Source of the DNA: Bacteroidetes bacterium UBA2364
GTDB lineage: Bacteria; Bacteroidota; Rhodothermia; Rhodothermales; UBA2364
Direction: 5' to 3'
DNA: 64,000 nucleotides
NCBI GenBank assembly: GCA_002344075.1
Contig: DDTM01000057.1
Span: forward strand, 24,053 to 88,052
Shown here: positions 1 through 64,000 of the stretch, in pieces
Position numbering within the stretch: the stretch's first letter is position 1
Layout of the letters: each line of letters starts with the position of its first letter
Notes under the pieces: model-generated
The model's database searches: none
What the model saw: the letters and a program-made list of their open reading frames with translations, nothing else
Told to the model about the DNA's origin: nothing
Made by a program: the position numbers and the translations under genes

Positions 1-99
1 AGAATTAAAGTAAAAGCGCGCCAAAATACGGCCCGGTTCATCTATATCTTGCGAAGTGTGGTTGGATTTTGCGTGCGAAGGTTTTATTCATACACCTGA

Positions 100-438
100 T
101 TATTCTTCTGTACGACGTTTGGAACGACGTACAGAAGGTGTTTTGACGGTATTCACTGGTGTAGGTACGATAGGCTCTGGTGCGGGCAAGGCGTGAGGCT
201 GCAAATCCACACGGTTTAGTGAAAGTTGTGCGTGATACAGTTCCTCGGCCAATGCAATGCAAGTGAGGGTCATCGTTGTCAGATCGGTTTCGGTTGGTAG
301 ATTTGCACGTACTTGGGCTAAACGGTCATTGACCATTCCGATAATTTCGTGCATGACCGATTCGTGGTCGTGTTGTACACGAAGTGCAATATCTCGCCCA
401 AGCACTTTAAAAACGACCTTCCGTTCGCGCTGATTCAT
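100..438 (-). CDS. zapA: cell division protein ZapA-like
   Basis: 112-aa ORF. The N-terminal beta segment 'VVFKVLGRDIALRV' followed by long helices ('TMTLTCIALAEELYHAQ') matches the ZapA layout. It lies downstream of pheST, and its ATG overlaps the upstream stop (ATGA). Confidence 0.65.
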   Translation of the reverse strand: MNQRERKVVFKVLGRDIALRVQHDHESVMHEIIGMVNDRLAQVRANLPTETDLTTMTLTCIALAEELYHAQLSLNRVDLQPHALPAPEPIVPTPVNTVKTPSVRRSKRRTEE

Positions 439-869
439 GGACCGTTTACTTCATGAGAAGATGGAATTTCGGACTCGGAGGCGACATAAGCATCCAATGC
501 CCCTACAAAAAGTTCGATTTTGTCTTTTACAAAAGAAGATTCTTCTTCCAAAGTAGCCGATAACGAGAGTCGGTTTGGGGATATTTCATTTCCCAACGTT
601 CGGATCCGCTCAAACAATGTAATGTTTTCTGCACGTAGTTTTTCCATCTCCAGAACGGCCAATTGCATATTGATCCGCAATTGTTCGAGGCTTACGGTAC
701 TTTGTAGAACCGCTATTGGAGCCGAAGGAGGCAACGGCGTTGGTTTTTGCGTGGGGGGTGGAGCCTCTGGATTTTCGGAAACAGCAGGCGCACGTTCCTT
801 GTCTCGGTCCCGGTTACGGTTACGATCGTTATGCCGGTTGCGATGGTGATGTGGTCGGTTTTGGGCCAT
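435..869 (-). CDS. hypothetical coiled-coil protein with His/Arg/Asn/Asp-rich N-terminus
   Basis: 144-aa ORF between pheT and zapA on the same strand. It has a low-complexity N-terminus, a Pro-rich linker and a heptad-like C-terminal half, and overlaps zapA by 4 nt. Confidence 0.55.
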   Translation of the reverse strand: MAQNRPHHHRNRHNDRNRNRDRDKERAPAVSENPEAPPPTQKPTPLPPSAPIAVLQSTVSLEQLRINMQLAVLEMEKLRAENITLFERIRTLGNEISPNRLSLSATLEEESSFVKDKIELFVGALDAYVASESEIPSSHEVNGP

Positions 870-957
870 CGAATACTTGACTGATGAAAGAAAATAGGCA
901 ATAATAACAGTAATATAAGCCTTCGCTCAGGAATTAGGTAATCCGGTCATCATTGGT

Positions 958-3450
958 TTAGGCACGCAAAACCGCCCGATGGCGATCAGCCAGTTGTTTA
1001 ACGACACGGGCAACAAGAGTTTCCACTTCTTTGTCCACCAACGTTCGGTCTGAAGCTCCAAGACGCAGTGAAAATGCGATACTCTTGGTATCTGGGGCAA
1101 TGTTGTCGCCCTCATAAAGGTCAAACACACGGACTTCCTGTAGGAGTTTTCCACCCGTCCGGCGGATGGTTTCGAGTAATGCGCCCGCTGCTTCGTTTTT
1201 GGAGACGGTAACCGCTAAGTCACGCTCCACAATTGGGTAACGGCTAATTTCCTGGTATGCCCGTCTGGTTTTGATTCCAATGAGTTTGGATAGGACGGTC
1301 CAGTTTAAGGAGGCAAAGAATACTTCCTGTTTGACATCGAAGTGCTTGGCCGTTTCGTCGGAAAGGCGGGCCACAACTCCCAGTATCTGATGCCCGGATT
1401 GAATTTTTATTTGATACGATGTCAGTGCAGAAGGTTCATTTTCAGGAATCAACTGGACATGCTGTACCAATCCAAAACGTCGGAGGAGCGACTCGACAAC
1501 GCCTTTAGCGTCGAAAATGGTCACTTTTTCTTCACGAACATTCCACCCGGCTGCATTCACTGTGCCTGTCATAATAAATAAAGCCTCTTCATATTCGTAG
1601 TAGCCTTTTACAGGAACACGCATGCTTTCCGAACGACGATATACGGAACTGACCTCCATTAGGCGAAGACTTTTGCGCCCATGATTCAGGTTATGCGCCA
1701 CTATAGGAAGGGCCGAAAGCAGCAAATTCGGGCGAAGAGCACCCATCTCACTCGAAATGGGATTTAAGGTTTCCACTATCCCCGTTTCTCCGGCAAAAAA
1801 CTGAGCCCGTTCCGCTTTAACCATACTATTGGTGTACATTTCTCGGAAGCCCATGCTCGTACCAAACTGAAGCAACGAACGCCGCAAATCGTCGGTTGGA
1901 TTGGGGGCTGGCGGTTGGTTCGGCGTAGCCGAGTGCGTAGGCAAGGGGATGTTGTCGTAGCCATAGAGCCGTGCAATTTCTTCGATTACATCTATTTCCC
2001 GCTCCACATCAGGGCGGAAGGTGGGCACAGAACATACCAAACCTTCTGGCGATTCAGCGACTTCGAACCCGATCGCTGTTAACAGACGACGCATTTCTTC
2101 GTCTGAAATATCGGCGCCAATAACCGCCCGCGCCCGCGTCGGACGCAGGGTGAGGACCAAAGAGCTATCGTGAATAGGGTTTGCGTCCACCATACCCGGA
2201 ACCACCTGCCCACCAGAGAATTCGGCGATGAGTGCCGCCGCCCGTGCTGCTGCCCAGACCTGTCCGTTAGGATCTACACCCCGTTCAAAACGATAAGACG
2301 CATCGGTAGAAAGGCGTCCTTCTTCTTTGTCTGCTTCACGAATGTTTTTCGCTGCTTTGCGTATAGCTGTTGGATTGAACCAAGCTGATTCCAGCAAGAC
2401 ATTTACCGTAGTGTCTGTCACTTCCGAGTTTTCGCCCCCCATAATTCCCCCAATCGCGACTTCTCGTTCGCTATCGCATATCATTATGGTGCCTTTGGGC
2501 AAGATACGGGGCTTGCTGTCTAATGTGGTAAAGGGCAAGGGGCCTTGGGTTTGTCGTACCACAATTTTATGGCCAGCAAGTTGATCAAAATCGAAGGCGT
2601 GGAGTGGTTGCCCACATTCGTACATTACATAGTTGGTTACATCCACAATATTGTTCCGTGGACGTAGCCCGATAGCTTCGAGGCGTTGTTGCATCCACTT
2701 GGGTGAGGGACCAATCTTTACACCCTCAACCAGAATGCCCACATACCGATGACACACATCGGGACACTCGATCTCTACCGAGAATTTATGGGCCGCTTCA
2801 CCACCATGTTCTGGCAGATCTACAGCGGGTATTTGTACAGAGATACCCGTCACGGCACTAAGATCACGGGCAATACCCAGATGACTGATGGCATCCGGAC
2901 GATTCGGGGTGATGTTCACATCCGTCACCGTGTCGCTCTCGGAAGTACCTTGCTGGTCTAAGTAGTCTGCAAAGGTTTGACCTGTCACCGCAGTTTCTGC
3001 CAAGACCATGATGCCACTGTGGTCCTCCGAAAGTCCCAGTTCCATCGCCGAGCAAATCATACCATTAGATTCTTCGCCCCGGATTTTACCTTTTTTGATA
3101 GTTATTTCGGTCTTTGGCGCATCAGGGTTATGTTTTTCGGTTGGCAGCATCAACTTCGTTCCAATCGTTGCAACCACCACTTTTTGCCCTGCGGCCACAT
3201 TGGGTGCACCACAAACAATTTTGATTCCTTTTCCGCTTCCATCCAAGTCCACATGGCATACCGAGAGTTTATCGGCGTTTGGGTGTTGTTCGCGGGCGAG
3301 GACATGTCCCACGATGAGTCCTGGAAAGGTATTGCCCACCGTCCATGACTCTTCTTCTTCCAGTCCCAGCATGGTGAGGGTATCGGCCACTTCCTGCGGC
3401 GTAAGGTCATGCGAAATATAATCCTTAAGCCAGTTATGCGAAATATTCAT
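958..3450 (-). CDS. pheT: phenylalanine--tRNA ligase beta subunit
   Basis: 830 aa. The N-terminal tRNA-binding domain ('HPNADKLSVCHVDLG'), B3/4-B5 core and C-terminal FDX-ACB-like domain are collinear with PheT. It lies directly downstream of pheS. Confidence 0.97.
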   Translation of the reverse strand: MNISHNWLKDYISHDLTPQEVADTLTMLGLEEEESWTVGNTFPGLIVGHVLAREQHPNADKLSVCHVDLDGSGKGIKIVCGAPNVAAGQKVVVATIGTKLMLPTEKHNPDAPKTEITIKKGKIRGEESNGMICSAMELGLSEDHSGIMVLAETAVTGQTFADYLDQQGTSESDTVTDVNITPNRPDAISHLGIARDLSAVTGISVQIPAVDLPEHGGEAAHKFSVEIECPDVCHRYVGILVEGVKIGPSPKWMQQRLEAIGLRPRNNIVDVTNYVMYECGQPLHAFDFDQLAGHKIVVRQTQGPLPFTTLDSKPRILPKGTIMICDSEREVAIGGIMGGENSEVTDTTVNVLLESAWFNPTAIRKAAKNIREADKEEGRLSTDASYRFERGVDPNGQVWAAARAAALIAEFSGGQVVPGMVDANPIHDSSLVLTLRPTRARAVIGADISDEEMRRLLTAIGFEVAESPEGLVCSVPTFRPDVEREIDVIEEIARLYGYDNIPLPTHSATPNQPPAPNPTDDLRRSLLQFGTSMGFREMYTNSMVKAERAQFFAGETGIVETLNPISSEMGALRPNLLLSALPIVAHNLNHGRKSLRLMEVSSVYRRSESMRVPVKGYYEYEEALFIMTGTVNAAGWNVREEKVTIFDAKGVVESLLRRFGLVQHVQLIPENEPSALTSYQIKIQSGHQILGVVARLSDETAKHFDVKQEVFFASLNWTVLSKLIGIKTRRAYQEISRYPIVERDLAVTVSKNEAAGALLETIRRTGGKLLQEVRVFDLYEGDNIAPDTKSIAFSLRLGASDRTLVDKEVETLVARVVKQLADRHRAVLRA

Positions 3451-3502
3451 GTTCTATGTAACGTATTATATTTTTTAAATCTGAAAGACTGTCACAAACT
3501 GC

Positions 3503-4510
3503 TTAGAATTGTTCTAAGAACCGCAAGTCATTTTCGTACAACACGCGAATGTCGGTAATACCGTGCCGCAACATTGCAATGCGCTCCACGCCCATTCCAA
3601 AGGCATAGCCCGTATATTTTTCGGAATCTATCCCACAGTTTTCGAGGACATTAGGATCTACCATGCCACATCCCAGAATTTCCAGCCACCGTCCAGAGCC
3701 GTCTTCGTTCTGCCACCAAATGTCCACCTCGGCACTTGGCTCGGTAAATGGGAAGAAACTGGGACGAAACCGCATTTTTACCCCCACGCCAAAGGCTGCT
3801 TCGGCAAACATCCGAAGGACTTGCTTCAGGTCTGCAAACGTCACCTGTTCATCTACATAAAGCCCTTCTACTTGATGAAAGAGGCAATACGATTTATAGG
3901 TAATGGTCTCGTTTCGATATACACGCCCTGGGGCAATGATGCGGATGGGCGGCTGCGTGTTCTGCATGGTACGTACCTGTACTGGCGAAGTATGGGTACG
4001 CAACACTACACCACCATTTTCGTTGTTAGGTGCTTCCACGAAGAATGTATCCTGCATGTCGCGAGCGGGATGATCGGGCGGAAAATTGAGGGCGGAAAAA
4101 TTATACCAATCTTCCTCGATCTCTGGCCCCTCGGCTACACCAAACCCAAAACTAAGAAAAATCCGCTTAATCTCTTCCATCGTTTGACGAATAGGATGTA
4201 GTCCTCCAACGGGTTGCATACGCCCTGGCAATGTAAGGTCTATGGCCTGTGCAACTGCCTGTTTCTGTGCAGCCTCCACAAATGCCTGCGCCGCTGTGAG
4301 ACGAGCCTCCACGAGTTGTTTTAGGGTATTCACAGCCGCTCCATAAGCTTTACGCTCCTCTGGAGCGATCTTGCCGATCTGGCTAAACAAATCGGTAAGG
4401 AGGCCATTTTTACGGCCTAAGTACTTAATACGAAAGGCTTCGACCGAGGCAGCATCGTGCAGGTCTTCTGCCTGAATTTGCGACTCCAGCGTGGCTAAGG
4501 AAGAAATCAT
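3503..4510 (-). CDS. pheS: phenylalanine--tRNA ligase alpha subunit
   Basis: 335 aa with class II aaRS motifs: '[16 protein letters not shown]' (motif 2) and '[14 protein letters not shown]' (motif 3). Confidence 0.97.
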
Positions 4511-4742
4511 AACAACGATTTTGGTATCAAGTTTTGTAATCCGTTAAATTATATCGTACCTGACCAAGCCGATAAAGGATTCTTGGCGAAAGCGGCAACA
4601 AAATGACAGGATTTGCACGTTGATTTTTCAGAAAAACGTTTTCATTACGCATCTACCCTCTATTCTTTTGTTTAAGGCTTCGCGGTGCTCCTGAAAGAAG
4701 TTGATCGGTTGATTCGTTTTGCATGAGGAATCGCTAAACGCT

Positions 4743-6956
4743 TCAGCAACGGTCTATCACCGCCACATTCCGGGTGTTAAGAGAAAGTTGCCAACCTGGT
4801 TCTAATACCACAGTTGCATTTTGGCTTACCAGAAGCGCGGGACCATTTAATGTTGCACCGGAATTTAGTTCTTCCCACTGGTAAACTGGAGCGGCAAACC
4901 ATGTTTTTTGGACCAAGAAGAATGTGCTGCGGGTGGCAGGCGGAACGTAATGCGAGGTTGTCTCTGCAAAGACTTCGGGTGGCAGGCGATTGCGGCCTCG
5001 CGCTTGTATAGAAACACACTCTATGACACTGCCTGCAATCCAATGGCCGTACATACGTTCATAAGCAGTCTTAAAAACACGGGCCAATTCACGTCGGTTT
5101 TCCTGCATAGGCACCTCAATCCAGGATTCCTGACCGGAAAGGCGGAGTCGGAGGGTTTGAGATACTATTTCTTGTGTGGCTTCAGGAATCCCCTCTTCCG
5201 ACAATTGTACCCGAATCTGTGTTTCCAATTGCCGGAAGTATTGGCGCAGACGCGGCATCGAGGGCAACTTAGTCAGTATTTCTTGGTGTGCAAACCGTTC
5301 GATGGCTGCATGTCCGATACCATAAGCGCTTAACAAACCAGCCTGATAGGGAATAAGAATTTTTTGGATACCAAGTGCATCAGCCAACGCACATACATGC
5401 TGTCCACCAGCGCCGCCAAAACCGAGGAGGCTATACATTGCCGGATTTGCCCCTTTTGCCAACGAGATTTTACGGATGGCATCGGCCATTTTTTCGTTTG
5501 CAATCTGGATAAAACCTGCCAATAGGGCTTCTTTTGAAAAGTTTTTTCCGGTGTTTTCGTGGAGACGCTGCTGGATTTCTTCAATGCGACTCTTTGCAGC
5601 CTCGGTTACAATCGGCAGGCCAAAGGAGGGCGAATCCAATCTTCCTGCCAGAAGGTTTATATCCGTAATGGTTAACGGGCCACCCGCGCCATAACATGCC
5701 GGGCCGGGATATGCACCCGCACTTTTTGGACCCACCGTCAGCCTGAATCCGTCAAACCCGCAGACGGATCCTCCTCCGGCGGCTACGGTTTCGATGGCGA
5801 GCGAAGGAGAAAGCAAGCGTACATCTCCAATTTGGGTTTCCATCCGATAATCAAACCCATTGTCGTAGCGCGAAACATCGGTACTGGTTCCGCCCATGTC
5901 GAAGGTGAGTAGGCGATTTTCGCCGCAAAGCCGAGCAATTCGGGCAGATCCGATGACTCCACCCGCTGGTCCAGAAAGCAGGCTGTCTTTTGCAGTAAAC
6001 AAATCCGACCGGACCAAATGTCCGGCACTGGTCATAACCCTAAAATTGGGCGTGGTATCCCAGGAAAGTTTACCCAAAATCCCGGACAGATACGTTCGGA
6101 TGAGGGGATCCAAATAGGCATTGATGAGCGTAGTTTCGGTTCGGAACAATAATTTTATGTGGGGCGCAAGGGCCGATGAGGCCGATACGAAGCGGAAGCC
6201 AGCATCCCGAAAAGCGTTTTCTAAGTATTGTTCGTGTATTGGATTCCGGTAGCTATGGAGCAGGGCAATCGCGACAGAATCAAAACTGCCCTGTTGGACC
6301 GATTGTACCAATACCTGCACGGCTTCTTCCGATAGATCCTTAATAATACCTCCATCCGCTGCAAGCCTTTCCGGAACCTCGAATACGCCTGCATAAAGGG
6401 GAGGCGGTTTACGAATTTCGAGTGCAAACAGTTCGGGCCGAGCCTGTGTTCCGATGAGCGGTAAATCCCGAAAACCCTGCGTAATGAGCAACGCCACTCG
6501 TGCGCCCTTTCTTTCCAAAAGGGCATTGGTGCCGCGTGTAGAGCCTAATTTCAGTGTAATGGGCGGAAAGGCCATACCCAAAGCCGTTTCTGTGACCAAT
6601 CGGGCGGCCAAGATCGGAGGCTCCTCGAACGCGGTTAGTTCAAAGGTTCCCAAGCCTAAGGTTGGAGAAGGGGTTTGTAGGACGATACGCCGGGCCGAAC
6701 TGTCCACTTTTTCTACCAAAACAGGAGGGCTATCGGGTAAAATCCGAAAAGCGTAACCCTCAAAGATAGATGCTTGGGTGGGCCATTGGGCCTCGAAGTA
6801 CAGTGTTTTACCATCTTCCCAGCGGTTGATGCGTCCACGCAATGCCCCATTACTCAGAATTTTGAACGAACGGACTTTTCCGTCTGGCAGTCGTGCTAGA
6901 CAGTCTGTAAATGTTCCGCCCGTATCCATCCAAAGTTCATAGGGTGATGTTTCCAT
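4743..6956 (-). CDS. hydantoinase/oxoprolinase (HyuA-type) family protein
   Basis: 'WMDTGGTFTDC' at the N-terminus and 'LTFDMGGTSTDVS' are the two ASKHA-type phosphate motifs of the Hydantoinase_A family. I placed the start at the internal Met (METSPYEL...) because the longer ORF (to 7151) would overlap the RNase T2 gene by about 180 nt. Confidence 0.85.
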   Translation of the reverse strand: METSPYELWMDTGGTFTDCLARLPDGKVRSFKILSNGALRGRINRWEDGKTLYFEAQWPTQASIFEGYAFRILPDSPPVLVEKVDSSARRIVLQTPSPTLGLGTFELTAFEEPPILAARLVTETALGMAFPPITLKLGSTRGTNALLERKGARVALLITQGFRDLPLIGTQARPELFALEIRKPPPLYAGVFEVPERLAADGGIIKDLSEEAVQVLVQSVQQGSFDSVAIALLHSYRNPIHEQYLENAFRDAGFRFVSASSALAPHIKLLFRTETTLINAYLDPLIRTYLSGILGKLSWDTTPNFRVMTSAGHLVRSDLFTAKDSLLSGPAGGVIGSARIARLCGENRLLTFDMGGTSTDVSRYDNGFDYRMETQIGDVRLLSPSLAIETVAAGGGSVCGFDGFRLTVGPKSAGAYPGPACYGAGGPLTITDINLLAGRLDSPSFGLPIVTEAAKSRIEEIQQRLHENTGKNFSKEALLAGFIQIANEKMADAIRKISLAKGANPAMYSLLGFGGAGGQHVCALADALGIQKILIPYQAGLLSAYGIGHAAIERFAHQEILTKLPSMPRLRQYFRQLETQIRVQLSEEGIPEATQEIVSQTLRLRLSGQESWIEVPMQENRRELARVFKTAYERMYGHWIAGSVIECVSIQARGRNRLPPEVFAETTSHYVPPATRSTFFLVQKTWFAAPVYQWEELNSGATLNGPALLVSQNATVVLEPGWQLSLNTRNVAVIDRC

Positions 6957-6972
6957 ACCATTTTCTCTTGCG

Positions 6973-7644
6973 TCATCGTACACTGCGAACCAAAAAATCC
7001 GGTTGTCCACAAGATCGTTTGGAAACGCGCAATACTTCATCCGAGCATCCTGTGGGGAAACCGTTTTTATTAAAACAAACCCGTAGTTCCTGAAAGAACC
7101 TTCCACCGCCAGCGCAAATCGGGGCCAATCCATCTGCTTTGATGGTGGCATTTTCTTGTATAAAGGCTTGTTTTAGGGCATCGGCAGTGGTCCGAAAAGG
7201 TTGCGTAGGACGCTGATAGGCTGTTGGAATCCGCACACCGTCTTTGAGTTTTTTGGAAAGGTTCAGGTATCCCTGTTGCGAAAGGCCGGAGCAAGTTCCG
7301 TGTTTTTTCCATTCGTGGCGTGCCAGTTTTTCGCTCGGAAAGAGGCTGGAAAACAGGGCCAAAGTACGGTCTTTTAAGGCTTCTTGAGTGCAATTTTGTG
7401 GCCATCCTTTGGTGTTTTGCGGCCAAAGGCCATGCAAGACGAATCCTAATTGTTTACCGACGCCACATTGCTGTGGGTCATTTTGTCCTTTCTCGGCGCA
7501 ATACGTGGGCGACCAGGAAAGGGCAAGGAGGTAATAATCGAACTGACCGGGCTTACTTTTCTGAGCCAGAATTTCAGCAGGGGAAAGCATCAAGAAGTAC
7601 CCAATAATAGCCAAAGTAATTGCTAAGGATCGGTTATGGTCCAT
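6973..7644 (-). CDS. ribonuclease T2 family protein, secreted
   Basis: 223 aa with a signal peptide. Contains RNase T2 active-site blocks CAS I 'FVLHGLWPQ' and CAS II 'HEWKKHGTC'. Confidence 0.85.
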   Translation of the reverse strand: MDHNRSLAITLAIIGYFLMLSPAEILAQKSKPGQFDYYLLALSWSPTYCAEKGQNDPQQCGVGKQLGFVLHGLWPQNTKGWPQNCTQEALKDRTLALFSSLFPSEKLARHEWKKHGTCSGLSQQGYLNLSKKLKDGVRIPTAYQRPTQPFRTTADALKQAFIQENATIKADGLAPICAGGGRFFQELRVCFNKNGFPTGCSDEVLRVSKRSCGQPDFLVRSVR

Positions 7645-7665
7645 GTTACAAAAGGGTTGAGTTTG

Positions 7666-8136
7666 TTAAATCCAGTTCATGCGTTGCCGGAGGCTTGTAA
7701 TTTGCGCCAGATGGATTTCGCCATGTGTTACATAGGAATCCAAGAGACCTTCTAAGGACATGGGGCCATTCTCCGGATGAAAGACCGGGCGCTTCCAATC
7801 TGCCTCGGCTACGTGGGCCAAGACATCTGACCACCGGGCATGTAAGGCGTGCAGTATGGCCAAGGAGTGGTCTATCGGAGCTGTTTTGCCATCCGGAAGT
7901 TCAGCCCATGCGTTTTGATTATAGGGACGAATTGTTGGATTTTCCTCGGTAAGGGCCAGTTTGCAACGGATATAAGCATTCATGTGCGAATCCGCCAAAT
8001 GATGTACTACCTGTCGGATAGTCCAGCCCTTCGACCGATAAGGCGTATCGAGTTGTGCGTCTTCAAGGCCCTGTAGAGCGTTTTCTAAATGGCGAGGGAG
8101 TACGCGAAGCCGATTTATTTTTTCAGAATGTCGCAT
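7666..8136 (-). CDS. DinB/YfiT-family metal-dependent protein
   Basis: 156 aa. The pattern 'WTIRQVVHHLADSH ... HALHARW ... HGEIHLAQI' is the His-triad four-helix pattern of DinB_2/YfiT proteins. Confidence 0.75.
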   Translation of the reverse strand: MRHSEKINRLRVLPRHLENALQGLEDAQLDTPYRSKGWTIRQVVHHLADSHMNAYIRCKLALTEENPTIRPYNQNAWAELPDGKTAPIDHSLAILHALHARWSDVLAHVAEADWKRPVFHPENGPMSLEGLLDSYVTHGEIHLAQITSLRQRMNWI

Positions 8137-8338
8137 TTACTTAAGAGAAGATATTTGAGCGTAAGGAAGCCTCAATTTGTGATAACCAGATTTGATAATA
8201 GCCCGTTCGTGTAGTAGTTTGCAAGTACTGAATACAACAGACACCTAAAAAAATAGGGAGAAATGAAACCGTCTATCGGTCATCTCGTCCAAACATTCTG
8301 TTTTATTGACTTATCAAACCCTTAACGACCAAGAAATC

Positions 8339-10120
8339 ATGGCAAAAAAAAGCGCTCCAACAGGCTTTGCAGCAGTGGAACAATACATCGCTTATTACCC
8401 CGAATGGGCAAAGGAACTGGCCCGGAAGTATTTCACCAAAACCCTGAATCAATTTATTCTCTATGGAAATGTCCGGAACTTGGTTCCGTCATTGGACGAG
8501 AATGACAATCCTACCTATATATCGTTACGGGAATTTTTAATTCAGGATCTTTTTGCAGGACGCGATATCATCCTGTTTTATGACCGCTCTGCCGGAATTC
8601 AGTTTGGGAATGCAGAATCTCAGAAGGATTTTAACCGTGCATTATCGGGCTACGATACCATTTTTGGAACCGATTATGCACAAAAAGTCCCGAAAGACCC
8701 GGTACGTGTTTTTGCTGTTTTGGAAAATTATTTCCGGCTTCGATTAGCAGATGGAAAAAGAGTGGCCGTTATTATGGATTATGCCGAGACACTCATTCCA
8801 ATGTCTGAAGCAGGTAATCTTTCTACCGAAGACCGGAATGCCTTGGTTTTTTTGCAACGTTGGGCACACGATCCGCTCTTTCTAAATCGTGATTTTACCC
8901 TTTGTCTGGTTGCAGAAAGCCTCACTGCACTCAACCAACAGTTGGTACAAAGTCCTTATACAGCAGAAATAAAAATTCAGATTCCTGAAGAACCACAGCG
9001 TCTTACCTTTATTAAATGGTATATCGGCAAAAGAACTGCCGACTTCAAGAAACTATCCGAAGTAATTCCCGAGACCTTGGCACAAAATACTGCCGGCCTC
9101 AATTACATCCAACTCCGCACCATTTTGGCCGATGTCCTTGAAAATCAACATCCCCTTACCTTTGATTTTCTGATCAAGCGGAAAAAAGAACTCATCGAAG
9201 CAGAAGCATTCGGTATGCTTGAGTTTGTGGAAACCGATTATAGTTTAGACATGGTAGCCGGACATCGCGAGGTTAAAAAACATTTGCGTGAGGCAGCGGT
9301 TGCCCTTAAAAGTGGCCGTCCGGATGTCATGCCGATGGGGTATTTGGTCAATGGGCCAGTAGGGACGGGGAAAACCTTTATCATCACTTGTTTTGCCGGA
9401 GAAATTGGCGTGCCAATGGTGAAACTGAAGAACTTCCGATCTCAATGGCAGGGCCAAACCGAAGCCAATCTGGAGCGGATTCTGGCACTCTTGCAGGCCA
9501 TGACGCCTGTTGCCGTGATGATTGACGAAGCCGATGCGATGCTTGGTGACCGTAATAACCAAGGTGATTCTGGGGTTTCTAACCGTGTTTTTGGCCAAAT
9601 TGCGAGTTTTATGAGCAACTCCAAGAACCGAGGAAAAATCCTCTGGTTCCTCCTAACGGCTCGCCCAGACCTTATGCCCATTGACTTAAAGCGGCAAGGC
9701 CGCGCCGAGGAGCATTTGGCTCTATTTTATCCCTCTACTCGCGAAGACAGAGAAGAATTACTGACCGTAACCATGAAGAAAACCAAGACGGTCCTTTCGA
9801 TGGAGGAGGTCCCCGAAACCTTCCTAAATGGAGAAGCCACGTTTTCTGGTGCCGATATGGAGGCCATTTTTACCCGTGCTAAATTCCGCGCAGTTTCCCG
9901 TTCCGAGAAGGCAACAGATGCCAAAATAACGAAGGAAATCCTTCAGGAAACCATTGATGATTTTATCCCACCTACCTATCCGATGGAGGTGGAGCTGCAG
10001 AACCTAGCGGCGGTGATGGAGTGTACCAGCAAGCAGTTATTACCTGAAAAATACCGCAACATGAAGCGCGAGGAAATCCTGCAACGCATCGAGCAAATCA
10101 AGCGTTTAATGGGTATTTAA
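8339..10120 (+). CDS. AAA+ ATPase with degenerate N-terminal AAA-like module
   Basis: Walker A 'GPVGTGKTF', Walker B 'VAVMIDEAD' and second region of homology 'LLTARPDLMPIDLKRQGR' lie in the C-terminal half. ATG at 8339 is preferred over TTG at 8306. Confidence 0.85.
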   Translation: MAKKSAPTGFAAVEQYIAYYPEWAKELARKYFTKTLNQFILYGNVRNLVPSLDENDNPTYISLREFLIQDLFAGRDIILFYDRSAGIQFGNAESQKDFNRALSGYDTIFGTDYAQKVPKDPVRVFAVLENYFRLRLADGKRVAVIMDYAETLIPMSEAGNLSTEDRNALVFLQRWAHDPLFLNRDFTLCLVAESLTALNQQLVQSPYTAEIKIQIPEEPQRLTFIKWYIGKRTADFKKLSEVIPETLAQNTAGLNYIQLRTILADVLENQHPLTFDFLIKRKKELIEAEAFGMLEFVETDYSLDMVAGHREVKKHLREAAVALKSGRPDVMPMGYLVNGPVGTGKTFIITCFAGEIGVPMVKLKNFRSQWQGQTEANLERILALLQAMTPVAVMIDEADAMLGDRNNQGDSGVSNRVFGQIASFMSNSKNRGKILWFLLTARPDLMPIDLKRQGRAEEHLALFYPSTREDREELLTVTMKKTKTVLSMEEVPETFLNGEATFSGADMEAIFTRAKFRAVSRSEKATDAKITKEILQETIDDFIPPTYPMEVELQNLAAVMECTSKQLLPEKYRNMKREEILQRIEQIKRLMGI

Positions 10121-10140
10121 GCACAAGTATTCCTAAAAAC

Positions 10141-10174
10141 AAAGAGCGGATTTGGAAACAAACCCGCTCTTTTC
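10141..10174. terminator. bidirectional intrinsic terminator between convergent genes
   Basis: Hairpin AAAGAGCGG-ATTTG-GAAA-CAAAC-CCGCTCTTT with one internal mismatch. It is flanked by an A-run upstream and a T-run downstream, so it reads as stem plus U-tail on both strands. Confidence 0.6.
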
Positions 10175-10193
10175 CATTTGGAATCCGAACTAA

Positions 10194-10421
10194 TTAACCT
10201 TCGGTTACATCGGCATTTTTACGTGGGCGGCCACGGCGGCCTGTACTTACTTTTTTAGCGCCGATCAACTTGTTATAGGCCTGACGACTAATCACCACTA
10301 CACCTGCATCATCTACTAAAACGGCATCGTTAGAGCTGACTACTTCTTTTACAATAAGATCGGTCTGGTTTTTGAGGTCTTCAAGGGAGGCAATGCCTAC
10401 AATTCCTTTAGTGCTAAGCAT
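10194..10421 (-). CDS. small hypothetical protein with C-terminal AT-hook-like motif
   Basis: 75-aa ORF with a terminator just downstream. It ends in 'GRRGRPRKN'. The N-terminal part is loosely Phd/YefM- or SpoVT/AbrB-like, judged by eye only. Confidence 0.45.
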   Translation of the reverse strand: MLSTKGIVGIASLEDLKNQTDLIVKEVVSSNDAVLVDDAGVVVISRQAYNKLIGAKKVSTGRRGRPRKNADVTEG

Positions 10422-10752
10422 GTTTTTAAAAATTTATAGAGTTAGAAAACGGGCTTATATTGATTGTGAATAAGCCAAAATCGAATAAGTACGGAGAATA
10501 TAAGCATATAGACATATCGTAAACAACTCAAATCCTGTTTTTTTTCCAACTGCCTTATTTCTTTACGGTTCATTAATAAATTTATACATTCTTTTTTGCT
10601 ATCAAAAGTGTAATAATTTTATTTGAGGGCTAAATTAAGGTTATTAATTGGAGATTAACCTCTATGTATCACCATCCAATGATCATAAATAGTGAGTAGG
10701 ATTTGGCGATTCATATGCCTTCGCATTAATTTCAATCAAATCCCAAGACATC

Positions 10753-13101
10753 ATGCCCATAAAATCTTATTCCCTCCTGTTGTTGCTCTGCAGCCTATGT
10801 GCCTGCCAACATGCGCCTGTTCCTCATGATTATACCGTTGTAGCTGTTCCATATCATCGGGTGGTTTTAGAAGATGAATTTTGGCGCCCCCGTTTAGAAA
10901 CCAACCGCCAGGTCACCATTCCACACAACTTTGACCAGATGGAGGCACAAGGCACATTGCATAATTTCCGGCTTGCTGCAAAAGCCGATACAGGCCTACA
11001 TATGGGGGTCTATCCGTTTTACGACTCCGATGCCTACAAGAATATTGAAGCAGCAGCCTATAGCCTGAAAACCCATCCAGATACGGTCCTTTCTAAGCGC
11101 GTAGCAGGACTTATCACTCAGATAGACCGCGCACAAGAGGACGATGGGTATTTGTACACGCCCCGTACCAATCGTGCAACCCGGCTCGAATCTTGGGCGG
11201 GTGTCAGGCGATGGGAAAAATTAGAAGGCAGCCACGAGTTGTATTGTGCCGGACATCTGTACGAGGCGGGCATTGCACACCAACAAGCAACTGGAAGCGA
11301 TCGGCTAATGCGGATTGCCATTAAAAATGCCAACCTCGTTGCCGATACATTTGGGCCTGACCGTTTGCGTATGCCTCCCGGACATCAGGAAGTGGAATTG
11401 GCCCTCGCAAAAATGTATCGAACAACCCAAGACGCACGCTACCTGAAAACCGCCAAATTCTTTCTGGATGCAAGAGGTCATTTGGGAGATCGAAATAAAC
11501 TTTGGGATTTTTATGCGCAAGACTATATCCCTATTACACAACAAAGCGAAGCCGTGGGGCATGCCGTCCGATTTGTCTATATGAACATGGGGATTATGGA
11601 CGTCGCGGCATTAACGGGGGATCCGGAATACGAAACCACCAGCCTACGGTTATGGCACAATGTCACCAGTAAAAAAATGTACCTCACCGGAGGAATTGGG
11701 TCGGTGGGTTTTGGTGAAGGATTTACCGACAACTACGACCTACCCAATATGACGGCGTATTCCGAAACCTGTTCTTCCATTGGCAATGCCTTTTGGAATC
11801 ATCGGCTTTTCCTGAAAACTGGCGATGCACGCTATGTCGATGTCATGGAACGGATCCTCTATAATGCCCTGTTATCTGGGGTTGGTTTTTCGGGAAATGC
11901 GTTTTTTTACGACAACCCATTGGCCTCTAAAGGCCAACATGCCCGCTCCAGATGGTTTGTTTGTGCCTGTTGTCCCCCAAACATGGCACGCTTCCTTCCC
12001 CAAGTCCCCGGCTTGATATATGGGATACGCGGAGAAAACCTTTATGTGAACCTGTTTGCCACCAGTACCGCAGATTTGGTGGTAAACAACCATGCCTTCC
12101 GACTAAAACAAGAGACGAAATATCCTTGGAATGGCCGTATTCGGCTTACGGTACAGTCCGGTTCTGGGCAAGCCACTTTCCGGCTCCGGATTCCCGGCTG
12201 GGTGAACGATCAGGTATTACCCAGCGACCTATATCGCTTTATGGAACCCGCGACATCTGCACCACAGCTCAAGATAAATGGTCAGATACAGCTCTTTTCG
12301 TCCGAGCGTGGGTATGCTGTCATTCGCAGAATGTGGCAACAAGGCGATGTATTGGAGTGGTCTTTGCCTATGCAGGTCCGACGGGTGACCGCACACGAAA
12401 AAGTGGCGCAAAACAAAAATCGGATGGCGCTACAATATGGCCCCATTGTTTTTGCGGCTGAAGGAGCGGATTATCCGGACGGACGGGTACACCATTTGTA
12501 TGTACCAGACACCCAAAAACTGGCGTTTCGGTACGATGCCAATTTGTTAAGCGGCTTGGGAACCCTGGTTGGGCAGGCACAGGCGGTTTATAAGGATGCC
12601 AGCAATCACATCAAGTCTCGAAAAGTTAACTTTAAGGCGATTCCATACTTCGCTTGGTCGCATCGGGGAAGAGCCGAGATGGCGGTCTGGATACCCCGCT
12701 CTTCGGAGCCTGCCACGGCGGTCTTTTCGCCTCCGCTGCCTGCACAAAGCCTTATTAAAACCTCCGGTGGTGGAAATGCCGAATTACTACGGGACGGTAA
12801 AACCAATAAACCCTTTGTTTGGACCGCATCCGGTGGTAAATTATGGGTTCAATACGATTTTCCAACCACCCAAGAAGTATCGCAGGTGGAGGTGTTTTGG
12901 GATACCCCGCCCAAGTCTTGGTCGGTTTCGGCATTGTATAATGGACGCTGGCACCGGATCTGGAACCCCTCTGAGGTATGGGGCGTCAGGAAGGGATGGA
13001 ACAGGGTAATCTTAGAGACCGCCCGAACCCAACAAATTCGTTTAGAAGTGGAGCCTGAAGGAACCCAACTTCCTGCTCTCTCTGAATGGAAGGTGTACTA
13101 A
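10753..13101 (+). CDS. glycoside hydrolase family 127 (beta-L-arabinofuranosidase-like) lipoprotein with C-terminal discoidin-like domain
   Basis: 'GSHELYCAGHLYEA', 'YSETCSS' and 'FVCACCPPNMARF' match my recollection of the GH127/DUF1680 Zn-Cys3 and catalytic Cys motifs. It has a signal peptide with 'SLCAC'. The C-terminal ~130 aa resembles an F5/8 type C domain. Confidence 0.85.
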   Translation: MPIKSYSLLLLLCSLCACQHAPVPHDYTVVAVPYHRVVLEDEFWRPRLETNRQVTIPHNFDQMEAQGTLHNFRLAAKADTGLHMGVYPFYDSDAYKNIEAAAYSLKTHPDTVLSKRVAGLITQIDRAQEDDGYLYTPRTNRATRLESWAGVRRWEKLEGSHELYCAGHLYEAGIAHQQATGSDRLMRIAIKNANLVADTFGPDRLRMPPGHQEVELALAKMYRTTQDARYLKTAKFFLDARGHLGDRNKLWDFYAQDYIPITQQSEAVGHAVRFVYMNMGIMDVAALTGDPEYETTSLRLWHNVTSKKMYLTGGIGSVGFGEGFTDNYDLPNMTAYSETCSSIGNAFWNHRLFLKTGDARYVDVMERILYNALLSGVGFSGNAFFYDNPLASKGQHARSRWFVCACCPPNMARFLPQVPGLIYGIRGENLYVNLFATSTADLVVNNHAFRLKQETKYPWNGRIRLTVQSGSGQATFRLRIPGWVNDQVLPSDLYRFMEPATSAPQLKINGQIQLFSSERGYAVIRRMWQQGDVLEWSLPMQVRRVTAHEKVAQNKNRMALQYGPIVFAAEGADYPDGRVHHLYVPDTQKLAFRYDANLLSGLGTLVGQAQAVYKDASNHIKSRKVNFKAIPYFAWSHRGRAEMAVWIPRSSEPATAVFSPPLPAQSLIKTSGGGNAELLRDGKTNKPFVWTASGGKLWVQYDFPTTQEVSQVEVFWDTPPKSWSVSALYNGRWHRIWNPSEVWGVRKGWNRVILETARTQQIRLEVEPEGTQLPALSEWKVY

Positions 13102-13105
13102 ACCA

Positions 13106-13699
13106 ATGGATATACCGCTGATGGCCAATACAAAACCCTTACCTCCCATTTACTACTGGGCCGAACGGGTATTTTGGATGCTCATGTTATTGATCCTCCT
13201 AAATACGGGTTGGCTCACGTGGCGCTTTACGGCTTTAGAAATGGGCCTGGCAACTCCCGGAACAGGCTTTTGTTCATTATCGGCACGGGTGGACTGCGAC
13301 GCAGTGCTCCAATCTGACGAGGCACAGTATTTTGGACTGCCCAATGCGTATTTCGGATTTGGTTTTTTTGTATGGGTTACAGTATGGTTTGCGCTTTTCC
13401 CTAATTTAGGCTTAGTCTATCGTCGGTGGGCATATAATGTATTGGCTTTGGGTTTTTTGGCTGCGATACCGTTCACGCTGTTTTTCTTGGGTTTATTGGT
13501 GAATATGCCCGTTCTATGCCCTGTTTGTCCAATCAACCATTTTCTAACTTGGTTTGCTTTTGACCGGTTGCTACGACTCAGGCGGTTTACCCCCATTCCC
13601 GACGTCCCCCCGCCACTCAAGCCCTTCCTAAAACGGCTGGGCCTCTCGTTTGTCCCTACATTTGTCCTTTGGTATGGCTGGTGGATGCTGCGTGGATGA
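13106..13699 (+). CDS. vitamin K epoxide reductase (VKOR) family membrane protein
   Basis: Four or five hydrophobic spans. The loop Cys pair 'CSLSARVDCDAVLQS' followed by 'FGLPNAYFG', plus the membrane CXXC 'LCPVCPINH', fit VKOR. Confidence 0.65.
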   Translation: MDIPLMANTKPLPPIYYWAERVFWMLMLLILLNTGWLTWRFTALEMGLATPGTGFCSLSARVDCDAVLQSDEAQYFGLPNAYFGFGFFVWVTVWFALFPNLGLVYRRWAYNVLALGFLAAIPFTLFFLGLLVNMPVLCPVCPINHFLTWFAFDRLLRLRRFTPIPDVPPPLKPFLKRLGLSFVPTFVLWYGWWMLRG

Positions 13700-13760
13700 A
13701 ATGTCCTTTTCAATGGGGCGCATTTCAAAACCTCCCCAAGGCTCTATTATGATGTCGCTC

Positions 13761-14708
13761 CTACGGCGCTTTTCCCATTCGTTTATCCAATACGTCGTAA
13801 AGTTTGGTTCGGCGGTCTTTGAGGTTTCGTACACTACCAGATGCGTGCAAGTCTCGGAGCAACATAAAATCTACGTCGGCAATCAAGTGCATTTCGATGT
13901 TTGGTGTGGCTTCTGTCATGATGCCATTGGCTGGGAAAGCAAAATCGCACGGGGTAAAAACCGCTGAAGCCGCAAAGTGTGTTTCCAGATTATGCACCTC
14001 CTCGGCCAAGCCCACACAGCCGGAAATCACCACATAACATTCATTTTCTATGGCCCGTGCCTGTGCACAATAGCGAACCCGTCGGTAGCCACTGGCCACA
14101 TCGGTCAAGAAAGGGACAAAGAGAATTTGCATCCCTTCGGAAGCGAGTATTCGGCCCAACTCCGGAAATTCCACGTCGTAGCAAATCAGCACGCCAATGC
14201 GCCCGCAATCGGTCTCGAAGACCCGGAAGGTTTCTCCACCCACCATGCCCCAGGTTGCGGCTTCATCGGGGGTGACGTGTATTTTCTCATAATACTCCAC
14301 GCTTCCATTGCGGTGGCAGAGGTAGCCTCGGTTAAGCAAAGCGCCTTGTTCGAGGACAGGCATACTTCCCGTGATAATGTTGATTCGGTGTTTTTGGGAC
14401 AACTCGCGGAACCAGTCCAATATCTCGTCGGCGTGCGAGGCCAATGCACGGGCGGCTTGTGCAGCGGTAAGGTGGAAATACGGCGCCATCAGCGGTGCCA
14501 CAAAGAACTCTGGAAAAATCACAAAATCGGCTTGATAAGAAGCCACCGATCGCACAAAGTAGGCAATGCGTTTTTTGATAGCGGCCATTTCCGGCGATGC
14601 GTGCATACTCCACTGCACCACCCCAATTCGGGCATTGTTCGGATACAAGGTCTTACAGATTATTTTTAAAATACCACTGTGGGCATGTATCTTATAATAT
14701 AGCCCCAA
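13761..14708 (-). CDS. carbon-nitrogen hydrolase (nitrilase superfamily)
   Basis: 'RIGVVQW' first strand, 'FPEFF' (Glu) and 'RIGVLICYDVEFPE' (catalytic Cys) are present. The start is uncertain: TTG at 14708, or an internal TTG giving MYPNNARIG. Confidence 0.85.
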   Translation of the reverse strand: MGLYYKIHAHSGILKIICKTLYPNNARIGVVQWSMHASPEMAAIKKRIAYFVRSVASYQADFVIFPEFFVAPLMAPYFHLTAAQAARALASHADEILDWFRELSQKHRINIITGSMPVLEQGALLNRGYLCHRNGSVEYYEKIHVTPDEAATWGMVGGETFRVFETDCGRIGVLICYDVEFPELGRILASEGMQILFVPFLTDVASGYRRVRYCAQARAIENECYVVISGCVGLAEEVHNLETHFAASAVFTPCDFAFPANGIMTEATPNIEMHLIADVDFMLLRDLHASGSVRNLKDRRTKLYDVLDKRMGKAP

Positions 14709-14755
14709 AAACGGGGGATTGTCTATAAATAAACGATTTTACCTTAACCTAAACC

Positions 14756-15436
14756 ATGCCGGATTCCCCGCTTCATATTACGGTGATTATTCCAACCTTA
14801 GACGAAGAAGAACACCTGCTCAATACGTTGGAGTCCGTGTGCTGCCAATCACCGCCATTCCGGATTATTGTAGCTGATGGTGGTTCGGTAGATGCAACTC
14901 GGACACTGGCCGAGCCTGTCGCAACGGTGCTACAAACACCCAAAGGACGCGGCATTCAAATGCATATGGCCACACAAGTAGTGGACAAGACAGACGTTTT
15001 TTTGTTTCTCCATGCAGATACGGTTTTGCCCCCAACGGCTTTCGGAGACATCCGACAAGTCTTTGATAACCCAGTATTTATCGCGGGATGTTTTAGGTTG
15101 CGGTTTGATGAAGGTAGCCTATTGATGCGCTTTTATGGCCGTTGTACCCATCTTCGTATCCGGCGGATGGTTTTTGGAGATCGCGCCATTTTTGTGCGAA
15201 AATCGGCTTATGAACACACGAGGGGCTTCCCAAACGAACCCTTATTAGAGGATGCCATCTTGGTGCGTGCCCTCCGCAAATTGGGGCGTTGGGCTTTCCT
15301 GCATACACAGGTTACCACCTCAGCACGACGCTTCCGGAAACACGGTTTACTCCGGCAACAGATTAGAAATGTAGCCTTGTATGCGGGTTTCTTATGTAGG
15401 TTATCACCGTCTTTTCTGGCGCGGTGGTATCGGTGA
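14756..15436 (+). CDS. family 2 glycosyltransferase (TIGR04283-like)
   Basis: 'ITVIIPTLDEEEHL', 'IIVADGGSVDAT', 'FLFLHADTVLP' and 'VTTSARRF' are collinear with the small GT2 subgroup. Confidence 0.8.
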   Translation: MPDSPLHITVIIPTLDEEEHLLNTLESVCCQSPPFRIIVADGGSVDATRTLAEPVATVLQTPKGRGIQMHMATQVVDKTDVFLFLHADTVLPPTAFGDIRQVFDNPVFIAGCFRLRFDEGSLLMRFYGRCTHLRIRRMVFGDRAIFVRKSAYEHTRGFPNEPLLEDAILVRALRKLGRWAFLHTQVTTSARRFRKHGLLRQQIRNVALYAGFLCRLSPSFLARWYR

Positions 15437-15749
15437 GAAGCACTGTCGCACAGCCTTGCAATACATCTAATTACTACACCAGTGCGTCAAAATGGCTTCG
15501 CACAGTGGGCCGATTTCCTGAACAAACTCATACACATGGATTAACGATATCATCGCCTTTTCGATCTTCCATGAGCATTTATGATACAGGCACTTCGCAT
15601 TCGCTTTTTGGTTGCTATCAGGAAGGGGATAGGAGTTGTGCAAATACGCAGGCTGCAACCGAAAACTTGAAGTAGGGATATTTTTTGGAACGGCTGACTA
15701 ACAAAGGCGTAAACAGTTCATCTCATCCTTATAAACCATTATCGTCTCC

Positions 15750-18083
15750 ATGAAATTTTTTTACGTCCTACTTTGTGGTTTGTTATTTCCCCTTATCGTT
15801 TTTACACAACCCCGTTTTCCGGAACCCGGCTTTGTTTTTGACGACACCTCGTTGCCGCGCATAGACCTTACCCTTTCGCCAGACTCGCTCCGCATGGCCG
15901 AAACAAATGTGACTAGCGACAAAGAATACGTAGCCAAGTTCCAGTTTACACGACGTGGGGTGGTGGAACAAGTAGAAAATGTCGGATTTCGCGTGCGGGG
16001 CAATACATCGCGAAATGCCCAAAAAAAATCATGGAAAATTTCCTTTAATACCTTTCAGAAAGGCCGGAAATGGTATGGCTTAGAAAAACTCAACCTAAAC
16101 GGCGAACACAACGACCCCTCCATCATCCGGGCAAAGCTGGCGTGGAATCTTTTCCGGCAATTTGGTGTGGCGGCTTCGCGTGCCAATCATGTTCGGGTAT
16201 TTATCAATGGAGCGTACTATGGTTTATACCTAAATGTAGAAAATATAGACGAAGAATTTGTTCAATCTCGCTTTGGTAACAACAATGGAAATCTGTATAA
16301 ATGCCTCTGGCCGGCTGATTTGGCCTGGCGAGGCTCGGATCCGAATGCGTATAAATTCACTTCGGGTGGCCGCAGAACCTATGAGTTGGAGACCAATAAT
16401 ACTGCCGATGACTACACCGACTTTCGCGACCTCGTCCGGACCATTACCCAGACTTCTGATGCCGCTTTTCCAGTAGAAATTCAGAAAGTTTTTAATGTAG
16501 ATGGTTTCCTTAAAGTGCTGGCGATGGATGTGGCCATTGGTGGATGGGACAATTATTGGTGGCTCAAAAACAATTATTACTTATATAAGAACCAAGACAC
16601 GGGATTGTTTGAGTGGATTCCCTATGACTACGACAACACCTTTGGGATAGATTTTGTGGGTCAAGACTGGGGCAACCGCAACGTGAATTTCTGGGGCAAC
16701 CAATCCGAGACACGACCCTTGGTGACGAGGCTCCTGAAGGTGGACGCCTTTCGGTATCGGTACTTATTTTATCTAAAACAAATCCTAAACAACCTGACCA
16801 AGCCCGGAACCCTAGATCCCGAAATCAACCGCTTGTATAGCATGAATCTGGATGCGGCATTGGCGGACCCTTATCGTTTATTAGACTGGAATTGGGATAT
16901 TACGTCCTTTACAAAATCTTATGATCAAGCCTTGGGTGGACATGTTAAATATGGACTTAAGACCTATCTTACTACGCGGTATAACAGCGCCACAGACCAG
17001 ATTTCCTTTACCAATATTTCACCCATTTTACGTTACCCCAAACAATCGGCCTCGGTCTTATCCCCCAATATGCCCCTCATTGTGCAAGTTCAAGTGGAAG
17101 ACGACCAACCAAACCCTACCCTCACCCTTTTGTACCGTTTTAATGGTGGAGCCGAAATGGCCTTACGGATGCGTGATGATGGAACCGGAGGCGACACCAT
17201 TGCTGGCGACGGTTCGTATGCCATCACCATTCCGGCGATGGGCCAGACGGGAAGCCTGTCTTGGTATATTGAGGCCGACGATGGGCGGCTTGGGGTTACC
17301 ACCTATCCTCCGGGAGCGCCTACCCAAACCAAGACCGTTCCCGTACTGGCTTCACCAATTGTTTTGAATGAGTTTATGGCCGAAAACACCAAAACCATTC
17401 CCGACGAAGTAGGACAATTCGAGGATTGGGTGGAGTTGTACTATGCCGGAGATTTCCCTTTTTCGTTGGAAAACTACTACCTCTCGGACGATCCCACACG
17501 ACCCGACAAATGGCCTATCCCTACCACGCAGTTGGGGCCTCAAAACCGCTATCTCCTGATTTTTGCAGATGAAGACCGGACACAAGGCACGTATCATGCC
17601 AACTTTAAACTCAGCAAAAGTGGTGAATATCTTTCCTTGGCTAAAAAAGACGGCAGCACTTTTAGTATTGTAGATGCCTTAACCTTCGGCCCGCAAACCG
17701 CCGATGTCTCCTTTGGCCGAGAACCGGATGGAACGGGAAACTGGACCCTTAGCAACAAACCCACACCTGGGAAAGCCTATCTCACAACTTCTGACCACGA
17801 CGAGCAGCCATTGGCCTTTACGGTCTCATCCGCCTTTCCTAATCCATTTAGCAATGCCATATATGTTCCGGTGACGATGCATCATGCTGGGCAGCTTAAA
17901 CTTACCCTCTACGATGTCTTAGGGCGCATGATTCATCAGACGCAAACCCTTCGACCCGCCGGATACCAGATCCTTGACCTAACTCCGGAAATACCCAATG
18001 GCGTTTATTTGTTGGAAGTGCGGATAGATTCACGACAACACACCCCGCTCCGAAAGGTAATGCGGGTGGTAAAAAGCCGATAA
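15750..18083 (+). CDS. CotH kinase-family protein with lamin-tail-like domain and T9SS C-terminal sorting domain
   Basis: Signal peptide. The CotH-like core includes 'LNLNGEHNDPSIIRAKLAWNLF' and 'DNYWWLKNNYYLY'. An LTD-like segment is 'IVLNEFMAEN...EDWVELYY'. The last ~80 aa ('FPNPFSNAIYVPV...GVYLLEVR') is typical of the Por secretion tail. Confidence 0.8.
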   Translation: MKFFYVLLCGLLFPLIVFTQPRFPEPGFVFDDTSLPRIDLTLSPDSLRMAETNVTSDKEYVAKFQFTRRGVVEQVENVGFRVRGNTSRNAQKKSWKISFNTFQKGRKWYGLEKLNLNGEHNDPSIIRAKLAWNLFRQFGVAASRANHVRVFINGAYYGLYLNVENIDEEFVQSRFGNNNGNLYKCLWPADLAWRGSDPNAYKFTSGGRRTYELETNNTADDYTDFRDLVRTITQTSDAAFPVEIQKVFNVDGFLKVLAMDVAIGGWDNYWWLKNNYYLYKNQDTGLFEWIPYDYDNTFGIDFVGQDWGNRNVNFWGNQSETRPLVTRLLKVDAFRYRYLFYLKQILNNLTKPGTLDPEINRLYSMNLDAALADPYRLLDWNWDITSFTKSYDQALGGHVKYGLKTYLTTRYNSATDQISFTNISPILRYPKQSASVLSPNMPLIVQVQVEDDQPNPTLTLLYRFNGGAEMALRMRDDGTGGDTIAGDGSYAITIPAMGQTGSLSWYIEADDGRLGVTTYPPGAPTQTKTVPVLASPIVLNEFMAENTKTIPDEVGQFEDWVELYYAGDFPFSLENYYLSDDPTRPDKWPIPTTQLGPQNRYLLIFADEDRTQGTYHANFKLSKSGEYLSLAKKDGSTFSIVDALTFGPQTADVSFGREPDGTGNWTLSNKPTPGKAYLTTSDHDEQPLAFTVSSAFPNPFSNAIYVPVTMHHAGQLKLTLYDVLGRMIHQTQTLRPAGYQILDLTPEIPNGVYLLEVRIDSRQHTPLRKVMRVVKSR

Positions 18084-18369
18084 AAAAGGCCGCTATCTGG
18101 CCGTTCGTATCGCTGAAACAGGTTGCTTATTTTAGGCCACCCTTTGGTTAAATTGCATATTTTATCGCTATTTATCGGATGTAATAGATCAATCAACGCA
18201 CAACAACCCCACCTATATCCCAAGCAATACCATTACAGGCTTCACCAATTAAAGTGAATAGAAACACACGATCTATGATCCCATTCTAATTCGTAATCCG
18301 ATATATTGAGTATCTACTTCTCGCGAGAAACAACTCTACAACATTCAATTCCGTACAATACTTAAAGCC

Positions 18370-19032
18370 ATGAAAAAACTTTTCTTCTTCTTCCTCTTTT
18401 TGACCGCTTTTCAAGTGAATGCCCAAGTTCGGGTTTCTTGTTTCGATGGAGCAGTTAGCGTGGACTCGCTCTGGACACAGGTCGAAAAAAACACCAATGT
18501 GTGTACTTTCCAAGTAGTACGACATCGAAATCACACCATATTGGCCTCTATTCGGAAATACCCTTCGGTAGTGCCAAACCGACTAACTCTTATCAGCCGA
18601 GCGTTAGAAGACCTACAAGCAAGAACTTCTATTATCGGTATGTTGTCTAATGTTCGTTTTGGAACAGAAAGCAGACCTCATTTTGTAGAACAGTATGGTT
18701 TCTTTAGGTTTACGACTCTTGTTAATGGAGAAGGCCCAACGGCTATCTATGCCTATAAACACATTAGCGCTTTATCTAGGGTAGGGGAGACAGAAGCCCA
18801 GTACTATTTTGAGTTTACCGTTTATAGTAACGCCAGTCATGACCAAGCAATCAGTGCATACAACAGCTATGAATCACAATTAAATGGTTTTAAAAATTCG
18901 TTGCAGATTAGGCCAAGACTCATAGTGAATCCGAACGTAATAACAGGCAGTGCTGGTTCCTCCATCCGAGATGCCGCACGGCCTACATTGCCCGGCGGAG
19001 TTCAACTTCCCAATAGAACAAAACGGTTCTAA
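18370..19032 (+). CDS. hypothetical secreted protein (paralog A)
   Basis: 220 aa with signal peptide 'MKKLFFFFLFLTAFQVNAQ'. Shares the 'C..G.V.V...W......CTF' N-terminal pattern with the next ORF. Confidence 0.6.
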   Translation: MKKLFFFFLFLTAFQVNAQVRVSCFDGAVSVDSLWTQVEKNTNVCTFQVVRHRNHTILASIRKYPSVVPNRLTLISRALEDLQARTSIIGMLSNVRFGTESRPHFVEQYGFFRFTTLVNGEGPTAIYAYKHISALSRVGETEAQYYFEFTVYSNASHDQAISAYNSYESQLNGFKNSLQIRPRLIVNPNVITGSAGSSIRDAARPTLPGGVQLPNRTKRF

Positions 19033-19084
19033 TGGTTTATCCAAATCTATACCAATTACGTTAAACCTCTTAGACAATTTTGCC

Positions 19085-19741
19085 ATGAAAAAAACCTTTC
19101 TTTGCTTGTTCTGGGTTTTCACCTCTCAATTACAGGCCCAAACCGTAAATTGTTTAAACGGGGACGTTCAGGTGAATAACCAAGCCGGATGGGTAAATCG
19201 TACCAACCAACTTACCCATTGCACGTTTGATAGAGGGGAGGACTATGTCTCGTATAGTGCCATGCTGCGTAAGGGAGAGACCACTTTCGCGAGTGTACGT
19301 GTATTAGCCGAAAACGTTTTGAGCAATATTCAGACAGAAACAGGTGTGGAAAACGTTCGGGTAATTAGAAATGGGTATTACAACGAGAATCCTCTGACCG
19401 ATTTCTTCATTGAATTGACCTACGCCAAAAATATGAGGGTGGGCCACGACCAAAGAACGGTGCATATTCATAAATTGATCTATGCGTTTGCAAAAAACGG
19501 AGAGGTTCAAACCCCATATTATGCCGAGGTGAGTACTTCTACCGAACTCCCAGGTGATATGGTTTCTACTCGTTTTACTGCCGAAAGTCCAAAGTTTTTC
19601 GCCTTTATCCAGTCCATTCGTTTTCCGGCGACCCACCCCAGCTTGCCTTATACCATTGATCCGAAGGCAGTCAAGGTTCCAAAAGGTATCAAAACACCGC
19701 CTAAGCAACCTCTTCGGATACCACCAAGACCCGGAAATTAA
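19085..19741 (+). CDS. hypothetical secreted protein (paralog B)
   Basis: Start moved to 'MKKTFLCLFWVFTSQLQAQ' (signal peptide). Same Cys spacing and length as paralog A, with a Pro/Lys-rich tail. Confidence 0.6.
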   Translation: MKKTFLCLFWVFTSQLQAQTVNCLNGDVQVNNQAGWVNRTNQLTHCTFDRGEDYVSYSAMLRKGETTFASVRVLAENVLSNIQTETGVENVRVIRNGYYNENPLTDFFIELTYAKNMRVGHDQRTVHIHKLIYAFAKNGEVQTPYYAEVSTSTELPGDMVSTRFTAESPKFFAFIQSIRFPATHPSLPYTIDPKAVKVPKGIKTPPKQPLRIPPRPGN

Positions 19742-19856
19742 AACAAGATGATTAGAAGATGAATGACAGGATACGTATTGGTTTAAGGAAAGAGGAGCAA
19801 GATGACCTTTTTTTGTCTATCTTAAAAGATCTTGAAACTTCCAATCTTTAAACCAT

Positions 19857-22115
19857 ATGCGCATCCTGTTTTTATTGGGCTTGTTGCTGACGCCAACGCT
19901 ATTGAAGGCCCAAGGCACGGTAGCCGTTATCCCCCAACCCACTTCCATTACACCCGAAAGTGGGTTTTTTACTTTCCAGCCTTCTACTAAAATTGTGGTT
20001 TTGCCTGCTGGAAACAAGCGGGCGAAAGAAGTAGCCGCTTTTCTGCGTGACTGGCTGAACCAACAAGTTGGCATTAGGGCAAGCCTTCAGGCAGGGAGTC
20101 GTATTCCTGCTAGCGCCATTGTCCTTGCTTTAGAACGTCACGACGACATTACAGCCGCCGAAGGCTACGAACTCCGCATTCGTAACGGCCAGATCCGTCT
20201 CTCTGCCTCCGAGGAAAAGGGTTTGTTCTGGGCCGTACAAACCCTGCGTCAACTATTTTCGCCACGTATTGAAGGTGCAAATCCGCCGAAAAATCACCCC
20301 ATTAGCCTTCCGGCAGTCACCATAAAGGATGCGCCAAAGTTTGGCTGGCGTGGTAGTTTATTAGACGTGGGGCGGCATTTCTTTCCGGTCTCTTTTGTGA
20401 AGCGATACATAGACCTCCTCGCACAGTATAAAATGAATGTCTTGCATTGGCACCTGACCGAGGATCAGGGCTGGCGCATCGAAATCAAGAAATATCCCAA
20501 ACTGACAGAAGTGGGCGCATGGCGAACCGAAGCAGACGGCTCGCGGTATGGTGGATTTTATACCCAGCAAGAAATTCGGGAAGTGGTGGAGTATGCGCGT
20601 CTGCGCAACATTACCGTTGTGCCGGAAATTGAGATGCCCGGCCATTCTTCGGCGGCACTTGTGGCTTATCCGCAGTTTTCTTGCTCTGGCGAGACCAAAA
20701 CTATACCTATTACTTGGGGTGTATTTAACGATATTTATTGTGTGGCCAAGCCCGAGACCATGGCTTTTTTGAAAGATGTTTTGGATGAAGTTATGAGGCT
20801 GTTTCCCTCTAAATTCATCCATATTGGTGGAGACGAAGCCCCAAAAACTGCATGGAATGACTCTGAACTAACACAAGTTTTTATGCGGGAAAAGGGGCTA
20901 AAAAACGGCGAAGAACTCCAAAGTTGGTTCATCAAAGAAATAGATGCTTATGTTCGGAGCAAGGGTCGGGCCATTATTGGCTGGGACGAGATTTTGGAAG
21001 GTGGGCTTGCGTCGGGCGCAACCGTACAGGCGTGGCGCGACATCGAACATGCCCGCACCGCCACCAAATTGGGCAATTACGTCATCTCGTCGCCAACGAG
21101 TCATGCCTATTTTGATGGGCAACCAGATGGTTTACCCCTTGAAAAAGTATATGGGTTTGAACCAATTCCGGCAGGACTAACCTCGGAGGAGGCCGCTCGA
21201 ATACTCGGAGGCGAGGCCAATATCTGGACGGAATACATCACGACCGCGAATTTTGATGCGATGGTTTTTCCGCGCCTCTTGGCCATGTCGGAAGCTCTTT
21301 GGACGAAAAGTCCCCGATCTTATGCCGACTTTAAAGCCCGCCTAGACCGTGATCATTACCTGCGTCTGCGGCAATGGGGCGTACAAGTTGGTCCAGAGAA
21401 CCGCTCGCTTATTACCATGAAGCCCGTTTTTGATGCAGCATCGGGCAGTATCCGTGTGCAAGTGGAGGCCAACGTTTCCGGTATGGCACTACACTACACT
21501 ACTGATGGAAGCACACCGAAACCATCCTCATCTCGTTATACCCCAGAAGTGGTCTTTGATAAACCCGGCGATGTCTTGATTTTACCTTTATTAAATGGGG
21601 AACCACTCTTGCGCTCGGTACGATTTACGGTTCTCGAAAAACACTTGGCCGTTGGAAAAAAAGTCACCCTCACCCATCCACCGTCACCGCGTTATACCGG
21701 AATGGGCGACCAAACCCTGACCGATGGTGTACAGGGGTCGTTTACCTTCAATGATGGCCTTTGGCAAGGTTGGGGAGACCAAGATTTTGAGGCTGTCGTG
21801 GATCTTGGTACGCCGCAACCGATAAAAGACGTGGCGCTCTCCACCCTTCAGGTAAGTGGTTCATGGATTCTTTTGCCTAAAGAAGTAACTTTCTCAACCT
21901 CGTCTGATGGCAAAACATGGAGCATGCCCGCTCGCCTTACCCACGGTGAATCTCCTCGAAAATTAGAGGGTTTCCGCTATCTTTTTGTTCAACCCTTTGG
22001 CGGAGAATCCATCCGATACCTCCGCGTTACAGCGAAACGAGACACCCTTCCTGATTGGCACAATGGGCGTGGAACCCCTGCATGGGTTTTTATAGACGAA
22101 GTGGTGGTACGATAG
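19857..22115 (+). CDS. beta-N-acetylhexosaminidase (GH20) with C-terminal F5/8 type C domain
   Basis: 'LHWHLTEDQGWRIEI' and 'IHIGGDEAP' (catalytic D-E pair) are present, with a signal peptide and a discoidin-like tail 'LTDG...WQGW...SSDGKTW'. Confidence 0.92.
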   Translation: MRILFLLGLLLTPTLLKAQGTVAVIPQPTSITPESGFFTFQPSTKIVVLPAGNKRAKEVAAFLRDWLNQQVGIRASLQAGSRIPASAIVLALERHDDITAAEGYELRIRNGQIRLSASEEKGLFWAVQTLRQLFSPRIEGANPPKNHPISLPAVTIKDAPKFGWRGSLLDVGRHFFPVSFVKRYIDLLAQYKMNVLHWHLTEDQGWRIEIKKYPKLTEVGAWRTEADGSRYGGFYTQQEIREVVEYARLRNITVVPEIEMPGHSSAALVAYPQFSCSGETKTIPITWGVFNDIYCVAKPETMAFLKDVLDEVMRLFPSKFIHIGGDEAPKTAWNDSELTQVFMREKGLKNGEELQSWFIKEIDAYVRSKGRAIIGWDEILEGGLASGATVQAWRDIEHARTATKLGNYVISSPTSHAYFDGQPDGLPLEKVYGFEPIPAGLTSEEAARILGGEANIWTEYITTANFDAMVFPRLLAMSEALWTKSPRSYADFKARLDRDHYLRLRQWGVQVGPENRSLITMKPVFDAASGSIRVQVEANVSGMALHYTTDGSTPKPSSSRYTPEVVFDKPGDVLILPLLNGEPLLRSVRFTVLEKHLAVGKKVTLTHPPSPRYTGMGDQTLTDGVQGSFTFNDGLWQGWGDQDFEAVVDLGTPQPIKDVALSTLQVSGSWILLPKEVTFSTSSDGKTWSMPARLTHGESPRKLEGFRYLFVQPFGGESIRYLRVTAKRDTLPDWHNGRGTPAWVFIDEVVVR

Positions 22116-22143
22116 TCCTCGCCAAACAAGCTTATAACAAGAC

Positions 22144-22192
22144 AAAGTTTTGCAGGTAGCCTTTCGTGCTTCATGCAAAACTTTTTGTTTTT
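22144..22192 (+). terminator. intrinsic terminator after the GH20 gene
   Basis: 11-bp stem AAAGTTTTGCA / TGCAAAACTTT with a 19-nt loop, followed by TTGTTTTTA. Confidence 0.55.
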
Positions 22193-22677
22193 ACGGCCTC
22201 ACGATACATTAAAGAAATCCATTGAACCCTAAAACAGGGCTACACCCTCCCCGTATTCCTCCTTTGCCGCCTTGTCTGGCTACTTTTTTACCGTCTTAAT
22301 GCTCTTTTCGTGGCTCTTGATCCAAATATCTGGTCAAAAAACCTAAATAAAGCATCTTTAGTTTTAGGGTATAGAAAATAAAAACCATTGCCCTGTATTC
22401 GTGTCTGGATTATGTCTGGTGAAAATACTGTATTTGAAACCCTGAGGCCTTTTGCCATATCCTCCAGAATGATTTACCTTCAACACCAGAGTTATAAAAG
22501 CGCTTTCGGTGGAGCAAAGAAATAAGTTCTTAAATGTTTCATGAAGAGCATCAGTTGGTTCGCCCCAGCCAATGTGACGAAAACAAAAGACCTCTTCCCT
22601 TTTCCATCAGTTAGCAAAATCCCAATGCCCAAAACCACTGGCAAAGTGCCTGTTAACCAATTAAATGATTTTTTAGT

Positions 22678-25600
22678 ATGAAACAGTTTTTATTGGTTTT
22701 ATCCCTCGCCACGTTACCGCTTATGGCTTTCGCACAATCCGGCAAAACCACAATCCTACAGGATGCGTCTGGGATCTCCCTTGTGGTAGATGGTAAGCCG
22801 CTCATGGTGAATGGTATGAACTGGGATTATTTCCCGATTGGTACCAACTTTAATTATAGCCTGTGGAATCAGTCTGAAGCAACCATTAAAGCGGCTTTAG
22901 ACGAAGAGATGGCGCTCTTGAAAAACATGAACGTAAACGCGATCCGTGTTTATACAGGCATTCCTAAAAAGTGGATCGAATATATCTACGACAATTATGG
23001 AATCTACACCATGCTCAATCATTCGTTTGGTCGGTATGGACTAACCATAGAGGGAGCTTGGGTTGCCAATACCGATTATGCAGACCCCAAAACCAAGGCA
23101 TTGCTTCTGAAGGAAGTCACCGAGATGGTGGCCAACTATAAAAATACCAGAGGCTTGCTTTTATATCTTTTGGGAAATGAAAATAACTACGGCCTCTTTT
23201 GGTCGGGTGCCGAGACAGAAGACATTCCAATGGCAGATAGGCAATCTACCAAAAGAGCAAGATATATGTATAAACTCTTCAATGAGGCTGCCCTTGCGAT
23301 GAAGGCCATTGACAAAAGCTATCCGGTTGCCTTGTGTAATGGCGACTTGCTTTTCTTGGATATTATCGCGCAAGAATGTCCGGATGTGGATATTTTTGGG
23401 ACAAATGTGTATCGTGGTGTTTCTTTTGGAGACTTGTTCGAGCGGGTAAAAAAAGAGTACGGGAAGCCAGTTCTTTTTACAGAGTTCGGCTCGGATGCCT
23501 TTAATGCACTCACCAACGACGAAGACCAAAAAGCACAAGCCTATTACCTAAAAGAGAATTGGAAAGAAATTTACCTCAATGCCAAGGGCTTGGGTAAAGC
23601 AGGGAACTCCATTGGCGGATTTACTTTTCAATTTAGTGATGGATGGTGGAAATATGGACAAACCAAAAATTTGGATATTCATGACAGCAACGCCTCGTGG
23701 GGGAACGGAGGCTATCAGTTCGACTATCGTGAAGGCCAGAACAACATGAATGAAGAGTGGTTTGGCATCTGTGCAAAAGGGCCGACCAATGCACAAGGCT
23801 TATACCAACTCTATCCGCGTGCTGCTTATTATTTATTGAAAGATGCGCATCAACTAAATCCTTATACAAATGGGACGACGGCGGCAAAAGTAGAGGCCCA
23901 TTTTGCGGCAACGAACATCATGGATGCTGTCTTGAGGGCACGATCAGACAAAGCCGCCATTCAAGGACAATCCGGCGAAAAAATTAAACTATCGCGATTT
24001 ACTGCAGAGTTTTCCACCTTCAACACTGGTGGGAGCCTCATTTCAACACCAACAACAGCGGCGTCCAACAGTAGCGATTACCCCAAACAATTAGGGTTCG
24101 ATCATATGCAGTCGTTTTATGTTGGGATAGAGGCAAAACCTGTTGCCAACATGATGGCCAATGTCACCTTTAATGTCTTAGGAAATGTGGCTCAAAATCC
24201 GATAGACCAAATCTTTTATGAAAACCGAGGCCGACCCGTTGTTTTAAATTCTGACAATGGAAACGTGCAATTGGATGATGCAAACCGCGTGCAAGTATAT
24301 AGTGCAAGCTATAATTGGAATCATGACTGGTTTAATCTAAACGGATTTTACAGAACGGGACACTATCACTGGGGCTACGAAGGCGACTTCTTCGGCCTGT
24401 ATCCTGAAGCCAATTATGGCCCAATGATTGACATTTATAATGCCACAGCGCCTCTTGGTTTTGAAGTAGAAGGCAAGAAAGCGCTCAAACATTTCAAGGC
24501 TGCTTTCGGGCCACAATTATGGTGGGGTGCAAATCCGGCATTTTTGCTCAAATATGGCCGCAAAGTCGGAAACTCGGAACTGACGGGCCTATATCACGAA
24601 GACCTACAAGAACAAGGGAATGTACAAAGCTCGTTTGCCGTCCCACAACCCAAAACAAGAAGGGTAACGCTGCATTTAAACCGCAAATTAAATAAATTCA
24701 TTTTCGATTTAGGTGGAATTTGGGCAGGCCAACCCCTCAATGGTAGGGTGTACCAAGTACAACGAGGTGCCGAGGGAAATTATCAGGTATTTCAGCACAA
24801 AATTGAAGGCAAAGACAACTGGGGCGGAAAAGCAAAAATCACCTATACGGGTGGGAAGTTCAATTGGTATGCCCAAGGGGCTGCCCAAGGTCTGGTGGCT
24901 TCCGGCGGCGCTGATCTAACGAAAACCTTTACCGGATGGCGCTTGAAAGACAGCGGAAGTGGCAATCAGTACAATTTTTTAACGGGCTTTACCCTTGCTA
25001 CTGGCCAACTACAAATTGCTCCCAACTTTTTGTGGCAAAAACCCATTGAAGGCCCCATCAGTACCGATGTTCCCGCACCGGGAAGGCCGCGAAACATCCT
25101 CACAGACCCGTTTGCGGTACGGGCAAATAGAGAGCAAATTGCCGGAGAAATCTTATTCAGCTACGATCCAACACCCGCCTCTTGGATGTACGAGTGGGAC
25201 AACGACCGCGCAGAAGATGCACCTTTTGCAATGAACCTGGGCTTTATTTATCGTCACCTCCCCACCACCCAAGATGCCGCAATTGGGATATTCCCAGATG
25301 GCAGAAGTTCTTTCCCATTCAATGGGGCACCTCCAGCCAAAGATCTTTGGGAAATACATTCCAGAATGGTCTCGAAGATTAGTCCGGAATTGGGGATTAT
25401 CGCCAACCTTTTTGCCGGAACTGCACAAGCAAACGGGAGTGATCCGCGAACCGTCACAAGATTTGGTGGAGATCTGCGGGCCGTATTTAATAAAAGTAAA
25501 TTAATTGCTTCGGCAAAAATAAATGATTGGGGACCGTTCGATTATCACCGAGATTTTAACCTGACCTTCCCTATTCAATTAATGGCAGATTTATCTACCG

Positions 25601-25815
25601 AAATTGCAAAGCCAGATTGGTTTGCATTGCCAGGAACGCGCATTGGATTACGGGGTGTCTGGAGGACTTTAGACCGCTATTCCCCACGCTATAATCCAAC
25701 GCAAATGTTGGATGCTTATGGGAAATGGGTACCCAATCCCAATGCTGTTGGTTATCCAAATGGTACGGAATGGGAAATTAGAACCTATGTCCATATCAAC
25801 TTGGGAAACAAATAA
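22678..25815 (+). CDS. secreted clan GH-A glycosidase domain fused to a ~620-aa putative beta-barrel region
   Basis: Signal peptide. (beta/alpha)8 signatures are 'NAIRVY', acid/base 'LLGNENNY' (Glu codon 23179-23181) and nucleophile 'LFTEFGSD' (Glu codon 23482-23484). The C-terminal region is rich in alternating amphipathic strands. Confidence 0.75.
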   Translation: MKQFLLVLSLATLPLMAFAQSGKTTILQDASGISLVVDGKPLMVNGMNWDYFPIGTNFNYSLWNQSEATIKAALDEEMALLKNMNVNAIRVYTGIPKKWIEYIYDNYGIYTMLNHSFGRYGLTIEGAWVANTDYADPKTKALLLKEVTEMVANYKNTRGLLLYLLGNENNYGLFWSGAETEDIPMADRQSTKRARYMYKLFNEAALAMKAIDKSYPVALCNGDLLFLDIIAQECPDVDIFGTNVYRGVSFGDLFERVKKEYGKPVLFTEFGSDAFNALTNDEDQKAQAYYLKENWKEIYLNAKGLGKAGNSIGGFTFQFSDGWWKYGQTKNLDIHDSNASWGNGGYQFDYREGQNNMNEEWFGICAKGPTNAQGLYQLYPRAAYYLLKDAHQLNPYTNGTTAAKVEAHFAATNIMDAVLRARSDKAAIQGQSGEKIKLSRFTAEFSTFNTGGSLISTPTTAASNSSDYPKQLGFDHMQSFYVGIEAKPVANMMANVTFNVLGNVAQNPIDQIFYENRGRPVVLNSDNGNVQLDDANRVQVYSASYNWNHDWFNLNGFYRTGHYHWGYEGDFFGLYPEANYGPMIDIYNATAPLGFEVEGKKALKHFKAAFGPQLWWGANPAFLLKYGRKVGNSELTGLYHEDLQEQGNVQSSFAVPQPKTRRVTLHLNRKLNKFIFDLGGIWAGQPLNGRVYQVQRGAEGNYQVFQHKIEGKDNWGGKAKITYTGGKFNWYAQGAAQGLVASGGADLTKTFTGWRLKDSGSGNQYNFLTGFTLATGQLQIAPNFLWQKPIEGPISTDVPAPGRPRNILTDPFAVRANREQIAGEILFSYDPTPASWMYEWDNDRAEDAPFAMNLGFIYRHLPTTQDAAIGIFPDGRSSFPFNGAPPAKDLWEIHSRMVSKISPELGIIANLFAGTAQANGSDPRTVTRFGGDLRAVFNKSKLIASAKINDWGPFDYHRDFNLTFPIQLMADLSTEIAKPDWFALPGTRIGLRGVWRTLDRYSPRYNPTQMLDAYGKWVPNPNAVGYPNGTEWEIRTYVHINLGNK

Positions 25816-25866
25816 TGTAATTGAAGGGCAGTCCATTTATCATATTCACAGTCAATCTGAAATTCG

Positions 25867-27270
25867 ATGAAAAACAATAAATCAATGAATCGTTTGCTCA
25901 GTGTAATAGGAGTTGTTTTTTACACACTATTATTGAGTGGTTGCCAAAACGATGACAGCGTTTTTACGGCTGCAACCTATCCAAATAACCCCGATGTTTT
26001 TCTGGATTCATTTTCTGGAGGCTTGAATTATGCCGCATTTTCAGGTACTGTACCCACGGCTTTTCAGGTGGATAAAAAAGTTACCTATAACAATACGGCC
26101 CAATCCATGCGGTTTGATGTACCCAACGCAGGAGACCGCTTAGGAACATATGCCGGAGGTGCTTTTTTTACGCATGTTGGCAGAGACCTGACACAATACG
26201 ATGCCCTTACCTTTTGGGTAAAAGCGACGGAGGCCGCAACCATCGGCGCCATTGGTTTTGGAGTTGACTTAGGCGAGAACAAGTTTCAAGCAGGCTTTAG
26301 CGACCTGAAAGTGGGTACTACATGGCAAAAAGTCATCATCCCAATTCCCAATCCAGCCGCTCTGAAAAATGAAAAAGGGTTGTTTTATGTTTCTGCGGGC
26401 AATCAGAGTGGTAATGGATATTCTTTTTGGGTAGACGAAGTGCAGTTCGAAAAATTAGGAACCATTGCGCATCCACAACCCTCCATATTGAACGGCGAAA
26501 ATCAAAATAAATTTGGCTTTGTTGGAATTAATACCAATGTTTCCAACCTACAGGTCCTCTTCAATATGCCTTGGGGAGAAAATAAGGGAGTTAATGTTAC
26601 TCCACATTATTTTACTTTCATCAGCTCAAAGCCAGAAGTTGCTTCCGTAGATACAAAAGGTGTTGCAACCATTGTAGGACAAGGCACGACCACCATAACG
26701 GCTAAATTAGGAGATATTACGGCAAAAGGTAGCCTTACCCTCACTGGTACAGGTGTTTTTGTTCCAGCACCAACACCCAATAGAGCCGCAAGCCGTGTCA
26801 TTTCCATATTTAGTGATGGCTATACCAATGTTCCGGTAGAATATTATAATGGTTATTGGGCACCCTACCAAACCACCCAATCTGCAGATTTTAAAATTAA
26901 TAATGACAATGTATTGAATTATACGGCGTTTAATTTTGTGGGAATCCAGTTTGCAAATCCCGTTATTAATGCCAGTGCAATGACCCATTTTCATGCAGAT
27001 ATTTTCATACCCGGTACACTCGCAGCAGGCGCAACGTTCAAAATCCAACTTGTTGACTTTGGTGCAGATGGTGTTTTTGGAGGGGGGAACGACAAAAATC
27101 ATACGACCACGTACACGGCACCGACCCTTGGTGGAAATCGGTGGATAAGCATTGATATTCCTTTCTCAGTAATGACTGGGCTAACAAGTAGAACAAGTTT
27201 GGCACAGATTGTTTTTGAAGGGACGAATATCAGTAATTTTTATGCTGATAATATTTATTTTTACAATTAA
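25867..27270 (+). CDS. surface glycan-binding-type lipoprotein (CBM-like / Big_2 / CBM-like)
   Basis: Lipobox 'LLSGC'. Central Big_2-like segment 'VASVDTKGVATIVGQGTTTITAKLGDITAKGSLTL', flanked by jelly-roll-like modules ('YSFWVDEVQFEK', 'ISIFSDGYTNV...NIYFY'). Confidence 0.65.
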   Translation: MKNNKSMNRLLSVIGVVFYTLLLSGCQNDDSVFTAATYPNNPDVFLDSFSGGLNYAAFSGTVPTAFQVDKKVTYNNTAQSMRFDVPNAGDRLGTYAGGAFFTHVGRDLTQYDALTFWVKATEAATIGAIGFGVDLGENKFQAGFSDLKVGTTWQKVIIPIPNPAALKNEKGLFYVSAGNQSGNGYSFWVDEVQFEKLGTIAHPQPSILNGENQNKFGFVGINTNVSNLQVLFNMPWGENKGVNVTPHYFTFISSKPEVASVDTKGVATIVGQGTTTITAKLGDITAKGSLTLTGTGVFVPAPTPNRAASRVISIFSDGYTNVPVEYYNGYWAPYQTTQSADFKINNDNVLNYTAFNFVGIQFANPVINASAMTHFHADIFIPGTLAAGATFKIQLVDFGADGVFGGGNDKNHTTTYTAPTLGGNRWISIDIPFSVMTGLTSRTSLAQIVFEGTNISNFYADNIYFYN

Positions 27271-28142
27271 TGCACTCCACTTTTAAAACCACAAATACAA
27301 TGAGAAATTTTAGATATACCTCTATATATTGGGGTCTCACTGGCATTTTGTTCTTTTTCTTGACAAGTGGTTGCGATCTAAAAGAAGGGCAAAATCTACC
27401 TGAAAGAAATTGGAGCCTGACTTGGTCAGACGAGTTCGATGGACAAGCCGGAGCACTACCTAATGCTCAGAAATGGGCCTTTGATATTGGCAGAGGCGAT
27501 AATGGATGGGGTAATTCGGAGCTACAATACTACACCAACAGACCACAAAATGCTGCTTTAGACGGAAATGGAAATCTCGTTATTACGGCTATAAAGGAAA
27601 ACTTCGGAGGTGCTAGCTATACCTCTGCTCGTCTTAAAACAAAAGATATTTTCACCCAAAAATATGGCCGTTTTGAGGCCCGTATTCAAACGCCATATGG
27701 CCAAGGAATTTGGCCCGCTTTCTGGATGTTGGGCGATAACATCGAAACCGCAACTTGGCCTTTGTGTGGTGAAATAGATGTCATGGAACAACGTGGACAA
27801 GAGCCTTCTGTTCTGAATGGCTCCCTCCATGGTCCCGGCTTTTCTGGTGCAAATCCGTTAACGGGAAAATATGTCCTTAAAAACAGCCGATTTGATACCG
27901 GATTTCATGTCTATGCGGTTGAGTGGTTTGAAGATAGAATTGACTTTTTTGTAGACGACCTGCTCTATCATCGGATCACCAAAAAAGATATTCCTGCAAA
28001 TGGACAATGGGTTTATGATCATCCATTCTTTATGATTCTGAATGTGGCAGTAGGTGGAAACTATGTGGGAGCGCCTAATACGGGCACCAATTTTCCACAA
28101 AAAATGATCATTGACTACGTGAAGGTTTATCAGGAAATGTAA
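27270..28142 (+). CDS. GH16 endo-beta-1,3-glucanase (laminarinase-type) lipoprotein
   Basis: Catalytic 'GEIDVMEQ' (ExDxxE), with 'WSDEFDG', 'WPAFWML' and 'YAVEW'. The ATG overlaps the upstream TAA (TAATG). An alternative start at 27300 (MRNFRY...) gives a cleaner lipoprotein signal 'LTSGC'. Confidence 0.9.
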   Translation: MHSTFKTTNTMRNFRYTSIYWGLTGILFFFLTSGCDLKEGQNLPERNWSLTWSDEFDGQAGALPNAQKWAFDIGRGDNGWGNSELQYYTNRPQNAALDGNGNLVITAIKENFGGASYTSARLKTKDIFTQKYGRFEARIQTPYGQGIWPAFWMLGDNIETATWPLCGEIDVMEQRGQEPSVLNGSLHGPGFSGANPLTGKYVLKNSRFDTGFHVYAVEWFEDRIDFFVDDLLYHRITKKDIPANGQWVYDHPFFMILNVAVGGNYVGAPNTGTNFPQKMIIDYVKVYQEM

Positions 28143-28186
28143 TATTTTTTGCATGAATAACCCATTTTTTCCTAAAACTCTCAAGA

Positions 28187-31100
28187 ATGAAACAGGTTGT
28201 CTTCGGTAATACTACATTTTATCAAATTAGTAATATTGATAAAATGAGACCATTTTTTATGACAATTTTGAGTTCCTCGAATCATTGGATGTTTATTTCG
28301 AGTAACGGCGGACTTACAGCAGGTCGGACAAGTGCTGACTTTTCGCTTTTTCCTTATTACACCGAAGATAAAATCGCAGATTCTGCCGAATATACTGGCT
28401 CTAAAACCATTATTCGAGGTAAAAATAAGGCAGGTAGTTACGTCTGGGAACCCTTCTCTACGAGAAATCAAGGTCATTTTGAAACCCAGCGGAATTTGTA
28501 TAAAAGCGTTTATGGAAATGAGCTTATTTTTGAAGAAATTAACCAGACTCATGGGCTAATTTTCAGATACCAGTGGAGCAATGCTGCCCAATATGGCTTT
28601 GTTCGAAAGGCAACATTGGTTAATCTAAACACCGAAGATTGCCAAATTGAGGTACTTGATGGTCTCCAGAATATACTTCCGGCAGGAGTTGGCAGCAATT
28701 TACAAAACTTTTACAGTAATTTGGTGGATGCCTACAAACAAAGTGAGTTGGTAGTGCCATCAGGCTTGGGCATCTACGCCCTTTCAGCCATTATTGTGGA
28801 TCGGGCGGAGCCCAGTGAGGCACTCAAAGCGAATACTGTTTGGTCGTTTGGGCTTCGCAACCCTATTAATTTACTCTCTAACTTTCAATTAGAATCATTT
28901 AGGAATGGAATGACCATCCTTCCTGAAATTGAAAACAAAGGCGAAAAGGGAGCTTATTTTATCTGTGAAACCCTAACACTACCTGCAAATAATGCTAAAG
29001 AATGGTATATGGTGGCCGATGTTCATAAAAATCACAGTGAGGTCATCCATTTAATTGAAGCCCTTAAACAACCTGACCGTTTGATAAAAGGTGTTTTAGC
29101 AAATGTAATGGAAGGAACAAAGAATCTCCTTAAACTAGCTTGTAATGCAGATGGATTGCAAACCACATCTGACCCCCTTAAAGACTCCAGACATTTTTCC
29201 AATGTCTTATTCAACATTATGAGAGGTGGTATTTTTGATGATCAATACTTTATTTCAAAATCAGATTTTCTATCTTACCTCAACAAAGCAAATAAACATA
29301 TTTTTGAACTAATTTCAGTAGAAGCGATAAAATGGCCTGAAAAATTTGAATTTAATTTTATAAAAAAATCAGATCTATTTAATAAAAATATTGACTTTCA
29401 AAGACTAAGTAAGGAATATTTACCTTTGTATTTCAGTCGAAGACATGGGGATCCCTCGCGTCCATGGAATCAGTTTCATGTAAATACCATACATGAAACT
29501 GATGGCAGCAAAGTGCTGGATTATCAAGGGAATTGGCGTGATATTTTTCAAAATTGGGAAGCATTGGCTATATCTTTTCCGGACTATGCAGAAAGTATGA
29601 TTTATAAATTCTTAAATGCAACCACGTTTGAAGGATACAACCCTTACAGAGTAAGTAAAGATGGTTTTGATTGGGAAATTATTGAGCCAGATGACCCTTG
29701 GGCATATATCGGATATTGGGGAGACCATCAAGTTATTTATTTGTTGAAGTTCTTGGAATTTATAACTGCTTATAAGCCTGGTTTATTAGAGAATTTATTT
29801 GATAAAGAATGCTTTGTCTATGCCCATATCCCTTATAAAATAAAAAAATATCAAGACATTATTCTCAATCCCAAGGATACCATTACATTCGATCATGCAA
29901 TGGACCTACGTATTCGGGAAGAAAGAACACTTATTGGATCTGATGCTTGTTTGATTAAAGATGAAAATAATAACATTCACCATGTTAACTTCATTGAAAA
30001 AATTCTCGCTGTTATTTTATCTAAGATATCTAACTTTATCCCCGAAGCGGGTATTTGGATGAATACTCAAAGACCTGAATGGAATGATGCGAACAATGCG
30101 TTGGTTGGAAATGGTGTTTCGATGGTTACGTTGTATTATTTACGTCGCTTTTTGGTCTTTTTTGAAAAGATATTAAATACATCTACAGTTAGCGAAGTTA
30201 AAATTTCGCAAGAACTCATTGACTGCTACAAGAATATTCGGAAAATTCTGGAAGAAAATGTAATTTTACTCGCGTCAAAAATCAGCGATAATGATCGTAA
30301 AAATATTGTGGATCAAATTGGTGAAGCGGCAAGTTCCTACCGCTGGCATGTATATGATCATGGATTTTGGGGTAAAAAGCGCACTATCTCAATTGAAGGT
30401 ATTCAACGATTTAACAAGATATCTTTACAGTTTATTGATCACGCTATCGAATCCAACCAAAGACCAGATGGGCTATATCATGCATATAATTTAGCCTCAT
30501 TTGAAGGTGAAACTGTGAAGATATCTCACCTTACCGTGATGTTAGAAGGCCAAGTAGCTGCGCTGAGCGCGGGAATATTAGATGCGAAACAAGTGGTGCA
30601 GGTTTTAAATGCATTAAAGCAAAGCCCCTTATATGACCAAGACCGAAATAGCTATATTTTATATCCAAATAAGAAGTTGCCGGGCTTTCTGGAAAAAAAC
30701 ACATTTGATGAATCGGAAATAAAAGACTGCCAATTAATTATTGAATTAATTGACAAAGGAGATAAGTCAATTATCGAGAAAGATATATTAGGATATTATC
30801 ATTTTCATAAAGATTTCAAAAATATTAATGATTTAAAAGATGGATTAACAAAATTAATTTCTCATAATTATGTACACTATAATAAAACTGAATTAGATAA
30901 AATATATTCCATCTACGAAAAAATATTTAATCACAAAGCCTTTACAGGGAGATCCGGTACTTTTTATGCCTATGAAGGGTTAGGTTCGATTTATTGGCAT
31001 ATGGTTTCAAAGTTATTATTGGCTGTTGTAGAAAATATTTTTAAAGCATATCACGAAAAAGCAGATAAAAAACACTGCGATGCTCTGATTAAGCACTACT

Positions 31101-31594
31101 ATGACCTCTACGAAGGTCTCGGAATTCATAAGTCCCCTCAAGCATATGGCGCATTTCCTACGGATGCTTATTCGCATACGCCTTCCAAAAAAGGTGCACA
31201 ACAACCGGGAATGACTGGACAGGTGAAAGAAGATATAATCTGCCGTTGGGGTGAATTAGGTGTTCATATACAAAATGGACAGATTCATTTTGAACCTATA
31301 ATGCTTGAAAAGAAGACATTCAAGGACGATCCCTTCTTGTTTGTTTATACGGATGTTGAAAATAAACAAAACAAGTGCCTTGTACCTAAAAACAGTTTGA
31401 CATTTACTTACTGCCAGGTTCCCATAATTTATGAGTTTGGAGATAAAGTAAGCATGACGGTAATACTAAAAGATCAAGAAGAGATGATATTTAATACTCA
31501 TATTCTATCATCCGAATTAAGTGAAGCTATATTTTTGAGAAAAGGAGTTGTACAATGTATAAAAATAAGTATTAATCCTAATACATTAATTTGA
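28187..31594 (+). CDS. large cytoplasmic protein, putative beta-glucan phosphorylase (GH94/GH149/GH161-like)
   Basis: 1135 aa with no signal peptide. 'NWRDIFQNWE' resembles the GH94 'G(F/Y)RDSNQD' block, and 'QRPEWNDANNAL' resembles the GH94 catalytic 'ADWNDCLN' block. It lies between GH16 and GH30/MFS. The family call is from memory of motifs, not from a search. Confidence 0.5.
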   Translation: MKQVVFGNTTFYQISNIDKMRPFFMTILSSSNHWMFISSNGGLTAGRTSADFSLFPYYTEDKIADSAEYTGSKTIIRGKNKAGSYVWEPFSTRNQGHFETQRNLYKSVYGNELIFEEINQTHGLIFRYQWSNAAQYGFVRKATLVNLNTEDCQIEVLDGLQNILPAGVGSNLQNFYSNLVDAYKQSELVVPSGLGIYALSAIIVDRAEPSEALKANTVWSFGLRNPINLLSNFQLESFRNGMTILPEIENKGEKGAYFICETLTLPANNAKEWYMVADVHKNHSEVIHLIEALKQPDRLIKGVLANVMEGTKNLLKLACNADGLQTTSDPLKDSRHFSNVLFNIMRGGIFDDQYFISKSDFLSYLNKANKHIFELISVEAIKWPEKFEFNFIKKSDLFNKNIDFQRLSKEYLPLYFSRRHGDPSRPWNQFHVNTIHETDGSKVLDYQGNWRDIFQNWEALAISFPDYAESMIYKFLNATTFEGYNPYRVSKDGFDWEIIEPDDPWAYIGYWGDHQVIYLLKFLEFITAYKPGLLENLFDKECFVYAHIPYKIKKYQDIILNPKDTITFDHAMDLRIREERTLIGSDACLIKDENNNIHHVNFIEKILAVILSKISNFIPEAGIWMNTQRPEWNDANNALVGNGVSMVTLYYLRRFLVFFEKILNTSTVSEVKISQELIDCYKNIRKILEENVILLASKISDNDRKNIVDQIGEAASSYRWHVYDHGFWGKKRTISIEGIQRFNKISLQFIDHAIESNQRPDGLYHAYNLASFEGETVKISHLTVMLEGQVAALSAGILDAKQVVQVLNALKQSPLYDQDRNSYILYPNKKLPGFLEKNTFDESEIKDCQLIIELIDKGDKSIIEKDILGYYHFHKDFKNINDLKDGLTKLISHNYVHYNKTELDKIYSIYEKIFNHKAFTGRSGTFYAYEGLGSIYWHMVSKLLLAVVENIFKAYHEKADKKHCDALIKHYYDLYEGLGIHKSPQAYGAFPTDAYSHTPSKKGAQQPGMTGQVKEDIICRWGELGVHIQNGQIHFEPIMLEKKTFKDDPFLFVYTDVENKQNKCLVPKNSLTFTYCQVPIIYEFGDKVSMTVILKDQEEMIFNTHILSSELSEAIFLRKGVVQCIKISINPNTLI

Positions 31595-31622
31595 ATAATA
31601 TTTATTAATTTGAATAATATTT
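31585..31622. repeat. perfect 19-nt tandem duplication at a gene junction
   Basis: ATTAATTTGAATAATATTT occurs at 31585-31603 and again at 31604-31622. Copy 1 contains the TGA stop of the upstream gene, and copy 2 ends 1 nt before the GH30 ATG. Confidence 0.95.
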
Positions 31623-31623
31623 T

Positions 31624-33117
31624 ATGAGACACTTTATTTTAACTTTTATTTTCTTTCTAGGAATAGATATGGCTATATCGCAACCTAAGAATTGGCAAAT
31701 AAATGCTTGGAAGTCTTCTGCTGACGGCCATGCATTAACAAAAGTAAACACTCAAAATGTCTCAAACAATCCTAATGTTATTATTCGGATTCAGCCTAAG
31801 ATTAAATTTCAGAAAATATTAGGATTTGGTGGCGCTTTTACTGAAGCGACTACACACTTATTACAGAAACTGAGTGAGGCAAATCGAAAAAAAATATTAA
31901 ATGCTTATTTTGGACAAGAAGGAGCAAACTATTCTCTTTGTAGAACCCAGATAAATTCATCAGATTTTTCTATTGGTCATTATGCATATGCAATAACGCC
32001 GGGCGATACGCTATTGAAACATTTTGATATAGGTCATGATGAAGAGACCATTATCCCTATTATCAAAGAGGCGCAAAAAATTTCTAAAGAAGGCTTTAAT
32101 CTGATTGCTTCTCCGTGGACAGCGCCTCCATGGATGAAAGACAATAACCATTGGGTAGGAGGAAAACTTAAGCCAGAGTATTATGCTACTTGGGCATTGT
32201 ATTTTTCAAAATATCTTGATGCTTACAAAAAGCATCAAATCCCTTTCTGGGGTATTACTGTAGAGAATGAGCCGAATGGAAATGGTAATAACTGGGAAAG
32301 TATGCACTATACCCCACAAGAAATGACCAATTTTGTACAACACTACTTAGGGCCTCATCTTGAAAAAAATGGGTATGGAAATATTAAGATTTTGGGTTAT
32401 GATCAAAATAGAGCAGATCTAAAAAATTGGGTGGATGAAATGTATCGCACACCAGAAAGTAGCCATTATTATCATGGAACAGCCATCCATTGGTACGAGA
32501 GTACCTACGATTATTTCCCAGAAGCGTTGGATTATGCGCATCATAAAGTACCCGGAAAATATTTAATTCAAACTGAAGCCTGTATAGATGCAGAAGTTCC
32601 GGTATGGCAGGACGATCAATGGTACTGGCAACCCCATGCCACAGATTGGGGTTATGATTGGGCACCTGAACATGAAAAATACCTTCATCCCAAATATGCA
32701 CCCGTTTACCGTTACGCAGAAGACATTATCGGTTCCTTAAACCATTGGGTAGAAGGTTGGATTGATTGGAACATGGTGTTAGATCAACAAGGCGGGCCAA
32801 ATTGGTTTGAAAATTGGTGCATTGCGCCCATTATTGTGAATGTGGAAAAGGATGAAGTCTATTTCACGCCTTTATATTATGTGATGTCGCATTTTAGCAA
32901 ATTTATCAGACCGGGAGCGCATAGAATTGGCCTCTCCAATCTAAACAGTACCGTCCATGCGACCGCTGTCGAAAATCCAGATCATTCTATTGTCTTGGTA
33001 TTGTTAAATAAGGAGAAAAAAGCCCAGACCGTCGCAATTCACTTAGATGGTTTTTCTCACATATTTAATTTAGATCAAGAGAGTTTGCAAACCATAACCC
33101 TTAAACCCCAAAATTAG
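31624..33117 (+). CDS. GH30 (subfamily 1, glucosylceramidase-like) beta-1,6-glucosidase, secreted
   Basis: 'GFGGAFTEA', 'ASPWTAPPWMK', acid/base 'WGITVENEP' and nucleophile 'LIQTEAC' are collinear with GH30_1. It has a signal peptide. Confidence 0.9.
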   Translation: MRHFILTFIFFLGIDMAISQPKNWQINAWKSSADGHALTKVNTQNVSNNPNVIIRIQPKIKFQKILGFGGAFTEATTHLLQKLSEANRKKILNAYFGQEGANYSLCRTQINSSDFSIGHYAYAITPGDTLLKHFDIGHDEETIIPIIKEAQKISKEGFNLIASPWTAPPWMKDNNHWVGGKLKPEYYATWALYFSKYLDAYKKHQIPFWGITVENEPNGNGNNWESMHYTPQEMTNFVQHYLGPHLEKNGYGNIKILGYDQNRADLKNWVDEMYRTPESSHYYHGTAIHWYESTYDYFPEALDYAHHKVPGKYLIQTEACIDAEVPVWQDDQWYWQPHATDWGYDWAPEHEKYLHPKYAPVYRYAEDIIGSLNHWVEGWIDWNMVLDQQGGPNWFENWCIAPIIVNVEKDEVYFTPLYYVMSHFSKFIRPGAHRIGLSNLNSTVHATAVENPDHSIVLVLLNKEKKAQTVAIHLDGFSHIFNLDQESLQTITLKPQN

Positions 33118-33119
33118 TC

Positions 33120-34541
33120 ATGAGTAACCAGATTAATCAGAGTGTACCGATCGTCCAGAAAATGGCCTTTGGTGCTGGTCACTTGGTGAATAATCTTTTC
33201 CCCGGTGCCTTGGGGGTTTTTTCCTTTTTCCTACTGACAGGATTTGGGATTGATCCCATTTATGCAGGTATGTTGTCTGCTATTCCCCGTTTTATAGATG
33301 CTTTATCAGACCCAATTATGGGATTCATCTCTGATAATACGAAGTCAAAATGGGGACGAAGAAGGCCCTATATCTTTGCTGGTGCTATCTTAGCAGGTGT
33401 TTTCTTTTTTATACAGTGGCAAATGAGTGAGACAAACGGGACTGTTTTTAATTTTTGGTATTTCTTGATTACCTCTATTATATTCATCTTATTTAATACC
33501 ATGTTCTCTACACCATTAATTGGTTTGGGGTATGAAATGACAAGTGATTATAAGGAAAGAACAAGGCTGATGGGTTTTTCTCAGACGGTAAGCCAACTGG
33601 CTTGGATGATAGTGCCCTGGTTTTGGGTATTGGTTGCTGATCCAAACTTGTTTGCTACACAAGCTGAAGGTGTTCGCACGTTATCTATTCTGGTCGGTGT
33701 TTCGTGTATTATTCTCGGTATTTTACCGGCTATTTTTTGCAAAGAAGTAGCTGCTTCTCATATTGAGAACCAAGCGGATTTAACCCTGAAGAATACATTC
33801 AATAACTTAGGGAAATTATTTAAAGATATTAAGAACATGAGTCGTAATATTCCATTTATGCGCCTCTGTGGAGCGACTTTTCTGGTCTTTAATGGTTTTC
33901 AAATGGTTGCTTCATTTAGTATTTTTATTATTGTTTTTTATATGTTTAATGGAAGTTACGAGGCAGCGGGTACTTTACCTGCCTGGTTTTCTACCATTAG
34001 TGCCCTTGCAACCGCTTTTTTGGTTATCCCTATCGTTACCATGATGGCCAATAAATATGGAAAACGGACGGCATTTGTGATTTCTACTTTTATCTCGATT
34101 GTTGGGTATATTTTGAAATGGTGGGGATTTAATCCAGAAAATCCTTGGATGATTTTTATGCCTGTTCCATTTATTGCATTTGGATTAGGGGGGCTATTCA
34201 CTTTAATGATGAGTATGACCGCAGATGTGTGTGATTTGGACGAGTTGGAAAATGGTATGCCGCGAAAAGAAGGAACCTTTGGCGCCATTTATTGGTGGAT
34301 GGTTAAACTTGGTCAGGCCCTGGCTTTGTTCTTAGGAGGAATTGTATTAAAAGTAGCTGGATTCAACCAGAATGCAGCTGTACAAACTGCCGAAACGATG
34401 ACGCTTTTACGTATTTTTGATATTGCCTTGCCAGCCATAACAGCCGCGCTGGCTATTTGGGTAATGTGGAACTACGACTTATCCGAGGAGAAAGCAAAAG
34501 AAATTAAAGCGGAACTTGTGCGTAGAAGAGGCGAGTTATAA
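33120..34541 (+). CDS. glycoside-pentoside-hexuronide (GPH)/MFS sugar:cation symporter
   Basis: 473 aa with about 12 TM spans. N-terminal 'FGAGHLVNNL' and 'RFIDALSDPIMGFISDNTKSKWGRRRPY' are typical of MelB/GPH carriers. Its start lies 2 nt after the GH30 stop. Confidence 0.85.
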   Translation: MSNQINQSVPIVQKMAFGAGHLVNNLFPGALGVFSFFLLTGFGIDPIYAGMLSAIPRFIDALSDPIMGFISDNTKSKWGRRRPYIFAGAILAGVFFFIQWQMSETNGTVFNFWYFLITSIIFILFNTMFSTPLIGLGYEMTSDYKERTRLMGFSQTVSQLAWMIVPWFWVLVADPNLFATQAEGVRTLSILVGVSCIILGILPAIFCKEVAASHIENQADLTLKNTFNNLGKLFKDIKNMSRNIPFMRLCGATFLVFNGFQMVASFSIFIIVFYMFNGSYEAAGTLPAWFSTISALATAFLVIPIVTMMANKYGKRTAFVISTFISIVGYILKWWGFNPENPWMIFMPVPFIAFGLGGLFTLMMSMTADVCDLDELENGMPRKEGTFGAIYWWMVKLGQALALFLGGIVLKVAGFNQNAAVQTAETMTLLRIFDIALPAITAALAIWVMWNYDLSEEKAKEIKAELVRRRGEL

Positions 34542-34571
34542 GAAGCCTGCACGGCATTGTTTGATGAAGAG

Positions 34572-34622
34572 AAAAGGAAATGGGAGGCTCTCAAATGAAA
34601 TGTAGGCTCCCATTTTCCTTTG
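34572..34622. terminator. candidate bidirectional terminator between convergent genes
   Basis: AAGGAAATGGGAG ... CTCCCATTTTCCTT forms a ~13-bp stem with one bulge and a 20-nt loop. The flank on the minus-strand side is T-rich. Confidence 0.45.
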
Positions 34623-34703
34623 GCATAAAACCCGCTGAGATGCAGTTTGATTGGTCAATGCCCGAAGCTATTCGGGATCCGAATATAAGATTCAGGATGC
34701 CGG

Positions 34704-35663
34704 TTATTTAGAGGGTGCTTGTGTTAGCCATGCAAGTAGAACGCGGTTAAAAACCTCAGGCTGTTCTAATGGCAGTAAGTGTCCGGCTTTTTCCAACAAC
34801 TCCACTTTTGCATTATGAAGGGCAGTCCCGGCGCGGCTGGCAATATCTGCTGTGGTAAGGCCGGGATTAAAGAAACGGTTGGGAATCATCTTGTCCCCCT
34901 TGCCATAAAGAACCAAAACAGGAAGGTGGAGGGCATCCAACTGCTCATAAACAGGGCCATCCAACATGCCAGAAACCGACTTTTCGTTGACCTCGGCATA
35001 GGCGCGGAAGTCTGATCGGGTTTTCCATGCTTTCCGTTGTTCTACTAACCATCCAAATTTGGGGGCATCGTAGTTATCGAAATTAAGTGCAATACTGGTC
35101 GTGATTTGTGGGTCGGTAGCCTCCATGATAGACTTGACGGTCATGAAGTTCCTTAGGCTTATCCGTGCTTTTTCGTCGAAAGTCTCAATTCCAGCCGCCG
35201 AGACCAAAACGAGTTTCGACACTTTTTTTGGATGTTGAAGTGCGAGTGTCATGCCGATTTGCCCACCCATAGAGAGGCCCACATACGTCACTTTTTCAAT
35301 CCGCATGGCTGTCAGAAAAGCCGCTATTTGATTCGCAAACCACGACATGGTCGCGGGCACTTGTTCCTTAGACGAAGCACCATATCCGGGAAGGTCTATA
35401 GCAATTACACGATAACCTTCGGTGAATGCTTGCAGGTTTTCCTTCCAAAAAGAAGCATTGGAACCGAGACCATGTACAAACAAAAGCACCTCCTTACCTT
35501 TGCCACCTTCCCAAAAAGCAATCTGCTGGTTGCCTACGGTTATTTTTTTCATGGATGGGAGGGTGTGTGGCAATGTATCGGTAACGGGCATTGTAGGTAT
35601 TTTGGTGGTGCGGCATCCGGCAAGGATAACCGTTAGAAAAAAGAAGATGAAAATTGCCTTCAT
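34704..35663 (-). CDS. alpha/beta hydrolase lipoprotein
   Basis: Lipobox 'ILAGC', oxyanion 'FVHGLGSN', nucleophile elbow 'GLSMGG', Asp in 'YGKGDKMIP' and His in 'KAGHLLPLE'. Confidence 0.85.
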   Translation of the reverse strand: MKAIFIFFFLTVILAGCRTTKIPTMPVTDTLPHTLPSMKKITVGNQQIAFWEGGKGKEVLLFVHGLGSNASFWKENLQAFTEGYRVIAIDLPGYGASSKEQVPATMSWFANQIAAFLTAMRIEKVTYVGLSMGGQIGMTLALQHPKKVSKLVLVSAAGIETFDEKARISLRNFMTVKSIMEATDPQITTSIALNFDNYDAPKFGWLVEQRKAWKTRSDFRAYAEVNEKSVSGMLDGPVYEQLDALHLPVLVLYGKGDKMIPNRFFNPGLTTADIASRAGTALHNAKVELLEKAGHLLPLEQPEVFNRVLLAWLTQAPSK

Positions 35664-35691
35664 GAAGATATACGATATTTAGCTTATGTAT

Positions 35692-37161
35692 TTAGATTGT
35701 TTTTAGGTCTTTTTTGAGAATCTTACCACTATGACCTTTTGGCAATTCGGGTAAAAATCGGACATATTTTGGGGTTTTATAACGCGCAAGAAAACTCCGA
35801 CAATGGGCGATGAGTTCAGTCTCGGTGGTGGTTTGGTTTGGTTTTAGGGCAATAAAGGCCAATCCTGTTTCGCCCCATTTGGCATCTGGTATGCCGATAA
35901 CAGCGGCCTCGGCCACCGCAGGATGTTGGTATAAAACCTTTTCTACCTCGGCAGGATATACATTCTCGCCACCCGAAATATACAGGTCTTTTTTGCGTCC
36001 GGCCACATAGAAGTACCCTTCTTCGTCCATACGCACCAAATCTCCGGTATAGAACCATTCATTTTGGAGTGTTTGCAAGGTTGCAACTTCATTCCGCCAA
36101 TAACCGGAAGTAGTCATCGGGCCACGCATCAGTAGCTCACCCGTAGTTCCAGCAGGCACATCATTACCGAGGTCATCCACTACCCGAACATCCACATAGA
36201 AATTAGGAAAACCAATGGATCCGGCTTTACGAATGGCATCTTCTTCTGGAAGGGAAAAGCAGTTTGGCCCAACTTCCGTCATCCCAAACCCTTGCCGAAT
36301 AGGTACGCCCTTTTGCTGCCAAGTTTGGATGAGTGGAATGGGCATGGGTTCGCCGCCGACAATCGCATACCGTACACTTCGGAGATTCGCTCTCTCGAAA
36401 TTGGGGTGATCCGAAAGCATTTTCATCATCGTTGGTACCCCCCAAATAATGCTCATTTGCTCGTTTTCGCATAGTTCGAGGATTTGCACTGGATCAAAAC
36501 GGTCTAACAAAATGGTGGTTGCTCCCAGTAAAAGGAAGGGGGTTAGCAGGACATTCCAACCACCTGTATGGTAAAAAGGTGCAGCGTTGAAGGAGATGTC
36601 CTTTGTGGTAAGGTCGAGGCGCATGATGGTATTATACGCATTAAAGGCGAGCATTTTATGCGTGATCATGGCTCCTTTGGGCCGCCCAGTTGTGCCGGAG
36701 GTGTAAAGTATCATCACGGCATCGTCCGGACTTGGCTGGAAAGACGATGTATTAGGTTCCTTATTTTCAATAACCTGAACTATTTTTGTCAAAGGCAAGC
36801 AAGTTGGCTTTGCGTTTGCTACATATTCGGCAAAGGCTTCTCCATAGAAGAGTACTGCTGGATCGCTATCCTCGACGATGTATTGCACCTCGGAGGGCGT
36901 AAGGCGATAATTTAGTGGGACGAGGATGAATCCGGCTTTCTGACATGCAAAAAAAAGCAAGACATGCGCCAAACTGTTTTCGGCAATAACCGCCACTCGG
37001 TCGCCCTGTTTAAGGTTATACTGTGTGATGAGCCAATGAGCTGTATGATTGCCCAAATGGTCGCATTCTAAATAAGAAAGCCGCCGGTTTTCAGGTTGCC
37101 AGATCAGAGCCGTTTTGTGCGGGTAATATTGCGCATTTCGGGCGAGCCAGTCGGTTCTCAT
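35692..37161 (-). CDS. AMP-dependent acyl-CoA synthetase/ligase
   Basis: 'LYTSGTTGRPKGAM', 'YTGDLVRMDEEGYFYVAGRKKDLYISGGENVYPAEVE' and C-terminal 'PKGHSGKILKKDL' are ANL superfamily core motifs. Confidence 0.9.
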   Translation of the reverse strand: MRTDWLARNAQYYPHKTALIWQPENRRLSYLECDHLGNHTAHWLITQYNLKQGDRVAVIAENSLAHVLLFFACQKAGFILVPLNYRLTPSEVQYIVEDSDPAVLFYGEAFAEYVANAKPTCLPLTKIVQVIENKEPNTSSFQPSPDDAVMILYTSGTTGRPKGAMITHKMLAFNAYNTIMRLDLTTKDISFNAAPFYHTGGWNVLLTPFLLLGATTILLDRFDPVQILELCENEQMSIIWGVPTMMKMLSDHPNFERANLRSVRYAIVGGEPMPIPLIQTWQQKGVPIRQGFGMTEVGPNCFSLPEEDAIRKAGSIGFPNFYVDVRVVDDLGNDVPAGTTGELLMRGPMTTSGYWRNEVATLQTLQNEWFYTGDLVRMDEEGYFYVAGRKKDLYISGGENVYPAEVEKVLYQHPAVAEAAVIGIPDAKWGETGLAFIALKPNQTTTETELIAHCRSFLARYKTPKYVRFLPELPKGHSGKILKKDLKTI

Positions 37162-37166
37162 ATGGG

Positions 37167-38636
37167 TTATACTTTATGGGAAGATAGACGATTGGACAGG
37201 GCAAATAATGTAGCGACCAACAAACTTCCTATAAGGGCAAAGGTGGCCGGAACAGCGGGGTTATTTGACATAAAAGTGATTTTTCCGTAGGTCATACCAA
37301 AGTGAATGACAAGAGCGGTTAAAGCAGTCGCCAATACGCCCATTTTTGCAAGTCGTTTAGAGAAAACCCCAAACAAAACGGGCGCGAACGTAGCTGCAAA
37401 CAGTCCATAAACGCCATTTTGTGCTAACATTGCTACTGAAAGATCGGGTTTGATTTGGCTGACAGAGATCAGAAACAATACCGGAGCCAATACCACTAAA
37501 AAACCCTTCCCATACCGTAGTGCCTGTTGGTCCACTTCCTCTTGGGATTTTGCGGGCTGGGGAAATAAATTTTTATAGACATCGTTGGCGAATATGGCCG
37601 AGAGTGACACGAGCAAACCTTCCATCGTGGAAAAACCCGCAGACAGCAGGCCGAGTGCTACAATTCCCCGGACTACAGGCCCAAAATGATCTGTTAAATA
37701 TCGGGGCATAACGGCATCTACGGCAAGGCTTGGATCGTTGAGTTGAATGCGGGCAAATGCCCCTACTATCAGTACCATGAAGAAAAAGAAAACCGTTACA
37801 AGACCAGTTGTAAGGTATTTATTTACGTCACTTTCCGTCTTTAGATAAAGGGCTTTAGAGATGATATGGGGCTGCATAATAACGGCCACACCAATCATGA
37901 AATTGGCCACATACACCTCAAAGAAATTCCGAAAAAGGGCACTCTTGGGGTTGATCGGCTGGGCGAGGAAGGGGTCTATGGCGCCAAGTTTGTGTAAGAA
38001 CCCGCCAAGTCCATCCCCAAAATACGAAATACCAGAGCCGAGCAAGATAAGAGCCACCACAAGCATAATAAGTGCCTGCACCGAGTTGATGAGAATGTGC
38101 GCTCCTGCACCCCCAAGAAAAATAGCGACTAATGGTAAAATAATGACAATGGCAATGGCCACCAATAAATCTATACCCAGCAACGCTCCTAAGACACGGG
38201 CCAATCCAACCGTAATCAACACCAAAAAAGTAATGAGCAGTAAACTTAAAAAAGCGTAAAAAAGTGTGAGTCGCTTATCCCCAAACCGGTCGCCAATCCA
38301 CTGCGGAACAGTTAAGACCGCAAATTGATCGCCCACCCGTCGAAAACTCTTGGAAACAACGATCAACCCCACCATAATCCCCAGTGGAGTGGCTACGGCA
38401 TATCCTAAAAATCCAGCCATTCCAAAATGATAGACCAAGCCGGGATTGATCACAAAAGTGGCCGCACTTGTCAGGTTGGCTGCCAACGATAGACCCACCC
38501 AAATCGGGTTGATCTGGCGATTGCCCACCGAAAAGGAGGCCAAACCTTTGCTCTGACGGAGACCGAGATAGGTGGCATAGGCCATAAAAGCCACATATAT
38601 TCCAAAAAAAATCCAGCCAATGACGTGCGAATCCAT
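37167..38636 (-). CDS. sodium:solute symporter (SSS) family transporter
   Basis: 489 aa with about 13 hydrophobic spans and an SSS-like N-terminus ('YLGLRQSKGLASFSVGNRQINP'). Its stop lies 5 nt upstream of the ligase start. Confidence 0.8.
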   Translation of the reverse strand: MDSHVIGWIFFGIYVAFMAYATYLGLRQSKGLASFSVGNRQINPIWVGLSLAANLTSAATFVINPGLVYHFGMAGFLGYAVATPLGIMVGLIVVSKSFRRVGDQFAVLTVPQWIGDRFGDKRLTLFYAFLSLLLITFLVLITVGLARVLGALLGIDLLVAIAIVIILPLVAIFLGGAGAHILINSVQALIMLVVALILLGSGISYFGDGLGGFLHKLGAIDPFLAQPINPKSALFRNFFEVYVANFMIGVAVIMQPHIISKALYLKTESDVNKYLTTGLVTVFFFFMVLIVGAFARIQLNDPSLAVDAVMPRYLTDHFGPVVRGIVALGLLSAGFSTMEGLLVSLSAIFANDVYKNLFPQPAKSQEEVDQQALRYGKGFLVVLAPVLFLISVSQIKPDLSVAMLAQNGVYGLFAATFAPVLFGVFSKRLAKMGVLATALTALVIHFGMTYGKITFMSNNPAVPATFALIGSLLVATLFALSNRLSSHKV

Positions 38637-38667
38637 GAAGTTGTCTTTTGTGAAAGGTTGTAAAAAA

Positions 38668-39654
38668 TTACCAACGGAGCGCTAATGCAGCCATGGCCGC
38701 CCCACCGCCAGAAGTAATGATAAAGACCCAGTCGCCTCGACGGAGTTTACCCACTTCGTTCGCATCGGCAAGGGCCATCGGAATGGCGGCACTTCCAGTA
38801 TAACCATAGCGATCCATGATGTAATGGGTTTTTGTTTCCGGAATCTCGAAATGCCCCAGCACCTCGCGTATGGTGAGGATATTAATTTGGGTGAAAAAAT
38901 ACCGATCCACCTCTTGTGGTACTATGTCTAATTCTATACATAATTCTTGGATCACCCCTGTCCAAAGGTCAAAATTAAACGTTTTGGGGAATTTCTTCCG
39001 GAATTGGAGCAAATGCTGTTGTTCATGAATCAGGGCTTCGGTTGGGGGCATGGCCGCTCCGCCCACATAAAGCCCCATATAGTCGTTGTACTGGCCATCG
39101 GACCATAAACGGGACGCCCGAATGCCGCTTCCATCGTTGGAAGGCATTAAAACCGCTGCACCCGCACCATCCGCAAAAAGCGTGGAGACATTGCGGTCTC
39201 TGAAGTCCAAAAAGCGGCTCATACCATATGCCCCAATTACCAATACATATTGATAGTGCGGATCTGCCCCAATGTATTTACTCCCGATGTCTAAAGCGGT
39301 CGCAAATCCGGCACAGGCAGTATTGACATCGAAGGATCCGGCGCCTGTAGCACCTATTTTATGTTGTACGATGGCAGCGGTAGAAGGCGAGAGGAAGTCT
39401 GGCGTATCGGTCGCAACCACCACTAATTGAATGTCCTGCGGTTGGAGACCGGCATTCTCGATGGCGCGTAGCCCTGCTTCCGCAGCCAGATCAGATGTGG
39501 TTTGCCCTTCTGTCATATATCGCCGCTCAAAAATATTACGGTTCTCGCGCAAAAAAGCATCTACATCTTGTTGATAAAGGTCATTGAAGTACGCATTGGG
39601 GATCACCCGTTTCGGTGCATACAAACCTGTTCCGATAATTTTGGCTTTTCGCAT
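38668..39654 (-). CDS. KAS III (FabH)-like protein lacking the catalytic His and Asn
   Basis: The last 80 residues align without gaps to E. coli FabH. Cys is retained ('NTACAGF'), but 'HQAN' is 'TQIN' and 'GNTSAAS' is 'GYTGSAA'. Confidence 0.85.
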   Translation of the reverse strand: MRKAKIIGTGLYAPKRVIPNAYFNDLYQQDVDAFLRENRNIFERRYMTEGQTTSDLAAEAGLRAIENAGLQPQDIQLVVVATDTPDFLSPSTAAIVQHKIGATGAGSFDVNTACAGFATALDIGSKYIGADPHYQYVLVIGAYGMSRFLDFRDRNVSTLFADGAGAAVLMPSNDGSGIRASRLWSDGQYNDYMGLYVGGAAMPPTEALIHEQQHLLQFRKKFPKTFNFDLWTGVIQELCIELDIVPQEVDRYFFTQINILTIREVLGHFEIPETKTHYIMDRYGYTGSAAIPMALADANEVGKLRRGDWVFIITSGGGAAMAALALRW

Positions 39655-39759
39655 ACTGCTTTAAGGTCCGACTCTTGTGTGGAAAGGCGGTTTAGCGAGG
39701 TGAGTGGGCAAAAATGGGCGGCAGTTTGAAAGAACCACCGCCCGTTTTCGATAATTGGC

Positions 39760-42330
39760 TTATTTCAAGTTGGCTTTGAGTTCAAACGAGATCAAACGCC
39801 CAATGGCAGGCGAACCTACAAATTCTCGTTGTTCTACATTGAAGACATTGCTCATTGCGGCTCCCAATGAAAAGATTTTATTCAGGGCATAGCCCATGCT
39901 TACGTCCACCGTAGTAAAGCCGCCCAATGCGCCATGATCCCAGTTCTTGGCGTAGTTGGCCGTCACGCCGGAAGGTAGGGCAACGGAGACCACTCCACGC
40001 TTGCCTTCACCAGCCGCTGTACCAATTTGGTTGCCGGAATAGAAATCGTATTCCTGTACCCAACGAGCCGATATATTGGCAAAGAGGGGCTTTCCGGCAA
40101 TATTGGCCAAACTCAAGGTTCCTGCCACACGGTGGTTCGGCGCATTGAGGCTCTGCTCTTCTGCCGAGACCGCACCGTCACGGTTTGCATCGTTCTTGAG
40201 GTCCCCGTCTGTAATGTCGGAGTCGAACCAAGAGTATTTTACGCCCAACGTGGCGCTCTTGTTGAGGTAGTAGTTTACCCCCAAGTCCACACCCCAAGCA
40301 TCCACCTGACCATAGTTGAAGTAGGTGAGGAATTGGGCGCCTGAAAGAATACCCGCTGCATTAACTGTTCCCGGAAGCGCAGTGTTTTTAATTTCAATAT
40401 CTCCCATTGAAAGCGGGCGGCCCAAAATGCCGATAGAAGGACTGAGGAAGTCCTTGGTTTTGCCATAATATCCGGCCACATCCACAAATACTTTTTTGTT
40501 GAACGTCCCTTTATACCCCACTTCATATGTCCCGATTTGCTCTGGACGTAATGGATCGGTGGTTTTAATGGCAGATGCATCGTTCACATTGGCGCCATTC
40601 GGGATGTAACGAATGCCTTTTCCGTTGCCATAAACGATATTGAAAATATAGGCATATTGGAATAAAATCAGCGGATTGGAGAAGGCGCGGCCATAACTTG
40701 CCCGAAACGCTCCATCACCCACGGTTTTTACGAGTGCAACTTTCGGTGCAAATTGGTTACCAAAGTTGCTGTGATTGTCTAAACGTCCGGCGGCCACCAA
40801 TTTCAAACCCGCAGGCAAGGTTTTTTCCAGTTGTAAGGCGGCTCCTATTTGTGTGACGCTGATGAGCGTGCCTTCTTGTCCAGGAACGGTACTGTCTGCA
40901 ATCGAGGTTCCAAAGGTATTGGGTTGGTCTTTTTGGTAATTGGCTGAGGCGACAACGCTTAGGCCCAGTGCTTCAAACGAGTTGTTGTATTGTAGTTCGG
41001 CATTTAGGCGTCCCGACTTTTCCTTGAACTGGTTGCCTAAGCGGAGACCAAAAGCATCGGCGGCTTCCGAAGACAAACGGCCAACTGCAGGAAAGAAAGG
41101 GCTGGTAGAATCTGTGATAGTACTATTAATGCGGTTCGTATAGTCGCGGGTATAAGGAGTAATGCCATACGTGGTTCCGACATCCGTCCATGTGTAATAA
41201 ACTTGACCAAAAAGGTTCGATGAAACATATCGAGCCTGGGCATATGAGAATTTCCAGTCTCTAATTTGGTTGCGACCCACATTGTTCACACTCAGAAAAT
41301 CGTTTACGCTACCACCATAAGACAAAATAAAGTCGTTTCCGACTTTTGGGGTAAAGTATAAATGGCCTTCGCCGCGAATGTGCTGAAAGGTGTGGTCCAC
41401 ATTGCGTTCCGGAACCGAACGGGCACGACCATAAAAGGTGCCTCCTACATAAACACTATCCCTGAAATCAAAATCTTCCCCCTTGGTAAATTCCCCCGTT
41501 ACTTTAAAAGCAAACTTATTGCCCAATATCTGTGCATGGCGTAAGCGTGCCGAAAGTACACTTTGATTTCCACCCGAAAGTGCAACGGTGGTGCCGGGAT
41601 GGCGACGGGGGTCTTTGGTAATGGTATTTGCTACACCATTGTGGGCATTCGGGCCATAAAGCGCCGAGTTCGGGCCAAGCACTACTTCTAAGCGCTCAAT
41701 GTCTTCTTTAATCACCGTATTCATGATTCCAGAAGGCAAACCACTCCCACCAGCCATCATGGAGTTACGGCCATCGGTCATGGCCATCACTTTGGCATTA
41801 AATGCATTATTGAAGCCCCGCGCATTGAAGCCCACGCCTGTCACTCCCGTCCGAACGAACTCCACTCCCTGAATCTTAGAGGCCAGTTCTCCGACATTAA
41901 ATGAGGCAATTTGATCCAAATCTTTGGCCGTAATCACACTAATGGAAGCTGGGGCCTCGGTCAGTTTTTCGGGGCGACGCGAAGCCGTAACCACTACTTC
42001 GTCTCCGGAAAGTGTCACCGGATTCAGGGAAACATCTAAGGTTTGGTCTTTTCCTACGGTCAATAATACGGCCCGGGTCTCGACGGCATATCCCACAAAC
42101 GAGTATCGAATACTAAACGTGCCCGATTTGCCCACACGGAGCGAATAAGCCCCTGTAGTGCTGGTAACGGTTCCTATAGAAGAGCCAACAACGGCTACCG
42201 TAACGCCGGGAAGTGGTGTATTGGAGCCACTATCTCGGACGATACCGCTCACCGTTTGTGCAGACACCATTGGCGCTATTAGGCAAAGCAATGCCACGCC
42301 GCAGGCCCATAACGTGCGGAAAGGTTTCAT
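39760..42330 (-). CDS. TonB-dependent receptor with N-terminal CarboxypepD_reg-like domain
   Basis: 856 aa with a signal peptide. Contains 'VSGIVRDSGSNTPLPGVTVAVVGS', a plug ('DEVVVTASRRPEKLTEAPASISVI', 'ERLEVVLGPNSALYGPNA') and a long beta-barrel region. Confidence 0.9.
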   Translation of the reverse strand: MKPFRTLWACGVALLCLIAPMVSAQTVSGIVRDSGSNTPLPGVTVAVVGSSIGTVTSTTGAYSLRVGKSGTFSIRYSFVGYAVETRAVLLTVGKDQTLDVSLNPVTLSGDEVVVTASRRPEKLTEAPASISVITAKDLDQIASFNVGELASKIQGVEFVRTGVTGVGFNARGFNNAFNAKVMAMTDGRNSMMAGGSGLPSGIMNTVIKEDIERLEVVLGPNSALYGPNAHNGVANTITKDPRRHPGTTVALSGGNQSVLSARLRHAQILGNKFAFKVTGEFTKGEDFDFRDSVYVGGTFYGRARSVPERNVDHTFQHIRGEGHLYFTPKVGNDFILSYGGSVNDFLSVNNVGRNQIRDWKFSYAQARYVSSNLFGQVYYTWTDVGTTYGITPYTRDYTNRINSTITDSTSPFFPAVGRLSSEAADAFGLRLGNQFKEKSGRLNAELQYNNSFEALGLSVVASANYQKDQPNTFGTSIADSTVPGQEGTLISVTQIGAALQLEKTLPAGLKLVAAGRLDNHSNFGNQFAPKVALVKTVGDGAFRASYGRAFSNPLILFQYAYIFNIVYGNGKGIRYIPNGANVNDASAIKTTDPLRPEQIGTYEVGYKGTFNKKVFVDVAGYYGKTKDFLSPSIGILGRPLSMGDIEIKNTALPGTVNAAGILSGAQFLTYFNYGQVDAWGVDLGVNYYLNKSATLGVKYSWFDSDITDGDLKNDANRDGAVSAEEQSLNAPNHRVAGTLSLANIAGKPLFANISARWVQEYDFYSGNQIGTAAGEGKRGVVSVALPSGVTANYAKNWDHGALGGFTTVDVSMGYALNKIFSLGAAMSNVFNVEQREFVGSPAIGRLISFELKANLK

Positions 42331-42368
42331 TTTTTGTTTGGGTTTGGATGATTAGGTCAGTAAGATGA

Positions 42369-42872
42369 TCAAGAATGCTCCTCTTCGTAACGATTGGAAA
42401 GTGTTTTTTGGGATTTCCATTCCTCCGAGAAGTTGCGGTAAAAAGTTTCCATAAGCGTGTAAAAAGCACGCATGTGTTCCAAATTCCGGGTCAGATGTCC
42501 GTTTCCGGGTGCATCCGGCGATACCTCGTTCAAAAATTGTTCGGCAATGCGGCGATTGCGCCGGACCGTTTGCATATTGAACATGAAGTTGTTGAAGAAT
42601 AAGTCGGGGTGGGTGGTATAATAATCCCGACGATTTTCTGGGCCTGTCACCTTCCGCAAAATACCCATCGTAGAAAGTTCGCGAACCGCCGTGGAAATGG
42701 GGCCTTTAGAGCGCCCCAGTGCATCCACAATGTCATCCAGACTCATCGGCTCTGCCTGGCCCAGTAGAAGGCCCACAATCAGTCCTTTAATCCGTTGAAA
42801 ACCGTAATTTTCATAGATATTGCCAAATTCTACAACCAATTCGTGTTGCAGGGGCGAAAGTTCAAGCGACAT
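42369..42872 (-). CDS. GbsR/MarR-family winged-helix transcriptional regulator
   Basis: 'GFQRIKGLIVGLLLGQAEPMSLDDIVDALGRSKGPISTAVRELSTMGILRKV...NRRDYY' matches the GbsR-type pattern. The start is set at MSLELSP (internal Met of the 190-aa ORF). Confidence 0.75.
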   Translation of the reverse strand: MSLELSPLQHELVVEFGNIYENYGFQRIKGLIVGLLLGQAEPMSLDDIVDALGRSKGPISTAVRELSTMGILRKVTGPENRRDYYTTHPDLFFNNFMFNMQTVRRNRRIAEQFLNEVSPDAPGNGHLTRNLEHMRAFYTLMETFYRNFSEEWKSQKTLSNRYEEEHS

Positions 42873-43114
42873 TTTTAAATTTTGTTGTGTTTGATAATTT
42901 TCAAACGATTGAAATATAAGAAAGCGCTTTCTATTACGCAAGCACTTTCAAGTTAAAACACAAAATATTTGTCTGTCAGCACTAAAACCAATCAGATACA
43001 TGAAGTGGTCACTAATTCTGGGATATCTGGCCCTTGCCGCCAATATTCTATTCCTGTATTTTGCCTGTTGTTTTTCTGTGTCAAGCATGTATAACCACAA
43101 CAACCCCTTTTCCC

Positions 43115-44041
43115 ATGCGCCGAACAAAGTTCATTTTCCTTGTTTTACCGGAAGTCCATCTATTGGATCTTGCGGGACCAGATCAGGTCTTGAGCGAAGC
43201 CATAGATTTTGGAGCCAACTTCGAGATCGTGTATTGTGGCATCGAGCACGAAATCCAGACTTCAGCGGGTTTGGGTCTTCATCGGCTGATGCACTTCTCA
43301 GAGGTGGCCTATACTGCAGGAGACTACATCATTATTCCCGGATCGAGGGTCAAGTACATTATGTCTGATGCATTCCGAAAACAAGAAGAACTATTTCATT
43401 GGATTGCAAGGGCCTACCAGAACGAGGCCCATTTGGTTAGTATCTGTGTTGGGACATTTGTGATGGCGGAAACGGGGATTTTAAACCAACGGGCCTGTAC
43501 CACCCACTTTCAGTTAATCCATCAACTCAAAAAAGATTTTCCCCAACTCAAGATCATCGAAAATGTATTGTTCATTTCGGAAGGCCGTATCCACACCAGT
43601 GCCGGAATTGCCTCTGGAATAGACCTCATGTTGTATTTATTAGAAGGACTTACGGATAGTTATTTTGCTCATAAGGTCGCCAAAGAGCTGGTAGTATATA
43701 ATCGGAGAAAAGGAGCAGACCATCAGGTAAACCCTTACTTTTATTACCGAAACCACGTGCATTATGGAATACATTCTGTACAAGACCACATTATCGAAAA
43801 GATAGATCAAAAACACGACCTCGCTTCGCTGGCAGAAGTGGCTTGCATGAGCGAACGAAATCTAACACGTACTTTCAAACAAGAAACAGGTCTTACAGTC
43901 AACCAATTCATCACCCAAGTCCGTGTCCAAAAACTACGGGAATTCTCTCGAATGCCCGACCTTTCCAAGTCTCAACTTGCGTCCAAAGTAGGTCTTAGCA
44001 GCGAAAAACAGGTAGAACGGCTTCTTCGGCGGCTTGATTGA
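43115..44041 (+). CDS. GlxA-type regulator (DJ-1/PfpI domain plus AraC-family HTH)
   Basis: N-terminal 'FIFLVLPEVHLLDLAGP...SICVGTFVMAETGIL' is DJ-1/PfpI-like, and the C-terminal part has a double HTH ('LASLAEVACMSERNLTRTFKQETGLT'). The start is set at MRRTKF. Confidence 0.85.
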   Translation: MRRTKFIFLVLPEVHLLDLAGPDQVLSEAIDFGANFEIVYCGIEHEIQTSAGLGLHRLMHFSEVAYTAGDYIIIPGSRVKYIMSDAFRKQEELFHWIARAYQNEAHLVSICVGTFVMAETGILNQRACTTHFQLIHQLKKDFPQLKIIENVLFISEGRIHTSAGIASGIDLMLYLLEGLTDSYFAHKVAKELVVYNRRKGADHQVNPYFYYRNHVHYGIHSVQDHIIEKIDQKHDLASLAEVACMSERNLTRTFKQETGLTVNQFITQVRVQKLREFSRMPDLSKSQLASKVGLSSEKQVERLLRRLD

Positions 44042-44237
44042 AGATGGATTGGCCGGAAATGTCGTACCCTTGTCCGAATCCAATTTCCCAAAGACGCTAA
44101 TTTGTTTGGGAGCAGTTGGCCAATGTGGTGAAAAAGCTTGATATTAGGTATTTACAGGCGGGAGCTTACACCACTACGCTGCCGCATGTAATAACCCATA
44201 CCCACTTCATCCATTATTTTAGCTTTAGCGTGTAAAA

Positions 44238-46775
44238 ATGAATCAAAAAACAGCCTATATCTTCGTTATTTTTGGGATAATTCCTTTTACGGTTTTGGCC
44301 CAAGACGAACCAAACCATCTTGCTATAACATCCATTGACTTAGCCCATTATAAAATCCATATAGCCCTTGACTGGGAGAAAAAGCGCCTATTAGGAAAAG
44401 TGGAAATTACGTTGTCATTTACTTCATCGTCCAATTCTATTCAGTTGGCTGCTAACGAACTACTAATCCATGAAATTTACGCAGAAGACACGCATCCTTT
44501 TCGCTTCACCTTGGACAAAGAAAAGAATATTGTAGAAATTTATTTAAACAAAACATATCAAAAAGGAGACTCCTTAAAATTAAATATCCGATACGAAACC
44601 ACACAAGTAAACGAGCCGGATCCCAATAATCTTGGCGGTAGTTTTGGAAAGGGAGTCCGTTTTTTTTCGCCCACTACAACCAATCCTATCAAACGAAAAC
44701 AAGCTTGGTCTCAGAGCGAATGGCAAAACCACCCTTATTGGTTGCCCGGAAACCTTGTTCTTTCCGACTTGGTGACAACCGAATTGATTGCTACGGTGGC
44801 AACACCTTTGACGGTCATTTCTAATGGCGTACTCGTAGGGCAAACAGAAAATTCTGATCAAACCCGCACATTTCATTACAAGACAAATCGCCCACATGCG
44901 CTTTATTTAACCTCATTTGTGGTGGGCGAATACGAACGGCTGGTACAAAATTACCAAGGAATGCCCTTATACACCTATTGTTACCCCGATGAAAAAGAAG
45001 CAGCCATTGCCACAACTGTCCGCCTACCAGAAATGATGCAATTTCTGACGGAAAAAACCGGTTTTCAATATCCATTTTCGCATTATACACAAGTGATGGT
45101 GCAAAATTACCCTTTTCCCAGTCTAACAGGGCAACAGGCCATGAGCATCATTTCAGACAATATGATTGATGACTACGGAACTCATGAAGATTTTCAATAT
45201 TTATGGGATGGCGTGGCGTTTAATGCACTGGCGAGTCAATGGTTTGGAAATATTATTACCCCAAAGAATGTTCGAGATATCTGGCTAACCAAGGCTTTTG
45301 CACAATATTTCGAAGGACTTTTTACAGCACATACCCACAGTGATGCAGAATATCAGTTGTGGTATAATCCTTGGGAGGCGAGCAATATTTGGAACGAAAT
45401 CAAAACTGATAGCGCACCGCCAATCGTGCCAAAAGAAGTGGAACAGGAAGAGGAATTTACTAAAAGTAGTGCTGTAAAATACAGAGGTGCATGGATACTC
45501 CGAATGCTACAAAGAGAACTAGGAGACAAAGTTTTTTCAAAAGCGATTCATGTCTTTATTCATGAAAATGCCTTTAAACCCGTTTCAACCGAAGATTTTT
45601 TGTCAGTTATTAAACGTGTTAGCACGAAAGATATAGAATGGTTTTTTAATCAATGGATATATCAAGTCAATTACCCTATTTTTAAAATTGAAAAAGAAGT
45701 TGATATAGATCGTCATAAAATAAAACTAATATTTAAACAAATTCAAAATTTTAACAATCCAATCTCTAATACATTTTTTTTTAGAGGAACATTGGATATC
45801 GAAGTAGATGGAGCAATAAAATCAGTTTGGATCAAGCCACAAGAAACTACTACTGTAACATATCGTTTCTCTAAAATGCCACGTTATATAAATATAGACC
45901 CCAATAATATTTGGCTTAAAGAAATACAATCTCCTCAAAACACAGAAGCACTATTAGCGCAACTAAAATACAGTCCTCTTACAGTTTCACGAAATGCAGC
46001 ATTCTTTGAATTGATGAATTTATATAAGGCCAACACTGTCAATAAAACCTTCCAGAAAAGTCTTTTAGATGCAGTGAATGAAATACTCCAGAGTAAAGTC
46101 TATTGGCGCTTTCGCTTTAATGTTTTGGGACAACTTCAAGCAGTCATAAATGCGCCTTTTGACCGAAAAACAACCAGCATATTAACCGATCTTATCGAGA
46201 AAGAAGGTTCGTGGGTGAAAGCCGCAGCCTTGTCCAATCTGGGCAATACACAGGATTCAACCTTTGCTCCACTTTACCTTTCAAGCCTGAACGACCTAAG
46301 TGACCGAGTAGTTAACGCGGCGGCTGTGGCATTGGGAAAAACCAAAGTCAGTTATTCTTTTTCAACTTTAACCCATTTAAAGACAAGACCTTCCTGGAAA
46401 AATCAAAGCCTGATGCATGTCCTAAACGGATTGGTTGCACTCGGAGATCCTAAAGCAGAATCGTTTGCATTGGAGGCTTTATCAGATCTCCATACACCAA
46501 GGTGGTTTTTGGGAAATGGTTGGGATTTTCCATTTGTGGCCGTACAAACCTTGGCTTCACTTGGCAAGACGGAAAAGGCATACGCCATACTTTCAGAAAG
46601 ACTGAACCAATCACTTCAAGAAGGATCAGTAGAGGATGTCTTTTATCAAGTTCTGCTCATTACAACTTTGGGAGATCCTAAAGCAAAAGAAATCTTTGGT
46701 CCGCTTAAAACCCGATACCACAACAATACCAACACCTTATCGGCAATTGAATATTTTGAATCACAATTTAAATAA
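44238..46775 (+). CDS. M1 aminopeptidase-family homolog with all catalytic residues substituted (probable pseudoenzyme), with C-terminal helical repeats
   Basis: The M1 fold pattern is retained ('QWFGN' and 'WL..(A/G)FA.YFE'). However, HEXXH-X18-E reads 'NALAS-X18-K' and GAMEN reads 'QAMSI'. It has a signal peptide and a HEAT-like tail. Confidence 0.8.
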   Translation: MNQKTAYIFVIFGIIPFTVLAQDEPNHLAITSIDLAHYKIHIALDWEKKRLLGKVEITLSFTSSSNSIQLAANELLIHEIYAEDTHPFRFTLDKEKNIVEIYLNKTYQKGDSLKLNIRYETTQVNEPDPNNLGGSFGKGVRFFSPTTTNPIKRKQAWSQSEWQNHPYWLPGNLVLSDLVTTELIATVATPLTVISNGVLVGQTENSDQTRTFHYKTNRPHALYLTSFVVGEYERLVQNYQGMPLYTYCYPDEKEAAIATTVRLPEMMQFLTEKTGFQYPFSHYTQVMVQNYPFPSLTGQQAMSIISDNMIDDYGTHEDFQYLWDGVAFNALASQWFGNIITPKNVRDIWLTKAFAQYFEGLFTAHTHSDAEYQLWYNPWEASNIWNEIKTDSAPPIVPKEVEQEEEFTKSSAVKYRGAWILRMLQRELGDKVFSKAIHVFIHENAFKPVSTEDFLSVIKRVSTKDIEWFFNQWIYQVNYPIFKIEKEVDIDRHKIKLIFKQIQNFNNPISNTFFFRGTLDIEVDGAIKSVWIKPQETTTVTYRFSKMPRYINIDPNNIWLKEIQSPQNTEALLAQLKYSPLTVSRNAAFFELMNLYKANTVNKTFQKSLLDAVNEILQSKVYWRFRFNVLGQLQAVINAPFDRKTTSILTDLIEKEGSWVKAAALSNLGNTQDSTFAPLYLSSLNDLSDRVVNAAAVALGKTKVSYSFSTLTHLKTRPSWKNQSLMHVLNGLVALGDPKAESFALEALSDLHTPRWFLGNGWDFPFVAVQTLASLGKTEKAYAILSERLNQSLQEGSVEDVFYQVLLITTLGDPKAKEIFGPLKTRYHNNTNTLSAIEYFESQFK

Positions 46776-46785
46776 ATATATAAAT

Positions 46786-47259
46786 ATGATTGTTAAAACA
46801 CCTTATAAACATAGAATAATCCGATTTATTGAACTTATATACTTCGATGAATGGACGATAAAATGTTACACCATTACTCAATCAGAGGATCATATTGCTC
46901 CAAAAATTGTCATGGCCATTAAAAATCAACTTTCAGCCTGGATTCAACATTCAGAACGAACAAACCTTACACACTACAATACAGCAACACTGATTATTCA
47001 CCAAGGGAAAGAAGGTTACTATGCTATTATAGCATGGTGGATAGATGAAAATATGTTACAATTGTTTGCTTATTTTTCTCCAGATCCTGTGGTTAGAACT
47101 TTTCAAATGATCTCTGATAAAGGGATTGTGTCATGTGTTTGGGAAATGGCCATTCTGTGGTTTGAACGAAATGCTTGGGTGGAAGAAGTGATGTTACAGA
47201 ATAATAATCCATATGCAAAAATAAATTACTTAAACCGTCAATTAAATACAACTTTATGA
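46786..47259 (+). CDS. hypothetical protein
   Basis: 157 aa from the Met at MIVKTPYK; the longer ORF would overlap the upstream gene. Its stop overlaps the GNAT start (ATGA). No motif recognised. Confidence 0.5.
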   Translation: MIVKTPYKHRIIRFIELIYFDEWTIKCYTITQSEDHIAPKIVMAIKNQLSAWIQHSERTNLTHYNTATLIIHQGKEGYYAIIAWWIDENMLQLFAYFSPDPVVRTFQMISDKGIVSCVWEMAILWFERNAWVEEVMLQNNNPYAKINYLNRQLNTTL

Positions 47260-47714
47260 GTTATTTCATCCGAGAATCAACCCTTAACGATGTAGATTCT
47301 GTTAGTCAACTTTTTGACTTATACCGTGTTTTCTATAAAAAAGAAAGCGACATAGAGGCTGTAAAGTGTTTTATAACAGAACGTATGGAGCAAGGTGATT
47401 CTGAGATCTACCTTGCAGAAACTTCTAAAGGGCAAATAGTGGGTTTTACGCAATTATATCCACTTTTTTCTTCTACCCGTATGAGACGCCTTTGGCTTTT
47501 GAATGATTTATATGTAGAAAAATCATTCAGGGGACAAGGAATTTCAAAAGCACTCATTGAATCGGCAAAACAGCTCGCTTATAGAACGAACTCCTGTGGC
47601 CTTTTATTGGAAACAGGCATTACGAACACGGTTGGTAATCAACTCTACCCTTCGACAGGGTTTGAAATACAAAGTAATTCTAATTTTTATTTTTGGACCA
47701 ATAACCGCACTTAA
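47256..47714 (+). CDS. GNAT-family N-acetyltransferase
   Basis: 152 aa. 'LWLLNDLYVEKSFRGQGISKALIESA' is the acetyl-CoA-binding motif A (R/Q-x-x-G-x-G/A). Confidence 0.85.
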   Translation: MSYFIRESTLNDVDSVSQLFDLYRVFYKKESDIEAVKCFITERMEQGDSEIYLAETSKGQIVGFTQLYPLFSSTRMRRLWLLNDLYVEKSFRGQGISKALIESAKQLAYRTNSCGLLLETGITNTVGNQLYPSTGFEIQSNSNFYFWTNNRT

Positions 47715-47715
47715 C

Positions 47716-48270
47716 ATGACAAGATCACAACTGAATCCCATGCCTGCTTATTTTGATCGGTACATTTATATGACCGATGATGTGACGGTGGAGCAAGCCT
47801 TGCAAACCAGCCTTAATGAACTCGAACAAGCACCATTGAACACTTGGCAGATGGTGGGGTCGGCTATTTATGAACCTGGAAAGTGGACCATAAATGATAT
47901 ATTACAACACATTATTGACACCGAACGGGTGTTTTGTTATCGTGCGTTGTCGTTCGCACGCGGCGAAAAAGACGTCCGGCCATACGATGAACACCACTAC
48001 GGCAAAATGGCCAAGGCCACCCAAAGAACTCTTGAACACCTACTCGAAGAGGCTATTGCCGTTCGCAAAGCCACGCTTAGATTATTCCGGAGTTTTGATG
48101 AAGAAATGCGAAAACGTATTGGAGAAGGATTTAAAGGCCCTTATTCAGTTCATTCCATCGGTTTTATTTTGGCAGGACACCAAAGATGGCACTTTAGGAT
48201 CATTCAGGAACGGTATCTGCCGCTGGTTTTAGAAGGCATAAACAGCGTAAAAACACATTGTAGAGGCTAG
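47716..48270 (+). CDS. DinB-family protein
   Basis: Start at MTRSQLNP. 'WTINDILQHIIDTERVF' and 'LAGHQRWH' fit the DinB_2 His pattern. Confidence 0.7.
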   Translation: MTRSQLNPMPAYFDRYIYMTDDVTVEQALQTSLNELEQAPLNTWQMVGSAIYEPGKWTINDILQHIIDTERVFCYRALSFARGEKDVRPYDEHHYGKMAKATQRTLEHLLEEAIAVRKATLRLFRSFDEEMRKRIGEGFKGPYSVHSIGFILAGHQRWHFRIIQERYLPLVLEGINSVKTHCRG

Positions 48271-48534
48271 TAATACACGTAAATATGTCTTGTAAAACTT
48301 ACTGGGAGGATAATCACGCCACCAATATGGCCTTTGGAATGCACCAGATGGGCCTTGCAGGGTGACAGAAAAAATGCCTAAAAGCTCCTCATAGGGGTAG
48401 AACAAATGAATGGGTGCATTTTAAAAATGCCAATCAGACATACTACACGCCTTAAGATTAGGTGACATCTTTGCCTATCGTTGAGTAATCTGTGACATGC
48501 AGCAGATGGACCTTATAAAGAAGCGGAAATACAT

Positions 48535-48554
48535 AAAAAAAGCCCCGCAGGGGC
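48535..48554 (-). terminator. intrinsic terminator (minus strand) inside a 627-bp non-coding region
   Basis: The minus strand reads GCCCC-TGC-GGGGC followed by TTTTTTT. There is no U-tail on the plus strand. Confidence 0.55.
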
Positions 48555-48897
48555 GATATCACAATAGAAGACAAAGCACAACCACCTTATTGAATGACAT
48601 CATATGCGAACCCGTAGGAATAGAAAAAGGTATGCACGGAGTATTTGGGAAATTTTAAAATGCACCACAAATGAATCGCCTTGGATAAGGAAAAACACTA
48701 TCACTCCCCTGGAGCTAAATAAGCCGTAAATAGCATTATTTTATTATTATTCTACTCCTATGAAACTGTGTTTTCACACAGAATCGAGTATATTTTAAAG
48801 CCACTTCTAAATACTATGTACACAGATTAAATGGTATGTAGAATCATACCCGCTCTACACCTTGGTAAGTTTCGACATGCACCCATGAAAAAAGTCT

Positions 48898-49485
48898 TCA
48901 GCCATTCTCTTGGAAGGATTTGACGTTTTTACGGGTCATAAACTGGTGTACATGTGCCATTGCTTCGGCCACAGCCCTATCGAGGTCATCGTTCAGAATC
49001 ACCACGTCGCATTTATCGGCAAAGGACATTTCGTAGGCAGCCTTTTTCAGGCGGCGCTCCAACGATTCCGCCGTTTCGGTTCCGCGTGCGACCAAGCGCT
49101 CACGCAACGCTTCTAAACTGGGCGGTTTCACAAAAAGCGTGAGGACATGATCGCCATACAGCGCCTTCACGTTTTGTGCGCCCTCCACATCTATATCCAG
49201 CAAGGCAATGCCGGAGGTTGCAATACGCTCGATCTCGGAACGCAAGGTGCCATAAAACAGCCCTGGATATACCTCTTCGTATTCCACAAACGCCCCTGCT
49301 ACGATCTTAGCCCGAAAATCTGCCTCATTCAAATAAAAATAATCGTGCCCATCTTGCTCGTAGGGTCTTTTTTCGCGCGTTGTGGCCGAAACGGAAAAGC
49401 GCATCAGCGGAAATTGTGCCAAAAGTGCTTTGGCAATGGTGGTTTTACCGGAACCACTGGGTGCGGCAAGAACAACAATCTTCAT
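48898..49485 (-). CDS. gmk: guanylate kinase
   Basis: P-loop 'APSGSGKTT', with 'SATTREKRPYEQDGHDYFY' and 'EYEEVYPGLFYGT'. The start is taken at MKIVVL. Confidence 0.93.
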   Translation of the reverse strand: MKIVVLAAPSGSGKTTIAKALLAQFPLMRFSVSATTREKRPYEQDGHDYFYLNEADFRAKIVAGAFVEYEEVYPGLFYGTLRSEIERIATSGIALLDIDVEGAQNVKALYGDHVLTLFVKPPSLEALRERLVARGTETAESLERRLKKAAYEMSFADKCDVVILNDDLDRAVAEAMAHVHQFMTRKNVKSFQENG

Positions 49486-49643
49486 AAAAAACAATTTTAA
49501 ACCGCTCTAAAATAATCATTTCCCTGTGCATCGCCTGTAAATCCTATGCTAAGTTTGAAGTGTGTAGTCGCTACCTTTGCAACCATTTTTCAATCTATGC
49601 ATTAGGATAGCAAGGGTTTCTGTCCGTACGTTTTTAATTAGAA

Positions 49644-50738
49644 CTACCGCTGTTTTTCGAGTAGGCCGCCCACCTTAATCCAGTCACGGAAGGCGCTATA
49701 TGGGATTAACACCTCAAAATCGCCTTGAGCATAGGCGGCAATTTCGTATGGATCGAACTTCACGAGAAAACCGCTGCTTTTCATAACTACATTCTTATAA
49801 TTATCAGCATTCGGTGCTGTTCCATTTATGAACCATTCATCGTTGGGATTTGCGGCCAATCGGGCGTCTTTCCGGAGTTCTTCGCGCACCAACTGAGAAA
49901 GGGGCTTCAGGAATCCCTGCTTAAACAACTCGTCTAAACGAACGGGGTTGCCTGTCTGAAGGTTGATAGTTAGTGTCTTGGAAAAGTGGTTTCCGTGTGC
50001 GCCACCCGAGTACACATAAACACCATATTGCACCGAAATAAGTTGTGGGCTAATCCAGATGTCGTCGTAGGAAATCTCCATCTCATACACTGATACCGCA
50101 CTTTCTTCATCTGGCGGGTTTTGCTCGGTTTCTCGGACAAAGTCATCCACCAGAGGCTTGATAATGGCCTTTAAAGCGAGATTGGCGCGAGATTGTGCAA
50201 CTGTATTTTTCATCCCACTGAGTTGCGGATAAGTCATTTTCGCGGTATAGCCATTGCCTTTACGTATCTCCTCTTGTTTGGTCACCAAAGGTGCGCTTAC
50301 TTCCACAGCACTTGTCGGGGCGAGGCCTTGCGGAGCAGTTTTTTTTTCTAAACAGAGTTTAAAAGGCAACGACCGGCCATTGCCTTTCCATGTTCCGATC
50401 ATCTCACCGTTCTGGATCTCCCCCGAAAATGTTCCGGTTTGTTTTCCAGAGGCATCAAACTCCGAGAGGTGTATATTAGAACCCCGAATGTCTCCCTGTA
50501 ACTGCAAATCCTGGCCTTTGCGAAGGTACTGATAAGTTCCGCTCAAGGTTTGCCCCACCCGACGAAGTTTCATGGTGATGGGTAGGCGGCCATCAATATC
50601 TCCAGAGAAACGGATATTTTCCGGTAAAGACGCTGAAACGGAGGGTTTAACAGTAGGCTCTGGGTTTTCTCCTGGTGTACAAGCGGATCCAAGACACGCC
50701 AAAAACAAAGGAAGCCAGAATAAGGAACGCATACGCAT
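49644..50738 (-). CDS. DUF3298/DUF4163-type lipoprotein (RsiV-like fold)
   Basis: Start at MRMRSLFWLPLFLACLGSAC (lipoprotein signal). 'YVYSGGAHGNHF' and 'FDPYEIAAYAQG' are typical of DUF3298. Confidence 0.7.
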   Translation of the reverse strand: MRMRSLFWLPLFLACLGSACTPGENPEPTVKPSVSASLPENIRFSGDIDGRLPITMKLRRVGQTLSGTYQYLRKGQDLQLQGDIRGSNIHLSEFDASGKQTGTFSGEIQNGEMIGTWKGNGRSLPFKLCLEKKTAPQGLAPTSAVEVSAPLVTKQEEIRKGNGYTAKMTYPQLSGMKNTVAQSRANLALKAIIKPLVDDFVRETEQNPPDEESAVSVYEMEISYDDIWISPQLISVQYGVYVYSGGAHGNHFSKTLTINLQTGNPVRLDELFKQGFLKPLSQLVREELRKDARLAANPNDEWFINGTAPNADNYKNVVMKSSGFLVKFDPYEIAAYAQGDFEVLIPYSAFRDWIKVGGLLEKQR

Positions 50739-50922
50739 AGCTTTGAAGTACCAGTTAAGAAATAGAATAGGAAGATAGTCTAAGGCGTTTCGTTTGGATT
50801 CGCAAGGGCTGAGGCCCAAAAAGAACCTGAAATTTTCTAAAACCAAGCCAGAGCTTTGGAACGAAGCGCAAGCGGCGGTGTTCAAATGCGCTGTTTTGTA
50901 TAATGCTTAGCAAACCAAGAAC

Positions 50923-52038
50923 ATGAGTAAAAACGGACGGGTTTTGGTGGCGATGAGTGGCGGTGTGGACTCCTCGGTGGCAGCGGCCTATTTGCGCGAC
51001 CAAGGCTATGAAGTAGTGGGAATCACTATGAAAACATGGGATTATGCCTCCAGCGGCCTTACAACAGCCCCCAAAAAAGAAGTGGGCTGCTGTACCATCG
51101 GCTCCATGAACGATGCACGAGGCGTGGCCATCAAAATGGGCTTTACACACTTTGTGGTGGATATCCGCGAAGAGTTTGGCGACTGGGTGATCAACCGCTT
51201 TACGGGAGATTATATGGCAGGACGTACCCCAAATCCGTGTGTTTTATGCAATACCCACATCAAATGGACAGCCTTGTTACGCAGGGCGGATGATTTGGAT
51301 TGTGATTTTATTGCCACCGGGCATTATGCCAATGTGCGAAAAGATGAAAAAACCGGACGGTGGGTTTTGTTTAAAGGGCTGGATCAAAACAAAGACCAAT
51401 CCTATGCCCTGTGGGGACTACCTCAGGCGCAATTGGCGCGCTCCATTTTCCCATTAGGTCAATTCACCAAACCCGCCATCCGAGAAATGGCACGGGAATA
51501 CGGGCTTATTCGGGTGGCAGACAAAAAAGACTCGTATGAGATTTGTTTTATTCCTGACAATGACTACCGTGGCTTTTTGAAACGACGCAATCCAGAGGCC
51601 ATTGCAGCAATTGGCAAGGGGCATTTTAAACAATCGGACGGCAAAGTGGTCGGTGAGCATGAAGGATATCCGTTTTATACGATTGGACAGCGGCGAGGAC
51701 TCAATATTGCCCTCGGAGAACCCGTTTATGTCACGCGCATTGATGTCGAGACGAATACCGTATTCATTGGTCCAAAAGAAGAGTTGCTGCAAAAAGCCTT
51801 AGTGGCCCGCGAAGTGAACTTTGTGAAATATGGCGACTTGCGTGAAGAACGCACCGTGACGGCCAAAATCCGCTATAAAGACGAGGGCGCTCCGGCTTTG
51901 GTTTGGCAAACTGGCGACGACGAACTACAAGTGGTCTTTGCAGAAAACCGCTCGGCCATCACGCCTGGCCAGTCGGTAGTACTCTATGAAGGTACCGATG
52001 TGGTGGCTGGAGCGTGGATCCGGCAAGCCCACGCATAA
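50923..52038 (+). CDS. mnmA: tRNA 2-thiouridine(34) synthase
   Basis: PP-loop 'VAMSGGVDSSVAA', with 'NPCVLCN' and 'DQSYALW'. The full 371-aa protein is collinear with MnmA. Confidence 0.95.
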   Translation: MSKNGRVLVAMSGGVDSSVAAAYLRDQGYEVVGITMKTWDYASSGLTTAPKKEVGCCTIGSMNDARGVAIKMGFTHFVVDIREEFGDWVINRFTGDYMAGRTPNPCVLCNTHIKWTALLRRADDLDCDFIATGHYANVRKDEKTGRWVLFKGLDQNKDQSYALWGLPQAQLARSIFPLGQFTKPAIREMAREYGLIRVADKKDSYEICFIPDNDYRGFLKRRNPEAIAAIGKGHFKQSDGKVVGEHEGYPFYTIGQRRGLNIALGEPVYVTRIDVETNTVFIGPKEELLQKALVAREVNFVKYGDLREERTVTAKIRYKDEGAPALVWQTGDDELQVVFAENRSAITPGQSVVLYEGTDVVAGAWIRQAHA

Positions 52039-52075
52039 GCTATAACCAAAGCGGTTATGGCTTATCTGTTATCTG
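52038..52075 (+). terminator. candidate terminator after mnmA
   Basis: AGCTATAACC-AAAGC-GGTTATGGCT forms a 10-bp stem with one G-U pair. The tail TATCTGTTATCTG is only moderately T-rich. Confidence 0.35.
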
Positions 52076-52279
52076 TAAGCCAGTCAAGACCTGCCGTCTG
52101 CTGTCGTTAAGCGGTCAAACGAACACATATGTCGCATCCATGAAGTCATTTCTCATATGGAAGAGTGGTGATGGGGTTTTGGCGGATCGTCATTTTTTCT
52201 TTCTTGGCAATTGGGATTCAAGGCCTTATCTTTCCAAGACCTGCCTCCATTGCTTTGAATTAAACAACGCAAGTCTATC

Positions 52280-52852
52280 GTGCCAAGCGTGCCCATTACA
52301 CAATTGCTCCAGCATGTTCGGGCCGGAGATCCCAGTTCTCACGCACAACTCTTGCCTTTGATCTATGAGGAGTTGCGGCATATTGCACGCCGCCAACTTT
52401 CGGGAGAACGTGCCCAAACCCTCATGACCACCGACTTGGTTCATGAAGCTTGGCTACGCTTGGTAGATGCGCCTTTGCACAACCTAAACAATCGCTTACA
52501 CTTCTTTGCGGTGGCAGCACGGGCCATGCGGCAGGTATTAGTGGATGCAGCGCGACGGCGGAATGCGGCCAAACGAGGGGGGAGCCTGCAACCAATGTCT
52601 ATAGAAGATGCAGCAGACTGGCTCTCCGAGCATAAATCGGAGGCTTTGCTCGCACTGAACGATGCGCTTGAGCATTTACAAGCAATGGATGGACGCATGG
52701 CAAGCATCGTGGAGCTTCGCTATTTTGGGGGTTTGACCATTGCAGAAACAGCAAAATTATTACAGGTCTCGGATTCTACCGTGAAGCGTGATTGGGAAAC
52801 CGCCAAAGTGTGGCTTTTTTCCGAATTAAAGGGTATACCATTAGACCTTTAG
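52280..52852 (+). CDS. ECF-type RNA polymerase sigma factor (Sigma70_ECF / TIGR02999-like)
   Basis: GTG start. 'ITQLLQHVRAGDPSSHAQLLPLIYEELRHIARRQL' is the hallmark N-terminus of this subgroup. Region 4 HTH is 'LRYFGGLTIAETAKLLQVSDSTVKRDW'. Confidence 0.85.
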   Translation: MPSVPITQLLQHVRAGDPSSHAQLLPLIYEELRHIARRQLSGERAQTLMTTDLVHEAWLRLVDAPLHNLNNRLHFFAVAARAMRQVLVDAARRRNAAKRGGSLQPMSIEDAADWLSEHKSEALLALNDALEHLQAMDGRMASIVELRYFGGLTIAETAKLLQVSDSTVKRDWETAKVWLFSELKGIPLDL

Positions 52853-52977
52853 CCCGTTTTAGGAAAGAAAACATCGGGCAAAGATCTTAGTTTCGGAGAC
52901 CTTTCCGGATTGTTTTTTGCGCATATATCCATAGCAGGTTCCCAACGTCCGTTTATTGTCCCAAGCCAATTTTGCTT

Positions 52978-55704
52978 ATGTATAGCCCCGAACGCTGGAA
53001 GCGCATCAAAACGATATTTGAGCAGGCGCTTGACCTTCCGGAATCCGATCGCCTTGCTTTTCTGGCACAAGAAGCCAAAGAAGACACCGCATTACATCAA
53101 GAGGTATTGCGCCTTTTGGCTGCCGAGGCAGATGCAGCGAATTTTTTAGAGAAGCCTTTGTTACCACAAATGGTCTCGGAAGGACAATACATTGGCCCCT
53201 ATCGGCTGGAAAAACTCATCGGACGCGGCGGTATGGGGCAAGTATTTCTCGCAGTACGTCGGGATGGGGCATTCGACCGGAAGGTTGCCCTCAAACTATT
53301 GAGGCCCGGTCTTAATACCGATGAATTACTACGTCGTCTGCATACCGAACGCCAAATTTTGGCCCGTTTGCAACATCCTCATATTGCCCAAATGCTGGAT
53401 GGCGGGAGTACACCTTGGGGCGATCCTTATTTCACCATGGAGTATGTAGAGGGGCTGCCCATTACACAATTTTGCGACCAAAACCAAAAAGGCGTAAAAG
53501 AACGGTTGGCCCTTTTCAGAACTGTTTGTGAAGCCATCCATTATGCCCACCAAAATTTGATCGTTCATCGCGATCTAAAACCCTCTAACATTCTCGTAAC
53601 AGCAGACGGAATTGTAAAATTATTGGATTTTGGGATTGCTAAAGTGTTGGCTGAAGACGAAAGAGAGGCCCCAACCCAGACCGTTTCGCAGGTGATGACT
53701 CCTGAATATGCCGCCCCCGAACAAATCCGAGGCGAGGCCATCACCACGGCCACGGATGTCTATGCACTGGGTATCCTTCTCTATGAATTACTCACCGGGC
53801 AACGGCCTTATGCCCTTCAAGAGCGTGCTTTACAAGAAGTAGTGCGTATCATCAGCGATACCGATCCTATGAGGCCCTCTGACCGTGTGACAGATCTGGC
53901 AACCGCCCACTCTTTGCCTCGATTGGGCGACGAGAAAACCCGCCAGCCAAACCAACTCCGGCGTATGTTACGTGGTGACTTAGACAATATGGTGATGATG
54001 GCCCTACGTAAGGAACCTACACGAAGGTATGCCTCGGCGGAGGCATTTTATACAGACATTGACCGATATTTAAAACGGGAACCTATATCAGCACGTCCCA
54101 ATACTACAGGATATGTCATCCGCAAATTTGTTCTTCGTCACAAAAAAGGTGTTGCCATTGGTATTGCCATCCTGTTTTTGACGATAGGTTTTGCCTTCTG
54201 GCACGATTACCGCATTACGCAAGAACGAAACCATGCGCTCGAAGAAGCAGCCCGTGCAACCGCTGTTCAAAACCTGCTTGTAGGGCTTTTCGAAAAAGCG
54301 GATCCATCTCAGGCACGAGGATTAGACCTAAGTGCCCGCGAAATCTTAGACATAGGAGCACGGGTGGCCAACGAGGAATTAACCGATCAGCCCCACGTCA
54401 AGGCCGAGGTATTGCGGGTGTTGGGGCAAGTCTATGCCAAGTTAGGTGAGGATCAACAAGCCGAAGCCGTCTTGCGTACTGCATACCGAGTGCTAAGAAG
54501 AAACACCCAAGCCCCTCATATCTCGCTAGCGAGGTTCTATTCTACGTGGGGTGAGTGGAACCAAAACATGGGGTATTATGCCATCGCAGATTCGCTCTAC
54601 CGCGCCGCCGACGAGATGTTTGCGGCGTTGCATACCGAAAACCAACCAGAATTTGCGGACTTGGTACATAGACGTGCATACCTTGCGCATGATGAAGGTA
54701 AAATGGCCGAAGCCGAGCAATTTTATAAACAAGCACTTCAATTGCGCCGGAACCTCTACCCTTATAAACATCCCAAAGTGGCACTCTCTCTGAACGATTA
54801 TGGCGGCTACCTTATGAATATGGGGCGCTACGACGAGGCCAAACAAATGATTATGGAAGCACTCCACATCCGGAAGTCGGTTTATGGTGAGGCCCCGCAC
54901 CCCGAATTGGCCGAAAGTTTCTATAACATCGGATACCTCTATTTTGAAATGGATGACTCCGAAAAAGCCTTGCCCTACTACCGTCAAACCCTTGCGATCG
55001 AGGAAAAACTGTATGCTACAGACCATGTAGAGATTGCCACGACCCTGAATAATTTGGGTGGCGCACTCTTGATCTGCGACCGATACCAAGAAGCCTTTCA
55101 GGTATTGAACCGCGCACTCCGTATCCAAGAAAAATCCCTGCCCTCAGATCATGCCAATATTGCGGTCACAAGACGGAATTTGGGATTCACGTTTTTAGGT
55201 CTGCAAAATCTGGCCGAAGCCGAGCAACAGGTACGCATGGCCGCTACTGCCAAAGGAAACCTGGGCACCTATTATCAAGGCGTGGACCTCACACTTTTGG
55301 CCCGAATCTTGGTGCAACGACGACAATTTAGTGAAGCGCAAACACATCTAAGAGCCGCTGAAAAACTCATTCGAGACCACTTGCCACCAGACCACTACCG
55401 CCTAAGCGATGTATGGATTGTATGGGCAGAGTGGGCCAATGCACAAGACCGGTTTGCGGAGGCGGCAGACTGGGCGCAACGCGCCATCACCTCATTGGAA
55501 AAACAACCCAAAGAGAACCGCAATTATCTGGCCGATGCCCGTGCTGCATGGGGACAGGCCCTTGCAGGCCAGCAGAAATTTGCCGAAGCCGAGCGCGTAT
55601 TACAGCAAGTGGTAGCCCATTATCAGTCGCCAGACCGCGATGCTCCGGTTCGTAAGCAAAAAGCAATAGCGGCACTTCAGGCGTTTTATCGGGCAAAGGG
55701 ATGA
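52978..55704 (+). CDS. Ser/Thr protein kinase with one TM segment and a large TPR domain
   Basis: 'GRGGMGQVFLA', 'VALKLL', 'HRDLKPSNILV', 'DFGIAK' and 'TPEYAAPEQ' are present. The TM segment is 'GVAIGIAILFLTIGFAFW', followed by ~500 aa of TPR-like repeats. ATG at 52978 (TTG at 52972 is possible). Confidence 0.9.
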   Translation: MYSPERWKRIKTIFEQALDLPESDRLAFLAQEAKEDTALHQEVLRLLAAEADAANFLEKPLLPQMVSEGQYIGPYRLEKLIGRGGMGQVFLAVRRDGAFDRKVALKLLRPGLNTDELLRRLHTERQILARLQHPHIAQMLDGGSTPWGDPYFTMEYVEGLPITQFCDQNQKGVKERLALFRTVCEAIHYAHQNLIVHRDLKPSNILVTADGIVKLLDFGIAKVLAEDEREAPTQTVSQVMTPEYAAPEQIRGEAITTATDVYALGILLYELLTGQRPYALQERALQEVVRIISDTDPMRPSDRVTDLATAHSLPRLGDEKTRQPNQLRRMLRGDLDNMVMMALRKEPTRRYASAEAFYTDIDRYLKREPISARPNTTGYVIRKFVLRHKKGVAIGIAILFLTIGFAFWHDYRITQERNHALEEAARATAVQNLLVGLFEKADPSQARGLDLSAREILDIGARVANEELTDQPHVKAEVLRVLGQVYAKLGEDQQAEAVLRTAYRVLRRNTQAPHISLARFYSTWGEWNQNMGYYAIADSLYRAADEMFAALHTENQPEFADLVHRRAYLAHDEGKMAEAEQFYKQALQLRRNLYPYKHPKVALSLNDYGGYLMNMGRYDEAKQMIMEALHIRKSVYGEAPHPELAESFYNIGYLYFEMDDSEKALPYYRQTLAIEEKLYATDHVEIATTLNNLGGALLICDRYQEAFQVLNRALRIQEKSLPSDHANIAVTRRNLGFTFLGLQNLAEAEQQVRMAATAKGNLGTYYQGVDLTLLARILVQRRQFSEAQTHLRAAEKLIRDHLPPDHYRLSDVWIVWAEWANAQDRFAEAADWAQRAITSLEKQPKENRNYLADARAAWGQALAGQQKFAEAERVLQQVVAHYQSPDRDAPVRKQKAIAALQAFYRAKG

Positions 55705-55780
55705 TTTTTTTTATCCGGTATGAACCAAAAAGCATTGGGTTTGCGCATGTAAAGACAATACATGCAAATCACAACGCCTT

Positions 55781-57508
55781 ATGAACCGATCATACTTTTT
55801 ATGGCTCTTATTTTGGTTGTGTGGCCCCTTCTTTTCTTCGGCCCAAACCATCGCCGACCTTGAAAGGCAAGCCGCTACGGTCAAACGCCCAATCATTTCC
55901 CTTAATGGTCAAATGGGTGGCAGTGCCGAGTTTTTTAGTTCCAACCGCCCCACCAGCCGATCCCCCTTCATCGGACAGGCATTTGTCAATACTGCGATTT
56001 CTGTGGGAGGCTTCCAGACAGGATTGAACCTGCTCTATTCTACCGATCATCAAAACTTCCGTCAATCGCTGAACCGAATTGGAGTGGAAGGAGGATGGCA
56101 TTGGATGCAAGTCGGGATTGGCGACACCTATCCACAGTTTTCGGAACTGAGCCTTGGAGGGGTAACATTACGTGGTGCTTATGCTTTGCTCCAACCACGG
56201 GGGTTTCGGCTTGGTTTTGCGACAGGAACCACCCAACAAGCCGTAGAAGGACAACAAGGTTCAGGAGTGTCCGCCGATGGTTTGTTGCAGGAAGGGCAAT
56301 TTCGACGGGATTTACTGGCGGCCACACTGGGTCTGCAAGACAAAGTTTTTAAACTCTATTTGGTAGGACTCTCCGCCAAAGATGATACCCTTTCCATTCG
56401 TCATTTCGGTGCTGCAAAACCAATGTCGAATCTGAGCATGACTGGTGTATTGGCCTTAAATACCAAGTTCTTCATGTTGGAAGGCGAGGCCACCGGATCG
56501 GCCTTGAATTCGGATCTTTTTGCAGCCAAAATCAATACCGACGAAGTCTTAAATGCAACAGAGAACCCCATTCCTGAAGTGTTAGACCCCGCTGTACGAT
56601 GGGCTTTAAATCGTTTTGTACCTACTTTGGGCGCATCGGCCAGTTATGCGGTACGCGCCCGCTCGGCAATCCGAATCCAACCCGTGAGTTTGACCGGACA
56701 ATTCCGGTATATTGCACCCGGTTTCCAATCGTTGGGTTTATACACCACTCGCGACGACGTACAATCATGGCAGGTACAACCCGTCTTTAATTTGGCGAAA
56801 GGGCGTTTTTCGGTTTCTGGCCTTTTGGGTTCGGAAGAAAACAACTTGTCTGCCCAGCGTGCCTCAACCACCAGCCGAAACTTATGGATGGTAAATATCC
56901 GAGCACAACCCGGAACGGTATTTTCATTTAATGGTCAAATGCAGCAAGTAACGACCAGTTCGGATGCCGTTACAGGCATGACGACCGAGGCACGCCAACA
57001 AGTGGTACAAAACCTGAGTCTTAGTCCCGCACTTACCTTAACTGGACGAGGCAACCAAACGCATACACTTCAACTGAATGCAGGACTACAACGGTTCATT
57101 AACCAAAATCAAGGACAGCCTGCGACCACCTTCGACAACCGAAATGCATCACTTTTCTGGAACAGCCAGTTTCACCGAGATTTTGCGGTCAATTTTCAGA
57201 CAGGGTACTTAGACAACCGAACGGCCTTTGGTGAAAGCCAGACACTTACGGCGCAAATCGGTACGAATCAGGCTTTTTGGAAACGCAAATTTCGCTTAGA
57301 TGCCGCCACTGGATATACACAAACCGACCAGAAAATACCGGATCAACCCACAGCCGTCTTCACGCAGTGGAGTACCCGTTTGGGTGCCACACTTTGGATA
57401 AACCCCAAAACCCAGCTTCAGGCATCGGCAACGGGTACGCGAAACCAAAGCGAAAACAATACCTTTCGGGAACTAAGAAGCCGTGTACAACTGACCCGCC
57501 GTTTTTAA
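55781..57508 (+). CDS. predicted outer-membrane beta-barrel protein
   Basis: Signal peptide 'LLFWLCGPFFSSAQ' and pervasive alternating-residue strands. The C-terminus '...RVQLTRRF' ends in Phe, an OMP beta-signal style. Confidence 0.6.
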   Translation: MNRSYFLWLLFWLCGPFFSSAQTIADLERQAATVKRPIISLNGQMGGSAEFFSSNRPTSRSPFIGQAFVNTAISVGGFQTGLNLLYSTDHQNFRQSLNRIGVEGGWHWMQVGIGDTYPQFSELSLGGVTLRGAYALLQPRGFRLGFATGTTQQAVEGQQGSGVSADGLLQEGQFRRDLLAATLGLQDKVFKLYLVGLSAKDDTLSIRHFGAAKPMSNLSMTGVLALNTKFFMLEGEATGSALNSDLFAAKINTDEVLNATENPIPEVLDPAVRWALNRFVPTLGASASYAVRARSAIRIQPVSLTGQFRYIAPGFQSLGLYTTRDDVQSWQVQPVFNLAKGRFSVSGLLGSEENNLSAQRASTTSRNLWMVNIRAQPGTVFSFNGQMQQVTTSSDAVTGMTTEARQQVVQNLSLSPALTLTGRGNQTHTLQLNAGLQRFINQNQGQPATTFDNRNASLFWNSQFHRDFAVNFQTGYLDNRTAFGESQTLTAQIGTNQAFWKRKFRLDAATGYTQTDQKIPDQPTAVFTQWSTRLGATLWINPKTQLQASATGTRNQSENNTFRELRSRVQLTRRF

Positions 57509-57523
57509 TCTCATTTCAACTCC

Positions 57524-60500
57524 ATGTCCATGAAAACTGCTTTTTCTTCCTTCTTATTGCGCTTGACGGGGTTTTTGCTCCTCCTGCCCATGTCGTTACG
57601 CGCACAATCAGGGGAATGGTCGGTACTTGTTTCCGGCATCCCCTCCAATCCACCCAGTACCGTCAGTAGTCTATTAGACCTATTGGATTCTGGTAAAATT
57701 ACCGTTTCGGTACGCTATACCGGATCAAATAGCCCTACGGTTTATGTGAATGTATTGGTGACCTCAGACCTTGCAGGCACGACTGGTGTAGCCGCAAATG
57801 GCGTGGGGACAGCACTCGACCGTGCAAAGGCCCTCGGTCTGAACACCTCAAAGATTTTGGCTACGGCCTTTTCGGAAGCACACACCATGCAAAAAGGCCC
57901 CTTCTCCGAAGTCCGGACGTTACGGAACTGGGCAGGCGATTTAAGTTGGCGCACAAACTATGATTCCAAACTCCGCAACACCCTTATCCAAACCAATTCA
58001 CTTCCAGAAGGCCAGCATGGCCTCTATGTATGGCTTTCCACCAAACCTGACGGTCAGGGTGACCTAGTGGCCGAGTACGCTTATTCCACCCAATTTAGCA
58101 GCCCAGAGCCTCCGCTTCTTCTTAGCCCCCTTCATCAAACGACCCTTCAAGAGGCATACCCCCGATTTACGTGGCAGGCGGCTACCGCTTCCTACCCAAT
58201 GGGGGATGTGTTCTACCAACTCCGAATTGTGGAGGTGCTGCCGGGCCAACGTCCCGAACAAGCCCTTCGCACAAACCCTGGCTATTTTACAACAAGTATT
58301 AAAAATGCCACCCAATTCGCCTACCCTACCGATGCATTAAAATTGGAGCATGGCCGCACTTATGCTTGGGAAGTGGCAGCTCTGGATGCCAACAATCAGC
58401 CCATTGCCACAAGGTTTCGTAGCGAAGCCTTCTCTTTTTCTTACTCCGATCCACAAGAACAAGGCTACGTGACGGCAATAAAGCCAACGAAGTCTGACTT
58501 TCGTGCAGGCGACCGCTTGATGGTTCAAGCCCAATTAGTGCCGTCCCACCACAAAAATCCGGGGGTATGGAGCGCCTTTGGCGTGGAAAAAGTGTTAATA
58601 ACCGACGATAAATTCAACATGGCGGATCTACAAACGCCCGGCGTTTTTGACCGATTGATGCTTTCTATTTTACCCGGTTTCACCCCCTCACGCGAGGTAC
58701 TGCTGCTTCAAAATCAAGCCATACAAGGTACTGAATGGACCTTAGACGATGTGGGGCAGTCTTATGTTTTGGCATGGCGTTTTATTGGAAAAACCGTCAG
58801 CGACAATCAATACAGTACGGTACAGTATGTACTCGTTCGGTCGGCGGCGTCGGCACAACTCCGCCTCGCACAAGCCGGAAACCAAACGTCTAAAACCCTC
58901 AACGATCCCCTGCCATTTTCATTCACCAAACTGCCAGAAACGGGATGGAGTGGCCTAACGCTCAAAGCATTTCTTTACCCAGTTTCGGAAGCGGCCGACG
59001 AAAACGCTACCGCACAAACGCTTTTCGGACAATTCAGTACGTTACATAACCAGCCTCCACCCGGCATACAAACTTGGCAACAAGCATTGGGGAGTACCAC
59101 GAACGGTGTATTATCCCTTCCTCGCAATGATATCGAAGGCCCTGCATTTGTGGCATTTCGTGTAGAAGGTATGATCAATAACCAAGTCGTCCGCTCTGGG
59201 GTAGGTTTATATAAACTAACCCAGCCTCCATCCAATCATGTATTGCGTCGCATTGCCGGAACCGTTACCAATCTTGCGGGAGACCCATTGGGTAGTTATG
59301 ATGTTACCCTACGGTTTACGACGGCTATCGGGCAGATCCGAAGGGCAATTACCCTGAATACCCGTACCGATGCCAATGGCATGTACCGCTTTGAACTGGA
59401 ACTCCCCAAATTAGAGGCTCCTACCGATAGAGACCCCTTGTCGTTTGAATGTTCGGTGGATGGTAAAGCATACTATTTCTCTCAAGTAAGAGAAGGCTTG
59501 TTGAGAGGGCAAAATATTGATAATATAGACTTTATCCTATCCCCGGATCGCCAAGACTTCGTATTCATGGGCGATGTGGAAGATGAAGCCGGATTCAATG
59601 TGGAGGACGCGCAAGTTGTTTTCCAGACCCGAAACGCAGCCTTGGGCATCGCAGCAATATGGGAACCACTCCAGCCTTATACCGCACAGACAATCGGCAA
59701 TGGCAAGTTTCAAATCCGCTACTCTTTCCCGACATCGCAAACACCAACCGAAGCCAATCCGAAAGAATTTCGCTTGCGTGTTGTCCCACCGGCCAATCTG
59801 ACGGGTAAGCTACTGGAACGTACCTATACGGGTTTTTTGACAGGTCGCGATATCTTGAATTTTGCGGTTGAGCTACCCGGCGTGGGTGGTCAGATTACTG
59901 GGCGCTTGGAACGCATGGGAACCGGAGAGGCAATGACCAATGGTACTGTAGAACTGCGTGACGCCAACGGGCAAACCCTTCAACGCAGTGGTTTACGAAA
60001 CGGAGGATTTGCCTTCCGAAACCTTTTGCCGGGTACATATAACCTGTACTTTGTCAAAAATGGCTATCAATCCGCGCTACATCCACACAATTCTATCTTG
60101 GCAGGCGGTATTCGGGTAAATTGGGCAGACCAAATCAATGTTCAGACCTTGCGTGCAAAGCCCCTTGACAAACCATTTTATCTGAGTGCCCGCAACCGCG
60201 ACAATGAGCCAGCCTCTTCTACCATTTTTGTGATGAATAGCGCTCAATTTCAGGCATTTCAGTCTTGGCGACTCATGAATACGTGTGCTTCGGCGATGCC
60301 ACTTCCGGTCTTGTTTACCTATAACTCGGTGGCCGAGGCAAATGCCAACTCGGAACAACATTTGCACATCCTTCCGGTTTTAGACGGCGACTTTGGCGAT
60401 GTAGCATACCATTTTGTGTATTTTCTTTCCGGTCATGGTTTCCGTATGCGGACGGTTCAGGCCACAACCGATGTTCCAGAGACACAGCAAGTTCGGCTTA

Positions 60501-63500
60501 CCGCTTGCCCAACCACGATCTCAGGTGTTGTCCGGCGAAGCGATACCAATGAACCTGTATCCGATGCCTTCGTCCAGATACAGGCCGGCGATGTGACATA
60601 CGCACAAAATACGAATGCAGACGGTTTGTATGTTTTTCAAGGGATTTCAGCAGGGAGTTATACGATCACAGCCCAAAAAACAGGTATTGGTTCTATTCGT
60701 ATTGCAGGTATTCAGGTGGATGCCGCTTCACAACGTCAGGTGGATCTGATGATCATTCGTGAAACAGGGAGTCTTTCCGGTTTTGTCCGAGATGTTAACG
60801 GGGTTGGGCGCTACGACGCCCTCGTAACGATCAATGGCCTAGGACAAAACACACGGACGGCAGCAGACGGCAGTTATCGCATAGACCTTATACCGCCCGG
60901 CGAGTATCGCATAACGGCCTCTTCTACGGGACTTCGGACGACTACCTCGCAACTTACAACGGTTTCGGTGAACCGAGCCACCAGCCTCAGCTTTAGCCTT
61001 GAAGAAGTACGGGGCAATGTTCGGCTAACCATTTATGGGCCGCGAAATGCAACCATCCCAAATGCACTCGTCGAAATTCCCGGCACTAACCTGAACCAAA
61101 GGACCGATGAAAATGGCAACGTTTTATTCGAAAATATACTGGCGGGCACCACGACTTTCCGCGTTTCCACCCCAAACGGCCTTTTTACTCCAAGGACGCA
61201 AACCCTCAGTTTTGCCTTCCTACTCTCGAACGAAGCAAGAGCCTCTATTTTCTTAAACGAAGGCATGGTCGTGCGTGGCTTTGTCCGGAATAACCTCGGA
61301 AGACCGCTTTCGGGTGTACAAGTGCGTATGGAAAGTCGTCCCGATCTGGCTGCAACCACCAATGAACTGGGCGAATACCTCTTGCGTGGTATCGCAGGAT
61401 TCAATGCCGGAACCGTAGCAGGCGTAAATATTCCCGCTTCCACACCACTCATTTTGGCTACCAAGACCGGTTTTCAAACAGGTTCACAGACAGTCACGTT
61501 TGCTTCCGGCGAAACCGTGTTTGCCGATTTTACTCTGCAACCAGCACCCTTCGATCGGCTGTTGGGTTTTCAGATCTTCGTGGAAAACCTACGGGAAGAA
61601 AATGGTCGCCGTTTTGTTTCGGGTGCGCTTACAGCCATTCCCAATACGCCGCTTCTTACTTTAACTCCACAAATACAATTGCCCTTCGACGAACTTGAGA
61701 TAGATGCAAACAACCGTCCCATCGGCGGTAGTGCCCGGCTTTCGATAGGAAATTTGTCGCTACGTTTGTTTGGTATCGAGGCAACATTGCGTGGGCCTAA
61801 TGGCCAACCTCTGGAATTGATTGCGCAGGCAAGCGGTACAGGCGCTATCCGAGGAGAAATCTTGATACAAGCAGACCGCCTGCTCTCGCTAATTCCGGGG
61901 GCATCCGCCACGCCTATCCTCATTTCGCTTCCGGCTTCTTGTAACGCGGGCCCGTGTATTACGGCAGATGGCCTCTCGGCGTTTAATGCAGATATTGTAT
62001 TGCCTAACTTAGACTGGGATATTCAATTATGGGGATATAACCTGAAAATACAACGTCTTATGCTCAATAGGAATGGTCTTTGCCTAAATGGAGAAATACC
62101 CGTAACAGGAATACAACCCATTCGGTTTACCGGGCTTTGTATCTCGTCTGAGGGCCGGATTACAGGGCCAACCATCCCTGAATTTACCTTCGACATCTCG
62201 GCCTTCCACTTCCAGTTACGCACCATTCGTTTTGACGCAGGAGGATTGAGCGCAGCCAGTGGCACCATTGGCATCAACGGCCTTGCTGCAAATGGGGGCC
62301 GTTTATCCATCAACTTCCGAAACCTACGCATTTCCACACAAGGACAAATTGTGCGCGCAGACATAGAGGTTCCAAACAATCGGTTGGCCCTTCCGGGGTT
62401 TCCTGTGAACATCACATCCGCCAGTTTTGTGACCTTGGGTCAAGACATTGCCCTCCGCTTTGGGGGTAATATTCCTTTACCCGACCCAATAGGCCGCAAC
62501 CTGACCCTCCAATCACTCGAAATTGCCCAAAATGGCGCGGTTTCAGCACTCCTTCCCGCCAATACCCGTTTTGATCTGGCGGGCATTCAGGTATTGCTTG
62601 CCAATATAAACCTACAAGTAAATGGGCCTAATATCCGCTTGGATTTGGGAGCCAGCTTAGATTTCCCGATTCCCGGAATGCCCGCGCCTTCTGCCCAAAT
62701 GTACTTCAGCCACCGAAACGGAAACCTGACTTTTGGAGTGAATGAAGTCGCTATGCCACGATTCAGTCTGGGGCCTGTAAGTTTAGACAACCTACGGTTT
62801 GGATACCAGAACCAAACGTTCTCCGGCAGTTTAGATATGGCCATTGCGGGAACGATGGAAGTAGGAGGCTCTTTTAGGTATCGAGATGGCCGTAATTATG
62901 CCTTCGAAGTACGTAATCAAATCCCGATCCCACTCGGCCCGATAGAACTGGCAGGATTTACGGGTGGAATGAACCGACAAAACGATAATTGGCGCTTTTA
63001 TCTGCAAAATGTACAACTGGGCTTCCCCCGCACCCAAGACGGATTGGCTTTAGTGGGCGGCTTAGACGTGCGCCTGTCAAACGGAGGACCACGAATCGAA
63101 ATAGACGGACGTATGACCGCCGCTTCTGGACAACTCACTTTAGGAACAGCTCGCTTATTACTGGATGTACCAAGAGGACGCTTTGAGGGCAATACCACCA
63201 TAGGAAATCCTTTCGATGAGCCAATTCGTTCTGTCGCAAATGCCGAGGGAGCCGTGGATGTTCGTGTGGGATGGCAACCCGGTAGTAACGACTTGCAATA
63301 CTGGTTCGTAGGTGCACGATTAGATGTGGACTTGTTTAGGGTAATCGAGGCAAGAGGACGAATGTTTGCCGGAGCCAATTATCGTCCCTTTGGCGATGTG
63401 GACCAGCGTTTCCGGGATTATTTCAACCACCATCCGGCTACAAATGACATGCTGAATGGGATTTATGTCTCAGGATATAGCGGAGGAAGTTTAGACTTGG

Positions 63501-63823
63501 ATATTATTGAAGGCGGTGCCAATCAGGCCGTTTACTTTTTGTATGACTGGCGACAACGACGCGCCGCCGGTGGAGCCTACGCACGGGTCTATGGCACATT
63601 CGATGTTTATGTAGCATCACTTGGAGCTTCGTTCGATGTAAAAGGCGAGGTCAATTACAATGGCCGCTGGGACATCCAAGGAAGTGCAAATTCTAATCTA
63701 AAAGGAACCGTTTGGCCGTGCGATAGCAATTCTTCTTGCTCGCGCTGGTGTGCGGGGTGCTTGGGCGTCAGCGCTGAATTAACCTACCGAAATGGCAAAT
63801 TTGATGTGGACGTAGATTGGTAA
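57524..63823 (+). CDS. giant secreted protein (2099 aa) with several CarboxypepD_reg-like domains and an unassigned ~750-aa C-terminal region
   Basis: Signal peptide. Repeated modules such as 'ISGVVRRSDTNEPVSDAFVQI...TNADGLYVFQGISAGSYTITA' and 'LSGFVRDVNG...TAADGSYRIDLIPPGEYRITA' span about nt 59250-61560. The start lies 15 nt after the barrel gene. Confidence 0.85.
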   Translation: MSMKTAFSSFLLRLTGFLLLLPMSLRAQSGEWSVLVSGIPSNPPSTVSSLLDLLDSGKITVSVRYTGSNSPTVYVNVLVTSDLAGTTGVAANGVGTALDRAKALGLNTSKILATAFSEAHTMQKGPFSEVRTLRNWAGDLSWRTNYDSKLRNTLIQTNSLPEGQHGLYVWLSTKPDGQGDLVAEYAYSTQFSSPEPPLLLSPLHQTTLQEAYPRFTWQAATASYPMGDVFYQLRIVEVLPGQRPEQALRTNPGYFTTSIKNATQFAYPTDALKLEHGRTYAWEVAALDANNQPIATRFRSEAFSFSYSDPQEQGYVTAIKPTKSDFRAGDRLMVQAQLVPSHHKNPGVWSAFGVEKVLITDDKFNMADLQTPGVFDRLMLSILPGFTPSREVLLLQNQAIQGTEWTLDDVGQSYVLAWRFIGKTVSDNQYSTVQYVLVRSAASAQLRLAQAGNQTSKTLNDPLPFSFTKLPETGWSGLTLKAFLYPVSEAADENATAQTLFGQFSTLHNQPPPGIQTWQQALGSTTNGVLSLPRNDIEGPAFVAFRVEGMINNQVVRSGVGLYKLTQPPSNHVLRRIAGTVTNLAGDPLGSYDVTLRFTTAIGQIRRAITLNTRTDANGMYRFELELPKLEAPTDRDPLSFECSVDGKAYYFSQVREGLLRGQNIDNIDFILSPDRQDFVFMGDVEDEAGFNVEDAQVVFQTRNAALGIAAIWEPLQPYTAQTIGNGKFQIRYSFPTSQTPTEANPKEFRLRVVPPANLTGKLLERTYTGFLTGRDILNFAVELPGVGGQITGRLERMGTGEAMTNGTVELRDANGQTLQRSGLRNGGFAFRNLLPGTYNLYFVKNGYQSALHPHNSILAGGIRVNWADQINVQTLRAKPLDKPFYLSARNRDNEPASSTIFVMNSAQFQAFQSWRLMNTCASAMPLPVLFTYNSVAEANANSEQHLHILPVLDGDFGDVAYHFVYFLSGHGFRMRTVQATTDVPETQQVRLTACPTTISGVVRRSDTNEPVSDAFVQIQAGDVTYAQNTNADGLYVFQGISAGSYTITAQKTGIGSIRIAGIQVDAASQRQVDLMIIRETGSLSGFVRDVNGVGRYDALVTINGLGQNTRTAADGSYRIDLIPPGEYRITASSTGLRTTTSQLTTVSVNRATSLSFSLEEVRGNVRLTIYGPRNATIPNALVEIPGTNLNQRTDENGNVLFENILAGTTTFRVSTPNGLFTPRTQTLSFAFLLSNEARASIFLNEGMVVRGFVRNNLGRPLSGVQVRMESRPDLAATTNELGEYLLRGIAGFNAGTVAGVNIPASTPLILATKTGFQTGSQTVTFASGETVFADFTLQPAPFDRLLGFQIFVENLREENGRRFVSGALTAIPNTPLLTLTPQIQLPFDELEIDANNRPIGGSARLSIGNLSLRLFGIEATLRGPNGQPLELIAQASGTGAIRGEILIQADRLLSLIPGASATPILISLPASCNAGPCITADGLSAFNADIVLPNLDWDIQLWGYNLKIQRLMLNRNGLCLNGEIPVTGIQPIRFTGLCISSEGRITGPTIPEFTFDISAFHFQLRTIRFDAGGLSAASGTIGINGLAANGGRLSINFRNLRISTQGQIVRADIEVPNNRLALPGFPVNITSASFVTLGQDIALRFGGNIPLPDPIGRNLTLQSLEIAQNGAVSALLPANTRFDLAGIQVLLANINLQVNGPNIRLDLGASLDFPIPGMPAPSAQMYFSHRNGNLTFGVNEVAMPRFSLGPVSLDNLRFGYQNQTFSGSLDMAIAGTMEVGGSFRYRDGRNYAFEVRNQIPIPLGPIELAGFTGGMNRQNDNWRFYLQNVQLGFPRTQDGLALVGGLDVRLSNGGPRIEIDGRMTAASGQLTLGTARLLLDVPRGRFEGNTTIGNPFDEPIRSVANAEGAVDVRVGWQPGSNDLQYWFVGARLDVDLFRVIEARGRMFAGANYRPFGDVDQRFRDYFNHHPATNDMLNGIYVSGYSGGSLDLDIIEGGANQAVYFLYDWRQRRAAGGAYARVYGTFDVYVASLGASFDVKGEVNYNGRWDIQGSANSNLKGTVWPCDSNSSCSRWCAGCLGVSAELTYRNGKFDVDVDW

Positions 63824-63891
63824 TACGCCATGTTTGCACCCGATAACACCATCTAAGTTATTTTGAGTAAAGTATAAAAAACCATAGACCT

Positions 63892-64000
63892 ATGAAAAAA
63901 GTTCTTTGCTTGCTATTTTGCATCTGCGTTCACTTAATGGGGGGCCGTGTAGTAGCACAAGATGGCGGCTTTGCCCTTCGCGGTCCTGGCGGTGTCGTGT
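63892..64000 (+). CDS. 5' end of a secreted hypothetical protein (truncated by window end)
   Basis: ATG followed by 'MKKVLCLLFCICVHLMGGRVVAQ', which is signal-peptide-like. Only 36 codons are visible. Confidence 0.4.
   Translation, partial: MKKVLCLLFCICVHLMGGRVVAQDGGFALRGPGGVV

Follow-up and report, generated by a model that had tools for sequence, protein, structure and literature searches.

A probable beta-1,3-glucan operon without SusC/SusD in a sludge Rhodothermales, led by a predicted fusion of a GH-A glycanase-like domain to an outer-membrane barrel

The window analysed here, a 64 kb stretch from a Rhodothermales MAG of bioreactor sludge, carries a six-gene operon at 22678-34541 (+ strand) that very probably serves the catabolism of beta-1,3-glucan. 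Its first gene, g1, is predicted with high confidence to encode an outer-membrane barrel that carries a fused GH-A glycanase-like domain, and there is perhaps an even chance that g1 and the adjacent lipoprotein gene, g2, provide an uptake route in place of SusCD. We lean slightly towards the view that the window operon was acquired horizontally and is a reduced form of a widespread beta-1,3(/1,6)-glucan operon of six to eight genes that lacks SusC/SusD. A literature search found no paper describing g1.

The ORFs lie exactly where the original prediction placed them, and its description of six co-directional, tightly spaced genes holds, with spacers of 51, -1, 44, 29 and 2 bp from g1 to g6. The operon is bracketed by two terminator-like hairpins. 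The first (22135..22193, + strand) lies 3' of an upstream GH20 gene and sets the 5' limit of the transcription unit; it is inverted repeat I1, with 26-nt arms that are 81% complementary, a 7-nt loop and then a T run, and a sub-threshold Rfam mir-19 match at the same position was rejected as a chance match to it. The second (34576..34618; GGAAATGGGAGGCT...AGGCTCCCATTTTCC then TTT, read directly from the sequence) is placed between the operon and a convergent alpha/beta-hydrolase gene. The leader/promoter region (22194..22677, + strand) is non-coding, the whole intergenic region having 40% GC, and contains no perfect TAnnTTTG -7 box. The window has no TGTATAK-N4-TGTATAK site at up to two mismatches, the CTATACAT-type repeat found upstream of g1 in relatives is absent from the 400 nt upstream of g1 at up to one mismatch, and no RNA runs containing the locus were found.

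The g1 product (22678..25815, + strand, 1045 aa) is a predicted outer-membrane fusion protein. An ordinary signal peptide (aa 1-20) precedes a TIM-barrel domain of clan GH-A at aa ~21-395 (22738-23862), and a pair of linker helices (aa 402-431, 23881-23970) joins this domain to a beta-barrel of ~24 strands (aa 436-1043, 23983-25806). Pfam recognises a partial GH2_C TIM barrel alone (aa 72-279) and no Plug or TonB_dep_Rec domain; unlike SusC and other large barrels, g1 has neither a plug domain nor a TonB box. The AF2 model of aa 430-1045 is confident (pLDDT 93.0, pTM 0.89) and its top 50 Foldseek PDB matches are all outer-membrane beta-barrels (TonB-dependent transporters, MtrB, maltoporin, MOMP, Occ porins and LptD), with TM-scores of just 0.3-0.4. 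The fusion proposed in the original prediction stands. Long loops alternate in the model with turns of 2-3 residues, which suggests that both barrel termini are periplasmic and that ~24 strands cross the membrane. The full-length model, with a pTM of 0.46, is too poor to fix the arrangement of the domains; the GH-A domain may lie on the periplasmic side or at the surface. The protein ends in ...INLGNK, with a final residue that is not aromatic; many outer-membrane-protein beta-signals end in an aromatic residue.

The best structural matches to the N-terminal domain, found with the full-length model, are the clan GH-A families GH158 (BuGH158 and GH158(Pro); 9p26, 6pal) and GH157 (LaGH157; 9fz9), with E-values of 1e-12 to 4e-9. 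They share with g1 the NE and TEFG catalytic motifs and a beta-1,3-glucan locus context; NE168 and TE269FG are invariant across 41 g1 homologues and align with the catalytic motifs of GH158(Pro), so that both catalytic glutamate motifs are kept. A specificity for beta-1,3-glucan is plausible. Identity is just 14-15%, and a profile E-value of 0.058 is insufficient to make g1 a sequence-level member of either family. The matched chains, at ~400-530 residues, have no room for a barrel of ~600 residues.

Signal peptide, passenger, helical linker (aa 402-431) and C-terminal barrel together are also the layout of an autotransporter, and it is conceivable, though rather doubtful, that g1 is a self-anchored surface endo-beta-1,3-glucanase, its barrel merely exporting and anchoring the GH-A 'passenger', while oligosaccharides enter by way of a SusCD/TonB-dependent transporter not linked to the locus, or of a general porin. 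BuGH158 (6pal), one of the nearest fold relatives, is reportedly a cell-surface enzyme (work published in mBio in 2020), which would suit a surface role, and the genome, of which 64 kb was examined, may hold an importer elsewhere, such as a SusCD laminarin PUL. Against it, classical autotransporter barrels have 12 strands, about half the number in g1, the best fold matches of the g1 barrel are transport barrels with no autotransporter among the top 50, and the locus already encodes a GH16 lipoprotein predicted to sit at the surface.

The second gene, g2 (25867..27270, + strand), encodes, as predicted, a lipoprotein; it has 467 aa, or 461 if read from the NCBI-record start, and the lipobox LLLSGC|QNDD. 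An N-terminal beta-rich domain is followed by a Big-like Ig domain (aa 250-293, Pfam 6e-9) and a C-terminal beta-rich domain; beyond the Ig domain it has no solved-structure relative, and similarity to binding modules amounts to weak hints at most. A homologue (37% identity, E = 4e-76) is present in a myxobacterial g1 locus, and a GH-A enzyme at another locus, L083, carries an added module that resembles the N-terminal domain (E = 3e-5). In 72 of 73 evaluable loci g2 lies immediately 3' of g1, with a median gap of 39 bp. We propose it as a putative surface glycan-binding partner of g1.

The enzyme families of the remaining genes are borne out by Pfam/NCBIfam searches. The product of g3 (27270..28142, + strand, 290 aa) is a laminarinase-type GH16 endo-beta-1,3-glucanase lipoprotein (Pfam 1.6e-23) with the catalytic motif EIDVME at 168-173 and the lipobox FLTSGC|DLKEG; its best PDB relatives are beta-1,3-glucanases/laminarinases (2hyk, 2e-78). 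That of g4 (28187..31594, + strand, 1135 aa), expected to be a cytoplasmic GH94/149-like protein, is a GH149 beta-1,3-glucan/oligosaccharide phosphorylase: it scores 1643 bits on the equivalog NF058639 (cut-off 1150), aligns full length (aa 4-1130) to Pro_7066 (PDB 6hq6, E = 0) and has no predicted signal peptide, consistent with a cytoplasmic location. A perfect 19-nt tandem duplication (ATTAATTTGAATAATATTT x2, repeat family D10; 31585..31622, + strand) extends over the stop codon of GH149 and takes up the 29-bp spacer that precedes g5, at the site where most relatives (48/62) have a GH17-like gene. The g5 product (31624..33117, + strand, 497 aa) is the secreted GH30 enzyme anticipated (Pfam GH30, 2e-76, and GH30C), and its ordinary signal peptide without a lipobox makes it probably periplasmic. 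Its nearest PDB relative is human GBA, a GH30_1 glucocerebrosidase (3e-86); 5ngk, labelled 'Glucosylceramidase' in the PDB and which we take to be BT3312, is farther (4e-49), and g5 scores 237 bits on the BT3312 equivalog model, under the cut-off of 700. It is a GH30_1-like, putative beta-1,6-glucosidase (debranching) enzyme as judged from its sequence. Finally, g6 (33120..34541, + strand, 473 aa) encodes a predicted inner-membrane sugar:cation symporter of the MFS_2/GPH type (MFS_2, 1.9e-63); on the GPH model TIGR00792 it reaches 194 bits, short of the 231-bit cut-off.

The genomes of at least 597 species contain a g1 homologue. Across 80 sampled g1 loci (denominators are the loci evaluable for each gene) the conserved order is g1-g2-GH16-GH149-(GH17)-GH30-MFS, with GH16 in 66/68, GH149 in 51/63 and a GH17-like gene between GH149 and GH30 in 48/62; since this order recurs in dozens of species, the arrangement is not due to chance. 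In 33 of 67 loci the gene immediately upstream encodes a Y_Y_Y/GerE regulator of the BguR type, and in these relatives g1-g2 are the first genes 3' of it, the position held behind BguR by SusC-SusD in Formosa agariphila (bioRxiv 10.64898/2026.01.10.698779). That placement, and the scarcity of SusC (4/80 loci) and SusD (3/80) near g1, argue for a role in uptake and against a self-anchored surface enzyme. The association of g1 with beta-glucan genes reaches Myxococcota and Cloacimonadota, where g1 is the sole recognised barrel in the clusters, several called genes there having no Pfam assignment, and in a Myxococcota locus g1 is accompanied by g2 and GH149 homologues. Self-export of a surface glucanase would be useful in phyla such as Myxococcota, which are without Bacteroidota lipoprotein export or T9SS, a point in favour of the self-anchored reading.

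The window locus is a reduced copy, without regulator and GH17. Queries with BguR, GH17, GH3 and SusD found no tblastn match in the 64 kb, a SusC query found a weak match (25% identity) to an unrelated TonB-dependent receptor at 39760-42330, and Pfam scans of 20 flanking ORFs revealed no SusD and no SusC/SusD pair. The predicted absence of SusC/SusD and GH3 is thus confirmed for the window, and that of a regulator and GH17 holds for the window but not for the family. Together with the missing candidate operator repeat, the 19-nt duplication at the GH149/GH30 junction (the GH17 site of relatives) and a GC3 of 0.30-0.46 against 0.48-0.51 in the flanks (a low-GC island), the loss of regulator and GH17 could mean that after horizontal transfer the cluster has become an accessory fragment or one in decay, silent or a supplement to a complete host beta-glucan system. 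We think this unlikely: each of the six ORFs is intact, with no truncation relative to homologues, and catalytic motifs are retained, the unit is compact and terminator-bracketed, and the locus hardly varies between four independent sludge assemblies (0-8 SNPs over 18 kb).

In exopolysaccharide export pores a periplasmic domain at the N-terminus is followed by a C-terminal barrel, and periplasmic glycanases are associated with them. The resemblance of g1 to that layout would fit an outer-membrane pore for beta-glucan secretion (cf. the export pores BcsC, PgaA, AlgE) with an attached trimming hydrolase, but we disfavour this as highly improbable, given that the operon has no glycosyltransferase or synthase, that g1 has no TPR domain and that its partners are all catabolic (GH16, GH30, GH17, GH149, MFS importer, BguR regulator).

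The obvious comparators are the SusC/SusD laminarin PULs of Formosa agariphila and Formosa sp. and the 1,3-beta-glucan locus of Bacteroides uniformis. Laminarin PULs share with g1 operons the enzyme logic of GH16, GH17, GH30_1, GH149 and an MFS importer (PMC6246565, PMC5827456), and in SusC/SusD PULs, too, an outer-membrane barrel and a lipoprotein come first. The g1 operon differs in having no TonB-dependent SusC and no SusD; it has instead the ~24-strand barrel with fused GH-A domain and an Ig/beta-sandwich lipoprotein unrelated to SusD. Kuhaudomlarp et al. (2018, J Biol Chem, PMC5827456, Fig. 7C) had earlier recorded clusters of GH149, GH30_1 and GH16/17 without susCD under the name 'CAZyme clusters', and these are probably of the same kind; the passages of that paper on SusC and gene clusters do not discuss an outer-membrane component or the g1/g2 pair. 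What goes beyond those passages is g1 as a predicted GH-A::barrel fusion and g1-g2 as a conserved core.

In fold class, in strand number (22-26) and in having an obligately adjacent lipoprotein gene, SusCD, BtuB-BtuG, LptD-LptE and MtrB-MtrC resemble g1/g2, but g1 differs from them in its N-terminal enzyme domain and in TM-scores of 0.3-0.4. Maltoporin LamB, maltoporin being among the g1 fold matches, and chitoporin are TonB-independent oligosaccharide channels. Such sugar-specific porins are smaller 16-18-strand trimers with no enzyme domain. Myxobacterial GluM is an Oar-like TonB-receptor-type protein and is not known to contain a GH-A domain. Reviews credit GluM/Oar, an outer-membrane beta-barrel, with beta-1,6-glucanase activity (PMC10800785; original work by Li et al. 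2019, ISME J), a likeness to g1. The Formosa GH17-MFS fusion is a precedent for a laminarin hydrolase coupled to a transporter (PMC6246565), although, unlike g1, in the inner membrane.

The set of beta-glucan enzymes agrees with the laminarin-type locus originally predicted, but the host is a sludge Rhodothermales and not a marine flavobacterium, so 'beta-1,3(/1,6)-glucan' is a safer label than 'laminarin'. A route taken mostly from the original prediction, to which we add periplasmic cleavage by g1, fits the predicted protein locations. The g3 lipoprotein would cleave the polymer at the cell surface, where g2 may hold the glycan, and oligosaccharides would pass the outer membrane by way of the ~24-stranded g1 barrel without TonB, the key step of the scheme. 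The GH158/157-like domain, placed at the barrel's periplasmic end, would cut the incoming beta-1,3 chain, periplasmic g5 would remove beta-1,6 branches, the g6 symporter would take in short laminari-oligosaccharides, and g4 would phosphorolyse them in the cytoplasm to glucose-1-phosphate. Since hundreds of species retain the g1/g2 pair, it may represent an unrecognised sugar-uptake route; if so, an uncharacterised barrel fusion and its lipoprotein would allow sugar uptake without the SusC/SusD pair usual in Bacteroidota.

The six genes lie on the + strand with tight spacers, at exactly the positions of the original prediction: g1 (22678–25815), which encodes a 1045-aa fusion protein; g2 (25867–27270), a lipoprotein gene; g3 (GH16, 27270–28142); g4 (GH149, 28187–31594); g5 (GH30, 31624–33117); and g6 (an MFS_2 transporter, 33120–34541). 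The spacers are 51, -1, 44, 29, and 2 bp, in that order. Terminator-like hairpins bound both sides, one at 22135–22193, 3′ of the upstream GH20 gene, and one at ~34576–34618, ahead of the convergent α/β-hydrolase gene, and for this reason g1–g6 look like a single transcription unit with a leader of 484 nt ahead of g1. Consensus promoter and terminator scans gave counts no better than shuffled sequence, no Bacteroidota -7 box was found, and an Rfam element in the leader was rejected as a sub-threshold chance match to the terminator hairpin only.

A Pfam scan of 20 flanking ORFs on both sides found upstream genes that are unrelated to the operon (GH127, VKOR, CotH with a T9SS tail, and GH20) and, downstream on the opposite strand, genes for an α/β hydrolase, an acyl-CoA ligase, an SSF transporter, KAS III, a TonB-dependent receptor, and MarR. 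The CotH-kinase-like protein with its T9SS C-terminal sorting domain (15750–18083, upstream of the locus) and an ORF of 2099 aa close to the end of the window (57524–63823) have no apparent link to the operon. The six genes and the 20 flanking ORFs have no Pfam match to Plug, TonB_dep_Rec, or SusD, apart from the lone TonB-dependent receptor (39760–42330), and this unrelated receptor is all that a SusC tblastn query reaches in the 64 kb. Queries with BguR (the β-glucan utilisation regulator), GH17, GH3, and SusD from related loci had no tblastn match in the same 64 kb. Thus the SusC/SusD pair is missing, as had been predicted, and the operon falls outside the strict PULDB definition of an adjacent susC-like and susD-like pair. 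The predicted lack of GH3, GH17, and a linked regulator holds within the window; for GH17 and the regulator it does not extend to the system, since related loci mostly carry GH17 and many have a BguR-type regulator.

The enzyme genes are largely what they had been taken for. The g3 product matches PF00722 (GH16; 83.5 bits, 1.6e-23), has the catalytic motif E168-I-D-V-M-E173 (ExDxxE) and a lipobox, FLTSGC|D, and its nearest solved relatives are all β-1,3-glucanases/laminarinases (2hyk, 2e-78); a GH16_3 label is compatible with these matches. The cytoplasmic "GH94/149-like" protein can be named more precisely, as g4 scores 1643 bits against the NCBIfam GH149 equivalog NF058639 (cut-off 1150) over positions 8–1134 of 1134, aligns along its whole length with Pro_7066, a characterised phosphorylase (6hq6, E = 0), and has no signal peptide; by profile it belongs to the GH149 β-1,3-glucan phosphorylase family. 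The secreted GH30 has an ordinary signal peptide without a lipobox, and its TIM barrel and C-terminal β-sandwich are both recognised (PF02055, GH30, 257.7 bits; PF17189, GH30C, 48.3 bits). Its match to GH30_1 glucocerebrosidase (3e-86) is closer than that to chain 5ngk (4e-49), which we take to be the GH30_3 endo-β-1,6-glucanase BT3312, and it scores 237 bits against the BT3312 equivalog, far under the 700-bit cut-off; a GH30_1 label for g5 would fit. The transporter is clearly MFS_2 (214.9 bits vs. a 27-bit cut-off), but the more specific call of a GPH symporter was not sustained, because its TIGR00792 (GPH) score of 194.2 bits is just under the curated cut-off of 231.35; on these profiles we call g6 an MFS_2/GPH-like protein and not a certified GPH member.

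The first gene of the operon is the unusual one. Its only Pfam match is a partial GH2-type TIM barrel at aa 72–279 (PF02836 profile positions 36–219 of 302), and the remaining ~750 residues have none. The motifs LGNE168 and TE269FG, which are clan GH-A acid/base and nucleophile signatures, are invariant across 41 g1 homologues. In the full-length AF2 model the TIM barrel is good and the overall prediction poor (pLDDT 63.7, pTM 0.46); the best PDB folds for this model in Foldseek are GH158 (9p26/9oro/9p25 and BuGH158 6pal, the last labelled endo-laminarinase in the PDB; E 1e-12 to 1e-9), followed by GH157 (9fz9, E 4e-9), an endo-β-1,3-glucanase family, with GH2 glucuronidases ranking behind. 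The N-terminal domain therefore has the clan GH-A (β/α)8 fold, NE acid/base motif, and strand-7 Glu nucleophile (Foldseek probability 1.00). Sequence-level membership of GH158 does not follow; identity in the Foldseek alignments is 14–15%, and the best sequence match of the g1 family profile in the PDB is GH158(Pro), where both catalytic motifs line up, at E = 0.058. Because the best folds are GH158 and GH157 but the profile reaches only this value, we assign the modelled domain to a distant GH-A lineage that is structurally nearest to endo-β-1,3-glucanases and is not GH158 by sequence.

Some databases label g1 as GH2 or β-galactosidase. We rejected this assignment, as g1 has no GH2_N or GH2 Ig domain, matches only part of the GH2 TIM-barrel profile, and NCBIfam β-galactosidase models score it at 16–26 bits vs. 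cut-offs of ~1000–1280. The label GH5_46, which NCBI names suggest and which appears in lists of laminarin PUL enzymes, was likewise set aside, there being no evidence that links it to g1; the characterised GH5_46 enzyme CbGH5 is a 576-aa GH5-CBM6 protein, unlike g1 in architecture.

The C-terminal part of g1 (aa 430–1045) was re-predicted alone with divergent homologues of 30–66% identity, and the resulting AF2 model has a pLDDT of 93.0 and a pTM of 0.89. Its 50 best PDB fold matches are outer-membrane β-barrels in 50 of 50 cases, including BtuB/PfeA/FepA-type transporters, MtrB, maltoporin, MOMP, Occ porins, and LptD, with probabilities ≥0.99 and TM-scores of ~0.2–0.4. The domain is thus modelled as a large barrel and, its TM-scores to these matches being low, as one of a new family; it has no Pfam or NCBIfam family match. 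Loops of 18–36 residues alternate with turns of 2–3 residues in the model, which, on the loop/turn convention for such proteins, we read as ~24 membrane strands over ~610 aa with both barrel ends predicted to be periplasmic. The linker to the GH-A domain, two helices at aa 402–431 in the full-length AF2 model, would therefore lie on the periplasmic side; the confidence of that model is too low to position the GH-A domain with respect to the barrel. With its signal peptide, modelled closed barrel, loop/turn pattern, and named homologues that all come from diderm phyla, g1 has the features of an outer-membrane barrel, and the GH-A::barrel fusion first proposed from sequence is upheld by the two models.

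Two known barrel classes were weighed and rejected. If g1 were an unrecognised SusC or other TonB-dependent transporter it should have Plug or TonB_dep_Rec Pfam domains, and it has neither; moreover, the TIM barrel precedes the barrel, no TonB-box-like sequence is obvious after the signal peptide, and TM-scores to TonB-dependent transporters are ~0.33–0.38. A classical type Va autotransporter is disfavoured by the lack of a Pfam Autotransporter match and by ~24 strands vs. 12. We also dropped the claim that homologues of ~570–615 aa are evidence of an independent barrel module, because the one that was checked, the g1-barrel homologue P0159, starts at the second base of its 2.1-kb contig and is a fragment; apparent stand-alone g1 barrels of this type, and that at locus L084, may be truncated genes.

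The second gene does encode a lipoprotein, with the lipobox LLLSGC|QNDD. A Big-like Ig domain occupies aa 250–293, the rest has nothing recognisable in Pfam, NCBIfam, or the PDB, and BLASTP of the N- against the C-domain gave no significant internal repeat. We also note that the ORF as listed (467 aa) begins six codons (25867–25884) 5′ of the NCBI start (461 aa), and that the shorter form, MNRLLSV..., gives a signal peptide more typical of lipoproteins.

More than 5500 database homologues of g1 exist, with ~70% identity across Flavobacterium, Saprospiraceae, Mariniphaga, and Bacteroidales, and their annotations go no further than "glycosidase," "GH5 family," "GH2 TIM barrel," or "hypothetical." In a scan of one genome per species a relative was found in at least 597 species, spanning Flavobacteriales, Chitinophagales, Saprospirales, Bacteroidales, Cytophagales, and Balneolales. 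Synteny was compared in the 80 best g1 loci with 10-kb flanks. A g2 gene lies directly 3′ of g1 in 72 of 73 evaluable loci (median gap 39 bp), GH16 is nearby in 66/68 and GH149 in 51/63, and a GH17-like gene of ~419 aa is found between GH149 and GH30 in 48/62. GH30 (43/61) and an MFS transporter (37/61) are also frequent, both counts being limited by the 10-kb flanks. SusC and SusD occur within 10 kb of g1 in just 4/80 and 3/80 loci, and GH3 is near it in 8/80.

A regulator of ~940 aa with Y_Y_Y and GerE domains, the architecture of BguR, lies ≤800 bp upstream of g1 in 33 of 67 evaluable loci. In Formosa agariphila, BguR is encoded directly upstream of SusC-SusD (bioRxiv 10.64898/2026.01.10.698779). 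Because the BguR-type regulator precedes g1–g2 in the one case and SusC-SusD in the other, g1–g2 by analogy hold the operon position that SusC-SusD have in canonical laminarin PULs. Many of the 80 loci also have a direct repeat, CTATACA-N4-CTATACA or CTATACATTACCACAACA, in either orientation ~100–350 nt upstream of g1 (for example at -312 in L001, -271 in L002, -126 in L008, and -113 in L048). It occurs in loci both with and without a detected BguR-type regulator and is a candidate BguR operator; no repeat of this type is present in the window leader or anywhere in the 64 kb.

The g1 family extends to Myxococcota and Cloacimonadota. The Myxococcota MAG locus L082 begins with GH17 and GH1, continues with g1 (48% identical) and two small ORFs, and then has GH16, a ROK protein gene, and GH149 (39% identical); just after GH149, at 20826–23192 of that locus, comes a g2 homologue (37% identity, E = 4e-76) that has additional Big_2 repeats as well as two repeats resembling g2. 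The small ORFs directly after g1 encode 189 and 221 aa, the latter matching the g2 C-terminal end (hhalign probability 85%). In the Cloacimonadota MAG locus L083, g1 (38% identity) is beside GH30, an MFS transporter, two GH16 genes, and a LacI/GntR-type regulator. Among the called genes of both loci, several of which lack a Pfam assignment, g1 is the only recognised barrel. Because these loci show the same association, the tie between g1 and β-1,3-glucan catabolism is ancient and robust. L083 also encodes (15853–17661) a 602-aa protein whose GH2_C-like GH-A domain is 26% identical to the g1 N-terminal domain and whose C-terminal module resembles g2 residues 105–195, in the N-domain (E = 3e-5). 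Such a module at the end of a GH-A protein is the best evidence in this analysis, though modest, for likening the g2 domains to carbohydrate-binding modules, and it suggests that the N-domain of g2 is portable and of carbohydrate-binding type.

The copy in the window is somewhat atypical of this system. PheT and the locus proteins share ≥90% identity with those of MAGs assigned to Rhodothermales, which also go under the label "Bacteroidetes Order II" and whose GenBank records name GH149 and g2 "hypothetical protein." The contig stems from JGI metagenome 3300013771, and the runs that contain it are from bioreactor sludge, with no RNA run among those containing the locus. GC3 of the six operon genes is 0.30–0.46 vs. 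0.48–0.51 in the flanking genes. A chimeric assembly behind this drop is ruled out and the low-GC island is real, because four independent run assemblies cross both junctions on single 52–73-kb contigs with 0–8 SNPs. The nearest g1 relatives are 71–75% identical, the named ones mostly Flavobacterium, and no flanking repeats, tRNA, or integrase marking an island was found. On this compositional and similarity evidence we take the operon to have been acquired horizontally from a Bacteroidota donor of lower GC, BguR and GH17 having been lost or never transferred; the lack of both belongs to this transferred, reduced copy rather than to the system. The 19-nt sequence ATTAATTTGAATAATATTT is perfectly duplicated in tandem at 31585–31622; this repeat runs across the GH149 stop codon and takes up the GH149–GH30 spacer, the exact place of the GH17-like gene in 48/62 related loci, and may, speculatively, be the scar of a rearrangement at the GH17 site. 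A second low-GC stretch (44238–48270, GC ~0.385) contains an M1-peptidase gene with a GC3 of 0.34 vs. ~0.49 in its neighbours and may be another acquired segment.

From the families, folds, and synteny we infer the locations of the products, glycan binding by g2, transport, and specificity as follows. The route is the one originally predicted, here sharpened; it is the best-supported reading, and its key transport step is putative. In the GH16 protein, acidic residues after the lipid-modified Cys resemble the Bacteroidota lipoprotein export signal, and this protein would cleave the glucan internally at the cell surface, where g2, with the same resemblance, may capture glycan. The glycan would then cross the outer membrane through the g1 barrel without TonB, and the GH158/157-like domain, given the predicted topology, would cleave the incoming chain at the periplasmic mouth and might serve as a hydrolytic sink or ratchet. 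By analogy with Formosa GH30 enzymes, which remove β-1,6 branches (PMC6484121, PMC6246565), g5 would strip such branches; the g6 symporter would import the sugars; and g4 would phosphorolyse them to glucose-1-phosphate if it has the activity of the GH149 enzymes described in PMC5827456 and PMC6484121.

The main rival explanation makes g1 an autotransporter-like protein that carries its own GH-A domain to the surface and anchors it there, uptake taking place elsewhere. With passenger, helix, and barrel in that order, g1 has a layout compatible with this, and BuGH158 is a cell-surface enzyme; the size of the barrel (~24 strands), its resemblance to transport barrels, the predicted surface GH16 that the operon already has, and the SusCD-like position of g1–g2 all count against it. 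We propose instead, tentatively and as something a little short of probable, that g1 and g2 constitute a TonB-independent importer class, in which a ~24-strand barrel with an attached periplasmic endo-β-1,3-glucanase, and a surface lipoprotein as its cap or feeder, replace SusC/SusD in hundreds of species.

GH149 clusters without SusCD are not new as such, because Kuhaudomlarp et al. (2018; PMC5827456) recorded that Bacteroidetes GH149 genes are found in PULs or else, together with GH30_1 and GH16/17, in "CAZyme clusters lacking susCD-like pairs." Our literature search found no paper describing the g1 family, its barrel, or the g1–g2 pair. The Oar-like protein GluM of Corallococcus, unlike g1, is not known to have a GH-A domain. 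It is cited as an outer-membrane barrel β-1,6-glucanase (PMC10800785). The inner-membrane GH17-MFS fusion of Formosa was called an unprecedented transporter-CAZyme fusion (PMC6246565), and g1 would be its outer-membrane counterpart. Overall, we class the operon as a β-glucan utilisation locus with an apparently new outer-membrane protein family.

Laminarin and related β-glucans are among the largest aquatic carbon fluxes and are major parts of fungal and algal biomass. Glycan use by Bacteroidota is normally equated with SusC/SusD, and both PUL prediction tools and SusC/D expression as an ecological proxy for uptake depend on this pair; a conserved β-1,3-glucan operon with another outer-membrane component would therefore escape both, and its carriers number at least 597 species from freshwater, sludge, soil, and marine lineages. 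Under the importer reading, g1/g2 would replace SusC/SusD in β-glucan loci of at least ~600 species of Bacteroidota, Rhodothermota, and Balneolota, reaching Myxococcota and Cloacimonadota. Should g1 and g2 indeed import glycans, glycan uptake across the outer membrane would have a second solution, one independent of TonB, and the pair would be among the rare cases in which an enzyme is fused to an outer-membrane channel. Even if g1 is merely a self-anchored surface glucanase, it is an undescribed GH-A lineage joined to a new barrel family absent from Pfam.

Follow-up and report, generated by a model that had tools for sequence, protein, structure and literature searches.

Glycan uptake in Bacteroidota is commonly recognised by a single signature. 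The SusC/SusD pair is treated as its defining feature; PULs are located by it, and it guides conclusions on which algal glycans are being eaten in the ocean. Where the pair is absent, loci are classed among the 'incomplete subtypes' (PMC6298971), and for GH149 clusters the lack of an outer-membrane transporter has been noted (PMC5827456). A gene in the window, by which we mean the whole 64,000-nucleotide stretch from Bacteroidetes bacterium UBA2364 analysed here, raises the question of what serves as the outer-membrane component in such loci. A sequence-only reading of this gene proposed a glycosidase fused to a porin-like barrel that could replace SusC/D, and knew of no characterised example. 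Nor did we find a published GH-barrel fusion, laminarin porin or membrane-proteomic evidence in the literature searched, which was not exhaustive.

Gene and domain architecture

Translation of the window gave an open reading frame of 1045 aa with an ATG start, which contains all of the motif strings that had been quoted from it. The homologue search recovered more than 5,500 full-length homologues at about 70% identity, far above chance. The family is spread over at least 598 GTDB species, and its hosts range from freshwater Flavobacterium to marine Gammaproteobacteria. One family variant, P0259, carries an N-terminal CBM4_9. The following features were assigned to the gene.

22678..25815, plus strand: whole gene, with signal peptide, GH158-like clan GH-A domain, helical linker and predicted C-terminal outer-membrane beta-barrel
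22678..22734, plus strand: type-I (non-lipoprotein) signal peptide, residues 1-19, MKQFLLVLSLATLPLMAFA followed by QSG; hydrophobic N-terminus, AFA/Q site, no lipobox Cys
22741..23862, plus strand: predicted clan GH-A (beta/alpha)8 catalytic domain, GH158-like, residues ~22-395 (PF02836, Foldseek, family profile)
23176..23181, plus strand: N167-E168, predicted catalytic acid/base in the 'GNENNY' motif; invariant, aligned with GNE of BuGH158 and GH158(Pro)
23482..23484, plus strand: E269, predicted catalytic nucleophile in the 'TEFG' motif; invariant, aligned with TEWG/TEFG of GH158 structures
23881..23973, plus strand: helical linker from the enzyme to the first barrel strand, residues 402-432 (DSSP of the full-length AF2 model)
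23983..25803, plus strand: predicted outer-membrane beta-barrel domain of an unrecognised family, residues 436-1042 (AF2, Foldseek, loop/turn alternation, mfDCA)
24352..24453, plus strand: long aromatic, acidic loop, residues 559-592, YHWGYEGDFFGL; the most conserved barrel loop

The signal peptide was assigned by eye from the sequence. The full-length AF2 model, built with 42 close homologues, reached a pLDDT of 67.6 and a pTM of 0.47 and is not reliable for the domain arrangement. The barrel was taken instead from a domain-only AF2 run with a diverse alignment.

The N-terminal glycosidase domain

The earlier assignment of residues ~20-400 to a clan GH-A TIM barrel was borne out. Pfam places the GH2-type TIM barrel model PF02836 on residues ~35-280 (E=4e-8), and the top Foldseek matches of the AF2 model all belong to clan GH-A, with the GH158 entries 9p26, 9oro and 6pal first (E~1e-12). 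The family profile matched 6pal (E=2.7e-7) and 9oro (E=8.6e-7) in the PDB, with GNE and TEFG in register, while the single-sequence search of this domain returned GH2 alone, weakly. The Pfam/NCBI annotation name, GH2 beta-galactosidase, was rejected; only PF02836 matches, weakly, and GH2 enzymes need a sugar-binding and an Ig-like beta-sandwich domain before the TIM barrel, which here starts ~20 residues past the signal peptide. By modelled fold and profile, the domain is a predicted clan GH-A glycosidase whose nearest relatives are the GH158 endo-beta-1,3-glucanases.

The window protein shares with BuGH158 (PDB 6pal) and GH158(Pro) (PDB 9oro/9p25) the clan GH-A (beta/alpha)8 fold, and the N-E acid/base motif after beta4 and the E nucleophile motif after beta7 align in all of them. 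The residues N136/E137 of BuGH158 have been shown to be essential (PMC7157763). Both E168 and E269 are invariant in the 42 close homologues, and both catalytic Glu are kept in 46/46 fused members of the diverse alignment. The relationship is nevertheless distant, at ~14% identity. GH158 enzymes have a C-terminal eight-stranded Ig-like domain packed on the TIM barrel, a loop of which shapes or caps the active site (PMC7157763; PMC13195107), whereas the window protein has no Ig domain and continues after residue ~395 with linker helices and then the barrel. It also has conserved insertions relative to GH158, for example at residues 325-358, and its enzyme is fused to a predicted 610-aa membrane barrel, whereas GH158 enzymes are lipoproteins or soluble.

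Both GH158 and the window protein come from beta-1,3-glucan utilisation loci with GH16 adjoining, and the window locus matches the marine 'variant-1' laminarin PULs, listed as GH149/GH17/GH16/GH158/GH30 (PMC10877868). The predicted specificity is that of a laminarin-type beta-1,3-glucanase; the affinity to GH158, together with the GH16, GH149, GH30 and MFS genes of the operon, favours the beta-1,3-glucan substrate guessed in the sequence-only reading.

The C-terminal domain is modelled as a large outer-membrane barrel

The last ~620 aa had been described as free of any CBM or Ig signature, and single-sequence and close-family profile searches yielded no Pfam, NCBIfam or PDB-sequence match for the domain; nor did the family profile match the PDB sequence of any OMP. 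An AF2 run on residues 425-1045 that used a diverse alignment of 62 sequences (pLDDT 78.4, pTM 0.78) gave a single barrel-type fold instead of a CBM or Ig array, an all-beta meander of 26 long strands. These strands are antiparallel and amphipathic, with one hydrophobic face, and the connections between them alternate between long and short (medians 22 vs 3 aa, p=1.7e-4), the pattern of extracellular loops and periplasmic turns in outer-membrane barrels. The domain contains 10% Gly, 7% Asn, 13% aromatic residues and zero Cys. The best 50 Foldseek matches in the PDB are all closed outer-membrane barrels (BtuB, MOMP, MtrB, LptD, FimD, OprD/Occ, OmpF and LamB among them) and none is a sandwich, although TM-scores to known barrels are low (0.25-0.41).

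Covariation estimated by mfDCA from 344 sequences, independently of AF2, placed antiparallel ladders at 21 of the 25 adjacent strand pairs (>97th percentile, p=1.7e-12). The closing pair beta1-beta26 ranked 17 of 300 strand pairs, which is suggestive only, and the residue pair 444-1039 (beta1-beta26) was within the top ~40 of all pairs. The window protein ends in EWEIRTYVHINLGNK (...HINLGNK), an amphipathic last strand with no terminal aromatic/Phe. Stand-alone relatives, which have their own signal peptides and no helical linker, end in ...YATYKF, ...YFTYSF or ...FYVHKF, canonical Y-x-F beta-signals, and the gammaproteobacterial homologues likewise end in ...Y-x-F.

The amphipathic-strand pattern alone is also found in beta-sandwiches, and the first full-length model was only moderate, so that the region might be a soluble beta-sandwich, CBM or Ig array and the barrel prediction an artefact. 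We regard this as almost certainly incorrect in view of the missing CBM or Ig Pfam match, the pTM of the domain model as a single fold, the structural matches, the alternating connections, the beta-signals of the homologues, the lack of Cys and the covariation, which backs an unbroken meander of at least 24 successive hairpins. The models and covariation support a large outer-membrane fold of the barrel type, which is probably closed, and the protein would reside in the outer membrane.

The term 'porin-like' captured the fold, as seen by AF2, Foldseek and covariation, but understated its size. The wall probably consists of 24 strands, the model having 26, which is the class of LptD, MtrB and the ushers. 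Known sugar porins are far smaller than a barrel of 24-26 strands, which would have to be plugged. Across phyla, conservation within the barrel is highest in its long aromatic loops; conservation of the loop at residues 559-592 is 0.80, and that of its motif 0.91, across Bacteroidota and Gammaproteobacteria. This loop is a candidate in-folded constriction or sugar-binding loop.

Operon and partner genes

Five genes follow on the same strand.

25867..27270, plus strand: partner lipoprotein, 467 aa, lipobox LLSGC then QNDDS, with an Ig-like domain between CBM-like modules (Big-like domain match)
27270..28142, plus strand: GH16 laminarinase-type lipoprotein, 290 aa, lipobox LTSGC (PF00722, E=1.6e-23; syntenic in 71/80 loci)
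28187..31594, plus strand: GH149 beta-1,3-oligosaccharide phosphorylase, no signal peptide (cytoplasmic) (PDB 6hq6, 1445 bits, full length; syntenic in 54/80 loci)
31624..33117, plus strand: GH30, beta-1,6-glucosidase type, type-I signal peptide (periplasmic) (PF02055, E=2e-76; syntenic in 40/80 loci)
33120..34541, plus strand: MFS_2 inner-membrane sugar transporter, glycoside-pentoside-hexuronide type (PF13347, E=1.9e-63; syntenic in 36-39/80 loci)

Scans of 22-35 kb for sigma-70 promoters and intrinsic terminators gave counts equal to the shuffled expectation, Bacteroidota-type promoters being outside the scan. We sampled 80 loci from six or more orders, in which the conserved order is (Y_Y_Y/LuxR regulator)-target-CBM/Ig lipoprotein-GH16-GH149-GH17-GH30-MFS. 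The partner lipoprotein is directly downstream of the target in 75 of these loci. Its orthologues contain Big_2 (23/30), CBM11 (9/30) or CBM30 (4/30), and their lipobox Cys is invariant; no SusD Pfam match was found. Judging from its sequence features, it is a putative glucan-binding protein that is probably surface-exposed. A BguR-type regulator, where present, lies directly before the target (39/80 loci), as it does before SusCD in F. agariphila (preprint 10.64898/2026.01.10.698779), and the target and the lipoprotein fill the SusC/SusD slot. Only 3 of the 80 loci have a TonB-dependent transporter within 10 kb; the same genomes may hold SusCD laminarin PULs elsewhere.

The gammaproteobacterial fused forms are located in loci with GH16, GH17, GH30 and GH149; in the loci examined, none of the called genes is a TonB-dependent receptor. 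Their ~220-aa partner lipoprotein has no similarity to the 467-aa partner of Bacteroidota. Stand-alone barrels sit in gammaproteobacterial laminarin loci, beside GH16/GH1/ABC importer genes. Across the family some loci encode GH17, the regulators are of the LacI/GntR or BguR type and the importers are MFS or ABC.

With a lipoprotein encoded downstream, as for SusD or BtuG, and with TonB-dependent barrels among the top fold matches, the protein could be a divergent TonB-dependent (SusC-like) transporter with the enzyme in place of the N-terminal extension. This is extremely improbable: Plug (PF07715) and TonB_dep_Rec (PF00593) gave no Pfam match even at E<=1, the consensus lacks a conserved TonB-box-like N-terminal motif, the ~25-60 residues that precede strand 1 in the stand-alone forms could not make up a plug, and the strand number is 24-26, not 22.

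In synthase-dependent exopolysaccharide systems an outer-membrane barrel works alongside a glycosidase or lyase in the periplasm. By analogy with BcsC/BcsZ, PgaA/PgaB and AlgE/AlgL, the fusion could be the porin and periplasmic glycosidase of beta-glucan exopolysaccharide secretion, and the GH17 enzymes of some loci can act as transglycosylases (PMC11005184). Such an export role is highly improbable, in that no recurrent glycosyltransferase or synthase occurs in the 80 loci and the partners are catabolic (GH16 lipoprotein, GH30, GH149, MFS/ABC importers, LacI/GntR or BguR-type regulators).

Comparison with known systems

A parallel in genomic place and logic is offered by SusC/SusD pairs and their 'utilisomes'. 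In both arrangements the structural genes begin, right behind the regulator and ahead of the GHs, with an outer-membrane barrel, predicted in our case, and a glycan-binding surface lipoprotein, putative in our case, and both have a surface endo-glycanase, which in our case is likewise putative. The enzyme is stably associated with the transporter in utilisomes and covalently fused to the barrel in the window protein. Unlike SusC, the barrel has no plug, TonB box or SusC homology, and transport is presumably not energised; SusD is alpha-helical (TPR-like), whereas the partner here is a CBM/Ig beta-protein.

In strand number the barrel is comparable to LptD/LptE, MtrB/MtrA and the FimD class (24-26 strands). 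LptD/LptE, which is among the fold matches, also has a soluble N-terminal domain, a giant C-terminal barrel and a co-encoded lipoprotein, but LptD, MtrB and FimD show no sequence relationship, TM-scores of ~0.3, and a different genomic context and substrate. LamB/ScrY, the chitoporin ChiP, CymA and KdgM/NanC are TonB-independent outer-membrane channels in a catabolic locus for one glycan class, and conserved aromatics in in-folded loops, for which the window barrel has a candidate, make a plausible 'greasy slide'. These channels have 12-18 strands, no fused enzyme and no detectable sequence similarity to it, and LamB appears only at Foldseek rank 50 (TM 0.27-0.35). The GH17-MFS 'transporter-CAZyme fusion' of marine laminarin PULs (Unfried et al. 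2018, PMC6246565) joins a beta-1,3-glucanase covalently to a transporter with the same proposed rationale, hydrolysis coupled to uptake, but in an alpha-helical permease of the inner membrane rather than an outer-membrane beta-barrel.

In autotransporters with enzymatic passengers (EstA, PlpD), as in the window protein, one polypeptide runs from an enzyme at the N-terminus through a helical linker to an outer-membrane barrel at the C-terminus. Autotransporter barrels, with 12 or 16 strands, are used for secretion or anchoring only; no homology to them was detected. A classical type V autotransporter (12-strand Va, or 16-strand Vd with POTRA) was rejected, there being no autotransporter or POTRA Pfam match and a barrel about twice as large. 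The readings dropped were GH2 beta-galactosidase, TonB-dependent transporter, classical autotransporter, EPS export porin and CBM array.

An autotransporter-like surface-display anchor deserves more weight. The barrel would then translocate the glucanase and anchor it on the surface, with the linker helix in the lumen, and uptake would proceed via unlinked porins or TonB-dependent transporters. The order of passenger, helix (402-432) and barrel resembles type Va/Vd autotransporters, BuGH158 is a predicted cell-surface enzyme (PMC7157763), and the CBM4_9 of P0259 is typical of enzymes that meet polymeric substrate. We nevertheless consider this reading unlikely: passenger-less barrels are conserved in laminarin loci, the strands number 24-26 as against 12 or 16, no autotransporter Pfam family matches, the long loops are the segments most conserved across phyla, which is not expected of a passive anchor, and 77 of the 80 loci encode no other outer-membrane transporter. 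A hybrid, with the enzyme outside and the barrel still the channel, is possible. The top-ranked pairs in covariation between the GH domain and the barrel fall at the junction of the two domains or in columns prone to indels, with no enrichment of either periplasmic turns or extracellular loops as the class facing the enzyme.

A model for glucan uptake

It is reasonably probable that the barrel and the downstream lipoprotein act as the outer-membrane module of a beta-1,3-glucan (laminarin) operon that is independent of SusC/SusD and apparently also of TonB, in which the window protein would be a GH158-like retaining endo-beta-1,3-glucanase on a 24-26-strand barrel. The barrel would most likely be the outer-membrane channel of this SusCD-less system. 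The proposal that it could replace SusC/D has strong circumstantial support from the SusC/SusD slot, the scarcity of TonB-dependent transporters and the stand-alone barrels; the barrel may conduct sugars, couple cleavage to translocation and form a complex with the lipoprotein.

Glucan would be captured at the surface by the partner lipoprotein and cut by the GH16 lipoprotein, and the oligosaccharides would cross the barrel, with the conserved aromatic/acidic loops as the specificity constriction. The tethered GH158-like domain would shorten chains at the channel mouth, on the periplasmic side by default topology, where cleavage would keep diffusion inward. Debranching and trimming by GH30, and in other genomes also by GH17, would yield short oligosaccharides for import by the MFS permease and phosphorolysis by the cytoplasmic GH149.

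A bolder version, which we put forward only tentatively and hold to be rather doubtful, is that Bacteroidota and marine Gammaproteobacteria have a second machine for glycan import, one that does without TonB. A 24-strand barrel would be lidded or plugged by the CBM lipoprotein, and the GH158-like glucanase at the periplasmic exit would act as a hydrolytic ratchet, such that cleavage, not TonB, drives long laminarin chains inward. Many 'incomplete' SusCD-less laminarin loci would then be complete, self-sufficient systems.

Implications

Laminarin carries one of the largest fluxes of carbon in the sea. If the barrel and the lipoprotein supply the outer-membrane component that SusCD-less loci seemed to lack, at least ~600 species share a conserved laminarin pathway that has been mis-scored. 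If the channel role is true, the barrel would define a new outer-membrane protein family and the window protein would be the first glycosidase covalently fused to an outer-membrane channel, with a testable model of hydrolysis-coupled, TonB-independent polymer uptake. The gene may represent an undescribed second route of glucan uptake in these bacteria.

Predicted enzymatic domain

The ORF at 22678..25815 (+ strand, ATG start) encodes a protein of 1045 amino acids, and every peptide string quoted in the sequence-only reading was found in its translation. The protein starts with a type-I signal peptide, MKQFLLVLSLATLPLMAFA followed by QSG, and inspection of this N-terminal sequence identified no lipobox. 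Residues ~35-280 were the only region matching any library model (Pfam, NCBIfam, PDB sequences), with hits to PF02836 (GH2-type TIM barrel; E=4e-8) and to LacZ-type PDB chains (E~3e-4). More than 5,500 homologues were recovered, and the best 120, from Flavobacterium, Saprospiraceae, Bacteroidales and Mariniphaga, were ~70% identical across the full length of ~1044 residues, with annotations that go no further than 'glycosidase', 'GH2 TIM barrel-domain protein' or 'GH5 family protein'. In a genome scan, at least 598 GTDB species carried the gene, including members of the Flavobacteriales (among them Riemerella anatipestifer), Chitinophagales, Saprospiraceae, Bacteroidales, Cytophagales and Balneolales.

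The best PDB fold matches of a full-length AF2 model were the GH158 endo-β-1,3-glucanases 9p26, 9oro and 6pal (E 1e-12 to 1e-11), with GH2, GH5 and GH1 enzymes ranking next, four orders of magnitude behind. Sequence matches to BuGH158 (2.7e-7) and GH158(Pro) (8.6e-7) were also obtained with a family profile built from a diverse alignment; in both, the GNE motif of the acid/base and the TE(W/F)G motif of the nucleophile fall in register. Residues N136, E137 and E220 of BuGH158 are experimentally essential (PMC7157763) and are the counterparts of the catalytic residues in our protein, of which N167-E168 ('GNENNY') and E269 ('TEFG') were invariant in an alignment of 42 sequences. Both catalytic Glu were retained in 46 of 46 fused members, gammaproteobacterial ones included. 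The clan GH-A TIM-barrel glycosidase proposed from the sequence alone was thus recovered, and the GH158 fold and profile matches together with the conserved Glu residues make a GH158-like β-1,3-glucanase, probably a retaining one, the likely identity of the N-terminal domain. The characterised GH158 enzymes contain an Ig-like domain, whereas this domain does not and is only ~14% identical to them.

Residues 325-358 (nt 23650-23751) are inserted in the TIM barrel and strongly conserved, with many invariant positions (WWKYGQT...NASW.NGGY...NNMNEEWFG). This insertion had no counterpart in the GH158 alignments, was modelled with pLDDT <50, and could contact the barrel or act in substrate gating.

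Predicted outer-membrane barrel

The last ~620 residues, with no Cys and an abundance of Gly, Asn and aromatic residues, had no match in Pfam, NCBIfam or the PDB sequences, in agreement with the earlier failure to recognise a CBM or Ig signature there. Residues 420-1045 were used as query in an exhaustive HMMER search, which yielded 499 representatives, including fused proteins of ~1000-1100 aa and stand-alone proteins of ~570-615 aa. The stand-alone barrels have signal peptides of their own, and their C-termini are classical OMP β-signals (...YATYKF, ...YFTYSF, ...FYVHKF). Two members are architectural variants: P0259 (1218 aa) combines CBM4_9, a GH-A domain and the barrel, and P0124 (1351 aa) has two tandem GH-A-like regions, the first of which appears degenerate, followed by the barrel.

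AF2 modelling of residues 425-1045, using a 62-sequence alignment of Bacteroidota and Gammaproteobacteria, gave a pLDDT of 78.4 and a pTM of 0.78, with all five models at 75-78. DSSP assigned 26 long strands to the model, each with one hydrophobic face, and along the chain long connections (median 22 aa) alternated with short ones (median 3 aa; Mann-Whitney p=1.7e-4). The 50 best Foldseek matches were all outer-membrane barrels (BtuB, Cir, PfeA, MOMP, MtrB, LptD, FimD, OprD/Occ, OmpF, LamB), so the large outer-membrane barrel suspected in the sequence-only reading was borne out by structure prediction. TM-scores to these barrels were only 0.25-0.41, indicating a clear fold class with no close relative among the solved structures.

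For a test that does not depend on AF2, we applied mean-field DCA to 344 homologues (Meff 180). In 21 of the 25 sequence-adjacent strand pairs the signal lay above the 97th percentile of pairs that are not adjacent (p=1.7e-12), and the registers were cleanly antiparallel. Since strand 11 paired directly with strand 14, strands 12 and 13 would form a loop hairpin, and a barrel wall of 24 strands is more likely. The closing pair β1-β26 ranked 17 among 300 strand pairs, and the residue pair 444-1039 was in the top ~40 of ~190,000; this covariation is suggestive of barrel closure, not proof. We consider it very probable that the C-terminal domain adopts an outer-membrane β-barrel fold.

Across phyla, conservation within the barrel is highest in long aromatic/acidic loops, such as 'YHWGYEGDFFGL' (conservation 0.91). 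This would be expected of in-folded constriction or binding loops, for which they are candidates, but not of loops that are exposed or have only a structural role. The sole long 'periplasmic' turn, 20 aa at residues 830-849 (nt 25165-25224; DPTPASWMYEWDNDRAEDAP), likewise ranks with the best conserved stretches of the family, stand-alone barrels included (conservation 0.78-0.84), and might plug the lumen from below.

Gene cluster in the window

The genes at 22678-34541 form a tight co-directional cluster, with gaps of at most 51 nt or overlaps.

Genes of the glucan cluster, in order
Gene 1: 22678..25815, +, fusion of GH158-like domain and predicted barrel
Gene 2: 25867..27270, +, 467-aa lipoprotein (lipobox LLSGC, then QNDDS) with an Ig-like domain
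Gene 3: GH16 lipoprotein
Gene 4: cytoplasmic GH149 β-1,3-oligosaccharide phosphorylase (PDB 6hq6, 1445 bits)
Gene 5: GH30, predicted periplasmic
Gene 6: MFS_2 permease

The GC content of these six genes is markedly below that of the surroundings, with GC3 values of 0.30-0.46 (minimum 0.30 for GH149, 0.33 for GH30) versus ~0.48-0.51 in flanking genes. The low GC3 of the cluster, and its occurrence in a Rhodothermales MAG when the nearest homologues belong to Flavobacterium and other Bacteroidota, suggest that it was horizontally acquired, possibly as a mosaic. Neither a Y_Y_Y/LuxR (BguR-type) regulator nor a GH17 gene was found anywhere in the window by tblastn.

Upstream of the fusion gene (19857-22677) are a GH20 hexosaminidase gene and a 562-bp AT-rich spacer at the position of the regulator in other loci. 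Further upstream, 15750-18083 (+) encodes a protein that combines a CotH-kinase domain, a lamin-tail domain and a C-terminal sorting domain for type IX secretion, and this shows that the host has a T9SS. Two adjoining ORFs, 18370-19032 and 18950-19741, start with signal-peptide-like sequences and match nothing in Pfam. The opposite-strand cluster at 34704-42330 (-), apparently unrelated to the glucan operon, encodes an alpha/beta hydrolase, an AMP-binding (acyl-CoA synthetase-like) enzyme, a sodium:solute symporter, KAS III and a CarboxypepD_reg-Plug TonB-dependent receptor.

Conserved loci in Bacteroidota and Gammaproteobacteria

For synteny counts we fetched 80 loci from the carrier species, all of which (80/80) contained the fusion gene. 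The lipoprotein gene was located directly downstream in 75/80; four of the other five loci stop within 350 bp of the fusion gene, and 528 bp of downstream sequence in the fifth (L079) gave no match. GH16 was present in 71/80 loci, GH149 in 54/80, GH17 in 49/80, GH30 in 40/80 and MFS in 36-39/80, and the same organisation was seen in a marine Tara locus. A Y_Y_Y/LuxR regulator was encoded directly upstream in 39/80 loci. In the laminarin PUL of Formosa agariphila, a BguR-type regulator directly precedes SusC/SusD (preprint 10.64898/2026.01.10.698779), a slot that is filled here by the fusion-lipoprotein pair. Sensitive tblastn searches detected TonB-dependent/SusC-like genes within 10 kb in only 3/80 loci. 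These three, L067 (gene at +4663, co-directional and downstream), L042 and L074, are candidate hybrid loci with both uptake systems.

Orthologues of the partner lipoprotein contained Big_2 (23/30), CBM11 (9/30) or CBM30 (4/30) domains and an invariant lipobox Cys, and by these features it looks like a putative surface glucan-binding protein.

Gammaproteobacterial stand-alone barrels had GH16/CBM4_9-GH16/GH1/LacI genes on one side and an Opp-type ABC importer on the other, and fused forms were located in loci with GH16/GH17/GH30/GH1 or GH3/GH149/MFS or ABC genes. No TonB-dependent receptor was identified among the called genes of the examined gammaproteobacterial barrel loci. Each examined fused gene was followed by a gene for a conserved ~220-aa lipoprotein (lipobox ...AAC), with 39% identity (E=1e-40) between the distant loci L087 (13177-13869) and L089 (13099-13749). 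This lipoprotein matches no Pfam family and is not similar to the Bacteroidota partner. Both lineages thus apparently acquired, or kept, the order of barrel and then lipoprotein.

A putative uptake system for β-1,3-glucans

We propose that the barrel would serve as an outer-membrane conduit for β-1,3-gluco-oligosaccharides, with the lipoprotein as its capture or lid partner. GH16 would make the first cuts at the cell surface, the tethered GH158-like domain would trim chains at the channel, and GH30 (elsewhere GH17) would act in the periplasm before import of the products by the MFS permease and phosphorolysis by GH149. On balance we favour the barrel as the putative outer-membrane channel of the locus; the claims on fold and context are strong, and the putative transport role is well motivated.

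In outer-membrane proteins, strand 1 usually begins on the periplasmic face, and by this rule the enzyme is predicted to be periplasmic. Nearly as probable is an extracellular enzyme in an autotransporter-like arrangement, which the passenger-helix-barrel order fits; neither the full-length AF2 model (pTM 0.47) nor inter-domain covariation separates the two. With a periplasmic enzyme, cleavage of the emerging chain could bias diffusion inwards without TonB, a hydrolysis-coupled ratchet that we regard as rather unlikely.

The locus follows the same system logic as a PUL, with a putative outer-membrane component that is not SusC/D, a TonB-dependent transporter, a known sugar porin or an autotransporter. 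LptD/LptE is nearest in size and architecture (soluble N-domain, giant barrel, lipoprotein), and the inner-membrane GH17-MFS 'transporter-CAZyme fusion' (PMC6246565) is the nearest conceptual precedent. In line with the sequence-only reading, which knew of no characterised example, the literature searched contained no description of a glycosidase-barrel fusion or of the barrel family. Earlier surveys scored SusCD-less laminarin loci as 'incomplete' (PMC6298971), and an outer-membrane transporter was noted as absent from some GH149 clusters (PMC5827456). For marine 'variant-1' laminarin PULs the listed content is GH149/GH17/GH16/GH158/GH30 (PMC10877868), as in the loci described here except that the window copy lacks GH17, so annotation pipelines may already label the protein GH158 with the barrel unnoticed. 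Since both stand-alone and fused gammaproteobacterial barrels are located in glucan loci, gene content indicates that the barrel is tied to β-1,3-glucan catabolism in two phyla, with the enzyme attached or not.
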